Part shown: positions 1 through 64,000 of the stretch, one piece after another | Layout: each line of letters begins with the position of its first letter | How positions within the stretch are numbered: the stretch's first letter is position 1 | Source of the DNA: Candidatus Poribacteria bacterium | GTDB taxonomy: Bacteria; Poribacteria; WGA-4E; WGA-3G | Assembly: GCA_963663765.2 (NCBI GenBank) | Contig: CAXXUA010000008.1 | Location: 1-64,000 of the forward strand | Direction of reading: 5' to 3' | Length of the DNA: 64,000 nt | Program-made: the position numbers and the translations under genes | Notes under the pieces: model-generated | What the model was told of the DNA's origin: nothing | Databases searched by the model: none | What the model saw: the letters and a program-made list of their open reading frames with translations, nothing else

Positions 1-535
1 AGAGGACGCTGGGTTTGAAATACGTGATCTGTTGGCGTGGAGATACGAAGGACAAGCAAAAGCATTCAAACAGGATCATTTTGTCCGAAAACGAAATCTG
101 CCTACAGATGAAAAAGAGAGAATAATCAAGGCTTTAGGTGGCAGAAAAACGCCACAACTCAAGCCACAGATGGAAGTTATTATTTTAGCACAAGCTCCAC
201 GGGAAGGAACATTTGTAGACAATTGGATGCAACACCAGACAGGACTCATTGATGTTTCAGAACCGGTTCTTGAAAATGACCGATTCCCTGGTACTGTCAT
301 CCCTGTGCCTAAACCGCGTGAGAAATTTGGTCACATCGCTGCCAAACCCGTGCCTTTGCTGCGACACCTCATCCGGATCTTCTCTGCTGAAGGTTCTGTT
401 GTATGTGATCCTTTTGCTGGATCGGGTTCTACTGGGGTCGCTGCCCGAAAAGAAGGTCGAAACTTTATCGGGTTCGAGATTGACAGCGAAATGGCAGCTA
501 AAGCAGAAAAACGTATTGAAGTCGGCACGCATTAA
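1..535 (+). CDS. Site-specific DNA methyltransferase (N6/N4 class), 5'-truncated by window edge
   Basis: Frame is open from base 2 (EDAGFEIRDLLAW...). C-terminal H-x-x-x-KP (HIAAKPV) and SAM-binding motif DPFAGSGST, plus GRNFIGFEID. Confidence 0.85.
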   Translation, partial: EDAGFEIRDLLAWRYEGQAKAFKQDHFVRKRNLPTDEKERIIKALGGRKTPQLKPQMEVIILAQAPREGTFVDNWMQHQTGLIDVSEPVLENDRFPGTVIPVPKPREKFGHIAAKPVPLLRHLIRIFSAEGSVVCDPFAGSGSTGVAARKEGRNFIGFEIDSEMAAKAEKRIEVGTH

Positions 536-603
536 TAAAAAATACTAATATGAAGCACAAATTTACTGTGTTTGGCATTTCAATAAAAAAGGAGTGAAGT
601 ATA

Positions 604-1254
604 GTGGAACAAGCTACCACTTTAGAACATACAGAAGACGTATACGAACCTTCGCTTACACCGGATAGCCTCGGCAAACTTGGCATGTGGGTATTCCTCA
701 TCGGGGATACTATGTCGTTTGGTGCATTGCTGGCAGCTTATGCAGCAATCCGCGTAGGTGCAGGCGCAATCGGTTGGGTCCCACCCAGCGAGATACTTGG
801 AATTAACCTGACTGCGGGTATGACGTTCCTATTAATTTGCAGTAGTGTTACAATGGTTAAAGCACTTGAATCTATCCAAAAAGGCAATGTATCTCGGATG
901 TGCACCTTCCTTGGTTTAACTATCTTAGGGGGTGTCATATTTCTTGGATTACAGGTGTATGAATGGACACATCTGATAAAACATGGATTAACACTCACAG
1001 AAATTCCCCATGAAGGTCTGTCTGGTGCCGCAATTAGCGGTTCAAAACTCTTTGGTCCAATGTTCTATGCAATCACAGGATTTCACGGATTACATGTAAC
1101 AGGCGGTGTGATTTACCTTGCTGTTATATTGATACATGGCTTACGGGGAAGATATACAGCAGAATTTAACCATGAAGTAGAAATTGTTGGTTTATATTGG
1201 CACTTTGTTGACCTCATCTGGATTATGGTTTTCACTTTCATCTATCTACTGTAG
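604..1254 (+). CDS. ctaE: Cytochrome c oxidase subunit III
   Basis: KLGMWVFL, FYAITGFHGLHV and GLYWHFVDLIW are COX3 signatures; RBS AAGGAG upstream of the GTG start. Confidence 0.93.
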   Translation: MEQATTLEHTEDVYEPSLTPDSLGKLGMWVFLIGDTMSFGALLAAYAAIRVGAGAIGWVPPSEILGINLTAGMTFLLICSSVTMVKALESIQKGNVSRMCTFLGLTILGGVIFLGLQVYEWTHLIKHGLTLTEIPHEGLSGAAISGSKLFGPMFYAITGFHGLHVTGGVIYLAVILIHGLRGRYTAEFNHEVEIVGLYWHFVDLIWIMVFTFIYLL

Positions 1255-1260
1255 GAGGGT

Positions 1261-1605
1261 ATGAATATGGCTCAAAACGAACACAATGAACATCCAAAAT
1301 ATATGTACATTTTCATGTGGCTTGCTATCATGACTGCTATTGAAGTTGGTGTAGCAATTCCTGAATATTCTATTGTCCTCAAAGCTATCCTACTCATCGG
1401 TTTGGCATGCGGTAAAGCGTTCTTGGTTGCTGCCTATTTTATGCACCTGAAGCTTGAGAAACGCACTTTAGCAGTTATTGTGATTACTCCGTTTCTTATC
1501 TGTGTCTTCCTTGTCATTATGTTAATGCCTGATCTGACTACAGACTCACGACTTGATGAAGTTGCTAAGCCTGCTGCAGAGGTCGCTGATACCAATGACC
1601 AGTAA
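1261..1605 (+). CDS. ctaF: Cytochrome c oxidase subunit IV (prokaryotic COX4_pro family)
   Basis: Three TM helices; KAFLVAAYFMHLKLE motif; directly follows subunit III. Confidence 0.85.
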   Translation: MNMAQNEHNEHPKYMYIFMWLAIMTAIEVGVAIPEYSIVLKAILLIGLACGKAFLVAAYFMHLKLEKRTLAVIVITPFLICVFLVIMLMPDLTTDSRLDEVAKPAAEVADTNDQ

Positions 1606-1644
1606 ATATCGGAAAATGCTATCAATTTCAGGGGCAACATATAT

Positions 1645-2280
1645 ATGGAGAATCAGCAAGGCAACCTCAACGAGGATGAACGAAAACTTGACAAGAAAAC
1701 AATACCCTGGATAGTGTTGGGACTAATTGTTATCGGGATTTCTGTACTCAATCTTTGGTCAGTTTTCAATGACAAACAAGAGGCTACGGAAAATAACGAT
1801 CCAATCAACGTGCCTGATTTTGCTCTCACGAATCAGAAAGAACAAACGGTTGAATTACCTGACTTGAAAGGTAAAATCTGGATCGCAGATTTTATATTTA
1901 CGCGCTGTCCGACAATCTGTCCTATAATGACAGAGGAAATGGCAAAACTACAATCGGAATTCAGTGCGGATCCAGTCTATTTCGTTTCCTTCACAGTTGA
2001 CCCTGAACGAGACACGCCAGATGTCCTGATGCGTTATGCCGCGCAATATGGAGCAGACCAAGAAAGGTGGCATTTCCTAACAGGTGATAAAGAACAGATA
2101 TACAAATTAGCTAACAAAGGATTTAAATTGGCTGCAGCAGATCATGGGGGCGGATTTCCCCATAGTTCAAGGTTTGCACTCGTAACATCAGATGGATACA
2201 TTCATGACTACTACGATAGTCGTAGCAAACCTATGATGAACAATTTACGTAAGGATGTCAAAGCACTCCTTAAAAAATGA
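1645..2280 (+). CDS. sco: SCO1/SenC family copper chaperone
   Basis: FIFTRCPTICP (CxxxC), TVDPERDTP, conserved His in FPHSSRF; N-terminal TM anchor. Confidence 0.93.
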   Translation: MENQQGNLNEDERKLDKKTIPWIVLGLIVIGISVLNLWSVFNDKQEATENNDPINVPDFALTNQKEQTVELPDLKGKIWIADFIFTRCPTICPIMTEEMAKLQSEFSADPVYFVSFTVDPERDTPDVLMRYAAQYGADQERWHFLTGDKEQIYKLANKGFKLAAADHGGGFPHSSRFALVTSDGYIHDYYDSRSKPMMNNLRKDVKALLKK

Positions 2281-2549
2281 AGGATATCAATCTTTTAATT
2301 TCCATTGCAGCGTTTGTAGTTCATTTTCCTTTTGGTTTTTTTCGCGTAAGTTATAAAAAATTCAGTCGTCCTTGGAGCAGATGTCTATACATACCGATTG
2401 TGCTCAATATTGTTGTTAGACGTTTTGTTCTCCACTGGCAATGGCAAACAGCAATGATATACTTATGGCCAGCGGTCCTACTTGCACATATCCTTGGAGG
2501 CGTTATCGGTTCTCGCGACAAACCTTATAATGACACGAAAACAGAGTAA
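2277..2549 (+). CDS. Small membrane protein, hypothetical
   Basis: ATGA overlap with sco; three hydrophobic segments. Confidence 0.65.
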   Translation: MKDINLLISIAAFVVHFPFGFFRVSYKKFSRPWSRCLYIPIVLNIVVRRFVLHWQWQTAMIYLWPAVLLAHILGGVIGSRDKPYNDTKTE

Positions 2550-2585
2550 ATACCTTCTATTGAACGACAATGAGTAAAAAGAATT

Positions 2586-4502
2586 ATGAAAAAAATATAC
2601 GTTCCGGTAGATAATTCAGACTATTCGGATGCCAGTATTGACTTAGCTGTTGCGTTTGCGAAGCAATTTGATTCGCAGTTAATCGGATCGCATGTTTATG
2701 CTGCGAAAATGCACGATGTCCGCTTTAAGCAGATGGAATATACACTGCCAGAAGAATATCAAGACGAAGTTGAACTTGAAAAACAGCGCCGCATTCACGA
2801 TACACTCATTACAATGGGGCTCCAACTCATCTCAGATTCCTATCTTGAAGTGATGAAACAGAAATGCGAGAAGTTTAATATTCCGTTTGAACCAAAAATG
2901 CCCGAAGGCAAACACTACATCAAACTGGTAGAAGACATTCAAGAAAGCGAATACGATTTGGTGATCATGGGGGCGCTCGGTATGGGTGCAGTCAAGGATA
3001 GCCTCATCGGTGGTGTGTGTGAACGCGTGATACGACGTATTTCCACGGATACACTCGTCGTTCGAAACCTTGAACCTATTAAAGAACAATCCGGTAATAT
3101 CCTCGTCGGTATTGACGGAAGCCCTGAGTCTTTCTCAGGATTGAAAACCGCAATACGTCTTGGGCAAAAATTCAACAGACAAGTGGAAGCTGTCGGTGTT
3201 TACGACCCCTATCTACATTATATCGTGTTCAATTCCGTTGTGAATGTGCTAACAGAACGTGCCGCAAGAACATTCAGATTCAAAGAACAGGAGCAGCTAC
3301 ACGAGGAAGTAATTGATACGGGTCTTGCCAAAATATATCAGTCACATCTTGAAGTCGCCCGTTCTATCGCTAAAGAGGAACATGACTACCAACTAAAAAT
3401 CACTCTCCTTGATGGCAAAGCATACGAAAAAATCCTACAATACACACGTAAAACTGATCCGTGGCTTCTTGTTGTAGGTAAAATCGGTGTACATAATGAG
3501 CAAGATTCAGACATCGGTAGTACAGCTGAAAACCTACTACGACTTGCACCGTGCAACGTTCTACTTACAAGTCAACGTTACTTTCCCCAAATTGATGTGA
3601 AGGCAGAGGAAATTCTCGTTTGGACACAAGAGGCGATGGACAGAATGGAGAAAGCGCCACCATTGGTGCGCGGCATCGCAAAAACTGCTGTGCACCGCTT
3701 TGCTATAGAACGTGGACATTCCGTAATTACCGAAAGTGTGATTGACAAAGCGATGGAAGCCATAATGCCACAGCGCGCATCCGAAAAACTGACGCGTGTC
3801 GCGAAAGAGATAGCGGAGCAGAAGGTCTTAGAAGCAGGTGCTGTTCAAACTTACATCTGTGGAGAATGTGGCTATGCAGCACATGATCATCAACCTGTCA
3901 AATGTCCTGTCTGTAGTTCTCCACCCGAACGTTTCCAGATGGTTGATAAAGATTCACTTGAACACATCGCTATTGATGAAGGTGGGACAGCAGAAGAAGA
4001 AACATTTGATGGTGTCCGTTTGCAATGGTCTGAACAATCAAAGAAAGCACTACGCACAGTGCCGCGCGGCTATATGCGACGTAATGTGAAAGCACGAATT
4101 GAAAAATCTGCCCGGTCCCAAAAAATCAACACTATTACAAATGAATTTGCTATGCAAATCATTGATGACAGCATGGGAGAAGCAGCAGCTGTCCGTGAAG
4201 ATGCGCCTGAACTCAAAGCCATGCAAACGCAATCCGAAGCAAATAGCACTGAAATCAACGTTGACTTTGAAAGTGCCTTACAATGGGTAGATGATGCAGT
4301 GGAAAGGTTGAGTTTAGTCCCTGCAGGATTTATGAGAAAAATTACGCAAACACGCATTGAACAACGTGCACAGGAAGCAGGTATTTCACAGGTCACACTT
4401 GACTTCGCAGCACGTGTCATAGAAGATGGCAGAAGTCTTGCAAATGAAGTATTAGGTGAGTACTATCAACAATCAAGTAATGGGAAGAATCAAGAAAACT
4501 AA
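2586..4502 (+). CDS. Tandem universal stress protein fused to three PCP_red-like domains and a rubredoxin-like CxxC/CxxC module
   Basis: Two USP domains (KKIYVPVDNS..., NILVGIDGS...), CGECG...CPVC, and three W-x3-A-x2-R-x3-P-x2-R helical repeats. Confidence 0.85.
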   Translation: MKKIYVPVDNSDYSDASIDLAVAFAKQFDSQLIGSHVYAAKMHDVRFKQMEYTLPEEYQDEVELEKQRRIHDTLITMGLQLISDSYLEVMKQKCEKFNIPFEPKMPEGKHYIKLVEDIQESEYDLVIMGALGMGAVKDSLIGGVCERVIRRISTDTLVVRNLEPIKEQSGNILVGIDGSPESFSGLKTAIRLGQKFNRQVEAVGVYDPYLHYIVFNSVVNVLTERAARTFRFKEQEQLHEEVIDTGLAKIYQSHLEVARSIAKEEHDYQLKITLLDGKAYEKILQYTRKTDPWLLVVGKIGVHNEQDSDIGSTAENLLRLAPCNVLLTSQRYFPQIDVKAEEILVWTQEAMDRMEKAPPLVRGIAKTAVHRFAIERGHSVITESVIDKAMEAIMPQRASEKLTRVAKEIAEQKVLEAGAVQTYICGECGYAAHDHQPVKCPVCSSPPERFQMVDKDSLEHIAIDEGGTAEEETFDGVRLQWSEQSKKALRTVPRGYMRRNVKARIEKSARSQKINTITNEFAMQIIDDSMGEAAAVREDAPELKAMQTQSEANSTEINVDFESALQWVDDAVERLSLVPAGFMRKITQTRIEQRAQEAGISQVTLDFAARVIEDGRSLANEVLGEYYQQSSNGKNQEN

Positions 4503-4851
4503 AACAGAATTAAGATATGGCAGTGATTCCGACTATTACGTTTCAAATACTCGGTCAAAATGAATGAGCAGCGGAAGGTTCAACACAAGGTTTATGGTTT
4601 AAGTTAAAGTCACATCCACCACCGACAGAGGATCTTGTCGTAGGTTTGAACGTCCTCTCGTCTAACAGAGAGGTTAAACAATCCGAAGTAATTATGAATC
4701 TGCAGCATGAAACTCATTCTGCAGACTTTTTTTATAAGACAGTTCTCGGTGAACTTGATGTATGGATAGAAATTCAACCATATCTTTCTCTCACTGAAAT
4801 CAAGTTCCCGATTTTTGCAAACGAAGGTAATGTCATAGAAACTGGATATAA

Positions 4852-6642
4852 TACCATTTTCATGTGATAATGTCTCATTATCAGCGGAAATCTGGTAGGA
4901 GTGACCTCACGGTCGCGACCGGGAGGTCGCTCCTACCGAAGAGAGTAACATCCAACAAATAACAGTAGAATTCCTTAATGAGACAAGATTTATTAGAATT
5001 GGTATAATGCCATTTTCATGTGATAATGTCTCATTAGCAGCGGAAATCTGGTAGGAGTGACCTCACGGTCGCGACCGGGAGGTCACTCCTACCGAAGAGA
5101 GTAACATCCAACAAGTAAACAGTAGAATTCCTTAATGAGACAAGATTTATTAGAATTGGTATAATACCATTTTCATGTGATAATGTCTCATTATCAGCGG
5201 AAATCTGGTAGGAGTGACCTCACGGTCGCGACCGGGAGGTCGCTCCTACCGAAGAGAGTAACATCCAACAAATAACAGTAGAATTCCTTAATGAGACAAG
5301 ATTTATTAGAATTGGTATAATGCCATTTCCATGTGATAATGTCTCATTAGCATCGGAGATCTGGTAGGAGTGACCTCACGGTCGCGACCGGGAGGTCGCT
5401 CCTACCGAAGAGAGTAACATCCAACAAATAACAGTAGAATTCCTTAATGAGACAAGATTTATTAGAATTGGTATAATGCCATTTCCATGTGATAATGTCT
5501 CATTAGCATCGGAGATCTGGTAGGAGTGACCTCACGGTCGCGACCGGGAGGTCGCTCCTACCGAAGAGAGTAACATCCAACAAATAACAGTAGAATTCCT
5601 TAATGAGACAAGATTTATTAGAATTGGTATAATGCCATTTCCATGTGATAATGTCTCATTATCAGCGGAAATCTGGTAGGAGTGACCTCACGGTCGCGAC
5701 CGGGAGGTCGCTCCTACCGAAGAGAGTAACATCCAACAAATAACAGTAGAATTCCTTAATGAGACAAGATTTATTAGAATTGGTATAATGCCATTTCCAT
5801 GTGATAATGTCTCATTAGCATCGGAGATCTGGTAGGAGTGACCTCACGGTCGCGACCGGGAGGTCGCTCCTACCGAAGAGAGTAACATCCAACAAATAAC
5901 AGTAGAATTCCTTAATGAGACAAGATTTATTAGAATTGGTATAATGCCATTTCCATGTGATAATGTCTCATTAGCATCGGAGATCTGGTAGGAGTGACCT
6001 CACGGTCGCGACCGGGAGGTCGCTCCTACCGAAGAGAGTAACATCCAACAAATAACAGTAGAATTCCTTAATGAGACAAGATTTATTAGAATTGGTATAA
6101 TGCCATTTCCATGTGATAATGTCTCATTAGCATCGGAGATCTGGTAGGAGTGACCTCACGGTCGCGACCGGGAGGTCGCTCCTACCGAAGAGAGTAACAT
6201 CCAACAAATAACAGTAGAATTCCTTAATGAGACAAGATTTATTAGAATTGGTATAATACCATTTCCATGTGATAATGTCTCATTAGCATCGGAGATCTGG
6301 TAGGAGTGACCTCACGGTCGCGACCGGGAGGTCGCTCCTACCGAAGAGAGTAACATCCAACAAGTAAACAGTAGAATTCCTTAATGAGACAAGATTTATT
6401 AGAATTACGAGTTGTGCTAAATAACTATATGTTAATCATTGTTTCACATAAACATGACGTTTTGCAGGTGTACTTCATAGTTTGAAACGATCTTCAGTCC
6501 CGTAGGGACGATATGTTTATAGAAAAACGTCATAGTACATCCTCTTTAGTCCCGTAGGGACGATATGTGTGCATTATAAACCTAATATATGTGATAACTA
6601 TAAAAACAATTGGTTAACTGGCACAAGTCGTTAGAATTGGTA
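4852..6642. repeat. Head-to-tail array of 10 copies of a ~153-bp MITE separated by TAA (156-bp period); last copy interrupted by another MITE
   Basis: CCATTT anchors at 4854, 5010, 5167, 5323, 5479, 5635, 5791, 5947, 6103 and 6259; imperfect TACCA... terminal repeats; TAA at both outer flanks; a single copy lies at 60381-60534. Confidence 0.95.
6407..6631. mobile_element. MITE nested in the last array unit
   Basis: TIR ACGAGTTGTGCTA...TGGCACAAGTCGT, flanked by duplicated TAGAATT; internal GTCCCGTAGGGAC REP-like hairpins. Confidence 0.75.
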
Positions 6643-6750
6643 TAAGTTCCTTGAATACAAAGTGGGTAGCTTATCAAAAATAGTTCCATACCAATGGAAT
6701 GGTGATGATAGAGGTTTATGGACAGACGAAAATCATTGAAACGGAGGGAC

Positions 6751-8079
6751 ATGATGAAGAAAAAAGTTTTTAGAAATGCACTAACTGCCATTTTAAGTTT
6801 GGCAACACTTGCTTTTTGTATAACGAGTTGTGCGCAAAATACAGCTGATACAGTGACCGTTCCTACTGCGACATCTTCTAAGAATTGGCATCAGTGGCGC
6901 GGACCAAATAACGATGGTATCAGTTCTGAAACGGATGTACCAGTTCAGTGGACTCAGACTGAAAATGTTCTCTGGAGGCTTCCACTTCCAGGTGAAGCAG
7001 CTTCCACGCCCGTTGTGTGGGGAGAGAAAATCTTCCTAACATCCGCTGAAGAAAGTTCCCTCGTGCTCATGTGTATTAGCACGAAAGGGGAAACATTGTG
7101 GAAACGCACTATGGCACAAGGTAATCGCACTTCCCGCGGTGATGAAGTCAACTTCGCTGCACCGTCACCAACGACTGATGGTAAACATGTTTGGGCGTTT
7201 CTCGGGACAGGTGATCTCGCTTGTTATGATATTGAAGGAAATCCTATCTGGAAGACAAACCTTGAGGAACGTTACGGTCGCTTTAGACTCGGTTTTCTTA
7301 TGTCAATGTCACCGATTCTATATAAAGATAAGCTATACCTTCAACTCATCCATAGCAACGCGTGGTTAGTGCTTGCACTGAACAAAATGACGGGTGAAGA
7401 GGTTTGGAAGCATGACCGCAAAAGTGATGCAAGGAGAGAATGTGAACACGCCTACACTTCCCCAATTCTTTACCGAGATGCAGAACGTGAATTTCTTGTT
7501 GTGCATGGTGCTGACTACGTAACAGCACATCACTTGAAAGATGGTACAGAAATTTGGCGATGTGGTGGCTTAAATCCACAGAATAACTATAATTCCTCGT
7601 TCCGTCTTGTTGCAACACCTGTGGCAACAGCGGGGCTTATTGTGGTGCCTTCTGCAAAGAATGGACCTGTTCTGGGTTTAGACCCGTCTGGAACTGGTGA
7701 TATTACTGACACCAAATGGCAAATTTGGAAACTTGGTAGAGGCACGCCAGACGTACCTTCCCCACTTATCCATGATGGACTCGTTTATCTTTGCAGAGAA
7801 AACGGTGATCTTATCTGTATTGATGCCAAAACAGGTGAAGAACTTTATCGGAAGCGAACACACCGGCACAGACACCGTTCTTCACCTGTCTATGCTGATG
7901 GATACCTATATCTCACAGCTCGAGACGGTGTTGTCACCGTTGTTAAGGCAGGACGCGATTTTGAAATCGTGGCGACCAACTCAATAGGCGAAACTGTTGC
8001 GGCATCCCCGGTTATTGCAGATGGCACACTGTACTTGCGTAGTTATGACGCACTATACGCTATCGGACAGAAAAAGTAA
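6751..8079 (+). CDS. PQQ-like/BamB-type beta-propeller protein, probable lipoprotein
   Basis: WHQWRGP N-terminal motif, repeated SPxxxxGxxY blades, signal peptide with TSC lipobox. RBS GGAGG at 6743 favours a start at 6751. Confidence 0.85.
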   Translation: MMKKKVFRNALTAILSLATLAFCITSCAQNTADTVTVPTATSSKNWHQWRGPNNDGISSETDVPVQWTQTENVLWRLPLPGEAASTPVVWGEKIFLTSAEESSLVLMCISTKGETLWKRTMAQGNRTSRGDEVNFAAPSPTTDGKHVWAFLGTGDLACYDIEGNPIWKTNLEERYGRFRLGFLMSMSPILYKDKLYLQLIHSNAWLVLALNKMTGEEVWKHDRKSDARRECEHAYTSPILYRDAEREFLVVHGADYVTAHHLKDGTEIWRCGGLNPQNNYNSSFRLVATPVATAGLIVVPSAKNGPVLGLDPSGTGDITDTKWQIWKLGRGTPDVPSPLIHDGLVYLCRENGDLICIDAKTGEELYRKRTHRHRHRSSPVYADGYLYLTARDGVVTVVKAGRDFEIVATNSIGETVAASPVIADGTLYLRSYDALYAIGQKK

Positions 8080-8081
8080 AA

Positions 8082-8957
8082 GTGAAAAGTTACAAAGAAC
8101 TCCCGGCTGATGCCGGTTCCAACATTGTGGGACAAGTCACAGCTCAAACCAACCGTGTGATTAAACGACTTGCTTCTGTCCAACGGACGGTCGCGATTAT
8201 GAGTGGGAAAGGCGGGGTTGGTAAGAGTGCTGTTACTGCTAACATCGCTACTGCGCTGACTCTTGCCGGACAAACTGTCGGTATTGTTGACGCTGACATC
8301 AACGGTCCAACGATTGCAAAGATGATGGGTGTGCGCAACGCGACGGTTGAATATGCAGCTACCGGTGTCAAACCAGCAACTACCAAACTCGGCACGAAAG
8401 TCATCTCAATGGATCTGCTGCTAACTGAAGATGATGCACCTGTGTTATGGAACGCACACTCGCAAAAAGATGCTTTCACATGGCGTGCTTCAATGGAGGT
8501 TAGCGCACTACGAGAGTTTATCGGTGATACTGAATGGGGAGAATTGGACTATCTTTTGCTGGACCTGCCACCCGGTTCTGATCGCCTACCGAATGTGGTT
8601 GAACTTATCCCGAATTTGGGTGGTGTGATCGTAGTGACAATTCCCTCTGAAGTCTCACATCTGATTGTCAAAAAATCTGTAACAATGGCAAGGGATATCC
8701 TCAAAGTGCCGATTATCGGGGTTGTTGAAAATATGGCGTTCTATGTGTGCAAACACTGTGGTGAACACGAACAACTTTTCTCCGTTGAAGACACACCCAA
8801 TAACGCATTCCAATTAACAACTCTCGGTAAAATTCCTTTTGATCCAAAATTATCACGTTGTAACGACAACGGCACTCCTTATCTGAATGAATATCCCAAT
8901 TCCTCTGCAAGTAAAGCCATAAGAGAGGTAGCACAAAAGATACAAGAATTCTTTTAG
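8082..8957 (+). CDS. mrp: Mrp/NBP35 (ApbC) P-loop ATPase, Fe-S cluster carrier
   Basis: SGKGGVGKS, DADINGP, DYLLLDLPPG and GVVENMAFYVCKHC motifs. Confidence 0.9.
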   Translation: MKSYKELPADAGSNIVGQVTAQTNRVIKRLASVQRTVAIMSGKGGVGKSAVTANIATALTLAGQTVGIVDADINGPTIAKMMGVRNATVEYAATGVKPATTKLGTKVISMDLLLTEDDAPVLWNAHSQKDAFTWRASMEVSALREFIGDTEWGELDYLLLDLPPGSDRLPNVVELIPNLGGVIVVTIPSEVSHLIVKKSVTMARDILKVPIIGVVENMAFYVCKHCGEHEQLFSVEDTPNNAFQLTTLGKIPFDPKLSRCNDNGTPYLNEYPNSSASKAIREVAQKIQEFF

Positions 8958-8958
8958 A

Positions 8959-9080
8959 CAGGACTTACGCAGTTTTCATGATTTGATGAAGAATTATGAC
9001 GAAAATGGTGTAATTTTCAGCATTTTTTCGGTTTCCAGCGCGCTTACAAAGCACGCCTACCGTTGAGTGCGTAAGTCCTG
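8959..9080. mobile_element. MITE family A (TIR CAGGACTTACGCA)
   Basis: 13-bp TIR. Other copies at 9662-9783, 12721-12842, 22644-22765, 25206-25316, 27382-27650, 58339-58441 and 60104-60304; several show 5-bp TSDs (TCCTT, AACAA, ATTAA, TCAAT, TATAC). Confidence 0.85.
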
Positions 9081-9127
9081 AAGACATAACATGAGACACC
9101 TGTCCACGAAAATATGGAGATTGAACA

Positions 9128-9655
9128 ATGAAATTCTTATGTATAGACTGCGACACTGCAATGAAGTTTAAGGACGTAACCCGTCCTGAACAGGGGTCTG
9201 TTACCGCAGTTTTTGAATGTCCCGAATGTTTTACTGAGATAGCCATGTTTCTAAACCCATCGGAAACGCAGATGCTAAAATCCTTGGACCTGAAACTTGG
9301 CGGCAACAACGCAACAGCACAACCGATGCAAATGGTGCGGTCACAATTAGAGACTGGGAAGCAGGATTTAATGTCAGACAACGTCATAGGAATTGACACT
9401 GGAGATACCGCGGAAGGTGGAAAATGTCCCTTTACCTCAGTCATCTCAGACGCTTTTGAGGAAACATCCGAACCTGCTGAACCAGATGGTCTTAAATGGA
9501 CACCAGAAGCATTGGAACGTCTGGAACGTATCCCAAGTTTTGTGCGTCCGATGGCAAAAATGGGTATTGAGAGTTTTGCTAAAGAGAACGGTCACGCCGA
9601 AATCACTGCTGAAGTAATGGATGCTGCACGTGGAAACTTCCCTGCACAGTTCTAA
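9128..9655 (+). CDS. Zn-ribbon (CxxC...CxxC) protein with C-terminal PCP_red-like domain
   Basis: CIDC...CPEC at the N-terminus; WTPEALERLERIPSFVRPMAKMGIESFAKENGHAEIT at the C-terminus. Confidence 0.8.
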   Translation: MKFLCIDCDTAMKFKDVTRPEQGSVTAVFECPECFTEIAMFLNPSETQMLKSLDLKLGGNNATAQPMQMVRSQLETGKQDLMSDNVIGIDTGDTAEGGKCPFTSVISDAFEETSEPAEPDGLKWTPEALERLERIPSFVRPMAKMGIESFAKENGHAEITAEVMDAARGNFPAQF

Positions 9656-9661
9656 ATCCTT

Positions 9662-9783
9662 CTGGACCTACGCATATTTCTTGATTTAATCAAGAAATAT
9701 GATGTAAACGATGTAAATATCAGCATTTCTATAAGTTTCCAGCGCGCTTACAAAGCACGCCTACCGTTTTTGCGTAAGTCCTG
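9662..9783. mobile_element. MITE family A copy
   Basis: TIRs plus TCCTT target duplication. Confidence 0.85.
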
Positions 9784-9892
9784 TCCTTAAAACACTTGAA
9801 GCCCTTACAATTTTAGACTATAATTTATAGATAAAATGGAAAGAATAAAATCAGAACCTTAGTTCGCGCATCTTATACTAAAGGAGAACATT

Positions 9893-10612
9893 ATGGATAC
9901 TGACATTAAAAAATACAAGATCCCTTTTGTCCCAACAGATGCACTTTATCCTGAAGAGGATGGAAAACCGATGGCAGCAAGCGACTTTCATAGGCGTCAG
10001 TTATTTTGGACATTAGAAGCGCTTGAAGCACATTTCTCACATGACCCATCGGTCTATATCTCTGGTGATATTTTGATGTATTACGTGCAAGGTGTTCCCA
10101 ATAAGTCTATATCACCAGATGTTCTTGTCTCCTTCGGCATAGGAATGAAACTACGTCGAACATATTTGGTTTGGGAAGAGGGGAAAGTGCCAGATTTCGT
10201 GATGGAGTTCAGTAGCAAAAGCACGTATAGGAATGACTTGACAGACAAGATGGATGTTTACACATCCCTTGGAATTCAGAACTATTTCTTATATGATGCA
10301 GAGGGAATGTATTTGCCAACACAACTGATGGGGTTTGAGTTAATTGATGGTGCCTATGAAGAAGTTCAACCAGGTGAGAACGGAGGTATACATGCTTCTT
10401 CTCTGGGTTTAGATTTTCGGATAAAGGATAAGGAAATAGCAATTTTTGATCCTGTTGCAAATGACTGGGTGCGAACATGCACGGAAACTGAGGCGATACG
10501 TGCTGATAGTGCCGAGGCGCGCGCAATACAAGAGGCAAACGCACGGCAGAAAGCGGAAGCGGAAAACGCACAACTCCGAGAAGAGATCGCACGTTTACAA
10601 GCACGCACGTAA
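9893..10612 (+). CDS. Uma2 family putative endonuclease with C-terminal coiled coil
   Basis: YPEEDGKPMA, SPDVLVSFG, PDFVMEFSSKST and YFLYD motifs. Confidence 0.88.
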   Translation: MDTDIKKYKIPFVPTDALYPEEDGKPMAASDFHRRQLFWTLEALEAHFSHDPSVYISGDILMYYVQGVPNKSISPDVLVSFGIGMKLRRTYLVWEEGKVPDFVMEFSSKSTYRNDLTDKMDVYTSLGIQNYFLYDAEGMYLPTQLMGFELIDGAYEEVQPGENGGIHASSLGLDFRIKDKEIAIFDPVANDWVRTCTETEAIRADSAEARAIQEANARQKAEAENAQLREEIARLQART

Positions 10613-10676
10613 TGTCATATAATTGTTGGTAAATAAATGGATACTGCACATGGAACTCCCTGAACAATCATAACGG

Positions 10677-10897
10677 CAGGGTTATTCAGTTTTCAATATT
10701 ATTGATAATATTTTGCTATGCCGTTAATTTTATGTGATACCATCTTGTCCATGTTTTAGTTCCGTAGGGACTAAAGAACGATGTTCATGTTTCAACAATC
10801 TAAAATTGATGTATAAAGTTCGGTTAGGAAACCGAATCTGGGTATTAACTTTCAGTAAATCTCAATAACAGAAAACTCTTAAAACTGAATAACCCTG
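10677..10897. mobile_element. MITE family B (TIR CAGGGTTATTCAGTTTT, ISAs1-like ends)
   Basis: 17-bp TIR; 9-bp TSD TCATAACGG. Relatives at 34221-34708, 55813-56065 and 60577-61140. Confidence 0.85.
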
Positions 10898-10930
10898 TCA
10901 TAACGGTGCTTACTATGGCGATTTAAAACA

Positions 10931-11398
10931 ATGCGAACGTTTGTAGAACTTCTTATTCGATATATCCATCTTATCGCAGCAATAGCCTGGTTTGGAGGTG
11001 TGTTTTTCACAACTTTGGTTGCTATGCCGATTTATCGGAAAGACCTACCAGCACAAGATTTGCTGGAGATACACAATCGTTTTCGACACTGGATACGATT
11101 GATGATAAATATGCTTCTTCTCACAGGTGGAATTGTCATCTTTATTGTTGCGTGGAATAACAAAATGCAATTAGAGTCTAAGTATATGATATATTCTTTC
11201 GTAAAGTTAGCAGCATTTGGATTGATGGCACTTTTTTGGGGACTGTTCAGTTCACTGTATCGCAAACACCTTGAGGCATCAGAATCGGATAGTAAAGTTG
11301 ATGTTCCTCGTCATATCAATGTTTTCGGACATTTAACACTTTTTTCAGGACTAATTGTTTTCGCGCTTGCGTTGCTATTGAAACAAATAAATGGATAA
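10931..11398 (+). CDS. Four-TM membrane protein, CopD/DUF4149-like
   Basis: IHLIAAIAWFGG motif; overlaps the start of the radical SAM gene. Confidence 0.65.
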   Translation: MRTFVELLIRYIHLIAAIAWFGGVFFTTLVAMPIYRKDLPAQDLLEIHNRFRHWIRLMINMLLLTGGIVIFIVAWNNKMQLESKYMIYSFVKLAAFGLMALFWGLFSSLYRKHLEASESDSKVDVPRHINVFGHLTLFSGLIVFALALLLKQING

Positions 11399-12695
11399 TA
11401 CAAAAGTTCAAGCAGTCTCATGGAATATCACCAGATTGTGCAATCTGAAATGCACACACTGCTATCTTCCTGCGGGTTTTGTTGACACAGACGAGTTCCC
11501 ACAAGGTTTTGTTAGGGATACAGAGTTGACACAATCCCAATGTTTTCGTGTCATTGATGAGATAGCAGAAATCAACCCGCATATTTTGCTGATCCTCACG
11601 GGTGGTGAACCCTTGTTGCGTCCGGATATTCTGGAGATTTCAAAATACGCGTCGGATACAGGATTTCTGGTTGTGATGGGAACAAACGGTGTTCTACTCA
11701 ACGATGATGTGGTTGAGAAGATGCGACAGCACGGTGTGACGGGTGCGGGTATAAGCCTTGATTCTATCCAACCCCAAAACCACGATCAGTTTCGGGGTAT
11801 GGAAGGTGCATGGAAAGCAACAATGAACGGCATTGATGCACTAAAACGCGCACAACTTGATTTCCTTGTCCAGACCTCTGTGACGCAGTGGAACTATGAC
11901 GAAATCCCGGAGATTGTTGAATATGCATATCAGTTAGGTGCCAAGGTGCTAAACCTCTATTTTCTGGTGCGAACAGGAAGGGGTAAGACGGTAATGGACA
12001 TCACCCCCACACAATATGAGAAGATGCTTGAAACTATGTTCAATCTACAGGCAAAATATAGCGGTAAGATGCTCATAGCAGCGAAATGTGCTCCCCATTA
12101 TAAGCGCGTTATCTATGAGCAGCAGTCCGATTCTGCATTTCTGCAAGGTTATCCGAGTGGCACGTGTCCTTGCGGTATCTATTATTGTCGCATCAGTCCG
12201 GAGGGTGAACTGACACCGTGTCCGTATCTACCTGTCAGTGTCGGCAATCTCAAAGACGAGAGTTTTGTTAAACTTTGGAATGAATCAGAAACTTTTGATG
12301 AGTTACGAAATCGAGATATGCTGCAAGGCAAATGTGGTGCATGTGAATTCAGAGAAGTCTGTGGTGGTTGTCGTGCGCGTGCTTATGCCACGACTGGTAA
12401 CTATCTCGCAGCAGACGAGTCTTGTGAATATCAACCGGGACAGCACGGACCACAGCCTGTCCAACTTGAGAAACGGACAGCATTTGCATCAGAACCAGAT
12501 TACGATTTATTGTGGAATGATGCTGCAGAGCAGAGGCTGAAAAAAGTTCCCTCATTTGCACGGGGAATGGTTGTCAAAAGCGTTGAAAAATACGCTCGTG
12601 AACATGGACATCGCGAAATAACTCCTGAACTCATGAAAGCGGTTAAAGAGCGGTTTGATAAAACAGGTATTCCTTCCTTTAGGCCGCGACGTTAG
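11391..12695 (+). CDS. Radical SAM/SPASM protein (AhbC/AhbD/NirJ-like) with C-terminal PCP_red-like domain
   Basis: CNLKCTHC, TGGEPLLR, KCAPHY, SPASM CxxCxxxxxCGGCRARA; terminal WNDAAEQRLKKVPSFARGMV. Confidence 0.88.
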   Translation: MDNTKVQAVSWNITRLCNLKCTHCYLPAGFVDTDEFPQGFVRDTELTQSQCFRVIDEIAEINPHILLILTGGEPLLRPDILEISKYASDTGFLVVMGTNGVLLNDDVVEKMRQHGVTGAGISLDSIQPQNHDQFRGMEGAWKATMNGIDALKRAQLDFLVQTSVTQWNYDEIPEIVEYAYQLGAKVLNLYFLVRTGRGKTVMDITPTQYEKMLETMFNLQAKYSGKMLIAAKCAPHYKRVIYEQQSDSAFLQGYPSGTCPCGIYYCRISPEGELTPCPYLPVSVGNLKDESFVKLWNESETFDELRNRDMLQGKCGACEFREVCGGCRARAYATTGNYLAADESCEYQPGQHGPQPVQLEKRTAFASEPDYDLLWNDAAEQRLKKVPSFARGMVVKSVEKYAREHGHREITPELMKAVKERFDKTGIPSFRPRR

Positions 12696-12720
12696 TTCAA
12701 TCTTTCTAATATCTTAACAA

Positions 12721-12842
12721 TAGGACTTACGCAGTTTTCATGCTTTAGTCAAGAATTACGACGAAAATGATGTTATTTTCAGCATTTTTTAGGTTTCCAG
12801 CGCGCTTACAAAGCACGCCTACCGTTCGGTGCGTAAGTCCTG
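12721..12842. mobile_element. MITE family A copy
   Basis: TIRs plus AACAA target duplication. Confidence 0.85.
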
Positions 12843-12858
12843 AACAATAAAGGATATC

Positions 12859-13578
12859 ATGCTAACAACAAAACAAGTTGAATTTTTTCAAGAAAATGGA
12901 TACCTAATTCTTGAAAAACTTATCGATTCAGAGATAATTGATGTTTGGCGGGAACAGATCTGGACACATTTCAAATCCAGTTTGGAGACACCCGAGACGT
13001 GGCCAGATGAATATGTCGTGCAGAACTTTGGCTTTTCCCCAAACTTCGGACAATTGTCTGTGATGCAAGAAATTGTTGAGCAGTTAGGGGGTGGTCAGTT
13101 TTCTGGTGGAGGTGGCGCACCACTTGTGAGATGGCCTAAACCTGATGCCGAATGGAAAATGCCAAATAGTGGACACATTGACGCTTATGGTCCTGGAGGA
13201 TGGAGTCCGTTTTTGATGGGGGCAACAACATATCTCTACGATGTTGAACCAGGTGGTGGCGCATTCGTTTTCTGGCCGAAGAGTCATAAGTCAACACATA
13301 AATACTTTTTGAAACACCCAGAACAGGTAGATGGAAGTTTTACAAAAATTGATGGATGGGGATGGCATGTATTTTCAGATCTATCCCCAGAGGGACCCAG
13401 AGAATTTATTGCATCTGCGGGAGATGTAGTTCTATGGCACGCCTATTTATGTCATACAGGTTCAGGAAATATAAGGAATAGTCCGCGAATTGGATTATTT
13501 GCACGTTACCATCACAAACGACGTGAAGAAATCAGATACGAAATTCCAGAAGACCTATGGAAATATTGGAAAATATAA
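12859..13578 (+). CDS. Phytanoyl-CoA dioxygenase (PhyH) family protein
   Basis: LTTKQVEFFQENGYL N-terminus, HxD (GHIDA), AGDVVLWH..LCH, N..R. Confidence 0.85.
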   Translation: MLTTKQVEFFQENGYLILEKLIDSEIIDVWREQIWTHFKSSLETPETWPDEYVVQNFGFSPNFGQLSVMQEIVEQLGGGQFSGGGGAPLVRWPKPDAEWKMPNSGHIDAYGPGGWSPFLMGATTYLYDVEPGGGAFVFWPKSHKSTHKYFLKHPEQVDGSFTKIDGWGWHVFSDLSPEGPREFIASAGDVVLWHAYLCHTGSGNIRNSPRIGLFARYHHKRREEIRYEIPEDLWKYWKI

Positions 13579-13587
13579 GGAGGAAAC

Positions 13588-14001
13588 ATGAGCGAACAAA
13601 ATAAAGTTGAAGAACGGTTGACGAGTGTTGAAGACCGTATGGAACGTTTGGAAAACCTGTTAACAAGTATCAATGATAAGTTGGAACAGACTCCACAAGC
13701 CAATGTTGCGGAAACTGAAAACACAGAAAAGTTTCAACAATGGGTGACTGACTATGTGTCAATGCGGTTGCAGCAACTTGTGCCTGAGACATGTGATCAT
13801 CCTGCAGAAGCTGCAGTTCATGACGGTCCCTTCCTTGACAATACAAACGTGCCTTGCACGGAAGAGGTTGTGCATCGTGTGAAACGTATTCCGATACCAT
13901 TTGTACGGGAGATGGTGGTTCAGCGTGTGGCAGAGAATGCACGTTCATCAGAGATTGAGCGCGTAGATATTGAGTTCTTTGAACAAGCGGCAACGTTTTG
14001 A
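13588..14001 (+). CDS. Coiled-coil protein with C-terminal PCP_red-like domain
   Basis: Strong RBS AGGAGG; CTEEVVHRVKRIPIPFVREMVVQRVAENAR resembles the other PCP_red copies. Confidence 0.7.
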   Translation: MSEQNKVEERLTSVEDRMERLENLLTSINDKLEQTPQANVAETENTEKFQQWVTDYVSMRLQQLVPETCDHPAEAAVHDGPFLDNTNVPCTEEVVHRVKRIPIPFVREMVVQRVAENARSSEIERVDIEFFEQAATF

Positions 14002-14159
14002 CAATGTAAAGCCACAGAGGAGTTCCCTCTGCCGAATTTTGATTGGAAGGACTTCTTGAAGGCTCCTGGCTTATAATGTGATATAATTGGTAGGTGCGCT
14101 GATTAAAGGTGCGCTGTTAATCGCAAACTCAACTATAATTACAGGCATGGAGGTAAGTT

Positions 14160-14732
14160 ATGTCATCTCTTGCTGTTCAAACAATCTATACACCAGAAGA
14201 ATATCTTATATTAGAACGAAAGGGGACGCTCAAAAGTGAATTTCTTAACGGTGATATCTTCGCAATATCAGGTGCTACTCTTGCACATACGCTCATCACG
14301 GTGGATATAACTACCGAACTAAACATCCAATTAAGAGGCAAAGATTGTAAAGTCGTTAGTAATGATTTGCGTGTAAAGACTGTTCAATTAGTTTCTTATC
14401 TCTACCCAGATGTTGTCGTTTTCTGTGGTGAACCAAAATTTGAGGATGAGACCTTTGATACACTTCTCAACCCAGTTGTTATCATAGAAGTGCTTTCACC
14501 ATCAACCGAAGTATATGACAGAACTGAGAAGTTTGAATACTATAAACAGATCACCACATTACAAGAATATATCCTCGTTTCACAAGACAAGGTTAAAGTT
14601 GAACACCATCGTCTTCAAGAAAATCAGTGGAAAATAAAAGAACATCAGGCACTTCAGGATACATTTACACTTTCCTCCATAGGTTGCAAACTTACATTAA
14701 GCGATGTTTATAGACGCGTTGATTTTGATTAA
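14160..14732 (+). CDS. Uma2 family putative endonuclease
   Basis: YTPEEYL, YPDVVVFC, IIEVLSPST and EYILVSQD motifs. Confidence 0.9.
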   Translation: MSSLAVQTIYTPEEYLILERKGTLKSEFLNGDIFAISGATLAHTLITVDITTELNIQLRGKDCKVVSNDLRVKTVQLVSYLYPDVVVFCGEPKFEDETFDTLLNPVVIIEVLSPSTEVYDRTEKFEYYKQITTLQEYILVSQDKVKVEHHRLQENQWKIKEHQALQDTFTLSSIGCKLTLSDVYRRVDFD

Positions 14733-14763
14733 CAGTTCGTATGCTATTTGATAAGGACAAACC

Positions 14764-15138
14764 ATGGATTGGGTTTTCAACACGTTCTCTGAATACCTTG
14801 AGAACGACTTCAAAAAGCGAATAGGCAAACCGAATCCTACTGTTGCTGACCTGTGGGATGCTTTTCAAGTGCTTTTCCCTGCTACTTCCGCGCAGCTATT
14901 GGTGCAGGAACCCGTTGGCAACACTGTGCGTTTCAAACCGCTTGCCTTCTATTATGCTGACGAAATGGGTCCGTTGATTGATGCCCCTTTGGATTATCTC
15001 AAACAGCACTTTGGCGGAGGGAAGTTCAAAATCAACTTCTATCACGGCATGCAGTTTATCGCAACAATAAATTTCAAACCAGAAGGTCCTGAAATTTGGC
15101 GAGATTTACCAGAATTGGAGGCAATAGGTCCCTCATGA
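14764..15138 (+). CDS. Hypothetical protein
   Basis: RBS AAGGA; ATGA-coupled to the next gene. Confidence 0.65.
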   Translation: MDWVFNTFSEYLENDFKKRIGKPNPTVADLWDAFQVLFPATSAQLLVQEPVGNTVRFKPLAFYYADEMGPLIDAPLDYLKQHFGGGKFKINFYHGMQFIATINFKPEGPEIWRDLPELEAIGPS

Positions 15139-15563
15139 AACAACAGGAGTTTGGGAAATGCCCTAAGTGTGGTAATGCAAATATCCAGCAAATAGACGCA
15201 AACTCGTGGTTTTGTTTGGATTGCGATTGGGACAATCTCTCGGCAATTGTCAATGGGAATGACGAATTGCTCGCGTCTCTACGATATGGTGATATCCATT
15301 CTCGACGTATTGCAGCGCAATCATTGATAAACATAGGCAATGATGAGCGGCATCTTGCGTCTCCATCAGATACAGATGCACTGCTGGAAGCATTGGACGA
15401 TGAGGATGCTGATGTCCGATACTTTGTTGCTGTTGCACTTGGCAAATTAGCAGCTAAACTTAGTCTCAACAAACTCAAGCAGCTTGCACAGAACGACACA
15501 TCAGCACTCGTGCGTCAAGGGGCACAAACAGCAATTGAACAGATAGAATCCCTTTCGGACTAA
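15135..15563 (+). CDS. HEAT-repeat protein with N-terminal Zn ribbon
   Basis: CPKC...CLDC, then LLEALDDEDADVRYFVAVALG. Start set at the ATGA overlap (15135). Confidence 0.8.
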   Translation: MKQQEFGKCPKCGNANIQQIDANSWFCLDCDWDNLSAIVNGNDELLASLRYGDIHSRRIAAQSLINIGNDERHLASPSDTDALLEALDDEDADVRYFVAVALGKLAAKLSLNKLKQLAQNDTSALVRQGAQTAIEQIESLSD

Positions 15564-15575
15564 GGAGATGGCTAA

Positions 15576-16643
15576 ATGGAAAAAGTTAAAATCGGTTATA
15601 TTGGATGCGGTTTTATGGCGCAGAAGGTGCATATCCCGAATTTCGCGAGTATTCCTGAATGTGAGATCATTGGACTTGCTGAAGTGCGTTCTGAACTCGG
15701 TGCTAAAGTGCAAAAGCGGTTTGGCATACCTCATCTGTACAAGGACCATCACGAACTGGCAGCAAACACCGATATTGAAGCGGTGGCGGTATCTGCCGAT
15801 TTTGCGTTACAAGGCGAAATTGCGAAAGACCTACTGCGTGCTGGTAAACACGTCTTTATGGAAAAACCGATGGCTGTTTCTGTTGAACAAGCGCAAGCGA
15901 TGGTAGATGCATCCCGAGAATCTGGTAAAAAGTTGATGGTCGGCTACATGAAACGCTACGATGCTGGCAATGCGATCGTCAAGCAGAAGATCACACAATT
16001 CCGAGAAACTGGTGAACTTGGTCGTATTACGTATGCACGAAATCACGGTTTCGGTGGTGATTGGATATGCGGTCTTGACACACCGATGGACGGTACAGAT
16101 GAACCGAAACCGAGCGCACCGCAGAAATTCCCCGGATGGCTTCCAGAACAGTGGCAAGGCAAATACATCGGATACCTTCAGCAGTATACGCATAATATCA
16201 ATCTCATGCGCTGGTTTCTTGATGCTGGTGATAACGTTACCGTGAAAGCAGTTGATTTGAACGAAAACGGTTACACAGGGGTTGTCATTTTTGATATGAA
16301 CGGCACGCGCGTGACACTGGAAACTGGACATGTTTCGCATTACCGTTGGGATGAGCATTCGCAGATTTACTTTCAGCATGGTTGGATTCACACTTGGGCG
16401 CCACCGCTGTTGCTGAAGAACACCCCTGCAGAGGTAGAGATTTACCGTGCTGGTGAAGAACAGGAGATTACACGACCGATTCCAAGACCTTCATGGACAT
16501 GGGCATATCACCGCGAAGCGGAATACTTTATTAAGAACCTACATAATCCCGAACCCTTCCGTTCCTCCGCTGAAGATACACTCACGGATGTTCGCCTTTT
16601 TGAAGATATATACCGCATCTTTGTCGCACAACAAGAAAACTAA
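15576..16643 (+). CDS. Gfo/Idh/MocA family oxidoreductase
   Basis: IGYIGCG, GKHVFMEKPM and VGYMKRYD motifs. Confidence 0.9.
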   Translation: MEKVKIGYIGCGFMAQKVHIPNFASIPECEIIGLAEVRSELGAKVQKRFGIPHLYKDHHELAANTDIEAVAVSADFALQGEIAKDLLRAGKHVFMEKPMAVSVEQAQAMVDASRESGKKLMVGYMKRYDAGNAIVKQKITQFRETGELGRITYARNHGFGGDWICGLDTPMDGTDEPKPSAPQKFPGWLPEQWQGKYIGYLQQYTHNINLMRWFLDAGDNVTVKAVDLNENGYTGVVIFDMNGTRVTLETGHVSHYRWDEHSQIYFQHGWIHTWAPPLLLKNTPAEVEIYRAGEEQEITRPIPRPSWTWAYHREAEYFIKNLHNPEPFRSSAEDTLTDVRLFEDIYRIFVAQQEN

Positions 16644-16787
16644 ATATTGTTCTGTATACGTAAAAACGTTGCTATTCCACTTTACACTTCTGAATTCATG
16701 AAGAATCAATATACTAATTTCTACCAAATTATCGTGATTTGTATTGTTTTTAGTGCCGAGACCGCGGGTGGGAACAGAGGCCCATCC

Positions 16788-16963
16788 TATTGGTGTAAAC
16801 TTAAGAGAAAAATGTTGTCTTTTCTCTTGTGGGAGTGAATCAACGCCAAATGCGCGTATGGCATTTGTCGGGTTTGTAACCCCGATTATACAGGAATCAA
16901 ATTGCCAAATCGGGGTTGAAAACCCCTCCCACAAGAAAGTTGCTCCTTAAGTTTACACCAATA
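16788..16963. mobile_element. MITE family C (TIR GGTGT(A/C)AACTTAAG) with REP-like hairpins and a nested mini-element
   Basis: TATTGGTGTAAACTTAAG...CTTAAGTTTACACCAATA; relatives at ~19027-19168, 29041-29122 and 62488-62622. Confidence 0.75.
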
Positions 16964-17005
16964 CGGGCACAGAGACCCACCCCTAAGATTTAGGTTAATT
17001 TGGCA

Positions 17006-18877
17006 TTACTCCATCGGTTCTTCAGAAGAAGTAACATCCCACAAAAGTACTGTACCATCCGCACTCCCACTTGCAAGCATACTCCCATCAGGACTGAACT
17101 TTACACTTGTGACCGCAGAGGTATGTCCAGTTAATGTTCGTATAAGTTTGCTGTTGGTTGCATCCCACACTTGAACTTTTGATCCGACACCACTTGCAAG
17201 CATACTCCCATCTTGATTAAATGCTAAACTTCTGTTCCAATCATTCTCCCCAGTTAATGTAGTGATGTGTGCACCTGTGTCAGCATTCCACAATTGTATG
17301 TTCCAGTTATCACTTCCAGTTGCCAACATCTCCCCATCAGGACTAAATACTACACAAAAAACACATACAGAATGCCTTATGCGCCATGGTTTTCGTTGTC
17401 CTGAATTGACATCCCACACATAGATGTTTCCGTTAAGACTTCCACTTGCGAGTGTTTGTCCATCAGGACTAAATGATACACCTCTCACCCGATCTGTATG
17501 TCCTTTCAAGGTTATAGTCTGTATACCAGTGGTAACATTCCACAAACGTATGGTATTGTCCTGATGCTCACTCGCGAGTGTACGTCCATCCGGACTGAAT
17601 GCGACGACGCTAAGGACTGATTCTGTATGATCAGTGAGTGTCTGTTTCCGCTTACCAGTTTCAGCATCCCATAAGAGAATGGTTTTCTTATCTGAGTTGG
17701 CGATAGTGCGACCATCTGGACTAAACACAACAGGATAGTCAGAGAATCTCAGATTCCGCTGCTTGCCGTTTTCAACATTCCATGCACGGATGTCATAGCT
17801 TTCCCAGACACAAGCAATTGTTTGAGCATCTGGACTGAACGCTACTCTATTTATATTGAGCATATGTCCAGTGATTGTTCCTTTATGCGTGCCAGTGTGA
17901 AAATCCCAGAAACGAATAGTCTGATCAAAACCTGCACTCGCAAGTGTGCGACCATCTGGACTAAATGCTAAGCTATCAACACTGTTTGTATGTCCAGTGA
18001 GTGTCAATCTTCGTGTAACAGTTGAAATATCCCATAGATGGATTCTGTCGCTACTGTCACTTGCAAGCGTTTGTCCGTCCGAACTGAAAACAACGCTATC
18101 GACCCAAGTTGCATGTTCCTTTAAGGTTACAAAATGTTCGCCTGTGTCAACGAGCCATAAGCGTACGGTATTGTCCTTACCTCCACTTGCGAGTATGTTG
18201 TTCCCATCTGGTCTAAACGCAACGCTTAACACCGATCCTGTATGTCCAGAGAGTGTCAACTTATTTGTTCCGGTAACAGTATCCCATAGACGGACAGTAT
18301 TGTCCTCACTTCCACTTGCGAGTATTTTTCCATCTGGACTAAACGATATACATGTAACCGAATCTATGTGTCCAAAGAGCGTGTGTACCAGAGCACTGGT
18401 TTCAACATCCCAAAGAAGGATTGTGGTTTCGTATCTACTTGCGCTCGCAAGTGTCTGTCCATCCGGACTGAATACTACACTGCTAACAATATTCTCATGC
18501 CCAGTGAGTATCTGCTTCAGTTCACCGGTGGAAGGATCCCATAGGCGGATTGTTTTATCTCCACTTGCACTTGCGAGTGTTTGTCCATCAGGACTAAATG
18601 CGATACTGTAGACGGTGTCCGTATGTCCAGTAAGTAAAGATATTTCTTTATAGGATGTGGTATCATAAAGCCAAATACCGATAGCACTTGCTACTGCTAA
18701 TCTTGTTCCATCTGGAGAATACGCTATGTTTCCGGTGATCTGGCCTTTCCCATAACGTGCTATTGCACCTTCGGGTAAACCCCAACGTATATATTCTTGT
18801 TGAGCAATAGTGGTTGATTGAAATAAAATGGAAACAAGTAATAGTATTAAAAGAATCGTGATGCATGTTTTTATCAT
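17006..18877 (-). CDS. Secreted WD40-repeat protein
   Basis: Signal peptide, RWGLPEGAIARYGKG leader, ~13 GH...FSPDG..LASGS.D..IRLWD repeats. Confidence 0.93.
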   Translation of the reverse strand: MIKTCITILLILLLVSILFQSTTIAQQEYIRWGLPEGAIARYGKGQITGNIAYSPDGTRLAVASAIGIWLYDTTSYKEISLLTGHTDTVYSIAFSPDGQTLASASGDKTIRLWDPSTGELKQILTGHENIVSSVVFSPDGQTLASASRYETTILLWDVETSALVHTLFGHIDSVTCISFSPDGKILASGSEDNTVRLWDTVTGTNKLTLSGHTGSVLSVAFRPDGNNILASGGKDNTVRLWLVDTGEHFVTLKEHATWVDSVVFSSDGQTLASDSSDRIHLWDISTVTRRLTLTGHTNSVDSLAFSPDGRTLASAGFDQTIRFWDFHTGTHKGTITGHMLNINRVAFSPDAQTIACVWESYDIRAWNVENGKQRNLRFSDYPVVFSPDGRTIANSDKKTILLWDAETGKRKQTLTDHTESVLSVVAFSPDGRTLASEHQDNTIRLWNVTTGIQTITLKGHTDRVRGVSFSPDGQTLASGSLNGNIYVWDVNSGQRKPWRIRHSVCVFCVVFSPDGEMLATGSDNWNIQLWNADTGAHITTLTGENDWNRSLAFNQDGSMLASGVGSKVQVWDATNSKLIRTLTGHTSAVTSVKFSPDGSMLASGSADGTVLLWDVTSSEEPME

Positions 18878-18919
18878 AATATCAGAGATTCTACTTTATT
18901 CGTGTATGTGTTCAATCAG

Positions 18920-19252
18920 ATACCAATTCAAATTATTTTTAAACCATTCTTCCGTAGGTCGAGTAGAGGAACGAAACCCGAGATGATAGCCACAATCAAA
19001 ACATGTGGGATTTCGTTCCTCTACCTATAGGTGTCAACTTAAGAAAATATTGTTTGCATTTTCTCTTGTAGGAGGGGTTTTCAACCCCGATTTGAGCGGA
19101 AATGCACTAAAATATCGGGGTTGAAAACCCCTCCCACAAGAAGTTAAAATCCTTAAGTTGACACCTATAGGGGTTTCGTTCCTCTACCCGACCTACAGAG
19201 GCATTCAATTAGACGTAAACTCTGATTGTCCGAACACATACCAATTGGTATG
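18920..19252. mobile_element. Nested MITE/REPIN cluster
   Basis: GTAGGTCGAGTAGAGGAACGAAACCC / GGGTTTCGTTCCTCTACCCGACCTAC inverted pair enclosing a family C MITE. Confidence 0.7.
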
Positions 19253-19268
19253 TGTCAAAAATTGGCTT

Positions 19269-20723
19269 TTAATCCAGCGGTTTTTCAAAACTTATTTTTA
19301 GTCCTTGATCGCGGAGCGTCTTTTGGATTACTGCTGCGGTTTTCTCAATAGAATCCATCTGAGCCACCGTGGTGTGAAACTGTTTGACGAAATCTGCCTG
19401 CTGGGGAGGCGTGAGTGCGTTGAGACGTTCGACATTAGGTTTGACGACAGTTTTCTTGTTCAGGGTAAGTCTGTTGTCGTTTTCAAGTTCAAAGAGGAGA
19501 CGAACAAGCCCGCTGTGGTCTTTTATTTCACATTTGTGTTCTGTGCATTTGAGATATTTTTTCGGTCGCGTACACAATGGGTTATCACAGGTGAGTATTG
19601 TGCTGTGCTGGGGCTCACATGGGAAGAATGGTTTATAGCATCCCTCCATGTCCATCCCATCGCCACAGAATACGTTTTTGCCCGCGCATGTGGGGTCTCC
19701 ACATTTTGGGCAGGTATCAATCTCCGCAAGAGAACTTTTCAGTTTGAAGTCTTTTATAAAAAATGTTGTTGATGTATCTGCAAGGGTGTCCCCCCATTCC
19801 GCTGCGGTGATGTCTCTCATAGCGGATACCATCTGTTTAGGATTTTGATTGATGCCTAAACCCAAATTTGGATTTTTCTCTATTTTTAGGTATGTGAGAA
19901 TTGCTGGAATAATCGGATACTGTTGGAGGAACGTCTCGGGATAACGCGTGTGAAAATCTACGAGTGTCGGAAATGAAGAACATATTTCTTTTAGTATCTT
20001 TCGGGTTTCTATTTTGAGGCTTTGTAACAGACGGCGGGTCTCTACTGAAACGACGTCACAGAATTCTTGAAGATTAGACCGTTTTCGGGGATAGACGCCG
20101 CATGTTTTTTCGCCGGGGGTCCGGACGTGTTCCAAACATAAAGCATGTTTCTCTCCACAAACTTTACAGGTGTTTTCCCCGCTATAATGATTGATGTATC
20201 CCTTATCACAGTGAGAGATAACCTGATGGCACCTTGAACATATCACTTGAAATTTTGGCGTGCATTTTTTATCTCCGCATTTGGGGCAGGCTTCAATATC
20301 GCTTTCTGTAAAATGGAGTCCGAGTTGGTCTATTAAAGCCGAGGCCAAGGCTTGTTGTGAAACACTTGTCCCATTTTGTAACGCACCGGATCGGGGAATG
20401 ATGTTATTTCCGTTAACGCGTTGCGGAATAAAATCGAATGCGATCTCTGTGATATACCGGAGTAGGTCCTTCTGTTCGTTTTCTGGCAGGTTTGCAATCG
20501 GTTTTCGAAGTTTGAGAAACGGTGTAACATCATCCAATCGTGCAATTTTCCTGACGGTCAAGATAATGGGTATACTTGGATAATGATCAAGCAGTTCTAA
20601 AGGGGTTTTTACTCCAAAATCGGCGAGGGTCGGATAGGGGTCTGTCCCTTTCTCAAGCTTTTCCTTGTATTGATTTTCAAGGGTTCTGATAGGGTCAATC
20701 TGTATCTGCATCTCAAGGTTCAT
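19269..20723 (-). CDS. Hypothetical protein with internally duplicated Cys-rich module
   Basis: RBS AAGGAGG before the ATG at 20723; two repeats (YPTLADF...CPKCGDKKC and FPTLVDF...CPKCGDPTC). Confidence 0.7.
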   Translation of the reverse strand: MNLEMQIQIDPIRTLENQYKEKLEKGTDPYPTLADFGVKTPLELLDHYPSIPIILTVRKIARLDDVTPFLKLRKPIANLPENEQKDLLRYITEIAFDFIPQRVNGNNIIPRSGALQNGTSVSQQALASALIDQLGLHFTESDIEACPKCGDKKCTPKFQVICSRCHQVISHCDKGYINHYSGENTCKVCGEKHALCLEHVRTPGEKTCGVYPRKRSNLQEFCDVVSVETRRLLQSLKIETRKILKEICSSFPTLVDFHTRYPETFLQQYPIIPAILTYLKIEKNPNLGLGINQNPKQMVSAMRDITAAEWGDTLADTSTTFFIKDFKLKSSLAEIDTCPKCGDPTCAGKNVFCGDGMDMEGCYKPFFPCEPQHSTILTCDNPLCTRPKKYLKCTEHKCEIKDHSGLVRLLFELENDNRLTLNKKTVVKPNVERLNALTPPQQADFVKQFHTTVAQMDSIEKTAAVIQKTLRDQGLKISFEKPLD

Positions 20724-20757
20724 TTTAGGAATCCTCCTTTTGTTATTTGACAAGGGC

Positions 20758-20976
20758 TCAGAGGTTGAGTTTATCCAAAAGTTCTGCGGTCAGCTCGTTG
20801 GCAGCTTCATCTCCTTGGGTTTTAGAAATATGTTCGTCTATCTCTATGATGTATGCCAGTTGCAGCTCTGTCGGGAGTTCTGAAAGCAGTTAGATAACTC
20901 GCTCTTTAAACTCACCCCACATCTGGTCAAGCCGTTCATCGAGTGCGTCAAGTGCAGCTTGGGTTGGGTAGCGATA
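20758..20976 (-). pseudogene. Gene remnant with an in-frame TAA, 5' end replaced by a MITE
   Basis: RYPTQAALDALDERLDQMWGEFKERVI*LLSELPTELQLAY...DKLNL*. The upstream MITE (CGTATCTCATAAAT...ATTTATGAGATAG, ~20977-21072) also occurs at ~54690-54783. Confidence 0.5.
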
Positions 20977-21141
20977 GCGTATCTCATAAATACGATTCAT
21001 TTTCAAATTCACAGGTTCACGTGTTGAGTAAATCGGGGTTAGAAACCCCTCCTACCATTTATGAGATAGGTTGTATTGTATAGAAACTCCATTAGAGCAT
21101 ATGTATTTTTACATGTATTTACAAGGATGTCAAATTAATTC

Positions 21142-22582
21142 GGGTGTGTAAAGTTTTTGCACAAACATCCCACTCTCCATTGTAGGCGAAATCAAGAAAT
21201 CAAGAAATCAACGGTATGAATGCCTTTTGGCATTCCCCGGGTATGAATGCCTTTTAGGCATTCCCCGGGTCTCTGTGCCCCGCCGCAACTGATTAAATGA
21301 GAGATTGCGGACACAGAGACCTAATGAATTTTGACGTTCAAGTTGTGTATTCGTATAGGCGTGGTTTCCACACATGATCTACGCGAACTCAAAAACAAAA
21401 CGGGTTGGGGAACCCAACCCCTACGAATACAACTACCGATTTTGATTGTCAAACTTCATTAGGTGTCAATATAAAGAAATATTGTTAATATTAACCATAT
21501 TCTTCAGTCCCGTAGGGACGCAATGTTTATAGAAATACATATCCTCACGTCTTTTTTAGTCCCGTAGGGACGATATGTTTAACCTTTTATGTCGTTCCTA
21601 CGGAACTCAAGAGAGGGGTGATAACGTCTTTCTATAAACATTGCGTCCCTACGGGACTAAAGAGAACAAAAGTTTGTACCATTTTCATATGATAATGTCT
21701 CAATAGTAGCGGAAATCTGGTAGGAGCGAACTCACGGTCGCGACCGGGAGGTCGCTCCTACCGAAGAGAGTAACCCCCTGCCAGTAAACAGTAGAATTCC
21801 ATTTTCATGTGATAATGTCTCATTAGCAGCGGAAATCTGGTAGGAGCGAACTCACGGTCGCGACCGGGAGGTCGCTCCTACCGAAGAGAGTAACCCCCTG
21901 CCAGTAAACAGTAGAATTCCATTTTCATATGATAATGTCTCATTAGCAGCGGAAATCTGGTAGGAGCGAACTCACGGTCGCGACCGGGAGGTCGCTCCTA
22001 CCGAAGAGAGTAACCCCCTGCCAGTAAAAAGTAGAATTCCATTTTCATATGATAATGTCTCATTAGCAGCGGAAATCTGATACGAGCGACATCACGGTCG
22101 CGACCGGGAGGTCGCTCCTACCGAAGAGAGTAACCCCCTGCCAGTAAAAAGTAGAATTCCATTTTCATATGATAATGTCTCATTAGCAGCGGAAATCTGA
22201 TACGAGCGACATCACGGTCGCGACCGGGAGGTCGCTCCTACCGAAGAGAGTAACCCCCTGCCAGTAAACAGTAGAATTCCATTTTCATATGATAATGTCT
22301 CATTAGCAGCGGAAATCTGGTAGGAGCGACATCACGGTCGCGACCGGGAGGTCGCTCCTACCGAAGAGAGTAACCCCCTGCCAGTAAACAGTAGAATTCC
22401 ATTTTCATATGATAATGTCTCATTAGCAGCGGAAATCTGGTAGGAGCGACATCACGGTCGCGACCGGGAGGTCGCTCCTACCGAAGAGAGTAACCCCCTG
22501 CCAGTAAACAGTAGAATTCCTTAATGAGACAAGATTTATTTGAATTGGTATTAGAACCTCTGTGCAAAAACTTTACACACCC
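21142..22582. mobile_element. Composite MITE (TIR GGGTGTGTAAAGTTTTTGCACA) containing several nested elements and the 120-bp array
   Basis: Perfect 22-bp TIR at 21142 and 22561-22582; the same end occurs at 28568 and 53012. Confidence 0.8.
21677..22550. repeat. Tandem array of 7 x 120-bp units of the same MITE family as the 156-bp array
   Basis: CCATTTT at 21679, 21799, 21919, 22039, 22159, 22279 and 22399; only the last unit keeps the right end ...TTGAATTGGTA. Confidence 0.95.
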
Positions 22583-22839
22583 AAACCATTTAATATTTAT
22601 GAGATACGCTCTAGTAAAAAAACTTTACACATACATTTATTAACAGGACTTACGCAGTTTTCATGATTTAATCAAGAATTGTGATGAAAATGATGTAATT
22701 TTCAACATTATTTGTGCTTCCAGCGCGCTTACAAAGCACGCCTACCGTTGGGTGCGTAAGTCCTGATTAACTGAAATATCCGATTTTAGCGAAACACTGT
22801 TAGTTTCTTACGAAATTCACTGTATGCCAATCCAGAACA

Positions 22840-25152
22840 TCATTTTCGTAGTAAAATCTCTGTCTTATTTATGTCAATAGCATGTTCGTAATGTTCTTCC
22901 AAGTACTCTGCAATTAGAGGATGTCGTTCTTCTACGGGAATACCGTCCACATTATCAAACCAACCCCCAGTTTTGAAGATGACCAACCGCGTCTGGTCGC
23001 GCTCAAGTGCAGAAATCACCTCCTGCTGCATGCTCGGTGTTGATGCATACGAGACCATGTGAAAACGGGTGACACTGGGTCTATTTGCGAAAAAGTAATA
23101 TGCTCCCTGACTTGTAAAGTCAAATATCTTTTCCTCTGGTTCTGTGTTTTTCTGAATGTAAGCCACTACCTCCTGTATCTGTGCGACTTGTTCGTCAGGA
23201 ATGTCCACTTTTCCTGCACGTTCCAATTCCTCAGCTGCTGTTCTTTGTGTAAACTGGTTTGACCACATCCGGTTCCACTTGCTGCTAAAGCCTTTTAATG
23301 GGTGATGTACTGCACTTGCGTACCAAAAAACCAGGACAGTCGGAATTAGTATCCAAGCAGCGTTCAACACACGTAGCCGATGTTCTCTGTCTGTCAAGAC
23401 TGATAGATGATGACGCGAACCTTCCTCTGCTCCTCTATAAAATAGTTTGTTGAGCAATCCTGATATTCCGATGTCTAATGGGAACAGACAGAGTAACCAT
23501 AGAAACGTTGAACCATACTTTAAATGTCCGATGTCGGATCTGCCAAGTGCAGTGCGGAAAAATGCTATACCCCCGAGTAGCAAAAGCAGGAGTTTCATCG
23601 CATCGTCCGGAGAAATATTCGTTCTGCAAAGTTTGCGGTATGTCAGGTATGATGCAGTAAAGATGAAAACACAAATTGGAAGATACCATCGAAATCTTTC
23701 GCTCAGGAAAAACGCTTGCCATCCGCTGTCAGAGAAAATAGAGAGGGTGTCAGATAGCAATGGAAACTTTATTCCCCAAGTAGCAAGCTGATATTTGCAT
23801 TGTATATAAGAGTTCCAGATAGCATCATCTAAAGCACCGTGTGACAGAAAATAGAGTGCTATAGGAAGAAATCCTAACAGTAGACCACCACAATAAGCGA
23901 TTAGCGGTAGTGGTCGGAGGTGCAATTGTATCCGTCGTTGTAGGCAATAAATTGTGAGAAATAGTCCTATTGCTCCGAGTGTGTATAAACCGACTTCTGT
24001 GCTGTACCAGAATGCCAAACTTGTCAAAACACCAGCGAGAATGAGTTTCCATCCAAGTCTGATTAGGTGCATTAGCCAAGTTGGTTTTTCAGTAAAATTG
24101 CGTTGCCAAGGCATAAAAAGTCCTTTCTCGCGATGGTAGGTAAGATAACTTGCAACGCATGCAAAACTGAGTAAACCGAGGCTGTGGCGGGGAGAGACCG
24201 AAAAGTTGGCACCAGAACAGATAAGGAAGCATAAGAAGGCAGTGATAAACCGTCCCCGAAAGACCTGCAATCCGAGTATATAGAGTGCAACATAACCGAG
24301 TGGACCTAAAACATCCTCCATCGTGCGGACTCCCATCAGAGTCGGTCCAAAGAACTTACTGCCGAACCAAGCCAAATATGCGTTTTGAAATAGTCCATGT
24401 TGGACATAAATATCACGGAATACAACACCTCCATGAAGCATCTCATTGAGAGGCGCAAGCCGTTCACCTTCATGGAACATATCAATACCCCCATCAATAC
24501 TGCCGCTATACATCAGCAAGTAGATAAAGACAGGTATGAGGAAGTATTCACACACACGCCGGAACAAACGCATTCCTTTTGGCATTGTGGGTGTTTCAAT
24601 TTGTGGAGAAATTGGTTCTGATGAGACGGTATCAGAAATCCCCAAAATGGGTTGAAACTTGATGCAGAATAGGACAATTTTGAATAAGAGGGTTAATCCA
24701 ATTGGAAGTAATAGTCCAAGCAATTTAGCTTGCTCAAAGTTCAATAACTGTAACCAAGACAACCATAATGGAACAGAAGCGATAGCATTTAGTTTTAGGA
24801 CACGGTCTATTGGTCGCTTTGTTTTGATGGCTGCCCATTGTGAATAGGTATGCCATGCGAACCAGTACAGCCAAATAACGATGGGGATTCCGATAAGTGC
24901 AAGCAGGTAGTAGAAGAATTCTTGTTGTTTGGGATACTGTTTAACGCTAATCCAACCGACTACCTGCGAAGTGTCATGGAAGCCAAATTCGAGATGTTTC
25001 TGGAGTGCAATTCCTATTCCTATTGCAAGGGAAACTGCTGAAATTGTGACGAGACGTACATAAGGTCGGAGGTGGACACTGAAACTTATGTTAAGGTCTG
25101 GTAGCAATTTTTGGATGGAACGGAACCGTCGTGTTTGCAGGGTGAACATCAA
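22840..25152 (-). CDS. Large polytopic membrane protein, possibly GT-C glycosyltransferase-like
   Basis: Many TM segments; FHEGE...G...FRDIYVQHG loop; C-terminal soluble YIQKNT...YYFFANRP domain. Start uncertain. Confidence 0.6.
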   Translation of the reverse strand: MMFTLQTRRFRSIQKLLPDLNISFSVHLRPYVRLVTISAVSLAIGIGIALQKHLEFGFHDTSQVVGWISVKQYPKQQEFFYYLLALIGIPIVIWLYWFAWHTYSQWAAIKTKRPIDRVLKLNAIASVPLWLSWLQLLNFEQAKLLGLLLPIGLTLLFKIVLFCIKFQPILGISDTVSSEPISPQIETPTMPKGMRLFRRVCEYFLIPVFIYLLMYSGSIDGGIDMFHEGERLAPLNEMLHGGVVFRDIYVQHGLFQNAYLAWFGSKFFGPTLMGVRTMEDVLGPLGYVALYILGLQVFRGRFITAFLCFLICSGANFSVSPRHSLGLLSFACVASYLTYHREKGLFMPWQRNFTEKPTWLMHLIRLGWKLILAGVLTSLAFWYSTEVGLYTLGAIGLFLTIYCLQRRIQLHLRPLPLIAYCGGLLLGFLPIALYFLSHGALDDAIWNSYIQCKYQLATWGIKFPLLSDTLSIFSDSGWQAFFLSERFRWYLPICVFIFTASYLTYRKLCRTNISPDDAMKLLLLLLGGIAFFRTALGRSDIGHLKYGSTFLWLLCLFPLDIGISGLLNKLFYRGAEEGSRHHLSVLTDREHRLRVLNAAWILIPTVLVFWYASAVHHPLKGFSSKWNRMWSNQFTQRTAAEELERAGKVDIPDEQVAQIQEVVAYIQKNTEPEEKIFDFTSQGAYYFFANRPSVTRFHMVSYASTPSMQQEVISALERDQTRLVIFKTGGWFDNVDGIPVEERHPLIAEYLEEHYEHAIDINKTEILLRK

Positions 25153-25435
25153 TTTTGATTACGAGGCAGTTAGTGGCCTGGTCGGTGCACCAATTTCTAT
25201 TCAATCAGGACTTACGCATTTCCCTTGATAAGGGGGTTAATAAATCGTTATTTCAGTGATTTAACTCCCTAAGTCCCCTTATCAGGGGGACTTTAAGAAG
25301 AAATGCGTAAGTCCTGTCAATTATAACATATCGGGACGAAAGCGGTCTTTTACGTTTAACTGTCTAAAACAAGAGACAAAGCCAATACCGAAAAAAAGCA
25401 CACAAACTTTGCCCAATTTTAGAATCTACAATCGG

Positions 25436-25729
25436 TTATTTCTCAACGATCACCGTTCGAGAAGAGAGTGTAACAACACCCGCAATCACGTTGATTATAA
25501 AATCGACTGGTGTGATTGCAGTCATGATTTCATAGTCGTTTGTTTGTCCTGCCATTGTATTGGTGTCGACGTTGTTAATTGGGACTATACCCCACAAGAT
25601 GTACCATTGACGCGCTGCTGTTATATCATTACCTTGTGCCCCATTCCCGACTTTGTGGATGTGTGTAGCACAACCGATAACAAACAGGATTCCTACAATA
25701 AGTAGGACTGCAGAAACTTTTGTAAACAT
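25436..25729 (-). CDS. Bor/Iss family lipoprotein
   Basis: Lipobox VIGC; RQWYILWGIVP and SRTVIVEK fit the Bor pattern; RBS AAAGGAG. Confidence 0.7.
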   Translation of the reverse strand: MFTKVSAVLLIVGILFVIGCATHIHKVGNGAQGNDITAARQWYILWGIVPINNVDTNTMAGQTNDYEIMTAITPVDFIINVIAGVVTLSSRTVIVEK

Positions 25730-25766
25730 AATTTCTCCTTTCGGTAACAGGCTTTCAAAGCCCTAA

Positions 25767-26387
25767 CTACTGACTGTTATTGATTAGATTAATAGACCCA
25801 ATTGATGATTCAATGGCTTTCAATTCTATTTTATAGACATCTTTGGGAATGTGATAATCCACCTGAAAAACTAGTGTTTCGGGGGCATCACATATCAATT
25901 TGATGAGGACAAAATCGGCAGCAATAATCATCAATTGGTGGATGCGAAAAACATCTTTCATAAAAATAGTTTGCTCAACCGCAGCGTTTGGAAAACGTTC
26001 CCGGTAAGCAGTTGTAAGAGTTAAAAAAAAAGTTTCGTCTGGTGCAATGCCTATACCATCTAATTTGGACACGGCGCACATTGCACGCGAATCTTCATTT
26101 AAAAATATCAAACGTGGATTTAACTTTATGTCCCCTATAAGTTGGGCATCCAATCTATTGATGACTTCTGCAAACATTGAATTGTCAATCGTTTTCCAAT
26201 TTTTCGGTGGTGCTATCTTGATCTTGAGCAGTGTGTCTGTTAACGCAGGCTCAAGTAAGGTTGCATCAACATTAAAAACGAGTGTTTCGTAAGGTTGTTT
26301 TTTGGCGTTAGGTGAATCACACCCAACGAAACTACTGATTATAATAGCACACAAAAAAAATTGGATTACTCTCAGTTTATCTTTCAA
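25767..26387 (-). CDS. Hypothetical lipoprotein
   Basis: Signal peptide with FVGC lipobox. Confidence 0.65.
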   Translation of the reverse strand: MKDKLRVIQFFLCAIIISSFVGCDSPNAKKQPYETLVFNVDATLLEPALTDTLLKIKIAPPKNWKTIDNSMFAEVINRLDAQLIGDIKLNPRLIFLNEDSRAMCAVSKLDGIGIAPDETFFLTLTTAYRERFPNAAVEQTIFMKDVFRIHQLMIIAADFVLIKLICDAPETLVFQVDYHIPKDVYKIELKAIESSIGSINLINNSQ

Positions 26388-26559
26388 TATCCGCTCCCAT
26401 AATGGTAGGACTTAAAGTCAAATTCGTTGTTTTCGGAACGATGTATAGAGACACTTCTTATTTTACTGATTTCTATTTTAAAATCAAGAAAAAAGTCACT
26501 TTTAGACAGAAAGTCCACTTACTAATTTTAAACAACACTCTTATTGAATAACGTTACCT

Positions 26560-26799
26560 TCATTGAACAACGTCACCTTCAACGGGTTCTACTTGTACTT
26601 TGATATTTTTCAGGTAATCGATGGCGCGTTCAATATTTTCTGATTCTCCACGGATTTCTAACATCACCCAACCTGCTTCTTCGGTAACGTTTGCGCGACG
26701 TATATTGGTGATTACCTGAAAATGTTGTCCAATGTTGTAAATAATAGGTTCAGTGATTTTTTCTGGTGGGAATGTGAGACGGACTTTTAAAGCGGTCAT
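26560..26799 (-). CDS. NIL domain protein
   Basis: VRLTFP...EPIIY...TNIRRANV....GWVMLEIRG. Confidence 0.85.
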   Translation of the reverse strand: MTALKVRLTFPPEKITEPIIYNIGQHFQVITNIRRANVTEEAGWVMLEIRGESENIERAIDYLKNIKVQVEPVEGDVVQ

Positions 26800-27273
26800 C
26801 TATATTGCTCCGTATGTTGTTGTTTGAATTGGTGTTTCAATAAAATTTGATTTTTTTTCATCCCATACAAAAGCTTTGACGACTCGGATGGTGTCTTCGT
26901 ATATTGAAATGACGAGATATGCTACGTCTGGATATGCGGGTTCACCCCACATCAATGCGTCCGATTTGTCTTTTTCAGAGAAGTATGCCTCATGGTTTGG
27001 ATGAGAGTGATAAAATGCTTTTATGGGTCGTTGTTGTGCTTCTGCTTCTTTGTGTATTGATATTAGGTCGTCAGGGTGCATTAGGTATGCCGTGCGTGCA
27101 TCGCGTGGGTATGTCTTGGGGTCATCTCTATGCATGTCGTTTTGAATATTTCTGCATGGTCTGACAAATTCCTGTGTTTCTGTATGCAAGATGACACCGC
27201 AGCATTCATTAGGAAAATCTTGCATTGCATGCTGGCAGATTTCATTAAGGGTTTTGGGTAGCAAAGTTACCAT
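26800..27273 (-). CDS. JAB/MPN (M67) metalloprotease, Mec-like
   Basis: PNECCG and YHSHP....YFSEKD JAMM motif. Confidence 0.88.
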   Translation of the reverse strand: MVTLLPKTLNEICQHAMQDFPNECCGVILHTETQEFVRPCRNIQNDMHRDDPKTYPRDARTAYLMHPDDLISIHKEAEAQQRPIKAFYHSHPNHEAYFSEKDKSDALMWGEPAYPDVAYLVISIYEDTIRVVKAFVWDEKKSNFIETPIQTTTYGAI

Positions 27274-27381
27274 AGCGTAATGATTACTTCCTGTGTAGAT
27301 CGTTTTTTGTGTGGAAATAATATTTTGACAAGTAACAGTTCATGAAGGCATAACTCGTAAACAATGGCTAAATTATCAACA

Positions 27382-27650
27382 CAGGACTTACGCAGTTTTC
27401 ATGATCCAATCAAGAATTAAGACGAAAACGATGTAATTGTCAGCATTTTTTAGGTTTCCGGCGCCAAATCAAGAAATCAACGGTATGAATGCCTTTTGAC
27501 ATTCACCGGGTATGAATGCCTTTTGGCATTCCCCGCCTACAAAGCACCAAATCAAAAAATCAACGGTATGAATGCCATTTGGCATTCCCCCAAATCAACG
27601 CCGAATGCGCCTATGGCATTCCCCGCCTACCGTTGGGTGCGTTAGTCCTG
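27382..27650. mobile_element. MITE family A copy carrying nested ~35-bp mini-elements
   Basis: Family A TIRs with inserted CAAATCAA...GGTATGAATGCC..GGCATTCCCC units. Confidence 0.8.
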
Positions 27651-27671
27651 AGCAATTATGTTTTGCGTATA

Positions 27672-28532
27672 TTACCGTATTCTCCGTTTTACTTGTTGAA
27701 AACGGGATGAGTTGGATCGTAGTTCTTGTTTTGCAGGTAACCCATTTATCTGTGTGCGTATATTTGATATCCGTTCCTTATGTATTGGATGCGTGGATAG
27801 AAGTTTTTTCAAGGCAGAGGGTTCTTTAGGCTGCAATTTTTGTAGTGTTTCAAAGAAGTGTATGCCACCCTCGGGGGTAATACCTACATCATAGACATTT
27901 TGTACGCCATAGAAATCAGATTCTCGTTCATTGTCCCGACTGTATTTAAACAACCAACCAGTTGACAAGATATCTGCAACCAATTTTTTTAGTTCGCTTG
28001 AGTCTTCATCTAAAATGATCTGTTTTAGTAACTCAATTCCATAGATCTTTGTCAGTTTCTTCATGGAGTGCTGTCCTACAATATGTCCAATTTCGTGTGC
28101 TAAAACGAATGCTAACTCGGATTCGGTTTGGACTGCACGGATAAGACCGAGATTAACGTAGATAAAACCTCCTGGTACTGCGTAAGCGTTGATATCTTTT
28201 GAGTCGACGACTGTAAAGATATAGCGTATATTGTTCCGCTTGCTGCGCTTGACAAGTGCCTGTCCGAGGTCGTTAATATAGGAAGTTACAATTGGATCGG
28301 TGTAGAACTTTACTTTTCGTGCATGCTGTTCAGCATATTCTTTGCCAAACTGCAATTCCTCTTCGTCGGTGAAGATGTTTACATCGGTAATTCCTTCCAT
28401 AAGGGAATTACCGACTTGTCCAATAGAGCACGAATTGAAACAACTCAGGCATAAAAGTAGTATACAGGCAAGACCAGTTTTGTTTACATATTTATGTAAA
28501 GACTTTGCGAAGGGAAAATAATTATATCTCAT
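27672..28532 (-). CDS. M48 family zinc metalloprotease
   Basis: INAYAVPGG, LAHEIGH, SRDNERESD and LSTHP. The ORF-track start (28598) lies inside a MITE, so the start was moved. Confidence 0.88.
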   Translation of the reverse strand: MRYNYFPFAKSLHKYVNKTGLACILLLCLSCFNSCSIGQVGNSLMEGITDVNIFTDEEELQFGKEYAEQHARKVKFYTDPIVTSYINDLGQALVKRSKRNNIRYIFTVVDSKDINAYAVPGGFIYVNLGLIRAVQTESELAFVLAHEIGHIVGQHSMKKLTKIYGIELLKQIILDEDSSELKKLVADILSTGWLFKYSRDNERESDFYGVQNVYDVGITPEGGIHFFETLQKLQPKEPSALKKLLSTHPIHKERISNIRTQINGLPAKQELRSNSSRFQQVKRRIR

Positions 28533-28567
28533 TGATTTACCAATTATACCAGAAAATGGATTTAAAA

Positions 28568-29122
28568 GGGTGTGTAAAGTTTTTGCACAGAGGTACAAAC
28601 TTTTGTTCTCTTTAGTCCCGTAGGGACGATAAGTCTATAGAAAGACGTTATCACCCTCTCTTGAGTTCCATAGGAACGACATAGAAGAATAAACATATCG
28701 TCCCTACCAAATCAACGCCAAATGCGCGTATGGCATTTGGCGGGACTAAATAGGCGTGGGAACTCGTTTTCTATAAACATATCGTCCCTACGGGACTGAA
28801 GAGTATGGTTGATATTAACGATATTTCCTTATGTTGACAACACCTATGGGTCCTGTTCCCGCAATCACTTATTTAATCAGTTGCGGCGGGGCACAGAAAC
28901 CCTAATGAAGTTTGACAATCAAAATCGGTAGTTGTATTCGTAGGGGTTGGGTTCCCCAACCCGTTTGGTTTTTGAGTTTGCGTAGATCATGTGTGGAAAC
29001 CACGCCCCTACGAATACACAACTTGAACGTCAAAACTCATTAGGTGTCAACTTAAGAAAAAAGTGTTGGTGTTTCTTTTGTGGGAGGGGTTTTTAACCCC
29101 TCCCACAAAAGAAACACCAACA
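28568..29122. mobile_element. Composite MITE block, largely an inverted copy of 21270-21680
   Basis: Reverse-complement identity, including CTAATGAA(G/T)TTTGAC TIR element and GTCCCGTAGGGAC hairpins. Confidence 0.8.
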
Positions 29123-29123
29123 C

Positions 29124-30376
29124 TAGTAGATAGTCCATTCTAATTGTTCGGGTATAGATGTTTTAATCGTACGCGTGCATCGTCCGTTGTAAATTGCCAG
29201 TTTACCTGCTTTTGCTCTGCATTTCGCCGTTTTTGCCAGGCTTGTGTCTCTCTATGGAGTGTCTCTATATCTGGGATACGCCGACACAAACATTGACGCG
29301 TAAGGACACTCAGTTCTATTTCCGCTATATTCAACCAACTTCCATGTACTGGCGTATGCACGATTTCTAAACGCTTACGCAACCTATTTGCTTCCTCATC
29401 TCCAAACACTTTATTGAGCGTCGAAAGTTTGTGTATATTCAGGTTGTCACAAACTAAAATCACACTTTTTGCTGATGAGTAGTCCTGATCCAATAGTATT
29501 TTTACTTCTTCTGCCCAATCCTCTGCCTTTCTGCGCGTCCGAACAGACACACGCCTCCATCCCGATAATGCTTCTGTGAATAGGAAGATATTTGCCGTGC
29601 CTTTGCGTTTATACTCATTATCTACACGCTTGACTTGCCCCGGTTTCACAGGATGCGGATCCCGAACATCATCCCTAAGCGTGACAGATTGTTCGTCCAT
29701 GTTCACAACAGGTATTTCTGTATCTAAAGGTTTCTGGTAAAGATCAAGCACTTCTTCCATCGACTTTACAAACTCAGCATCTTTTTCAGGGGGAATCACC
29801 CACTGTTGCTGAAGGTGCGGCTTCAAAGCGTTTTTTTTAGTGTCTGTCTTACCGTTTCTGGAGAAATGCTTTCCACGATTTCAAGTCTTACCAATTCTGA
29901 CGCAAGTAGGCGTAAAGTCCATTTAGCAGCACCTTCGGGAGGTTCGCTACAACTCAGTGCTATCAAGCGTGCTTCAGCTTCACCATCAAGTTTACGAGGT
30001 GTGGGAGGATGCTCTCGCTTAGCACGAAATAAGACACGAGAAAAACCACCTACAGCAAAACGCTTACGCACTTTCGCGACTGTCCTATCAGTGCACTCAT
30101 ACGCTTCAGCTATTTTCCCATCAGTCCAACCGGGACCATTGACATCTGATTTCAGCAAAATATGAGCATTCCTTATCTTATACGCCTCTTTTTTACCTGT
30201 GTTTATACAATCTAACAACTCCTGCCGCTCCGAATCAGTGAGTTTTACAACATATTTCTTAGTCAAGGTTGTGTTCCTCCTTAAGTTTTGCTATACTATA
30301 AGAGAAAAACTCTTGTTTGTCAAGATACTAAGAAACAAAAAAATAAATACAAACTTTTAGTATGGACTATCTACTA
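29124..30376 (-). mobile_element. IS630 family insertion sequence
   Basis: Perfect inverted ends CTAGTAGATAGTCCAT (29123-29138) / ATGGACTATCTACTAG (30362-30377); TA within CTAG; two overlapping transposase ORFs. Confidence 0.9.
29140..30266 (-). CDS. IS630 transposase (HTH ORF 29823-30266 + DDE ORF 29140-29826, joined by probable -1 frameshift)
   Basis: A8 slippery run (CTA AAA AAA AC) gives LKKNALKPH; DDE triad MDE / CDN / AEIE is intact. Confidence 0.88.
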
Positions 30377-30377
30377 G

Positions 30378-32023
30378 TCTATCAATTGTATTAACGAAAA
30401 TCCAAATATAATCTACCTCATGAACAGGACCAGCACTGGCGGTTACACCCAAGAGTGTACTACCATCCCGATCGATCCCCATATTTTTTATCCATAGCGC
30501 ATTCTGTTGGACAACTGTTAGCAGGTCCCCACAAGAATTGAAGTTTATCCAAGGATCCGGTATCTGGTCTGGGGCAAATGGTATTCCATCCGGATCCGGC
30601 AGCATATTGGCTTCATTAAAGTTAATTTCGTGTGTAACAATGGGATATGGTAACCCACTTGCATGTCCGATGCCTTCTACATTTTGAGAAGATATAAAGA
30701 CATCCTTTCGAGATGGATTTATAGAGGTGTGTGAACCCTTTACATAAAATCCGCGATATTCTTCAAATACTGTGAAGCCGTCCCCTGTATACATATTGGT
30801 ACCTGGGCCCGTTTCACCATCTGCCCACGGGTCGTAGTTTACATTCATATCAGCAGAACTCAATAACAAATCAAGACTATGTGATACCGGATTCCAGCCA
30901 TCTGCAATATCGTTTCCATTATTGTCTAAAGGAATACTAATCTCATTAGTCGCATTCCCTTCCCATGATGTGCTCCCTGAACTGGGGTCTTCGTAGTTAA
31001 AGGTAGCACTTGCTGATAAAATGCCGACTGCCGCATAATCGTTAACACGGACAGTGACAGTAACACTACTATTTCCGCCCTCCGTTTCTGTGATCTCTAA
31101 TCCTATCTCAACTGGTTGACCCGACACATTATTTTCCTCACCCGGAACCTCTATCGGACGCTTCACCGTATACGTATATCCCGAACCACTCGCGTTATCT
31201 TCTTTGCGGAAAAACAGATCATAGGTCTCTTTTACATTTTCATAGGTCTCTTTTACATTTTCATAGGTCTCTTTTACATTTTCATAGGTCTCTTTTACAT
31301 TTTCATAGGTCTCTTTTACATTTTCATAGGTCTCTTTTACATTTTCATAGGTCTCTTTTACATTTTCATAGGTCTCTTTTACATTTTCATAGGTCTCTTT
31401 TACATTTTCATAGGTCTCTTTTACATTTTCATAGGTCTCTTTTACATTTTCATAGGTCTCTTTTACATTTTCATAGGTCTCTTTTACATTTTCATAGTCT
31501 CTTTTACATTTTCATAGGTCTCTTTTACATTTTCATAGGTCTCTTTTACATTTTCATAGGTCTCTTTTACATTTTCATAGGTCTCTTTTACATTTTCATA
31601 GGTCTCTTTTACATTTTCATAGGTCTCTTTTACATTTTCATAGGTCTCTTTTACATTTTCATAGGTCTCTTTTACATTTTCATAGGTCTCTTTTACATTT
31701 TCATCGGTATCTCCATTAAAATTCATGCAGACACCTTTCCATTTTGAAGGTGTTCCAAGATCAAACGTAAACCGGACATTCGTAAATCTTGTAATGTTTT
31801 GACCTGTCGATGTCGTGCCTTTGAGCGTAGCAACAAATGACGCATTCGTTTTATATTCAGGGCGCCACTGCAACCATGCTTGCGGATGCATCGGTTCAAG
31901 ACTCAACTCAAACGTTGGCGTGTTGGTTTATATGTTTGTCTCTATCGAGCAAACAGGTAAGTAAAATGGTGAACAAATAGCCAAAGCTAAAAGTATCAAT
32001 GAAATAATAAGACTCTTTCGCAT
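30378..32023 (-). pseudogene. Large secreted protein (DNNGNDIADGW / GDGFTVFEEYRGF type) with an in-frame stop, a VNTR frameshift and IS truncation
   Basis: Signal peptide from the ATG at 32023 (MRKSLIISLILLAL); TAA at 31928-31930 is in frame with ORF 31906; homologous to 35340-36203; 3' end cut by IS630. Confidence 0.8.
31220..31701. repeat. 21-bp VNTR x23 (CATAGGTCTCTTTTACATTTT), encoding ENVKETY on the minus strand
   Basis: 482 bp = 23x21-1; unit 14 (at 31493) lacks one G. Confidence 0.95.
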
Positions 32024-32094
32024 AATATTCTCCTAATTCTGTTTGGATGATTATCTTCTCAATAATTACAATAAATGATTTCACCAACTTCTCT

Positions 32095-33105
32095 CTAACG
32101 ACGCAGTGGTGTCGGCAGATCGGGGCCGAGGATCGGATGTCCAGCCTTTCTTAACTTTTCACGCACGTCCTCACCTTTGCCACCACTGTTCACAACATCT
32201 TCCGCTGTAAGGAACAACGAACTGATCGCACCGATGATGTAAGAAGGTTGTGAGGTTGCCACCGCATATTGATGTGAGCGACGGAACGATGCTAACGCTT
32301 TTTGGTAATCACCCATTTGGAAGTAACACATCCCTTCAATCCCAAACGGAAGATAACGCGGATCTAATTCTTGTGCCTTTTGAGCATAACCGAGTGCCTC
32401 TTGCGGATTAGAGCCTAAAAGACATTTCGCGAGGTAGTGCAGCACCCACGGGTGATCCGGGTTCATTTCATACAAACGCTGCGCCACTGCTGTCTTTTTT
32501 TCTCCATACCTAAGATCGCCTTTATTGCCACCTGCGGATACCCACATCAACAAGGTGTCAAAATCATCAGGATCCTCAGCATACGCAAGGTTCACTAAAT
32601 TCCTATCTGTGTGATCAACGCCTCCACCATTGAGCTCAATGCTTAACTGCGCGTATGCAACAAGACCATATTCACGAAGAATTTGGAGGATTTTTTCATA
32701 ATGTTCTTCAGCAGTTATCGTCTTTTGTCTTCGGGCTATACGCAATTCATCTAATCTTTCCCCGTACCTTTGCCACCACTCAATAGAAACAAAAAGCGGG
32801 TCCCATGGGAAAGGAATACCACCTATATTTTCGCGTGAGATTTCAACAGAGTCGACACCCTTGAGCGTAGCAAGGTATTCCGAATCTGTAAACTGTTCGG
32901 CAGATAACTTTGCTGTTTTCCCGCGTGGTTTAGGTTTTGTCCCATTTTGTTTTACACCAGATAAATTATGTGTGCTATCTGGTGTTGATTGATTCGGTGG
33001 TGTAACAGGCGTTTCGGGAGCAGACTTTTGTCCGCATCCTGAACAACCACCTAATAGAATTACTACAAGAAATAAAGTCGCAAAACTTTCAATAGGAAGT
33101 TTCAT
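32095..33105 (-). CDS. TPR-repeat lipoprotein
   Basis: MKLPIESFATLFLVVILLGGCSGCGQK signal/lipobox; TPR-like helices (EALGYAQKAQELDP, GDYQKALASF). Confidence 0.85.
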   Translation of the reverse strand: MKLPIESFATLFLVVILLGGCSGCGQKSAPETPVTPPNQSTPDSTHNLSGVKQNGTKPKPRGKTAKLSAEQFTDSEYLATLKGVDSVEISRENIGGIPFPWDPLFVSIEWWQRYGERLDELRIARRQKTITAEEHYEKILQILREYGLVAYAQLSIELNGGGVDHTDRNLVNLAYAEDPDDFDTLLMWVSAGGNKGDLRYGEKKTAVAQRLYEMNPDHPWVLHYLAKCLLGSNPQEALGYAQKAQELDPRYLPFGIEGMCYFQMGDYQKALASFRRSHQYAVATSQPSYIIGAISSLFLTAEDVVNSGGKGEDVREKLRKAGHPILGPDLPTPLRR

Positions 33106-33109
33106 TGTT

Positions 33110-33325
33110 TTCCACTTTTAATTTGTTCCCTTTGCGTGCTGTCATAACAATAGCATTTACTTTGTATTCTTGCCACCATTTTGTCACGTTATAAGATTCT
33201 CTGGTTCAGCTCGAACGTTGTTGTCTTATCATCCCCGTTTGCCTGGACATCAGTAGAAACATAGTCCGAAAACAAATAGAAAAAAGTAAGACAATAATTA
33301 GGAAAAGACACTTCGTGTTTCGCAT
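33110..33325 (-). pseudogene. Remnant 5' end of the secreted-partner gene plus conserved junction
   Basis: MRNTKCLFLIIVLLFSIC... signal peptide, then frameshifted TTTFEL / EPENLIT* / KWWQEYKVNA. Confidence 0.6.
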
Positions 33326-33330
33326 CAGTT

Positions 33331-34101
33331 TTACTCCAATCCCAAGCGTTTGCGTTGTTCCGTACGCTCTCTTTTAACGTTTTTTTCAATCTGTTTGCGG
33401 AACGCGTCATCTTTTAACTCAAGAATCCAGTGTAGTCTGTACAGTGCCCCCATAATGTCGGGGGACACATTATCACCTGCGGATTCAAATACTCTTTGAT
33501 ATTCTGCTAACGCCTTTTCATACTGACCTGTATACATATAACAATCTCCAAGAAGCATGGAATTTGCGTAGTGTTTCGGTTCAAGTTCGAATACCTTTTT
33601 TACGTATCCGAGGGCTTCTTCAGGGTACACTATATAGATACTCCGAGCTAAGCCGTATAACACTTTGTGGTGATTTGGATTCATTTCATATAGACTCCGA
33701 TATATCTCTATCTTTTTTCTTTTATGTGTGTAATCAATTTCATTTTTAAGTGTTGATACAGCATATTCTGCCCAGAACAGCATGGTTTCAAAGTCATTCG
33801 GGTTTTTCGCGAGTGCTTTATCAAGATAGGGACGTGCTGCTTTCCTTGAAATGTTATTGCTAATAAGGGCACGTGCTGCTGCCATTTCATCTCGTCCTTC
33901 AACGAGCATCTTAATCCTTTTTCTATCACGTTCATCAGTTGATAAACCTTTTGTTTCTTCCATTGCGTCCGGTTTGTTTTGTTTCATATTTTCCAGTTCA
34001 TGATTGTAATCATGTGTCTTTTGTCCGCAGCCAGAGCATCCTCCAAGCAGTGTAACTGCTATCAGAAGTAACATTGCAAGGTTTTCCAATACCTTCGCCA
34101 T
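33331..34101 (-). CDS. TPR-repeat lipoprotein whose start codon is now supplied by a MITE end
   Basis: MAKVL-ENLAMLLLIAVTLLGGCSGCGQK; the original MKLRIEN start is stranded at 34866. Confidence 0.75.
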   Translation of the reverse strand: MAKVLENLAMLLLIAVTLLGGCSGCGQKTHDYNHELENMKQNKPDAMEETKGLSTDERDRKRIKMLVEGRDEMAAARALISNNISRKAARPYLDKALAKNPNDFETMLFWAEYAVSTLKNEIDYTHKRKKIEIYRSLYEMNPNHHKVLYGLARSIYIVYPEEALGYVKKVFELEPKHYANSMLLGDCYMYTGQYEKALAEYQRVFESAGDNVSPDIMGALYRLHWILELKDDAFRKQIEKNVKRERTEQRKRLGLE

Positions 34102-34845
34102 TTTTGAGTGCTTCAGTTGAATGAGTATATAGTGTTGATCTACCATTGCTCTGTGATATTGTTAGGATTATATAAATAAAAATAACTTCAGGTTTTCGTT
34201 GAAGTATTTTTTTATCATAGCAGGGTTATTTAGTTTTAAGAGTTTTCTGTTATTGAGATTTACTGAAAGTTAATACCCAGGTTTGGTTTCCTAACCGAAC
34301 TTTCTGCATCAGTTTTAGATTATTGAAAAATGAATATCGCTCTTTAGTGGTTCTTTCGGCAATTAATTTTAGCATAAAATAAAAGTCCAATGCTGAAGAA
34401 CCCCGTAGTCATCTGTTTAAGCAGTAGATCATCAATGGAAACATATAAGAAATACTTAGCAAGAAAACCATTTAGTCCCGTAGGGACGATATGTTTATAG
34501 AAAACGAATACCCTCCCCAGTTCTTTAGTCCCGTAGGGACGATATGTTTGTTTTTCTATGTCGTTCCTACGGAACTCAAGAGGGATAGATAACATGTTTC
34601 TATAAACATATCGTTCCTACGGGACTAAAGACATGGACAAGATGGCAACACATAAAATTAACGACATAGCAAAATATTATCAATAATATTGAAAACTGAA
34701 TAACCCTGTTATCACATCCTCTAATTTGACAATAGAAATGACTATATCAGCAATCTGACAGAATAATTTATAGGCACAATCTGGCAGAATGTGCTACAAC
34801 TGCCCGCACAATCTGGAAGAATGTCTATTATTGGCGAAGGTATTG
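34087..34845. mobile_element. MITE family D (TIR CAATACCTTCGCCA, 6-bp TSD) with nested family B MITE (34221-34708)
   Basis: TSD GTTTTC at 34081-34086 and 34846-34851; second copy at 61171-61547. Confidence 0.88.
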
Positions 34846-35339
34846 GTTTTCAATACGAAGTTTCATTGTTTTCTCCTTTTAATTTGTTCCCTCTGCGTGC
34901 TGTCACAATAATAGCATTTGCTTTGTATTCTTGCCACCATTTTGTCACGTTATAGGATTCTCTGGTTCAAGCGTAAGTGTGAATATAGGCAGAGATGCAA
35001 AACCAGTAAAGCGTGTTAATAATAAGAGTTATGTTGGTATAATTTTAACATTTCGGGGTTGATGTGCGTTTTATTGCACGTTTGCACCCCATAGTAACTC
35101 AATGAATAATGTGCAACAGATTCAGGTTCAGTAGCAATCTATTCAACTAACCTAAACGTATCGGATCCCCGCATTTGCCGTTGCTCAGACCCTTCGTCCT
35201 TGGCATTCGGTTTGTGTCCTTGGGATTGAAAACCTTACCATGTCTGAAAATTCCTTATATTTATATCAAACCGAATGTTGTCCTATTTAACTGACATCCC
35301 CTATTATTATATTGGTTTCAAAGAATGTTAACCTAAAAA

Positions 35340-36203
35340 TTATATCGGGATGTGTGAAGTATTTGTAGAAACCTTGATAATAAAAGAAGTCCGTCCAGTT
35401 TCTATTAAAGTTTGCTTGACGTTAGGGAACTGTAGACATCGTAGGGGCAAGGTTTCCTCGCCTATGTGAAGCCTCTGTTCGGGCGGGGAGACCCAGCCCC
35501 TACGCACAGTAACCAAAACTTTACACACCCTTATATCAGTATTACCGTTAGATGTTAGATTGAAACGGCGTTCCGGGATGTCAAACAGGATTTTGGGTTT
35601 GATACATATCAACTCCGATGATGTGCTCCCTGAACGGGGGTCTTCGTAGTTGAAGGTAGCACTTGCTGATAAAATGCCGACTGCCGCATAATCATTAGCA
35701 CGAACAGAGACAATTACACTGCTAATACCTGTTCCAGTCACATTAAGTTTCAATCCTGTTGTAAGCGGATTATTGTTCTCATCCACCTCTCCTGGCACTG
35801 TTTCGGCGTTTGTTTTCGTATCTATTTTTTCCACCGTATATGTATAACCAGAACCGCTGGGATTATCTTTCTTACGAAAATACAAATCATAAGAGGTGCC
35901 CGTATCCGGATCCCCGTTATAATTCATGCACACACCTTTCCACCGAGATACTGAGCTAAGCGTAAACGTAAAAGTCACCGAACCAAATGTAACGTCTTGA
36001 TTTGACGATGTCGTGCCTTTGAGCGTAGCAACAAATGACGCATTCGTTTTATATCCCGGTCGCCATTCTGTTGCCCATTCCGTCGGATTCGCCGGTTCAA
36101 AATCAAGTGTAAACGTTGGTGTCGCTGCAGCAAGATCTATTAGATACACCACACAAAATACAAATAAAAAAAGATATTGAAAAATCCAATATTTCTGTTT
36201 CAT
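35340..36203 (-). pseudogene. Truncated paralogue of the large secreted protein
   Basis: Signal peptide; shares WRP.YKTNASFVATLKGTTS and NDYAAVGILSASATFNYEDP.SGSTS with 30378-32023; homology stops near 35615 and the ORF tail runs through a REP-like element. Confidence 0.7.
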
Positions 36204-36319
36204 GCTAGAACTCCTTAATAAAGTTTTTTCGGAATATATATATATATATGACTCTGATAGAAAAACCTATAAAAGTTTATCTTGAAACCTATTATCTAAA
36301 ATCATTACTTAATTTTTTT

Positions 36320-37324
36320 CTAACGATAAAGTATTGGTAGATCCAGTCCTAGTATTGGTTGTCCTGCTTTTCTAATCTTTTCACGGACATCTTCTCCAAC
36401 TCCATTATTATTTACAACTTTTTTGGTATCCTCCACCCACCAAGCGATCGCACGTATTATATACGATGGTGAAGTTGCTACAGCAGCTGCGTGTGAGCGT
36501 TTAAACGATGCCAATGCTTTCTTGTAGTCACCCATTTGGTAATAACAGAGACCTTCAACACCCAAGTGAAGATAACCAGGGTCCAATTCCTGTGCCTTTT
36601 GGGCATAGCCGAGTGCCTCTTCAGGATGTGTTCCCAAAATACACATTGCGAGTTTATGCAACACCCAAGGATGATTAGAGTTCATTTGATATAAACGACG
36701 TGTCGCCGCAGTTTTTTCTTTACCGTAAAGATCTGTGAGATTTTCTCCTGCAAATACCCATGTGAGTAATGTGTCAAAATCATCTGGATTTTCCTTATAC
36801 GCAAGATCCGCTAATGCGATCATCCTATCGTCAATAGAACCTCCACTTAAATCAAGCACTATCCGCGCCCAAGTTAGAATTCCGAGGTCCCGGAAAAGTT
36901 GAAGATGTTTTTCATTAAACTCATCAATAGTTAACTCACCTGCTCGCCAGCGTTCGTACAAGTCCCTTTCTACTCTTATTATTTTTTTCCATGTTTCAAG
37001 ATGAACAATAGTCGGTTCCCACGGGAACGGTATCCCGCCATCGTGTTCGCGTGCTACTTGTATATATTCTACATCCTTAAGTGACGCAAGGTAATTCAAA
37101 TCACTGAAGTTCTTTGGAGATAACTTTGCTGTTTTTCCGCGTGATTTGGGGTTTGTCTTATTCTGCTTTACACCAGATAACTTAGATGTGCTATCTGGTG
37201 TTGATTGATTCGGTGGTGTAACAGGCGTTTCGGGAACGGTCTTTTGTCCGCATCCTGAACAACCACCGAGTAGGATTACTGCTATTAAAAATAATGTTGC
37301 AAGGTTTTCAATACGAAGTTTCAT
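36320..37324 (-). CDS. TPR-repeat lipoprotein (closest to 32095-33105)
   Basis: MKLRIENLATLFLIAVILLGGCSGCGQK after RBS AGGAG; TPR-like C-terminus. Confidence 0.85.
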   Translation of the reverse strand: MKLRIENLATLFLIAVILLGGCSGCGQKTVPETPVTPPNQSTPDSTSKLSGVKQNKTNPKSRGKTAKLSPKNFSDLNYLASLKDVEYIQVAREHDGGIPFPWEPTIVHLETWKKIIRVERDLYERWRAGELTIDEFNEKHLQLFRDLGILTWARIVLDLSGGSIDDRMIALADLAYKENPDDFDTLLTWVFAGENLTDLYGKEKTAATRRLYQMNSNHPWVLHKLAMCILGTHPEEALGYAQKAQELDPGYLHLGVEGLCYYQMGDYKKALASFKRSHAAAVATSPSYIIRAIAWWVEDTKKVVNNNGVGEDVREKIRKAGQPILGLDLPILYR

Positions 37325-37329
37325 TTGTT

Positions 37330-37556
37330 TTCTCCTTTTAATTTGTACCCTTTGCATGCTGTCGCAATAATAGCATTTGCTTTGTATTCTTGCCACCATT
37401 TTGTCACGTCATAGGATTCTCTGGTTCAAGTGTAAGTGTAAATGTAGAGGCAGAGATGGCAAGACAAGTTAGATGTAACACACAAAATACACATATATTG
37501 AGTAATACAAGAAACAGATGTTTTTCTGAGAAAAAGATAAATTGTTTACGTGGCAT
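37330..37556 (-). pseudogene. Remnant 5' end of the secreted-partner gene plus conserved junction
   Basis: MPRKQFIFFSEKHLFLVLLNICVFCVLHLTCLAISASTFTLTLEPENPMT* (37404-37556), then frameshifted KWWQEYKANA. Confidence 0.65.
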
Positions 37557-37560
37557 TTTT

Positions 37561-37988
37561 CTATTCCTTGTTTTGTTGCATTGAAGGTTGTTTTTTATTG
37601 AGATGAATATAAGGGGAAGTGCGTTCGGGTGGTCCGGTAAACACTTCGGACGCTTGAAAGTAACTCAGCGACTTTTCATATTCTCCCAAACCGTAATAGA
37701 TAACCCCTAATTGATATATGTGGGCATACCAGAAAAACTTTTTATGATATAGTTTTTCAAAATAAGGAATTGCCTCGCGCCGATGCGCGTCCGATGAATC
37801 AGGCTCTGTTGAAATAAACTTCGCCAATTTATATAATGCTTTTATTGAGTCAGGATACATTTTGACAAGTCTACGTAAAACTGTTTCGGTTTCCTCACGT
37901 TGCCCAAGTCTTTCAAGCCTATTGGAATAGATTAACCCGGTATAAAGGTCATCGGGGTTTTCCTTATACGCTTGGTAAAACAGATAAT
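37561..37988 (-). pseudogene. C-terminal half of a TPR lipoprotein, 5' end removed at an IS boundary
   Basis: QAYKENPDD...EAIPYFEK...YFQASEV parallels 39419-40351; the ORF-track start lies in the IS terminal repeat. Confidence 0.7.
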
Positions 37989-39410
37989 CTGACATTTATC
38001 ACAAGGTTGTTTATACTGCTAACAATCAATGTATAGAAGGGATAGTGTTATGAAAATGCGATTTGATTTTATTGATTTTTCTTGACTTTTAGCACATGAG
38101 ATATCATCTCTAAAGTTTTTTCAAACACTTCTCTACTCTAATTTTTGAAAAATGACATCGTAACTTGAAGAAACCTTACTTTTACTTTCAACCGGTCATC
38201 TATTTGGACTTTACAATTTGAATCAAATAGCAGACGCATTGTCTAAACCGAAAGCGAAACTCTATCGGTGTCTAAAAAGTTTCAGCCTTTATCAGTGGCG
38301 GTGTTTATTAGTGCGTATCGGGTGTTCCATTGCAATCCAAGAGATACGTGATACCGAATCTAAAAGTGCTTCTACACAATCCCGTCGTCGCATTACAATC
38401 AGTGTAGATAATACAAATGACCAGAGATATGGCAAACTGTTGTCATACTGCTTCAGTTGGTGGTCAAAAAAAGACAATAAATCGGTTCAAGGTCGGAATA
38501 TATTAGGCATCACCATCAAGAATGGGGATACGATCATTCCTCTCAACCTCCGTATTGTTAGCAAACAAGGGCGTGGCAACACTGATAAACCGAGTCTTTT
38601 TGTAGCTATACTCAAAGAAGTCCTAAGTTTCTTTGATGATGCGGGTATTGATATAAGAAAATATCCGCATCACTGTTGATTCGTGGTATGTCGGTAAAAA
38701 ACTTACCGACATTCTGTCTGAAATGGGATTTGATAGCATACTCATTCACGGGAAAAACAACTATGTGATGGACATTGATAACAAGTCCAAAAAACTTTCG
38801 GAACACAAAAAGGAAGTAGAACTGAACACGGAAAAATGGGGGTGTGATAAACCTCATTATCGCACCCAAGCGACAAGTCGGACATTCGGCTCTCTTGTGC
38901 TTCTCTTTTTTTTAGATATGAAGTCATAGTGAGTAAAACATAAGGATATGGTGAAATGGGGAAAGAAAGAGAGATAATTTGTGTCCTTTTCTTTCTGCTT
39001 TAGATTTCCATTTACTTTGAATTCTTAACTCTTACTCGCTACAAGTTCTATGGGAAAAATCCGAACGATGCTGGTATTCGGTAAATCCTTACGGGCGTGT
39101 GAGATACTCAGGATTTGGTCTCAACACTACGGTATAGAACAATTTTGGCGACACCTAAAAACAGATTTGAAATTATCAAAAATAGGATTACGGAAACAGC
39201 AAGGCGCGTATGCCAGTTTAGGTATAAAAGTGTTGAGCTATCTCCTATTACAAAATATGAGTCGTTTGCAACACAAAACATTTCATCAAATACAACTTGA
39301 ACTTACAGGAAAAAGAAATATGCTGTTAGAACTAAAAAAGCATTTTCATGAATAAATACCAACTAAACAATGATAAACATTGAAATCTCAAGAACTTTGA
39401 GAAATATCAG
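37989..39410 (+). mobile_element. Degenerate DDE insertion sequence (IS701/IS4-like), frameshifted, with a ~130-bp internal insertion
   Basis: Imperfect TIR CTGACATTTATCACAAG / CTTTGAGAAATATCAG. Fragments: ISVDNT (38218-38679), TVDSWY after a frameshift, and IEQFWRHLK (39050-39355). The insert at ~38921-39052 splits FLDM/GKIRT. Confidence 0.7.
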
Positions 39411-39418
39411 TATGTTTA

Positions 39419-40351
39419 TTAATCATTGAATTGATTCTCCTTTTCATTATAGGAAAGATGACGTTTAACAGCAGAAATAAACTCTGATGAAACGTCACCA
39501 GGACCACCTGTTATCACTTCAACAGCTTGAAAGTACTTTAGTGCTTTGTTGTATTTTCTTAACCCGAAATAGGCTTCTCCTAATGCAAGGATGGGGCCAT
39601 ACCAATCAGTGTTCAAACGATATGCCTTTTCCAGATAAGGAATGGCTTCATGAGGTACAGGATGATTATCTACAATAAACTGTCCTAAGGTATATAATGC
39701 TAATATTGAATCTGGACGCAATCTAACAGCCCTTCGGAGTCCTGCTTCTGCTTCACCAGGTTTGTCATGGGCATGTAGTTTACTCCAATATATAAGTATG
39801 TAAAAATTATTAGGATTTTCTATGTATGCTTGTTCAACCAACAAATTTGCCTGCTTACTCATTCCTCCCATTTCATACAGAAATGTGATGGCAGCGAGTG
39901 TATCTAATCCTTTTGTAACAATTGATGCGACTTCTTGATCCGCATCTTCTTCAGGAAGAAATGCACCGTTGAACTTATTTAATTTCTTCTTTTTTTCTTT
40001 TGGGTATTGAATATACCAGAAACCGTTTTCATCTATCTTAAAGTGATCCGGATTATTCTTGACGTAGACTGGTATAGCGAACGGATTTTTAGGGGTTCTG
40101 TAGTGACCATAAGGTCTGTGTGGTGGAATTTTAGGAAAAACAATAGACTTGAAAAACGTATCGCTTTCCAGGGCTTCGGGTACTTTGGTGTATGCAGTGC
40201 TATGGTGATCATGTTTGGAATTTACCACGTCATTTGGTAATTGTTTATCTGGTGCGGTTTTTTTCTCCTTTTGCTCACACCCCGAACAACCACTGAGTAG
40301 GATTACTGCTATCATTAGTAATGTTGCAAGGTTTTCAATACGAAGTTTCAT
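39419..40351 (-). CDS. TPR-repeat lipoprotein
   Basis: MKLRIENLATLLMIAVILLSGCSGCEQK; TPR helices (EAIPYLEKAYRLN, KALKYFQAV). Confidence 0.85.
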   Translation of the reverse strand: MKLRIENLATLLMIAVILLSGCSGCEQKEKKTAPDKQLPNDVVNSKHDHHSTAYTKVPEALESDTFFKSIVFPKIPPHRPYGHYRTPKNPFAIPVYVKNNPDHFKIDENGFWYIQYPKEKKKKLNKFNGAFLPEEDADQEVASIVTKGLDTLAAITFLYEMGGMSKQANLLVEQAYIENPNNFYILIYWSKLHAHDKPGEAEAGLRRAVRLRPDSILALYTLGQFIVDNHPVPHEAIPYLEKAYRLNTDWYGPILALGEAYFGLRKYNKALKYFQAVEVITGGPGDVSSEFISAVKRHLSYNEKENQFND

Positions 40352-40461
40352 TGTTTTTTCTTTTTAACTCAATTTGCTAACTCTCACCATGAACAACTGA
40401 GACATCATTAGATTAATCAGATAAGGCATTTTTCTTGAATCTCATGTCTACTTCATCATCT

Positions 40462-40738
40462 ATTTTAACGCCAATACGGACAGTGTGCCAGCGTTTTGCT
40501 GCGTGTGCATAGATAAACGCATTTTTGTATCCGCATTATATACCGAGACAGATATGCCGATGGGTGTATATGCTGCTTGTTCTTCATCTGTAATCGTAGT
40601 CCCACTATCACCCCGTGGAGGTGTCTATGTCAAATTCGTCTGACTATCACATGAAGCGACACGTAAAATTTTCGGGGGACCAGGACATAGATTTGCAAAA
40701 CTATTGTTACCAACTTGGATGAACAATACTATTAAGAC
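40462..40738 (-). pseudogene. Fibronectin type III-like gene remnant
   Basis: PGPPKILRVASCDSQTNLT*TPPRGDSGTTITD: the stop sits at the position of the conserved FN3 Trp. Confidence 0.45.
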
Positions 40739-40743
40739 AGTGT

Positions 40744-41025
40744 TTAGCTCAGTTCTTTGAGTAGAGTAACAGAATCCACTATCCCAACAATCGCCACATC
40801 TACCGGCATCCGCTTACCGGGTTGCACACCAACAGCATCACCACCAGTAACGATGTATACAGTCTCACCAACACCTGCATCCTGCAGTGTATCCACTGCG
40901 ACAAGTGGTTCCGCAATAGGATTATGTTTTTCATCTAAAGGTTGTACAATGAGAAGACGTGTGCCTTCTAAACTTGGATCTTTTCGCGTTGCAACTACAG
41001 TGCCTATGACTTTACCTATATCCAT
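40744..41025 (-). CDS. EutN/CcmL bacterial microcompartment vertex protein (BMC-P)
   Basis: IGKVIGTVVATRKDPSLEG, VAVD...AGVGE.V and VDVAIVGIVD. Confidence 0.92.
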   Translation of the reverse strand: MDIGKVIGTVVATRKDPSLEGTRLLIVQPLDEKHNPIAEPLVAVDTLQDAGVGETVYIVTGGDAVGVQPGKRMPVDVAIVGIVDSVTLLKELS

Positions 41026-41056
41026 TTAGTATTCTCTCAATTTGAAATAATTCATT

Positions 41057-42478
41057 TTATTTTATGCCGTACTCATTCAACTTAGTGTGAAGAGTGTTTC
41101 GGTTAATTCCAAGAATCTCAGACGCTTTGCTACGGTTCCCTTCAGTATGTTCAAGCACGATTTCAAAGAGTGGTTTCTCAAAAATTGCTCGGATTGCAGC
41201 GTGTAATTCTCCTTCCTCTGCATCAGAATCCAGATAACGTGCTACTTCTCCTTGTAATAAAGTGAAGACCTGTTGATCCAAATCTTGATTGTCTAAAGTA
41301 CTATCCGGTGTTTTATCAAAAATTTGTGAAAAATGCTCTTTGAGTAACATCTGTCCAGAACACATTACAAGTGCGCGTTTGATAGCATTCTCAAGTTCAC
41401 GAACATTACCAGGCCACGGGTATTCCGCCAGTTTATTGATTGTCTCAGAAGAAATCCCGACTTTGGGCAGTTCATATTCTTGTGCAAATTGACTTGTAAA
41501 AAGGTCTATCAGTACCGGAATATCCTCTTTACGTTCTCTGAGGGGTGGCAGCGAAATAGGAATCACATTCAGCCGGTAGTATAGATCATCGCGAAATGTT
41601 TTCTGTGAAACCGCAGTAACAAGCTTTCGGTTCGTTGCAGCAATGATACGCACATCTATAGGACGTGTGTTATTACTACCGACAGGTTCAATCTCACGTT
41701 CTTGAAGCACACGTAACAACTTCATCTGGATTTCAATCGGTAACTCCCCAATTTCGTCAAGAAAAATAGTGCCACTATCTGCTTGTTCAAACTTACCTTT
41801 CCTATCCGTGTGTGCATCCGTAAACGCACCTTTGACATGACCGAAAAGCGTGCTTTCTATTAGACTTGAGGGAATCGCACTACAATCAACAACGACAAAT
41901 GGATTATCACTGCGGGGACTGTTTTGATGTATCAATTCCGCCACGAGTTCTTTACCCGTACCGCTTTCACCCATAATAAGCACGGTCTCATCACTGACTG
42001 CAGCTCGACCAATTATTTGATAGACTGCTTGCATAGCAGGACTCTGACCGACCATCTTACCTTGACCGTTTGTGTCAATAGATGTAATTTCTGCTTGGAC
42101 GTTTTTGGTCTGGTTCGTTGCGGATGCAGCGCGCGATACAAGGTCTAACAGATTCTTTAGATCTATAGGTTTGGTAAGATAACTGTAAGCTTGGCGTTTG
42201 GACGCTTCAATGGCAGTTTGTGTTGTGCCGTGTCCAGTAATAATGATGATTGATGCAGTAGGATTCAGTTCTTGAATAGATTCTATCAAGTCCAACCCAT
42301 GTGAATCTCCTAAGAAGATGTCAAGTAAAATGACATCAAACTCATCCTTCTCAACACTATCAATTGCTTCTTTTCCGTTTTGTGCTTTGAAGGTGTCGTA
42401 ACCTGCTTTTTTAAGAGCAGAACTCAAAACTGAACGTAGACTGTGATCATCATCGGCAATTAGCACTGAATACGGCAT
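41057..42478 (-). CDS. Sigma-54-dependent response regulator (NtrC family)
   Basis: REC domain (ADDD, LLDI), GESGTGKE, GAFTDA, FLDEIGE, WPGNVRELEN and a Fis-type HTH. Confidence 0.93.
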   Translation of the reverse strand: MPYSVLIADDDHSLRSVLSSALKKAGYDTFKAQNGKEAIDSVEKDEFDVILLDIFLGDSHGLDLIESIQELNPTASIIIITGHGTTQTAIEASKRQAYSYLTKPIDLKNLLDLVSRAASATNQTKNVQAEITSIDTNGQGKMVGQSPAMQAVYQIIGRAAVSDETVLIMGESGTGKELVAELIHQNSPRSDNPFVVVDCSAIPSSLIESTLFGHVKGAFTDAHTDRKGKFEQADSGTIFLDEIGELPIEIQMKLLRVLQEREIEPVGSNNTRPIDVRIIAATNRKLVTAVSQKTFRDDLYYRLNVIPISLPPLRERKEDIPVLIDLFTSQFAQEYELPKVGISSETINKLAEYPWPGNVRELENAIKRALVMCSGQMLLKEHFSQIFDKTPDSTLDNQDLDQQVFTLLQGEVARYLDSDAEEGELHAAIRAIFEKPLFEIVLEHTEGNRSKASEILGINRNTLHTKLNEYGIK

Positions 42479-42490
42479 ATTTTTTGTTTC

Positions 42491-44110
42491 CTATTGATCG
42501 GTGAATTGCATCTCCGCACCCACAGTACAAGGAATAGACAAAATAAAAGCAGTTCCTGTAGATAGGTTTTTATCAACTTCTATGTTTCCTCCGTGGAGTC
42601 CCAGTATCTTTTGACTGATGTAAAGTCCAAGTCCTGTTCCTTTTTGTTTTGTTGTATAGAATGCGTCAAAAAGATGCGGAATTTCATTAGGTAAAATTCC
42701 AGGACCCGTGTCTTGTATCCGAATGTTTACGGTTTTCCCTTCGTTCTCTGTGTATGTCTTAATAGTTAACGTTCCACCTGATTCCATTGCTTCAATCGCG
42801 TTAGAGAATAGGTTGAAAATAACTTGCGTAATCCCATCTTGATTGATATTCACAGATGGACATTCAGCGAAATCACGAACCACTTCTATATGGTTACGAT
42901 CCAATTCGGGTTGATATGTTGCAAGGCAGTTATCAAGCAGTTGGTCAATTTTGCAGAGTTCTGTGTCCGAGATTGCAGGTTTACCGAACGCTAGCAACTG
43001 TTCTATAGAACGATTAAGCCGATCTACCTCTTTGATAATAATTTGTGTATATTCGTCAATTTCGCTGCGTTCATCTTTCGGTAACGGTGCAAAACGATCA
43101 TCGGGTTCACTCAGCAGCTGCGTTGCTAACCGAATACTACCGAGTGGATTTCGCACTTCATGCGCGATTGTCGTCACCAACTTACCGAGCGCAGCAAGTC
43201 GTTCCGAATACACTAACGCCTCAATCGTCTGTTTGATCTTTACACGTTGTGCGATAATAGATGCAATGATTGTTAATACTTGTTCATCTTCAGCGGCAGA
43301 GAGTTCATCCTTGGCTTTGTCAATCGTCAAAGTGCCGATAACACGTTCCTCTACAAAAACAGGTAGCACCCAAAATCCAATAGTATCCTTTGATTCAACC
43401 ATCTCAGGAGGAAACAACTTGATATCGGGACGAGGGATGCGATACTGCGGTACACCCACTGCTTCACCCTCTGCTAACACCTGCTTCTCAATTTCCTCTA
43501 TCTGATCGTCTGTTCCACGTTTCTGCTCTGCTGCTGTTAACCCTAAATTCACCTCAACGGATGTCACAAGTTCATCGTCTTCATAGATTTTCAACGCACC
43601 GCGATAGATACCGAGACGTTCAGAGAGTATCTCAATTATACGGTGAAAAAGTTCCTCCAATTCAAGTGCAGCATTCGCCGCTTGGCTTACCTCAAAAACG
43701 ATGGATAGGTCTCGCACCCGTTTCTCTAATGTTGTCTTTTCGCTACTGACCCTATCAATCTCTTTTACACGATATAATCGTTGAATTCTTAGTTGACGTA
43801 TTGTTCTAACAAAAACAAATGCTACAATTGGATATAGAAACGCTACTGCAAAACTTGCTATCTGGAGTGGATTTTGTAATGCATATACCCAATTGGCAAC
43901 CGTTGTCAATCCGAGCAGGATATTTTGATTACGCAAATCTCCATGAATCGCTGCTAACAACATCACACCGTAATAAAGGTGTGAAACGGTAAAATAATAC
44001 TGAACGGCACCGGTTGCATATATAACAATATTGACAGCGATCACACCGAGTGCTAATAATAGTGTTCTCATGAGACGTTTGCGTCCTGCTGGGGTTATGG
44101 TTGTTCCCAC
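42491..44110 (-). CDS. Membrane sensor histidine kinase with GAF domain
   Basis: N-terminal TMs, NifA-like GAF, H-box AHEVRNPL, N-box NAIEA and G-boxes DTGPG/GTGLGL. Confidence 0.9.
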   Translation of the reverse strand: MGTTITPAGRKRLMRTLLLALGVIAVNIVIYATGAVQYYFTVSHLYYGVMLLAAIHGDLRNQNILLGLTTVANWVYALQNPLQIASFAVAFLYPIVAFVFVRTIRQLRIQRLYRVKEIDRVSSEKTTLEKRVRDLSIVFEVSQAANAALELEELFHRIIEILSERLGIYRGALKIYEDDELVTSVEVNLGLTAAEQKRGTDDQIEEIEKQVLAEGEAVGVPQYRIPRPDIKLFPPEMVESKDTIGFWVLPVFVEERVIGTLTIDKAKDELSAAEDEQVLTIIASIIAQRVKIKQTIEALVYSERLAALGKLVTTIAHEVRNPLGSIRLATQLLSEPDDRFAPLPKDERSEIDEYTQIIIKEVDRLNRSIEQLLAFGKPAISDTELCKIDQLLDNCLATYQPELDRNHIEVVRDFAECPSVNINQDGITQVIFNLFSNAIEAMESGGTLTIKTYTENEGKTVNIRIQDTGPGILPNEIPHLFDAFYTTKQKGTGLGLYISQKILGLHGGNIEVDKNLSTGTAFILSIPCTVGAEMQFTDQ

Positions 44111-44127
44111 TAATGGATTTAACGTCG

Positions 44128-44730
44128 TTACAACTTTAAGAAATTGTCCAACATTTTTAGTCCTACACGTCCGCTCTTTTCTAAATGAAACTGTGTTGCG
44201 ATGAGATTGTTATGTGCTATTGCACTGCAGAATCCAAGACCGTAAGTCGTTTTACCAATGATAGTTACAGTATTATTCGGAACAGGAAAATAGGAGTTGA
44301 CGAAATAAAAATGAGCAGGATCGGGAACACCTTCAAATATCGGATGCGGACGGACTTGACACACTTCATTCCATCCAATCTGTGGCACTTTGAGTTGTTT
44401 ATTCGCGGGATATTTTTTCACTCTACCGGGAAGCAAACCGAGACACTCAGTATCCTCCTCCTCGCTGTGTTCAAAGAGGATTTGGATGCCGATGCAAATA
44501 CCTAACATTGGTTTGTCAGATTTGTAATATTTGACAAGAACTTCGTCAAGTGAAAAGTCATGCAGGTTTCCCATAGTCGCTTTTGCTGCACCGACCCCAG
44601 GAAAGATAACTCGGTCTGCAGTAAGAATGGTTTCGGCATCATCAGTGATTTGGTTTCTATAACCGAGGTGGTCCAAAGCACGGGCAACACTTGTTAGATT
44701 TCCTGCTTTGTAGTCTATAATTGCAATCAT
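44128..44730 (-). CDS. hisH: Imidazole glycerol phosphate synthase glutaminase subunit
   Basis: IIDYKAGNL.SV, FPGVG, GICIG.Q, VPQIGWN and QFHLEKSG. Confidence 0.93.
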   Translation of the reverse strand: MIAIIDYKAGNLTSVARALDHLGYRNQITDDAETILTADRVIFPGVGAAKATMGNLHDFSLDEVLVKYYKSDKPMLGICIGIQILFEHSEEEDTECLGLLPGRVKKYPANKQLKVPQIGWNEVCQVRPHPIFEGVPDPAHFYFVNSYFPVPNNTVTIIGKTTYGLGFCSAIAHNNLIATQFHLEKSGRVGLKMLDNFLKL

Positions 44731-44782
44731 TTATATTTGTCCAATACACATATTTCTTCAATCTATATAAGTATACAAGGAT

Positions 44783-45427
44783 TTAACCTCTCTTTTTCCC
44801 CTTCTTATTCATGATAATATGCATCCACAATCCCCAACCGAAACCTGCTACCAACCAGAATGGTAACCCAAAAACAAACAACATCTTCAAGTTCCACTCT
44901 TCTCCATTCATGACATTCCACACCTCCGGTATTACTACCATAAACAACCACATAAATCCCCCCCAAAAGAAAGTGCCTATTAATTTCCAATTTACATCAT
45001 TCGCTTGAAGTAAAGGCCGTTCAAGTACTTTTGCCAATCTTGCTTTTTCTTTCACTATCCATCTATCGCGGAAGAACCGAATAGGGAAATACCAAAGTGG
45101 AAATGTAATGATTAAGATTGCGTAACTACATAAACTCCATAGGCACGGAATTATTTGTTCGCAATTTGGACAAACAAATCCATACCAATGTCCTAATGCA
45201 TGTGCTTTCATCCATATACGTCCATCATTTATCGTTTCGCAGTGGGGACACGGAACATAACTACGTTCCATAAGAGGGTCACAGCTCTCTTTGTCTATCA
45301 ACGTTACCTTTGGCAACCGTACCCCCAAAATCAGTTCGTGGATTATCACAAGCGGGTTTAATATCCAGATAAAGACCAGAGGGTGAGGTAGCGCATGTAT
45401 TTTGTATCTGTTTTTGTCATATTGCAT
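44783..45427 (-). CDS. Membrane protein with Zn-ribbon (CPHC...CPNC), hypothetical
   Basis: Probable true start MQYDKNRYK at 45427; the ORF track fuses it to the upstream HNH fragment. Confidence 0.6.
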   Translation of the reverse strand: MQYDKNRYKIHALPHPLVFIWILNPLVIIHELILGVRLPKVTLIDKESCDPLMERSYVPCPHCETINDGRIWMKAHALGHWYGFVCPNCEQIIPCLWSLCSYAILIITFPLWYFPIRFFRDRWIVKEKARLAKVLERPLLQANDVNWKLIGTFFWGGFMWLFMVVIPEVWNVMNGEEWNLKMLFVFGLPFWLVAGFGWGLWMHIIMNKKGKKRG

Positions 45428-45504
45428 TGGTTTATTTTCGTCAATGTTTGTGTTCCAAATAATGTGGAGTTTATTATCTTGATTCGCATTATATCCATTT
45501 ATTT

Positions 45505-46591
45505 TGTCCAAAACTCCCTGTTCTTTCAAACGTGCAATAAGTTGTGCCTGCGTGTTTGTACCTTTCGTCGAATTGCACGCGCCGCAAAGTAGTTGTAAAT
45601 TATCTTCGTGGTCAGTGCCGCCTTGGGAATGTGGCACGATGTGGTCAACCGTCATATTCCTAAACGGGAATTGAGTTCGACATCCATTGCATAGTCCTTC
45701 CTGTTAACCGAACAAGGTGTGTTTGTGGGTGCGGTAATTAGGGAGCTGTTCACTCCGTTTCGGTATGTCGGTGCGATGGATAACATCTCCGAACATGCCA
45801 ACTTCTTCTCCAGACTGACGCGCACAAGTTCAATTGCTTTCGGTGTTATGTCTATACCGATCCAGTGACGCTGTAAACGTTCAGCAGCGACACAGGTAGT
45901 TGCACACCTACAGAACAGGTCTAACACAAAATCACCTTTGTTACTACTCGCTTTGATGATACGTTCTAACAACGCTATAGGTTTCTGTGTAGGATAACCT
46001 GTGGATTCTTTTGATCGCGAATTGAGTGCGCCTATTTCTGTCCAATTATCCAATTCGGGACGTCCCATAGATTCATCCGTGTAACGTTATAATATCGTGT
46101 CCTCTACCGAAACGGGATTTGGTATTATTTTTAGCACCCGTTGCTGAATTCCATACTACCTCATTTTTAAAGTTGTTCTTACTAAACACCGTATCCATCA
46201 GCATTTTGAGATAGTGACTTGCAGTTGGATCACAGTGCAAGTATATACTCCCTGTGTTATTCAACACACGCTTCATCTCTAACAACCGCACTGCCATCAT
46301 GATTAGGTAAGACTTCATACCTTTACCGTGTGTCAACTCCGCTGCGTGGATCGCTATGTAGAGTGCTGGTTCACGGTCTGTTATCTCACCGTGCCATGCG
46401 TTGTCTACATCAGAAAGCGTCCATGTGTCTTTGAACGCAGCACCAGCTGCCTCGCTGCCAATCGGCGCAGCATAGTTGCGGTTAGAGTTAAACGGCGGGT
46501 CAAGATAAATTAGATCAATAGACTCGCTGTCTATTCCGCGTAGGATAGGTAAGTTGTCGTGTGAAAATACGGCTCGGTTTTGGACGTTCAT
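45505..46591 (-). pseudogene. DNA methyltransferase-HNH endonuclease fusion, fragmented
   Basis: IDLIYLDPPFNS (46073-46591); YPTQKP and a degenerate SAM motif LFCRCATT (45652-46068); frameshift, then FG*QEGLCNGC...VDHIVP...GG.....NLQLLC..CN..KG. Confidence 0.8.
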
Positions 46592-47121
46592 TTGCTAACA
46601 CGATGAAAAGTTAATTCGTTTGTATATATCGGGGAAGATTTATATATGCACATAGCTGCTTTGTAAAGCGGTTCCAGATATAATGTCCTCAAAGGTTTAT
46701 CTATAGTCATAAAATAACGCCAATCAGTAAAAGCATCTTGATACTCTTTCAATATAACCTCTACACTATCTAAATCTTTACGAACTATAATATCCGATTT
46801 TATTTCGTCAAATAGAGATTCTATTTCCGATTTAGATTTAGAAGTTAGTGTATTGAAGAGATTGTAAAGGTTATGATGTTTCTCTATTTTTTTATTTTCT
46901 AGCTGAATTTTATATTTTAATAACAATTCTATACAATGACAAATAATCATTAATGCAGATAAGGTCATTCCAATAAAAAATGGGTTAATGTCTCCATCTT
47001 CAGATTGACTTGATTCATTAATAACTACGACTGATTGCAACATACCAGGGACAGTATGTCGTAAAGCATTTTCTTGAATAACAATCTTTTCCTGTTTGTG
47101 ATTATTACTCATCATACACAT
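46588..47121 (-). CDS. HEPN-like domain protein
   Basis: CIELLLKY, HNL..LF and F.DWRY pattern; ATGA-coupled to the MTase. Confidence 0.6.
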   Translation of the reverse strand: MCMMSNNHKQEKIVIQENALRHTVPGMLQSVVVINESSQSEDGDINPFFIGMTLSALMIICHCIELLLKYKIQLENKKIEKHHNLYNLFNTLTSKSKSEIESLFDEIKSDIIVRKDLDSVEVILKEYQDAFTDWRYFMTIDKPLRTLYLEPLYKAAMCIYKSSPIYTNELTFHRVSK

Positions 47122-47190
47122 CCTTTGTTAGCGCGGGTTTTGCGTCTCCCTGCTGGTGTAGAATACGGTGTGGTTTTGGATGTTTATACA

Positions 47191-47466
47191 CTAATCTATA
47201 TCTATAAGATGCAACCGAAATACGACAAAATTACTATGGTTCATTGGCTTATATTTCGGTTTATCCGTAAGTTCAAGGGAATTATTAAGATCTTTAGCAA
47301 CATCATCAGCTAGACATATTATATTAGTACATCTCTTAGATACTTGAAAACATAAACGATCAACTGCTTTTGGACCAACTTCATCCAATTCTATTCCTTC
47401 ATACTCAGAATCAATAAGTACCTCATTCACAGTCTTAACTACATGTTTGTATTCTAATTCAACCAT
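47191..47466 (-). CDS. Hypothetical protein (cassette-like)
   Basis: RBS GAGGA; low GC. Confidence 0.55.
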   Translation of the reverse strand: MVELEYKHVVKTVNEVLIDSEYEGIELDEVGPKAVDRLCFQVSKRCTNIICLADDVAKDLNNSLELTDKPKYKPMNHSNFVVFRLHLIDID

Positions 47467-47586
47467 TTTAATATTTCCTCTGTTAATATAGGTTTTGCAT
47501 CACCTCGCGAGGTTGTCATCTGAAATACAGTATGGTTTCAGACATTCAATGATTGCCACCCAAATTAAAGAGCATTGTCTACGAAT

Positions 47587-47880
47587 CTAAAATTCATCAA
47601 CATTTAATGAATTTTCTTCAATAATTTGAATATTATCCTTGGATGGACTCCAAGTAGGACAATTATTATGAAGTGCCTTCCACATAAGAATGCTATCATT
47701 TTCTGCTTGATTTTCATCTTCGTAAGGTCCAATAAAATATACTGATTGACGTTCTGGTAGTATTATTGCAGACCGCAACTCAATTACCCATTTCTGTCGA
47801 CTTACGGGATGTTCTTTTACCTCAACACTTCTGCATGTGTTCAGATTAACCCAAGGACCTTTATTCGTTTTAACAAACAT
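47587..47880 (-). CDS. Hypothetical protein (cassette-like)
   Basis: RBS AAAGGA; low GC. Confidence 0.6.
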   Translation of the reverse strand: MFVKTNKGPWVNLNTCRSVEVKEHPVSRQKWVIELRSAIILPERQSVYFIGPYEDENQAENDSILMWKALHNNCPTWSPSKDNIQIIEENSLNVDEF

Positions 47881-47939
47881 AGCATTTCTTCCTTTGTTAG
47901 TTGGCGTGAGGTATTACATCTCCGTGCGGTTTTGAACGT

Positions 47940-48218
47940 TTATTCAATTGTCCCATCTGATTTAGCCGCTACATGTTGCCCAATTAATTCTAAACTCTTA
48001 GAATATAATATATTCCCGATTTGGTTTAATATTCCACATTGCAAATCCTCAAAAAAATACTTTCTTTTTTCGTCATCTGACTCAAGCAATGATATTTCTG
48101 TAATATCATTGCTTGTTTTTTGAGCATCATAGTGATTTGGTTTATGACTATCATTATAAGATATAACCAACTTATCATCTTTTATTTCTATTGAAAACCA
48201 ACATTTATACATATCCAT
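47940..48218 (-). CDS. Hypothetical protein (cassette-like)
   Basis: RBS AAAGGAG; its stop overlaps a decayed MTase start copy. Confidence 0.6.
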   Translation of the reverse strand: MDMYKCWFSIEIKDDKLVISYNDSHKPNHYDAQKTSNDITEISLLESDDEKRKYFFEDLQCGILNQIGNILYSKSLELIGQHVAAKSDGTIE

Positions 48219-48885
48219 GAAGTCTCCTTTTTTATGAGAGGTATAACATTTTGCTTAAGGATATCGTGTAAAAATACGGTACTGTTTTGTTACGAATATC
48301 GGTATTATTGGATGTTTATGTAAGTAGATAACATACCAAATACATCTGATCTTAGGCGTTGACTATTATATTTGATTGACTCTTTAAAAGCAGTATATAC
48401 ATTGTCTTGATGAATGTTCGTGATCAGATTCCAGATTTCACTGCGAATCTGATCACCCCACTCACATTTCTGTCTACCCTTAAAAGTTATAGGTGTTTTA
48501 TTTGTTACATAACTTAATGCCTCATGATATTTTTCTAATGCTTTAGTGGTTGACTCGCTAAGTAATTTCAGTATTCTATGTTTGAAATTCTTAAACTTCC
48601 AACCCCCCTGCCCCCCTTATCAAGGGAGAGGAACTTTTGGATCTATTCCATCCGTTCTCTACATGATAAATGTTTAGCGAGTGAACCATTTAGAATGGAC
48701 ATAGTCTTCCTTATGAGACAAGCCTTCATTAACAAGTTTTCTTACGTTCCTCATCGCTCATTTCAAGAAGTGCTTTAAAACCTAGTTTATTCATAGCTTT
48801 TCTCCATTGTTGATAGCATGGAGTTTAACGTTTCCTTGCAGGTTAGTAACTAAAGAATAGTTTTTGTTCATTCACAAATACCAAA

Positions 48886-49365
48886 TTAACTTGATAACGT
48901 TTGAAGTTGTTTACGTAAGTTTGCCATTTCAATCGCAGTTACCGCTGCCTCAGCACCTTTATTGCCAGCTTTTGTGCCTGCGCGTTCAATCGCTTGTTCA
49001 ATTGTATCTGTGGTAATAATACCGTTGATAATTGGAAGGTCGGTCTGTAATGAAACCTGTGCGATACCTTTGGTACTTTCACCCGCAACATAATCAAAGT
49101 GTGGCGTAGCACCTCGAATCACAGCACCAATACAAATCAGTGCATCGTAGCGTCCGCTTTCGGCAAGTTGTTTAGCAATACCTGGCGTCTCAAAAGCACC
49201 AGGAGTCCACACTACATCAACATCACCTAAGTTACCACCGTGGCGTTTTATAGCATCAAGTGCACCATCTAATAATTTTGATGTTATAAAACTGTTAAAC
49301 CTGCTGACAACAATACCGAATTTAAGCCCGTTGCTATTCAGGTTGCCCTCATATATGTTTGGCAT
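48886..49365 (-). CDS. ribH: 6,7-dimethyl-8-ribityllumazine synthase
   Basis: [25 protein letters not shown] and [14 protein letters not shown]. Confidence 0.96.
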
Positions 49366-49405
49366 ATTTATTATATATTCCTATAAGGTGATTTGTTCTT
49401 GGATT

Positions 49406-50623
49406 TTAGAGAAGATGTCCCAGTTTCGTGCGCTTTGTCTGTAGATAACGCTTATTATGCGGATTTGGTGTTGTCTGCAAACCAATTTGTTCAACGATCT
49501 CCAACCCATATCCCGATAGACCTTTGACTTTATGCGGGTTGTTTGTCATAAGTCGCATTTTTTTAACACCTAAATCTACCAAAATCTGAGCACCGATGCC
49601 ATAATCGCGTAGGTCTGGTGGATACCCAAGACGTTCATTTGCTTCAACTGTATCCAAACCTTCATTATCCTGAAGTTGGTATGCGCGAATTTTGTCTTTA
49701 AGACCCATACCTCTACCTTCCTGACGCATATAAAGCAACACGCCGCGTCCCTCTTTTTCTATGTTTTGTAGTGCAATTTGCAGCTGCTCACCACAATCAC
49801 AGCGAAGAGAGCCGAAAACATCACCGGTTAAACATTGTGAGTGTACCCTCACCAATATAGGACTACCATCACCAATCTGTCCTTTCGTTAATGCAATATG
49901 TGTATCAGTTGGTTCACCAGGTGTCGGTTCGCCATCAACGTTACTCTCATAAGCATGTAGTTTGAATTCTCCGTGATCAGACGGTATTTCCGCAGTTGAA
50001 ACATGCTTAATCAACGTTTCAGTGCTGCGACGATAAGCGATCAGGTCAGAAATCGTAATGATTTTCAGATCGTGTTGCTGTGCAAATTCTAACAGTTCTG
50101 GTACACGCGCCATTGTGCCATCATCGTTAAGCACTTCACACAAAACTCCTGCAGGATACAAGCCTGCGAGACGTGCCAAATCAACCGTAGCTTCGGTATG
50201 TCCAGCACGTCTCAGCACGCCACCAGGTTTTGCATCTAATGGGAAAATATGTCCGGGTCTTACGAAATCGGAAGGAACAGCGTCTTCATCAACAAATTTA
50301 CGAATGGTATATGCTCGTTCTTGAGCAGAAATCCCTGTGGTGACCTCTTTAGCGTCAATCGTTACGGTAAATGCAGTCTGCATCTGTGCGGTGTTTTCCA
50401 TCACCATCGGGTTTAGTTGCAGTTCAGCGAGACGTTCCGAGCAGGTTGGAAGGCAGATCAACCCGCGTCCGTGTTTTGCCATAAAGTTGATTGATTCTGC
50501 TGTCACCTTTTCTGCTGCCATGATGAGATCACCTTCATTCTCACGATCAGGTTCATCAACTACGATGATCATCTCACCCGCTTTAATTGCAGAAAGGGCT
50601 TCAGGTATGGTACTAAATTCCAT
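49406..50623 (-). CDS. ribBA: Bifunctional DHBP synthase / GTP cyclohydrolase II
   Basis: DRENEGD, RAGHTEA and [20 protein letters not shown]. Confidence 0.96.
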
Positions 50624-50653
50624 GATATATTATTTTCTACTGTTTTTTATTCC

Positions 50654-51298
50654 TTATCCATATCCATGTTTTTGTAAAAACTCTAAGTCTATTGTCTTTG
50701 ATGATGGCATCTGATTTTGCATCAATGTTTCAATGTAACGTGCCATCACATCCACTTCTATGTTCACAATATCACCATTTCGTCTTCTACCAAGGGTTGT
50801 GACTTCCAATGTATGTGGAATTAAAGCTACCTCAAAACTATTGTTAATCACATTCGCGATAGTTAAACTCACACCATCAACAGCAATAGAACCTTTATAA
50901 GCAATATAGGGTTTCACCTTGGAACTGACTGTGACCTGCATAATTACAGATGAGCCTTCGTTTTCCCAACTGGTGATGGTAGCAATTTCGTCTACATGAC
51001 CTAATACGATGTGTCCCCCAAACCGATCCCCTAATTGAAGGGAACGTTCCAGATTGACTTGCATACCAACTTTACATGAACGAAAGGTTGTCCTACGGCA
51101 TGTTTCTTCGCTAATATCTGCAACAAATCCACTATCCTCAAGCGATCGGACGGTAAGGCACGGACCATCAACTGCAATGCTGTCACCTATTTTGGCATCT
51201 TCAAGCACTGTTCCTGCGTTTATCTTGACAGTCACACCACTGGATTTCGGATGGACTTCGGTTATCGTTCCAACTTCTTCAATGATACCGGTAAACAT
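50654..51298 (-). CDS. ribE: Riboflavin synthase
   Basis: Canonical MFTGIIEE start at 51298; GGHIVLGHVD. Confidence 0.95.
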   Translation of the reverse strand: MFTGIIEEVGTITEVHPKSSGVTVKINAGTVLEDAKIGDSIAVDGPCLTVRSLEDSGFVADISEETCRRTTFRSCKVGMQVNLERSLQLGDRFGGHIVLGHVDEIATITSWENEGSSVIMQVTVSSKVKPYIAYKGSIAVDGVSLTIANVINNSFEVALIPHTLEVTTLGRRRNGDIVNIEVDVMARYIETLMQNQMPSSKTIDLEFLQKHGYG

Positions 51299-51302
51299 GC
51301 TA

Positions 51303-52400
51303 TTAGAAATACCCCTCAATCAATAGGTCATAACCGATTTCGGTGATAGTCCAACGTTTCAATTCTGGTGCATCAACCAAACGCGTTATTCCTACACCAT
51401 TAAAGACACCCGGAGCGTCGTTTCCACCGATAAATTTAGGTGCTACAAAGCACATGACTTTATCAACAAGTCCGGATGCCAACGCACTCGTATTAACTTT
51501 ACCACCACCTTCTATCATTACACTTGTTAAACCACGTGCTCCTAAGTTCTCCATCAGCGTTTTAAAACAGACACGTCCATCGTTTGCAGGTATTACAACA
51601 ACTTCAGCACCCGCTTTCTCCAAACCAACTATATTCTCAGCATGTGCTTGCGGTGTAACAGCAATAATGACCCCTGCATTGCTCTCTGAGTTGAATACCT
51701 TTGCCGATGTAGGCGTTCTTCCATTAGAATCTAACACAATGCGCGTTGCGTCTTTTCCCTGTTTCTGAGTCAGTCTCGTGGTTAAAGCGGGATTATCGCT
51801 TGTAATCGTCCCGACTCCAACAAGAATTGCGTCTACCTCATCACGTAGCGCATGCACCTTTTCTCGTGATTCTGACGATGTTATCCATTGCGATTCACCT
51901 GTTGACGTTGCGATCTTCCCATCCAGACTCATCGCCATTTTCAATATAATAAACGGGTAACCCGTTTTCACATGTTTAATGTATACCTCATTCAGTTTTT
52001 CCGCTGCTTCTGTAAACAATCCTACGTTAACTTTTATGCCAGCATCCGCTAACTGCTGGAAACCTTTTCCTGCCACCTTCGGATTTGGGTCTAAATGTGC
52101 AGCGTAAACATGTGCAATACCCGCTGTTATGATTGCATCTGTGCAAGGTGGTGTAAGTCCCCAATGACAACAAGGCTCAAGGTTCACATAAAGCGTCGCA
52201 CCTTCTGCTTTTTCCCCCGCATCACGCAAACCGTGTATTTCTGCATGGGGTGCACCCGCTTTCTGATGATACCCTTCACCGACAACTACCCCTGCGTTAA
52301 CAATCACCGCACCAACAAGTGGATTCGGACTTGTCCGTCCCTTCCCCTGTTCTGCCAATGCTAATGCGCGGTTCATAAACGCTTCATGCGTCTTGTTCAT
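51303..52400 (-). CDS. ribD: Riboflavin biosynthesis deaminase/reductase
   Basis: PNPLVGAV, HAE, LEPCCH..TPPC and SLDGKIA. Confidence 0.96.
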   Translation of the reverse strand: MNKTHEAFMNRALALAEQGKGRTSPNPLVGAVIVNAGVVVGEGYHQKAGAPHAEIHGLRDAGEKAEGATLYVNLEPCCHWGLTPPCTDAIITAGIAHVYAAHLDPNPKVAGKGFQQLADAGIKVNVGLFTEAAEKLNEVYIKHVKTGYPFIILKMAMSLDGKIATSTGESQWITSSESREKVHALRDEVDAILVGVGTITSDNPALTTRLTQKQGKDATRIVLDSNGRTPTSAKVFNSESNAGVIIAVTPQAHAENIVGLEKAGAEVVVIPANDGRVCFKTLMENLGARGLTSVMIEGGGKVNTSALASGLVDKVMCFVAPKFIGGNDAPGVFNGVGITRLVDAPELKRWTITEIGYDLLIEGYF

Positions 52401-52446
52401 CGCAATGTATCACCCACAGTGCTTTATATATAAGTATACCACAAAT

Positions 52447-52959
52447 TCAGATTAAATCAAAATCATTTTTGGGAACATCCATTGCCTCTAAGCACTCAAG
52501 TACCTCTGTCTGATCAACCAAATCAAACTGATGCGTCCCTATATACATATACCGAATTGTCCCAAATTTGTCTATGATAAAGGTTGCAGGTCTTGCTATG
52601 TTGTAAGCCTCAAAACTGAGCCAGTGATATACACCATAACTCTTGATGACACTTCTATCTTTGTCTACCAAAAGTGGAAAAGTGATACCGTTTCGTTCAG
52701 CAAACCCACGCAGTTCTCGAGGCCATTGTCCAGCAATACCAATCGGAGTTCCATGATACTTGGCAAAATCATCAGAGTGAGCTTGCACTGCAGCCAACTG
52801 GCGGCGACTATTCGGTCACCATGTTCCCCTAAAAAAGGTCAAAACTACGTGCTGTTCATCACGAAAATTCTCCAACGACACAACCTGACGTCGATGTGAC
52901 GGAAGTGAAAATTCCGGTGCTATATCACCTATGTTGAGTATTTTGTTCTGACGTGGCAT
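52447..52959 (-). CDS. AhpC/TSA peroxiredoxin-like protein with in-frame UGA (probable selenocysteine, U48)
   Basis: MPRQNKILNIGDIAPEFSLP...FFRGTW-TGA-PNSRRQL...ARPATFIID; the TGA at 52816-52818 falls at the catalytic Cys position. Confidence 0.8.
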
Positions 52960-53011
52960 AGCATCATTTTCGCAGATAATTCATCATAAGTCAAGAGGGT
53001 AGGAAAAGATG

Positions 53012-53314
53012 GGGTGTGTAAAGTTTTTGCACAAGTCTTATTGTAGGTTGAAAAGATCGCAGTATTATTTAGTTTTCAATATTTTTGATAATATTTTGCT
53101 ATGTCGTTAATTTTATGTGATACCATCTTGTATGTGTCTTTAGTCCCGTATAAAGATTATAGTGGATTTTAGAATTATTTTTACACTTTCAGGTGTAGGA
53201 GGGAACTCCGATTCACGACTATCAAGGCGTTCAGTCGCGATTCGGAGATCGCTCCTACAGAAGAAGTGTAAACTTAATTGTATATTTCACTTTAAGAGGA
53301 AATGCGTAAGTCCT
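53012..53314. mobile_element. Cluster of partial MITEs/REPINs
   Basis: GGGTGTGTAAAG end, a family B fragment, an element matching the reverse of ~60907-61045, and a family A end. Confidence 0.6.
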
Positions 53315-53373
53315 GCATTTGAGAGTAAAACACTCAAAATCTCAAAGTTTTATTGTAATCTTCCTTGTTTTCA

Positions 53374-54884
53374 GTGATAGCACCCACTACCTAAAGGTAG
53401 GGCTTCGGTTTCATAGCAACTGCGGTTTTCTCATAAAGTCCACCGTCTGACTGTCGCTCCACCATCAGGCAGCTATCCCTGCCTGAAGTATATTTATAGC
53501 AGCGTTTATGTCTCGGTCGTGGTGTGAACCACATTCAGAGCATGTCCACTGCCTATCAGAGAGTGTTAGATTGTTATTGTGGAAACCACAATCCGAACAT
53601 GGCTTTGTCGTAGCTGTCCATTGACTGACTTGAAGGAACTGACGCCTATGTTTTTGACACTTATATTTCAATATCTCAACAAACTGGTAGAAAGCAAGGT
53701 CGGAAACCTTGCGCCCCCAAAGCCGTTTCATACCGTCAAGGTTCAAGGTTTCAAGGACTATCGTATCAAACCTTTCACACAGATAAGTGGCAAGTTTCCA
53801 ATGCCAATCTTTGCGTTGGTTAGCCGCTTTGCGATACAACCTTGCGAGTTGTCGGATACCACGGCACCATCTGTTAGAACCTTTAACCTTGCGAGAAAGC
53901 GATTTGTTGAGACTACGGAGTTGGTTCAAGGATTGTTTCAAAGGTTGCGGGTGTTGGATTTTCTCACCCGTGTTAAGTGTCAAAAAAGCATCTTTCATAC
54001 CGAAGTCTGCCCCAACGTTCTGACCTGTTGTCGGCATCGGTCTAAAATCTGTGTAGGTTGTTATGATGTAAAGCCAATAATCCCCGCAGGCATCACGTTT
54101 GAGTGTGATACGTGCAATACGTCCGTGAAACTCACGGTGTTTATGGAACGTATAAGGCACTTTATCAAATTGCCATTTACGCGTCTTGGAATTCCATTTA
54201 CGAAATGTGATGGTGATACGATTGTTTTTCAGATGCCACCCCGCGTGTCCAGGAAAAGTAATAGATTTAAACTTATGTCTCGGTTTGATATGCGGTCTAC
54301 CGCCAAGTTTCTTGAAAAAACGTTGATACGCTGCGTCAATACGTTTCAATTCTTCTTGAATCGCTTGACTCGGCAACGTTTTCCAATGGGGATGCGTGGT
54401 TGCCTTGAGTTCTGTAAGGTGAGCAGACATAGCATTATAGTTCGCATACGGCAAACCTTCTTTATAACGTTGACGCTGCCACTTATGGAAATACGCATGC
54501 ACTTGCCACATATCGTCAAGCAGATTGCCAAGACGTATCGTATTAGACTGATTAGATATTTTATATTTATAGGTTTTCATGGTATATCAAGTATCAAGTC
54601 TTTAACCCCCGTAAAGTGGGTAGGCAGACACATTGTCAAGCGACAATGCTTTACATGTCTGCCAACTTGATATTGTTAAGTATACTACAGCGTATCTCAT
54701 AAATGTGATTTTGTCCAAATTCACTGGATCGTGTGTTTGACATCTCGGGGTTAGAAACCCCTCCTACCATTTATGAGATAGGTTGTATATTTTTCGCAAA
54801 ATGTCAAATTTGTTTTCAACCATAAACCCAACGTCCACCTACATCCCGCAAGCTAAAGCATGGGGTCTTGGCGGGAAGATTGAT
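53374..54884 (-). mobile_element. IS200/IS605-type element carrying only tnpB
   Basis: Left-end hairpin (CCCCATGCTTTAGCTTGCGGG, ~54845-54867) and right-end hairpin (CCCTACCTTTAGGTAGTGGG) ending in TCAC; no tnpA. Exact ends approximate. Confidence 0.7.
53465..54580 (-). CDS. tnpB: RNA-guided endonuclease TnpB
   Basis: KTYKYKI N-terminus; RuvC D (GADFG), E (VLETL) and D (DRDINAA); Zn finger CSDC..CSEC. Confidence 0.92.
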   Translation of the reverse strand: MKTYKYKISNQSNTIRLGNLLDDMWQVHAYFHKWQRQRYKEGLPYANYNAMSAHLTELKATTHPHWKTLPSQAIQEELKRIDAAYQRFFKKLGGRPHIKPRHKFKSITFPGHAGWHLKNNRITITFRKWNSKTRKWQFDKVPYTFHKHREFHGRIARITLKRDACGDYWLYIITTYTDFRPMPTTGQNVGADFGMKDAFLTLNTGEKIQHPQPLKQSLNQLRSLNKSLSRKVKGSNRWCRGIRQLARLYRKAANQRKDWHWKLATYLCERFDTIVLETLNLDGMKRLWGRKVSDLAFYQFVEILKYKCQKHRRQFLQVSQWTATTKPCSDCGFHNNNLTLSDRQWTCSECGSHHDRDINAAINILQAGIAA

Positions 54885-54887
54885 AAC

Positions 54888-55652
54888 CTAATATATTTCT
54901 TGAATCACATCACAAATGTCCGGTGCATCAGCAAGATAATCTTTTTTTACTTTTTCAATGAATTCAACAGGGATACCGTGTAGTGCTTCTGATATGGCAC
55001 CAACAATTGCACCAAGTGTATCAGAATCTCCACCCAAAGAAATAGCATTTCGTACAGCATCTTCATAACTCACTGATTCCAATGCGCAAGTTATTCCCTG
55101 TGGTACAGTTTCTTGACAAGTTTCCCTAAAATAGTAATGCGTTCGAATTTCGTCCACTGACTGAGATAAATCATAACCATATTCAGAAATAATCACTTCC
55201 CGGATAGTGTCACAATTTTCTCCTTGAAACGCAAGCCAGATAGCATGTGTTGTTGCACGCGCACCTTTCATACCTTCTGGATGATTATGGGTAATGGCAG
55301 TTACTTTATCAGAGGCATCAAGGGCAGCATTCAGGTCGTTACGATTTAAGAGTGCCGCTGGTGAAACACGCATTGCAGAACCGTTACCATAACTGTTATA
55401 TGGCTCAGGTAGTTCATTAGAGATCCATTCTCTGAACATACCACCATAACTACAATTCGGATAACGTTGACACCATGCTTGCATTGTTTCTGCGGGTGGC
55501 AGATCATGAAGTAAAATATCAGCAACCGCTGCTGTGCAAACAGAATCATCTGTGAAAAAACATTTTGACGAGAAAAACTCAAAATGTTTAGTTTTAATAC
55601 GGTCCCATTCATAGATGGAACCAACAATGTCACCTATAATTGCACCAAACAT
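54888..55652 (-). CDS. ADP-ribosylglycohydrolase family protein
   Basis: GAIIGDIVGS, FTDDS, SYGNGSAMRVSP, THNHP and GGDSDT. Confidence 0.92.
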   Translation of the reverse strand: MFGAIIGDIVGSIYEWDRIKTKHFEFFSSKCFFTDDSVCTAAVADILLHDLPPAETMQAWCQRYPNCSYGGMFREWISNELPEPYNSYGNGSAMRVSPAALLNRNDLNAALDASDKVTAITHNHPEGMKGARATTHAIWLAFQGENCDTIREVIISEYGYDLSQSVDEIRTHYYFRETCQETVPQGITCALESVSYEDAVRNAISLGGDSDTLGAIVGAISEALHGIPVEFIEKVKKDYLADAPDICDVIQEIY

Positions 55653-55812
55653 TTATCACCCCTTTGTAGTGATAGAATTAATAATCGTATTGTAGAATGG
55701 GAAACTGATTGAAGTGATTCTGTAAAAATCATGGGATTCTTCAGAGAGTATGAAGCATCAACTTCATTGTAAATCTGCATTATACTAAATGTTTATGGAT
55801 CTGTCAAATTTA

Positions 55813-56065
55813 CAGGGTTATTCAGTTTTAACCATTTTTCACATTTTTGTGAGAAAATCGCGACCGGGAGGTCGCTCCTACCGCGGTGTTCTTTTTTGAA
55901 AAATCCAAAAATTAGGAAAACTGAATAACCCTGGTCAAATTTACAGGGTTATTCAGTTTTAACCATTTTTCACATTTTTGTGAGAAAATCGCGACCGGGA
56001 GGTCGCTCCTACCGCGGGGTTTCTTTTTTGAAAAATCCAAAAATTAGGAAAACTGAATAACCCTG
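55813..56065. mobile_element. Tandem dimer of a family B MITE
   Basis: Two ~121-bp copies; GTCAAATTTA present three times (55803, 55934, 56066). Confidence 0.9.
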
Positions 56066-56118
56066 GTCAAATTTATTTCTGATTGATATTTCTATGAAAT
56101 TCTTGTAAACTGAAACAG

Positions 56119-57231
56119 ATGTTTCAAAAAATAATTGAGATTCTCACCTTAATCGCTTCAACCATCGTGCAGTGTATCTTCTATAAGAGAGGGTTACCCA
56201 AGGAATTCACCCCTAAACGTATCCTCGTTGTAAAACTTGACCACATTGGAGATGTACTGCTATCAACACCAGTTTTTTCCAATTTACACCACGCATATCC
56301 AAACGCTGAACTCCACGCGCTAACAGGTAGATGGAGCCGTGTTATACTTGAAAACCACCCCAATGTAAATAAGGTATGGGTATACAATTCCCCAGCATTT
56401 TCACGTTCTGAAAAACCAACAAGTCTAAAGGAAGTCTTACAGTTGTATCGAAACTTAAAAGGTCAAAATTACGACCTATTGATAAATCTACGTGGGGATT
56501 GGCGAATTGTCCTGTTTTCAATCTTTCGCGTCAGTTCAAACCGCATCGACCGTCCATCCTTACAAGTAGCAAATAAAGTTGGAATCACTCAGTTTAGCTG
56601 TAGACATGAAACAATCCGTAATCTTGATGTTCTGAAACAAGTGAGGATACCAACAACCATTCAACATGCAACTTTTTTTGTTACTCCTGAAAATGAGGAA
56701 TGGGCATCCAAATTCCTGTTAGATCAGAATATCCAGTTAGATCAACCGATTATCGCATTACATCCCGGTTCTCCGATTACACTGAAGAGATGGATACCAA
56801 AGCGTTTTGCTGAATTAGCTGACTACTTGATTGCAGAAAAAAATGCAATAATTCTGTTTGTCGGCGTGAAAGACGAAATACCGATAATTACTGAAATACA
56901 AAACATCATGCATGGAGAATCAATCAGTATCGCTGGCAAAACAAATTTAACGCAATTGGCATCAATATTGCTCAGATGTACTATGTTTATAGGTAATGAC
57001 AGCGGACCGATGCATCTTGCTGCATCGGTTGGAACAAATACAATCGGATTATTCGGACCAGGAGACCCAGAAAGGTTTGGACCGATCGGGCACAATTGTG
57101 CAACTATTCGGAAAAAACTTGACTGTCCCCCATGCACAGGACAAGTTTGCAGATTCGGTGAACAAGGATGTATGTCAACTATACAGGTAACTGATGTGAT
57201 CCAGACACTTGAAGCACATAAATTTCTATAA
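56119..57231 (+). CDS. Glycosyltransferase family 9 (heptosyltransferase-like)
   Basis: KLDHIGDVLL.TP, KRW....F, GKTNL..LA and NDSGPMHLA. Confidence 0.9.
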   Translation: MFQKIIEILTLIASTIVQCIFYKRGLPKEFTPKRILVVKLDHIGDVLLSTPVFSNLHHAYPNAELHALTGRWSRVILENHPNVNKVWVYNSPAFSRSEKPTSLKEVLQLYRNLKGQNYDLLINLRGDWRIVLFSIFRVSSNRIDRPSLQVANKVGITQFSCRHETIRNLDVLKQVRIPTTIQHATFFVTPENEEWASKFLLDQNIQLDQPIIALHPGSPITLKRWIPKRFAELADYLIAEKNAIILFVGVKDEIPIITEIQNIMHGESISIAGKTNLTQLASILLRCTMFIGNDSGPMHLAASVGTNTIGLFGPGDPERFGPIGHNCATIRKKLDCPPCTGQVCRFGEQGCMSTIQVTDVIQTLEAHKFL

Positions 57232-57487
57232 ATAGAATGAATTAATGTTAGGCAGTTATCTCTATTTATCCAAATTTCTTCTTAAATGCTTAATCTGTAT
57301 TAGAATTTTCATAAGAATTAACTTGACTTTTTTTGGCACAAAAGATAATATGTTCTTTAAGACATACTTTAGTTTTTTTAGAAGGTTACTTACATATTCC
57401 TAACTTTATTTTTTCAGAACATTGATTGATATAACATTTTGAATATTTACATCTGTATTTCAAAATAGATTTATGGAGGATTAGAAA

Positions 57488-58165
57488 ATGCAAAGGAAAT
57501 TAAATTGGCACTTATACGTTCTGACATTAGTATGCATAATCAGTATAAGTATCATAGGTTGTGGGGATGACGATGATAGTGATTCCATGGTATCTCCTTC
57601 GTCTCAGCTAATAGATGTAGCAACAGCAGAACCTATTGATAATGCGAAAGAAAAAGCGGAAATTAATGCTACATTCAGAGAATTCTATAGAGCTTTCAAT
57701 GCACGAGATCTAAATGATATAAAGAAAATATGGTATAATCCATCTGATAATTCAGATGCATTTGCAGTCGCATGGTTCGTTGGAGGATATGTTGAACAGG
57801 TTGATCCGGCATTTGGATGGGTTCAAATCAGCGCAACGATAGAAGGTTTGTGGGCTCATCTCAGCACAAGAAATGATAAATGGACAGGAAGTAGCAGCTT
57901 CAGCGAATTTTATATCAGAAGAAGGGCAGCCGACCCAAATACATTAGAAGCAAGCGCAAGAAGTTATTCTTCCTACAGAAATCAGGGTGGTGCTGGTTCA
58001 ACTTTTGTCTACTTAGTAAAACTAAAGCATGAAGATTGGAAAATTCAGCAAGTTGACAGTCATACACAGAATACTTTAAACAATCGCAAACCATTAAACT
58101 CACAACACCCTCCTAATCCACGTATTACTAAATACTTTAACGACCCAGATACAAAAGTAAATTAG
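57488..58165 (+). CDS. Lipoprotein with NTF2/SnoaL-like domain
   Basis: IIGC lipobox; FYRAFNARDL..I..IW and WKIQQV. Confidence 0.65.
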   Translation: MQRKLNWHLYVLTLVCIISISIIGCGDDDDSDSMVSPSSQLIDVATAEPIDNAKEKAEINATFREFYRAFNARDLNDIKKIWYNPSDNSDAFAVAWFVGGYVEQVDPAFGWVQISATIEGLWAHLSTRNDKWTGSSSFSEFYIRRRAADPNTLEASARSYSSYRNQGGAGSTFVYLVKLKHEDWKIQQVDSHTQNTLNNRKPLNSQHPPNPRITKYFNDPDTKVN

Positions 58166-58192
58166 GCTGCCCCAATTTGTGCAGCCTAATTT
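58159..58192 (+). terminator. Stem-loop after the lipoprotein gene (overlaps a candidate activator site)
   Basis: AAATTAGGCTGC / GCAGCCTAATTT 12-bp stem. Confidence 0.5.
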
Positions 58193-58281
58193 CAATATGC
58201 ACCTATTTGTGCATGTTTTGTTCGCTGAGCCTTAATACAAACGCTTGTTTTCAGTTTTATCTAATGGCATATAAATTGCAT
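58168..58281 (+). promoter_or_regulatory. Sigma-54 promoter with two upstream palindromic activator sites
   Basis: TGGCATATAAATTGCA at 58265-58280 (GG-N10-GC); TGCCCCAATTTGTGCA (58168) and TGCACCTATTTGTGCA (58198), 30 bp apart. Confidence 0.6.
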
Positions 58282-58474
58282 AGGTAGATATAACTTTGTT
58301 GTCATTAATAAAATTTATTATCAAGACTTAATCTAAACAAGGACTCACACACCCAACGGTAGGCGTACTTTGCAAGCGCGCTGGAAAAACAATATTTTCA
58401 TAACATTGTTTGATAAAATCATGAAAATTGCGTAAGTCCTGTTTTAACGAAACATAATTGTGAGGTAAAACCAA

Positions 58475-59953
58475 ATGAGTGCTAAGAGAACTTCTGGTGC
58501 CTTAATGACTTCGGTTGTAGTCCACTTAGTCATTATTCTTCTTGCTGGTGTCTATTTTGTAGCACAATCTGAGAAGTTTAAAGACTTAGTCGGTATCCAA
58601 TTTTCTAAACCCCCTAATGCACCGAAGCCTAAGGTACGTAAACCTATCGTCAAACAATTTACTAAACCTATCGTTCCAAACCAGATTACCCACGTGACAG
58701 AACAAGTTCAAGTTCAGCCACGTCTTACTACAGCTTTTGCCCCTAAGGAAGTAGCACAACAAACACAAGCAGTTCTGGAATTCTCCAATCAGGTCATCAA
58801 GGTCGATGCACCGATTAATCCAAACGTACCCAAAGTAGTGAAACCCAACACACCTGTCCCCGAAGTGGTTACACATACGGATTTACCTGTTTCCAATTCC
58901 CCGACGGCATTAGCATTTGCTGGTCCCGTCGCAAGCGCACCAGCAGCAGGTCCAGCTAACATCGTACGCGGTATTGCAGGAAGTGTTCAAGTAAACATTT
59001 CAGTCGAACGACCAGCAGGGTTAGCAATGGTACAAAACGTCGGGGTTGCACGTGAAGCTCTCGGACAAGTCACTGATACAATTACACTTGGAAACGTTGA
59101 AGTGCCACCTTTACCTAAGGGAGAACCCGGCGGACGCGTTATAGGAAAAGGACGCGATATCCGTGGTGTTCTACGTTTCACACGCATACGCCATAACCTT
59201 TCTGACTGGTGGGCTGATTCATCTTCTCTCAACGCACTGACGAAATGGTTGAACGAAAGAACTGAAATCAAAACTGACATGAACGTTGAAGGCGGCGCAC
59301 TAAAACTTACCGACTCCAACCTATTTAAAACACCACTCGCATTCATGACTGGACACGATCCCGCTCTTGTCAGATCAAGAAACTTACTTGCAAGAGACCA
59401 AGGTGGCGGTAAAATGGATAGCAGGCTCTCTCCCAACGAAGCTACCGCACTACGAGAATACCTCGTTGAAAAAGGTGGATTCCTCGTCTTTGATGATTGT
59501 GGTGTGAATGCCGCTGCACAAGCAATGGTGCGGTTATTCATCGCACAAATGCGTAACGTCATGCCTGAACACCAAATTGAACGAATCTCAAATACACACG
59601 ATATATATAATAACTTCTATGAAATCGGTGGACCCCCAGTCGGTTTTGATATTTTCTGGTGGGGAACAAGACCACCAAAACGAAATTATCTTGAAGGATT
59701 CTCTGTCGGTGAAAAATTAGCTGTTATCGTCGTCAGACGCGACTATATGTGCGCAATGGAATCTGTCAGTTTACCAACACGAAGTGTACACTATTCACCA
59801 GGTGTCTATCGCTTTATGACAAACGTGGTTGTGTATTCTCTAACACACGGGTCAATTGCCGATTACTCTGGCTATGTGCCTGAAGACACTTTAGCGCAGA
59901 AAGAACTACCAACACGTGCACCAGAAGCAGCGAAAACCGGAGCAACTGAATAA
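58475..59953 (+). CDS. Membrane-anchored Pro-rich protein with C-terminal DUF4159-like domain
   Basis: SVVVHL TM anchor; FMTGH, LREYL..GGFLVFDDC and HDIYNNFY. Confidence 0.75.
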   Translation: MSAKRTSGALMTSVVVHLVIILLAGVYFVAQSEKFKDLVGIQFSKPPNAPKPKVRKPIVKQFTKPIVPNQITHVTEQVQVQPRLTTAFAPKEVAQQTQAVLEFSNQVIKVDAPINPNVPKVVKPNTPVPEVVTHTDLPVSNSPTALAFAGPVASAPAAGPANIVRGIAGSVQVNISVERPAGLAMVQNVGVAREALGQVTDTITLGNVEVPPLPKGEPGGRVIGKGRDIRGVLRFTRIRHNLSDWWADSSSLNALTKWLNERTEIKTDMNVEGGALKLTDSNLFKTPLAFMTGHDPALVRSRNLLARDQGGGKMDSRLSPNEATALREYLVEKGGFLVFDDCGVNAAAQAMVRLFIAQMRNVMPEHQIERISNTHDIYNNFYEIGGPPVGFDIFWWGTRPPKRNYLEGFSVGEKLAVIVVRRDYMCAMESVSLPTRSVHYSPGVYRFMTNVVVYSLTHGSIADYSGYVPEDTLAQKELPTRAPEAAKTGATE

Positions 59954-59997
59954 CACATCTTGCCTACAGTTGTTCGGTATTTATCTATAGACTATTT

Positions 59998-60043
59998 AGT
60001 ATCTCCCGATAATGATTTTAGATTATCATTATCGGGAGATACT
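59998..60043 (+). terminator. Long stem-loop downstream of the DUF4159 gene
   Basis: AGTATCTCCCGATAATGAT / ATCATTATCGGGAGATACT 19-bp stem. Confidence 0.55.
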
Positions 60044-60103
60044 TGTACAAATGAACCATAAACCAAATTTCTACCTTTCTTCCGAAAAAAGATCTAAATA
60101 TAC

Positions 60104-60304
60104 CAGGACGTACGCAGTTTTCATGATTTGATGAAGAATTATGACGAAAAGGGTGTAATTTTCAGCATTTTTTCGGTTTCCAGCGCCAAATCAAGAAATC
60201 AACGGTATGAATGCCTTTTGGCATTCCCCGCCTACAAAGCGCCAAATCAACGGTATGAATGCCATTTAGGCATTCCCCGCCTACCGTTGGGTGCGTAAGT
60301 CCTA
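60104..60304. mobile_element. MITE family A copy with two nested mini-elements
   Basis: TATAC TSD; inserts fall at C^G positions of the consensus. Confidence 0.85.
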
Positions 60305-60380
60305 TATACATTAAACTTATTGGAAATCCCAATAACTAAACACAAAATATAATTTGTCCTCACACCCGAATATTGTATAA

Positions 60381-60534
60381 TACCAATTCAAATAAATCTT
60401 GTCTCATTAAGGAATTCTACTGTTTACTGGCAGGGGGTTACTCTCTTCGGTAGGAGCGACCTCCCGGTCGCGACCGGGAGGTCGCTCCTACCAGATTTCC
60501 GCTGATAATGAGACATTATCACATGAAAATGGTA
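60381..60534 (-). mobile_element. Single copy of the array-forming MITE
   Basis: TAA on both flanks; perfect 44-bp palindrome GGTAGGAGCGACCTCCCGGTCGCGACCGGGAGGTCGCTCCTACC. Confidence 0.9.
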
Positions 60535-60576
60535 TAATATAACTATGAAAATTAAAAAATCAACTCTCACATTATG

Positions 60577-61140
60577 CAAGGTTATTCAGTTTTCAATAAT
60601 TTTGATAGTATTTTGTTATACCGTTAATATTTTGTAATACCCTCTTGTCCATGTCTTTAGTTCCGTAGGAACGATATGTTTATAGAAAATGTTTTCAACC
60701 CCAATAGAGTTCCGTAGGAACGACATAGAAGAATAGACATATCGTCCCTACGGGACTAAAGACATGGGGAGGGTATTCGTTATCTATACACATATCGTCC
60801 CTACCAAATCAACGCCAAATGCGCCAAATCAACGGTATGAATGCCATTAAGGCATTCCCCGTATGGCATTTGTCGGGACTAAAGAGCGATATTCAGTTTT
60901 CAATAAATTATAGTGAAATATGCAATTAAGTTTACACTTCTTCTGTAGGAGCGATCTCCGAATCGCGACTGAACACCTTGATAGTCGGGAATCGGAGTTC
61001 CCTCCTACACCTGAAAGTGTAAAAATAATTCTATAATTTACTATAAAATTGATGTGTAAAATTCGGTTAGGAAACCGAACCTGGGTATAAACTTTCAGTA
61101 AATCTCAATAACAGAAAACTCTTAAAACTGAATAACCCCG
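60577..61140. mobile_element. Family B MITE with multiply nested elements
   Basis: TSD CACATTAT(G/A); contains REP hairpins, two nested mini-elements and a further MITE. Confidence 0.8.
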
Positions 61141-61170
61141 CACATTATATTAGAACTATTACATATAGAA

Positions 61171-61547
61171 CAATACCTTCGCCATTTTTGAGTGCTTCAG
61201 TTGAATGAGTATATAGTGTTGATCTACCATTGCTCTGTGATATTGTTAGGATTACATAAATAAAAATAACTTCAGGTTTTCGTTGAAGTATTTTTAATTA
61301 TCATAGCGTCTAATTTGACGATAGAATCTGACAGAATAATTTATATGCACAATCTGGCAGAATGTGCTACAACTGACCGCACAATCTGGCAGAATGTGCT
61401 ACAACTGACCGCACAATCTGGCAGAATGTGCTACAACTGACCGCACAATCTGGCAGAATGTGCTACAACTTGACCGCACAATCTGGCAGAATGTGCTACA
61501 ACTGACCGCACAATCTGGCAGAATGTCTATTATTGGCGAAGATATTG
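61171..61547. mobile_element. Family D MITE containing a 32-bp tandem repeat x5.6
   Basis: TSD ATAGAA; GCACAATCTGGCAGAATGTGCTACAACTGACC at 61347-61526 (only 1.6 copies in the 34087 element). Confidence 0.88.
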
Positions 61548-61606
61548 ATAGAAATGATATAATATATTCAATAAGATATGATTTAACATAACATTGAGGT
61601 GATAAA

Positions 61607-62440
61607 TTGAAACTTGGAGTATCCACTTATTCCTATTGGCATTTCACTCCTGAACGAGTAGCAATTGAACATGTTATTGAAGAAGCCGCACGGTTGGAAC
61701 TTGATGGGATTGAAATCTTACATCAACAGATGCAATCAGAAGCAACCCCCTATCTACAGAAACTCAAACGTCATGCGTATATCAACGGACTTGACCTTTA
61801 TGCACTCTCAATTCATCAAGGGTTCGTGTCACCAGAGGAAAATACACGACAGAAAAACATAAACCATACAATACATTGCATCCGATTGGCACACGAACTC
61901 GGTATCCCAGCAATTCGACTTAACTCCGGAAGATGGGGGACTATCAAAACATTTAATGAATTAATGAAAACCGAAGGACAAGAACCAACACTGCCTAACC
62001 ATACGATTGATGAAGCTTTTGAATGGGTTATTTCTTCAATTGAAGAATGCCTACCAGATGCAGAAAGATATGGAGTCATACTCGGTCTGGAAAATCATTG
62101 GGGACTGACCTGCACACCAGAAGGTGTCAATCGTATTGTCTCCGCCATAGACTCAGATTGGCTAAAGGTGACTATGGATTGTGGTAATTTTCTCTCTGAT
62201 CCCTATCAAAAACTACAACAAATCGCAAATGAAGCTGTTCTTGTCCATGCAAAAACCTATTACGGTGAAGGGGAATGGTACACCCTTGATCTCGATTATG
62301 CAAGAATTAGTAAGATTCTGCAAGAAGCGGGTTTCAACGGATATGTATCTATTGAATTTGAAGGGAAAGAGGACGCACACACTGGCGTGCCAAAAAGTGT
62401 TGAGATGTTACGCAATTCCCTGTTTTATAGTGAAATCTAA
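61607..62440 (+). CDS. Sugar phosphate isomerase/epimerase (AP_endonuc_2 TIM barrel)
   Basis: LGVSTYS, LENHWG, DCGNF, HAK and SIEFEG. Confidence 0.88.
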   Translation: MKLGVSTYSYWHFTPERVAIEHVIEEAARLELDGIEILHQQMQSEATPYLQKLKRHAYINGLDLYALSIHQGFVSPEENTRQKNINHTIHCIRLAHELGIPAIRLNSGRWGTIKTFNELMKTEGQEPTLPNHTIDEAFEWVISSIEECLPDAERYGVILGLENHWGLTCTPEGVNRIVSAIDSDWLKVTMDCGNFLSDPYQKLQQIANEAVLVHAKTYYGEGEWYTLDLDYARISKILQEAGFNGYVSIEFEGKEDAHTGVPKSVEMLRNSLFYSEI

Positions 62441-62757
62441 AAATATGTACACACTCCCTGGTAGGTGTGGTTTCCTAACCGTACCTTAGGCGTCAATTTA
62501 AGAAAAAAGTGCTGGTGTTTCTCTTGTGGGAGGAGTGTTCAACCCCGATATGACAGAAAATGAACATAAAATCGGGGTTGAAAACCCCTCCCACAAGAGG
62601 TCAAAATCCTTAAATTGACGCTTATGGTGCTGTTTCCTAACCGCACCGAGCATGGTTATGGAATTACCTAATTTATTTTTGATCTTCATTAGGGACGATA
62701 TGTTTATAACACAAAACCCAAAATACGTGAAAACAGTTAGTTAACTAGCACAAGTCG

Positions 62758-63870
62758 TTAATTACTCTCCCAAGGGGCTACTTCGGCAACTGCAGCTGGT
62801 GCGGGGAAGCGACTTGAAACATCTACAGGTTTACCCAAGTCAGATGATTCAATCACACGTTCACATACCTCTAACACATGGCGCGCTTGTGCGCCATTAC
62901 ACCTTGGAAGTCTGTCATTTCTTATTGCATCAGCAAAGTCTGCAACACCTTTACCCCAATCCAGTCCAGTAAACGCTTTTGAGGGAGAGGGTTCATTTTG
63001 CCATCCAGATTGCGGTGTAAATTTCTTGATTCCGCGCCCATCGTCATGGGCTTGAATTGAAAATGCACCTTTCGTACCGTGAATCTCATAGGGCGGAATT
63101 TGGGAGGTTACCGTAAAACTATGGTAAATAAGACCTTGTGTTCCATCTGCAAGTGGCACTTCAAACTCAAGCACTGCAAAACCGTGATCTTTTTCTGTGA
63201 CCTCAAACGAGGTGCCTTGACGCGGACCTTGTGTTAGCACACGTTTAGGAACAGCAACCCTCGCAAACCCATGAACCGTTTTCACTGGACCTATCATTGT
63301 TGTCATCGCAGTTAATGGATACGGAGCAACATCACGAAAAGGTCCCGCATGTTTCAAAAACGCATCCGCATTCGGATGCCAATGTTCCAATGGTCCCCCA
63401 AAATTACCTATCGTGGAAATCACATCACCAATCTCACCCTCACGTATCCGCTGCCACACATTCTGCTGAACATACCCAAGTATTGCTGATGGCGCACATG
63501 CAAGTTTCAATCCCATTGTATCTGCTGTCTCTACAAGTTCATTCGCTTCATCTGTCCTAATCGAAATCGGTTTCTCAGAATATACATGCTTCCCCGCTTT
63601 CAATGCAGCAAGTGAAACCGGATAGTGTGAGATATGGATAGTTAGATTTACTATTGCCTCTACATGCGGATCGTTGAATACCGCTTCAAGCGATGAATAT
63701 ACTTTACCACCACCTCTCTCTGCCAACGCAGAAGCACGTTCTACGTCTTGATCGTAATATCCTATCAACTCAATCTTATCTGGATAGGCTTGACAACGAG
63801 GTTGATAACCACCTGATGCAATCATACCACATCCAACAATCACTGTTCGCAAAGGGCTACTCTTAGACAT
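62758..63870 (-). CDS. Gfo/Idh/MocA family oxidoreductase
   Basis: IVGCGMI and AGKHVYSEKP; start set to MSKSS after RBS GGAGG. Confidence 0.88.
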   Translation of the reverse strand: MSKSSPLRTVIVGCGMIASGGYQPRCQAYPDKIELIGYYDQDVERASALAERGGGKVYSSLEAVFNDPHVEAIVNLTIHISHYPVSLAALKAGKHVYSEKPISIRTDEANELVETADTMGLKLACAPSAILGYVQQNVWQRIREGEIGDVISTIGNFGGPLEHWHPNADAFLKHAGPFRDVAPYPLTAMTTMIGPVKTVHGFARVAVPKRVLTQGPRQGTSFEVTEKDHGFAVLEFEVPLADGTQGLIYHSFTVTSQIPPYEIHGTKGAFSIQAHDDGRGIKKFTPQSGWQNEPSPSKAFTGLDWGKGVADFADAIRNDRLPRCNGAQARHVLEVCERVIESSDLGKPVDVSSRFPAPAAVAEVAPWESN

Positions 63871-64000
63871 TGTAATCCTCCAGTCTTTGATGTCGTTCAA
63901 TAAATACACATGCATAATAACAAAATTACAATCACATGCCAATCAGAAACAACAGCATAACCCTATTTTTGCTTGACATTTCAATCATAATCATTGTAAA

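Follow-up and report, generated by a model that had tools for sequence, protein, structure and literature searches.

The array described here lies on the minus strand of a 4.1-kb island between ribH and hisH, in a window of 64 kb (64,000 nucleotides, the whole stretch of DNA that was analysed). Its features are collected in Table 1. Read from ribH, they are a probable spacer and a decayed cassette, then four open cassettes separated by spacers, and finally a gene for a DNA methylase fused to an HNH nuclease (MTase-HNH). Each of the spacers s1 to s4 carries a copy of the MTase start, called m1, followed by a leader, called m2, that ends in a Shine-Dalgarno sequence (SD).

Table 1. Features of the island and its boundaries, ordered from ribH to hisH
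Feature	Position	Strand	Description
ribH (lumazine synthase)	48886..49365	-	native; upstream island boundary; Pfam DMRL_synthase E=8.3e-59
Spacer s5, probable oldest	48801..48878	-	m1-like stretch from ATGAAC, then m2-like leader and SD
Fifth cassette, pseudogene	48305..48794	-	no ORF of at least 40 aa with a start codon
MITE-like insertion in cassette 5	48547..48688	.	142 nt; 15-nt terminal inverted repeats, 14/15 match
Spacer s4	48219..48319	-	m1 in two pieces (48319-48308, 48289-48262), then m2 and SD; repeat pair D3, 26 nt at 85%
Cassette ORF, 92 aa	47940..48218	-	no known family; stop TAA inside m1 copy 3 (ATAA)
Spacer s3	47881..47943	-	m1 nt 1-21, then m2 and SD; repeat pair D6, 23 nt at 83%
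Cassette ORF, 97 aa	47587..47880	-	small family, conserved N-terminal domain of ~78 aa
Spacer s2	47467..47549	-	longest m1 (~nt 1-41), then m2 and SD
Cassette ORF, 91 aa	47191..47466	-	no known family; homologues at 70% (91 aa) and 73% (74 aa) identity
Spacer s1	47122..47187	-	m1 ~nt 1-32, then m2 and SD; repeat pairs D1, 33 nt at 76%, and D2
Cassette ORF, 174-177 aa	46588..47121	-	weakly HEPN-like; stop TGA overlaps MTase ATG
MTase-HNH pseudogene	45509..46591	-	N6/N4 DNA methylase with fused HNH nuclease; Pfam domains matched on three ORF pieces
Downstream ORF	44783..45430	-	two CxxC pairs and hydrophobic tail; now in frame with HNH remnant
hisH-like glutamine amidotransferase	44128..44730	-	native; downstream island boundary; Pfam GATase E=3.2e-17

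By Pfam, none of 54 further ORFs of the 64 kb encodes an integrase or another site-specific recombinase, tyrosine or serine, and no intI/attI was found beside the array. The 64 kb contain one TnpB-like and one IS630-type transposase ORF, and no ICE, IME or conjugation relic. There is no tRNA in the window, which rules out a tRNA as the insertion target. At the hisH side, the ORF spanning 44783-45655 has a homologue match limited to its first 49 residues and no Pfam match beyond HNH; its downstream part may be either a piece of the island or a native gene. The array had at first been likened to a lipoprotein array elsewhere in the window; that TPR array is made of paralogues (repeat families D12, D15 and D16), and its logic is different.

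Lesions in the MTase-HNH gene were mapped by tblastn with intact homologues of 455-476 aa. Some 90-115 residues are gone, with a change of frame near 46086, a second frame change lies near 45800, an in-frame stop interrupts the linker, and DPFCG has become DLFCR; the terminal stop is also lost. Both domains are there, but the single ORF of about 450-480 aa that an intact gene would have is broken up, and on its sequence the gene is a pseudogene. Since this is so, nothing functional is regenerated now, and the earlier idea that each insertion restores a fresh MTase 5′ end does not describe the present locus.

The repeats come from the start of this MTase-like ORF, at 46591, m1 being derived from its first ~45 nt. 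The preliminary description placed degenerate copies of the MTase 5′ end in all four upstream spacers, and they were found at those positions (47187-47156, 47549-47510, 47943-47923 and 48289-48262, all on the minus strand), one per inter-ORF gap and in the same order and orientation. Copy 4 has an extra piece, consisting of the first 12 nt of m1, which an 18-nt insertion separates from the remainder. A repeat search with no prior motif recovered the m1 pairs D1, D3 and D6. When an nhmmer profile was built from the four spacer copies, leaving the MTase out, its best non-training match was the MTase start itself (46592-46553, E=2.5e-6), the next one having E=1.3 (128 kb searched).

Chance similarity in AT-rich intergenic DNA has some points in its favour, as many pairs of 17-25 nt at 73-85% identity occur in the region by chance (D4-D20), and the single-motif count is modest, with 3 matches for 0.56 expected and 3 of 100 shuffles reaching 3. 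It is refuted by the held-out profile and by local alignment of s1-s4 to the MTase start, where the observed score was reached by none of 2000 shuffles for each of the four copies; the regular placement of the copies also speaks against it, and we give it practically no weight.

Identity of m1 to the MTase start, counted by hand, is ~84% for s1, ~74% for s2, ~81% for s3 and ~83% for s4, so that no clean age gradient is visible. In MTase homologues of many phyla, the bases of m1 encode the conserved N-terminus. A GTA codon is common to the MTase, s1, s2 and s4, whereas the nearest relatives have ATC or ATA there, and the copies therefore arose from this lineage's own allele. These data support real repeats derived from the MTase coding start, with copying in the direction from MTase to spacer, and their origin in this MTase lineage is well established at the level of sequence comparison. 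In three of the m1 copies ATG has become ATA, and other G to A changes are common to pairs of copies; this may reflect spacer-to-spacer copying rather than fresh copying from the MTase, or parallel AT-biased drift.

Two cassette ORFs end on m1 itself. The overlaps claimed before, ATGA between the stop of the HEPN-like ORF and the MTase start, and ATAA between the stop of the 47940 ORF and m1 copy 3, are both in the sequence, while the remaining two ORFs stop 5 nt and 43 nt ahead of their m1. Homologues, on other contigs, of the two ORFs that end on the T(G/A)A of m1 stop at the same residue, which is what joint transfer of ORF and m1 would lead one to expect. What separates s1 and s3 from s2 and s4 in the profile alignment is internal deletions of 7 and 20 nt, with sequence that aligns on either side, and this fits one common junction near nt 41-43. 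Of the proposal that genes were inserted ~20-40 bp inside the MTase start, the location at the start was retained; the differing insertion points are unnecessary, since this single junction fits.

The second motif, m2 (GATGYAAWACC ... TAACAAAGGA), gives the repeat pair D2 (29 nt at 72%). It had been announced for every spacer. With leave-one-out profiles, s1 (E=0.12), s2 (E=0.049) and s3 (E=0.011) were each recovered as the top non-training match in the window; the m2 of s4 was not among the top three. Each of the four cassettes starts with m2 and an SD, placed 6-11 nt ahead of the ATG. Spacer s2 is preceded by 37 unique nt, back to the stop of the 97-aa ORF. Two origins of m2, as a second decayed copy of the MTase start and as a copy of an internal MTase stretch, were considered and rejected. 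Alignment to the MTase start gave shuffle p values of 0.19, 0.048, 0.040 and 0.88 with inconsistent alignments, the m2 profile misses the MTase, and the 25-nt pair D4 is at chance level. Profiles of m1, m2 and the whole spacer found no further spacer copy elsewhere in the 64 kb.

Promoter-like sites number 19 for 19.6 expected, none of them in s1-s4 on the gene strand, and terminator-like sites 4 for 3.1 expected, none inside a spacer. The attC sites of integrons are imperfect palindromes that fold as single strands. The eight DNA folds computed here (four spacers, both strands) had z-scores of -0.39 to +0.35, with 64 to 126 of 200 shuffles folding at least as well, and Rfam gave no match at E<=1 within 44000-53500, which rules out an attC-like or RNA structure in the spacers. 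Hairpins and a local recombinase are absent, in agreement with the preliminary description.

The four open cassettes had been characterised as short, AT-rich, co-oriented and unrelated, and this was confirmed: their GC content (0.28-0.34) and GC3 (0.20-0.23) are below those of ribH, ribBA, hisH and a kinase (GC 0.42-0.45, GC3 0.31-0.37), GC3 is also below that of the MTase pieces (0.43-0.48), and the absence of any mutual blastp match with E<2 rules out paralogy among them. An open frame of at least 91 codons arose in 75 of 2000 shuffles of the segment, and one of 177 codons in none of 2000. All four are still open despite the drift of m1 to ~74-84% identity. That the ORFs are real and foreign in composition is well supported by these figures.

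Each cassette ORF has a few homologues, on different contigs. The 92-aa ORF has one (77% identity over 65% of the query, C-terminus identical in position). For the 97-aa ORF, 12 library proteins matched at E<=1e-3, the best at 88% identity; its AF2 model (pLDDT 78.3) combines a beta-sheet and a helix and has no PDB match at E<=0.001 (best 0.23). The 91-aa ORF has no usable Atlas match, and one 91-aa homologue lies on a 6.6-Mb contig that, among the matches listed, appears for this family only. The cassettes may thus not always occur together; the hint is an indirect one, since short contigs may be fragments of one genome. The fourth ORF, which likely starts at the ATG at 47112, 8 nt after AAGGA, has full-length homologues at 82-85% identity. 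Its assignment as a HEPN protein was not borne out: the Pfam HEPN match (E=4e-4, 20.9 bits) is below the 22-bit cut-off and the R-x4-6-H motif is absent from the sequence. An Atlas cluster named HEPN came at rank 3 (score 0.93), which is a lead only, and the AF2 model (pLDDT 39.7) was too poor for a structure search.

Apart from this weak HEPN match, Pfam, PADLOC, NCBIfam and PHROG gave no family for the cassette ORFs. None of the four matched PADLOC at E<=0.05, restriction-modification models being matched by the MTase and HNH pieces only, and the suggestion that the array stockpiles defence genes is left unsupported. A phage or plasmid origin was also considered and rejected, as phages gave no match for the 97-aa and HEPN-like ORFs (the two that were searched) and plasmids none for the array DNA.

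A further spacer, s5, probably lies right after ribH, its m1-like stretch beginning 14 nt past the ribH stop. It matched the whole-spacer profile at E=0.033 and was the best non-training match of the m2 profile (E=0.18); its m1 part taken alone reached p~0.09 by shuffles. Beyond s5 is the fifth cassette. Once the 142-nt MITE-like insert and one target-site copy are removed, a 101-codon stop-free stretch runs across the junction; a frameshift is implied, since the ATG that follows the SD is not in the frame of this stretch. The insert is flanked by the 5-nt direct repeat CTAAA, and its inverted-repeat arms have no further copy in the window. The most decayed copy and cassette are those nearest ribH, which fits an ordering with the oldest module farthest from the MTase.

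We compared this anatomy with MTase-HNH loci elsewhere. The family is very widespread (538 of 556 matched stretches confirmed, in MAGs of many phyla, at 60-87% identity), with two or three copies in some genomes. In none of 80 related loci was there an array with extra m1 or m2 copies, contrary to the expectation that upstream gene number would vary with the same repeats; the four cassette ORFs also had no match in the 80 loci. The m1 and whole-spacer profiles matched MTase starts only, and the m2 profile nothing. An ungapped scan of the same loci gave isolated threshold matches of 23/36, upstream in L043 and L057 and downstream in L039, L043 and L062. A gapped scan, whose power is low (38 for the window itself, with shuffles reaching up to 35), put 2 of 79 testable loci slightly above shuffles, with gappy alignments. 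A match in L053 was discarded as a spacer copy, because another MTase-like gene, in divergent orientation, starts there. No conserved upstream partner was found among 31 upstream ORFs tested (of 153 extracted), which are heterogeneous (IS1595 transposase twice, PaREP1 twice, TPR three times, others once).

This variety of neighbours, together with the abundance of the gene and its several copies in some genomes, would suit a process in which MTase-HNH acts as a homology anchor for DNA of other strains. A homologous crossover inside the MTase would be combined with an illegitimate joint just inside the resident start, and each round would stack the donor's upstream gene; such events, homologous on one side and illegitimate on the other, are known as homology-facilitated illegitimate recombination. 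The ATGA and ATAA overlaps of two cassette ORFs with m1 are likewise what natively coupled upstream genes would show. Random neighbours, however, would share neither the common m2 leader, present at no related locus, nor the extreme AT-richness of all four cassettes. The joints fall within a tight zone of 20-45 nt and fit a single junction, and the m1 copies hold this lineage's own codon rather than foreign alleles. We regard this route as quite unlikely.

Remains of several tandem units, each a small ORF plus MTase-HNH, in which all but the last MTase-HNH were deleted from ~nt 45 to the unit end, could also leave m1 copies between ORFs. Deletions do occur here, the surviving gene being short by ~100 codons, and multiple gene copies exist in some genomes. 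Four or five independent deletions with the same two end points would nevertheless be required, no spacer has an MTase or HNH trace beyond m1, m2 resembling neither the MTase start (p=0.04-0.88) nor its body, and no tandem MTase-HNH copies were seen in the 80 loci. This makes the tandem origin very improbable.

Known systems share parts of this anatomy. In att-site accretion (PMC5704250), elements pile up at one end of a single target gene, with direct repeats of that gene end between them; each event restores the gene end, and integrase-less members (CIMEs, cis-mobilizable elements, next to ICEs or IMEs) depend on an integrase in trans. To that extent the array is similar, with degenerate copies (~74-84%) of one gene end in each gap. 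What sets it apart from CIME arrays is that an element amounts to one ORF of 0.3-0.5 kb, that a mobile MTase gene provides the target with its 5′ end, that the elements share the leader m2 ending in an SD, and that the 64 kb hold no integrase or relic of an ICE, IME or conjugation system.

CALINs are clusters of attC sites lacking an integron-integrase (PMC4889954). In integrons and CALINs, unrelated and promoterless single-gene cassettes share one orientation, with a recurring site of 60-130 nt between them, and some arrays have no integrase nearby. Co-oriented, mostly promoterless single-ORF cassettes are also what this array consists of. It differs in that its spacers have no imperfect-palindrome fold on either strand, in that the repeat derives from the coding start of a neighbouring gene, and in that it stands at the promoter-distal end of the array beside a gene, not beside intI/attI.

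PeSL cassettes of T4-type phages (PMC2839356) are short repeated intergenic cassettes around small ORFan genes; recombination between them, with no dedicated integrase, reshuffles modules and produces mini-circles. Short repeated intergenic units beside small ORFan genes are found here too. Unlike PeSLs, which carry an early promoter and a terminator stem-loop, these spacers show neither, and they lie in a bacterial chromosome between ribH and hisH, with no phage or plasmid matches for the two ORFs and the array DNA. In the orphan toxin/immunity arrays behind CDI and Rhs genes, displaced modules keep a short conserved piece of the main gene that marks the recombination joint. The modules here also keep such a piece, in mirror image: it is the gene's 5′ end, with the modules upstream, and the modules are whole independent genes rather than alternative domains of the main gene.

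We give about an even chance to the reading that single-gene modules, with no integrase of their own, were stacked by recombination at the MTase start in this one lineage, and that the stack is now decaying. The MTase-HNH gene, itself spread horizontally, would have landed 14 nt behind ribH, after which five modules would have been stacked ahead of it, one by one. Each module would consist of the m2 leader with its SD, one ORF, and m1 (the first ~20-45 nt of the MTase), and all would be drawn from a single AT-rich gene pool, alien to the host as well as to the MTase. Insertion by recombination between the m1 of the module and the resident MTase start, whether as one crossover with a module in circular form or as some equivalent replacement, would leave a truncated m1 ahead of the newcomer and the MTase start intact. 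Having no promoter or terminator of their own, the modules would be read from upstream transcription, each through its own SD. The acting enzyme would work in trans, as a site-specific recombinase encoded elsewhere or as general homologous recombination on the short repeat, 20-45 nt of homology being short for RecA-type recombination. The system would now be decaying, with MTase-HNH and the oldest cassette as pseudogenes and four ORFs kept open. Serial addition of single genes at the MTase start, as first proposed, is the simplest route to this anatomy; its order, circles and enzyme we infer, no recombinase, circle or polymorphism having been observed. That the locus is a fossil insertion hot-spot, known as a single instance, seems to us just as evenly balanced.

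Alternatively, five small genes and the MTase may have arrived or evolved as one operon, in which the ~70-95-nt spacer (m1 plus m2) serves translation initiation or regulation, or is a non-autonomous small repeat, and was copied between genes, with no ongoing cassette traffic. A single composite unit that later suffered deletions indeed describes the spacers best, derived bases are common to several copies, an SD follows at the right distance in each spacer, the array is old and decaying, and the dynamic version is found in no relative. A piece of MTase coding sequence between unrelated genes would, however, remain unexplained without a recombination process like the one proposed. Terminal inverted repeats, target duplications and a fold are all missing from the spacers, the 64 kb hold no additional copy, and the ORF homologues are on different contigs, including the 6.6-Mb one listed for one of the four families. 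We consider a static operon fairly unlikely.

A bolder form of the stacking model, which we rate as decidedly doubtful, would make the first ~45 nt of MTase-HNH an attachment site for a so far undescribed class of hairpin-less mini-cassettes (m2 leader, one ORF, m1) circulating among sponge-symbiont genomes. Their integrase-less capture would be begun by the neighbouring nuclease domain of MTase-HNH or by an unlinked recombinase, giving an integron-like capture platform on a selfish methyltransferase.

If the locus is only a fossil, it would still document clearly how unrelated genes were joined into an operon through repeated recombination at the start of one gene. Should the modules be mobile, now or in the past, they would represent a very small gene-capture unit, made of one ORF, a shared leader and a joint borrowed from a gene start, that works with neither attC hairpins nor a linked integrase. 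The gene carrying this unit would be among those most widely exchanged by sponge symbionts, and accessory genes would have a new way to accumulate in the genomes of uncultured symbionts.

On the minus strand, between ribH and a hisH-like gene, gene modules (cassettes) are separated by spacers that we number s1 to s5 from the MTase-HNH gene outwards to ribH, the MTase-HNH being an N6/N4 DNA methylase fused to an HNH nuclease. Each spacer is made of two motifs: m1, a degenerate copy of the MTase 5′ end (its first 21 to ~41 nt), then m2, which reads GATGYAAWACC, 5-10 nt and TAACAAAGGA, and is closed by an SD sequence located 6-11 nt ahead of the next ATG.

Features of the array and of the rest of the window
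Feature	Coordinates	Strand	Remarks
ribH	48886-49365	-	upstream border of array
spacer s5, probable	48878-48801	-	first after ribH
decayed fifth cassette	48794-48305	-	after s5, before s4
MITE-like insertion, 142 nt	48547-48688		in decayed fifth cassette
92-aa ORF	48218-47940	-	between s4 and s3
inverted repeat	48083-48115		inside 92-aa ORF
97-aa ORF	47880-47587	-	between s3 and s2
91-aa ORF	47466-47191	-	between s2 and s1
174-177-aa weakly HEPN-like ORF	47121-46588	-	between s1 and MTase-HNH gene
MTase-HNH gene	from 46591	-	after HEPN-like ORF
ORF with two CxxC pairs and hydrophobic C-terminal part	44783-45430	-	downstream of MTase-HNH; no family found
hisH-like gene	44128-44730	-	downstream border of array
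second N6/N4 DNA methylase fragment	32-535	+	at very start of window; 5′ end beyond it
IS630-type transposase	29140-30266
TnpB-like ORF	53465-54580	-	4 kb upstream of rib genes
long tandem arrays	4805-6509, 21559-22578		periods of 156 and 120 nt; 95-100% identity between copies
single copies of tandem-array elements	near 55839, 55970, 60449
21-nt unit, about 34 tandem copies	31099-31817		overlaps predicted ORFs
TPR-repeat gene run	32095-40351
copy of TPR 5′ region	34866-34988		without long ORF behind
paired ~43-nt repeats	6491-6585, 21501-21663, 28609-28802, 34469-34631, 60654-60815		with GTCCCGTAGGGAC palindrome; scattered, both orientations

The preliminary description had read the spacers as holding copies of the MTase start, and this proved significant against shuffled controls. 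When s1 to s4 were each locally aligned to the MTase start, the observed score was reached by none of 2000 shuffles, and a profile trained solely on the m1 copies of the four spacers ranked the MTase start first among non-training matches in the window, at E=2.5e-6, with E=1.3 for the runner-up. With a whole-spacer profile, the MTase start scored E=3.1e-5. A repeat search returned m1 pairs (76% over 33 nt, 85% over 26 nt, 83% over 23 nt) and an m2 pair (72% over 29 nt), alongside which chance pairs of comparable quality turned up. Counted separately by us from the sequence, identity of the m1 copies is ~74-84%. Given the shuffles and the m1 profile, we consider it extremely improbable that the similarity arose by chance. 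The second motif had been described as common to every spacer. Leave-one-out m2 profiles run on the window bear this out for s1, s2 and s3, each the top non-training match (E=0.12, 0.049 and 0.011), but not for s4, which was not retrieved. A simple motif count gave a modest enrichment only (3 matches versus 0.56 expected). Behind ribH, an m1-like copy opens with ATGAAC 14 nt past the stop, and s5 is probably a further spacer copy (whole-spacer profile E=0.033, m1 alone p~0.09).

The m1 bases code for the N-terminus MNVQNR..F..DNL, conserved across MTase-HNH homologues from many phyla, so that the spacers copy the gene and not the reverse. A GTA codon is common to the MTase, s1, s2 and s4 at a position occupied by ATC or ATA in the nearest relatives, which indicates that the copies were made from the lineage's own allele. 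An origin of m2 from the MTase was not detectable, either with the m2 profile or by alignment to the MTase start, and it is very unlikely that the spacers are what is left of tandem MTase units since deleted. In a profile alignment, s1 and s3 have lost internal stretches of 7 and 20 nt compared with s2 and s4, and the sequence still aligns on both sides; differing m1 lengths therefore need not imply differing insertion points. The aligned copies would fit one common junction near MTase nt 41-43. Alongside this possible shared junction, a stacking of genes by illegitimate events anchored at the MTase appears distinctly unlikely.

Compared to intact homologues of 455-476 aa, the MTase-HNH gene is a pseudogene. 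About 90-115 residues are absent with a frame change near 46086, a second frame change lies near 45800, the linker is interrupted by an in-frame stop, and the SAM-binding DPFCG has become DLFCR. As the terminal stop is lost, the HNH remnant reads in frame into the next ORF. The fifth cassette is likewise a pseudogene. Its insertion has 15-nt inverted repeats at its ends (14/15 match) and a flanking 5-nt direct repeat, with no second copy in the window; once it is removed, a 101-codon open stretch runs across the junction.

As initially proposed, the four cassette ORFs are AT-rich (GC 0.28-0.34) and mutually unrelated; they also show no relation to anything else in the window. Their GC3 of 0.20-0.23, compared to 0.31-0.37 for host neighbours and 0.43-0.48 for the MTase pieces, defines three compositional classes. 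Homologues exist for all four: at 82-85% identity over the full length for the HEPN-like ORF (contigs of 2.9-9.5 kb), 70-73% for the 91-aa ORF (contigs of 10 kb, 77 kb and 6.6 Mb), 77% over 65% of the query for the 92-aa ORF (a contig of 0.6 kb), and 88% for the 97-aa ORF (a contig of 1.45 Mb), the last belonging to a family of 12 with a common ~78-aa N-terminal domain. The homologues' C-termini fall at the same place as those of the window ORFs. Contigs so unlike in size hint, indirectly, that the cassettes are not always carried as a set. A static block in which an intergenic element was copied is unlikely. No fitting Pfam, PADLOC, NCBIfam or PHROG family was found for these ORFs, barring HEPN below cut-off, and the R-x4-6-H motif is absent from the HEPN-like protein sequence; the suggestion of a defence-gene stockpile thus found no support. 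The predicted structure of the 97-aa ORF (pLDDT 78.3) had no significant neighbour in the PDB. The inverted repeat inside the 92-aa ORF is perfect (14 bp, 5-nt loop) and terminator-like on the opposite (+) strand.

The absence of attC palindromes and of a local integrase was confirmed. The spacers form no fold on either strand (z between -0.39 and +0.35), match no Rfam family and contain no promoter- or terminator-like sites above chance; there is no tRNA anywhere in the window, and no integrase or other site-specific recombinase among its 54 further ORFs. The only mobile-element enzymes among these are the IS630-type transposase and the TnpB-like ORF, which has OrfB_IS605 and Cas12f1-like TNB domains and beside which no TnpA was seen.

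A search with the MTase N-terminal piece gave 556 matched stretches, 538 of them confirmed, and the best 80 loci (L001-L080, all MAG records) were kept. Among these, the nearest are Poribacteria (up to 87% protein identity), followed by Dehalococcoidia, Binatia, Gemmatimonadota-type and other bins at 60-75%, and a single chromosome may hold up to three copies; the gene is prone to transfer. None of the 80 has a cassette ORF or m2, and in profile searches m1 occurs only as the gene's own start. An ungapped m1 scan gave isolated threshold-level matches only, and in a gapped scan, of low power, 2 loci out of the 79 testable scored slightly higher than shuffles. Since none of the loci shares synteny with the window, close relatives fall outside the 80 sampled. 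Upstream neighbours of MTase-HNH vary between loci. These neighbours include an IS1595-family transposase directly ahead of the gene (L014, L078), a PaREP1 (HEPN-related) ORF (L062, L066) and a Mu-type portal gene (L018). In L053, an inverted stretch resembling the MTase start lies ~200 nt upstream (7765-7799); a second methylase-like gene, pointing the other way, apparently begins there.

Elsewhere in the window, a GC-rich palindrome of 44 nt and an AT-rich box of 35 nt are common to both long tandem arrays. The TPR-repeat run, in which DNA identity between two members is 74-78% and a 123-nt 5′ region occurs three times, is probably the lipoprotein array to which the same logic had been ascribed; its genes are paralogues whereas the cassettes are unrelated, and the parallel does not hold.

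The simplest process giving tandem m2-ORF-m1 units and an intact m1 leading into the gene would be repeated recombination of the resident MTase start with an m1 brought in by every module. Tandem stacking of integrase-less elements works the same way in att-site accretion, as described in PMC5704250, but accretion arrays have an integrase or ICE/IME relics and the present one has neither. Recombination between cassettes likewise operates in the PeSL cassettes of T4-type phages (PMC2839356), and integron or CALIN arrays (PMC4889954) resemble ours in cassette form; the structural features that define PeSLs and integrons are both lacking here. The array is for these reasons taken as a variant of such arrays, seen in one instance that is now decaying.
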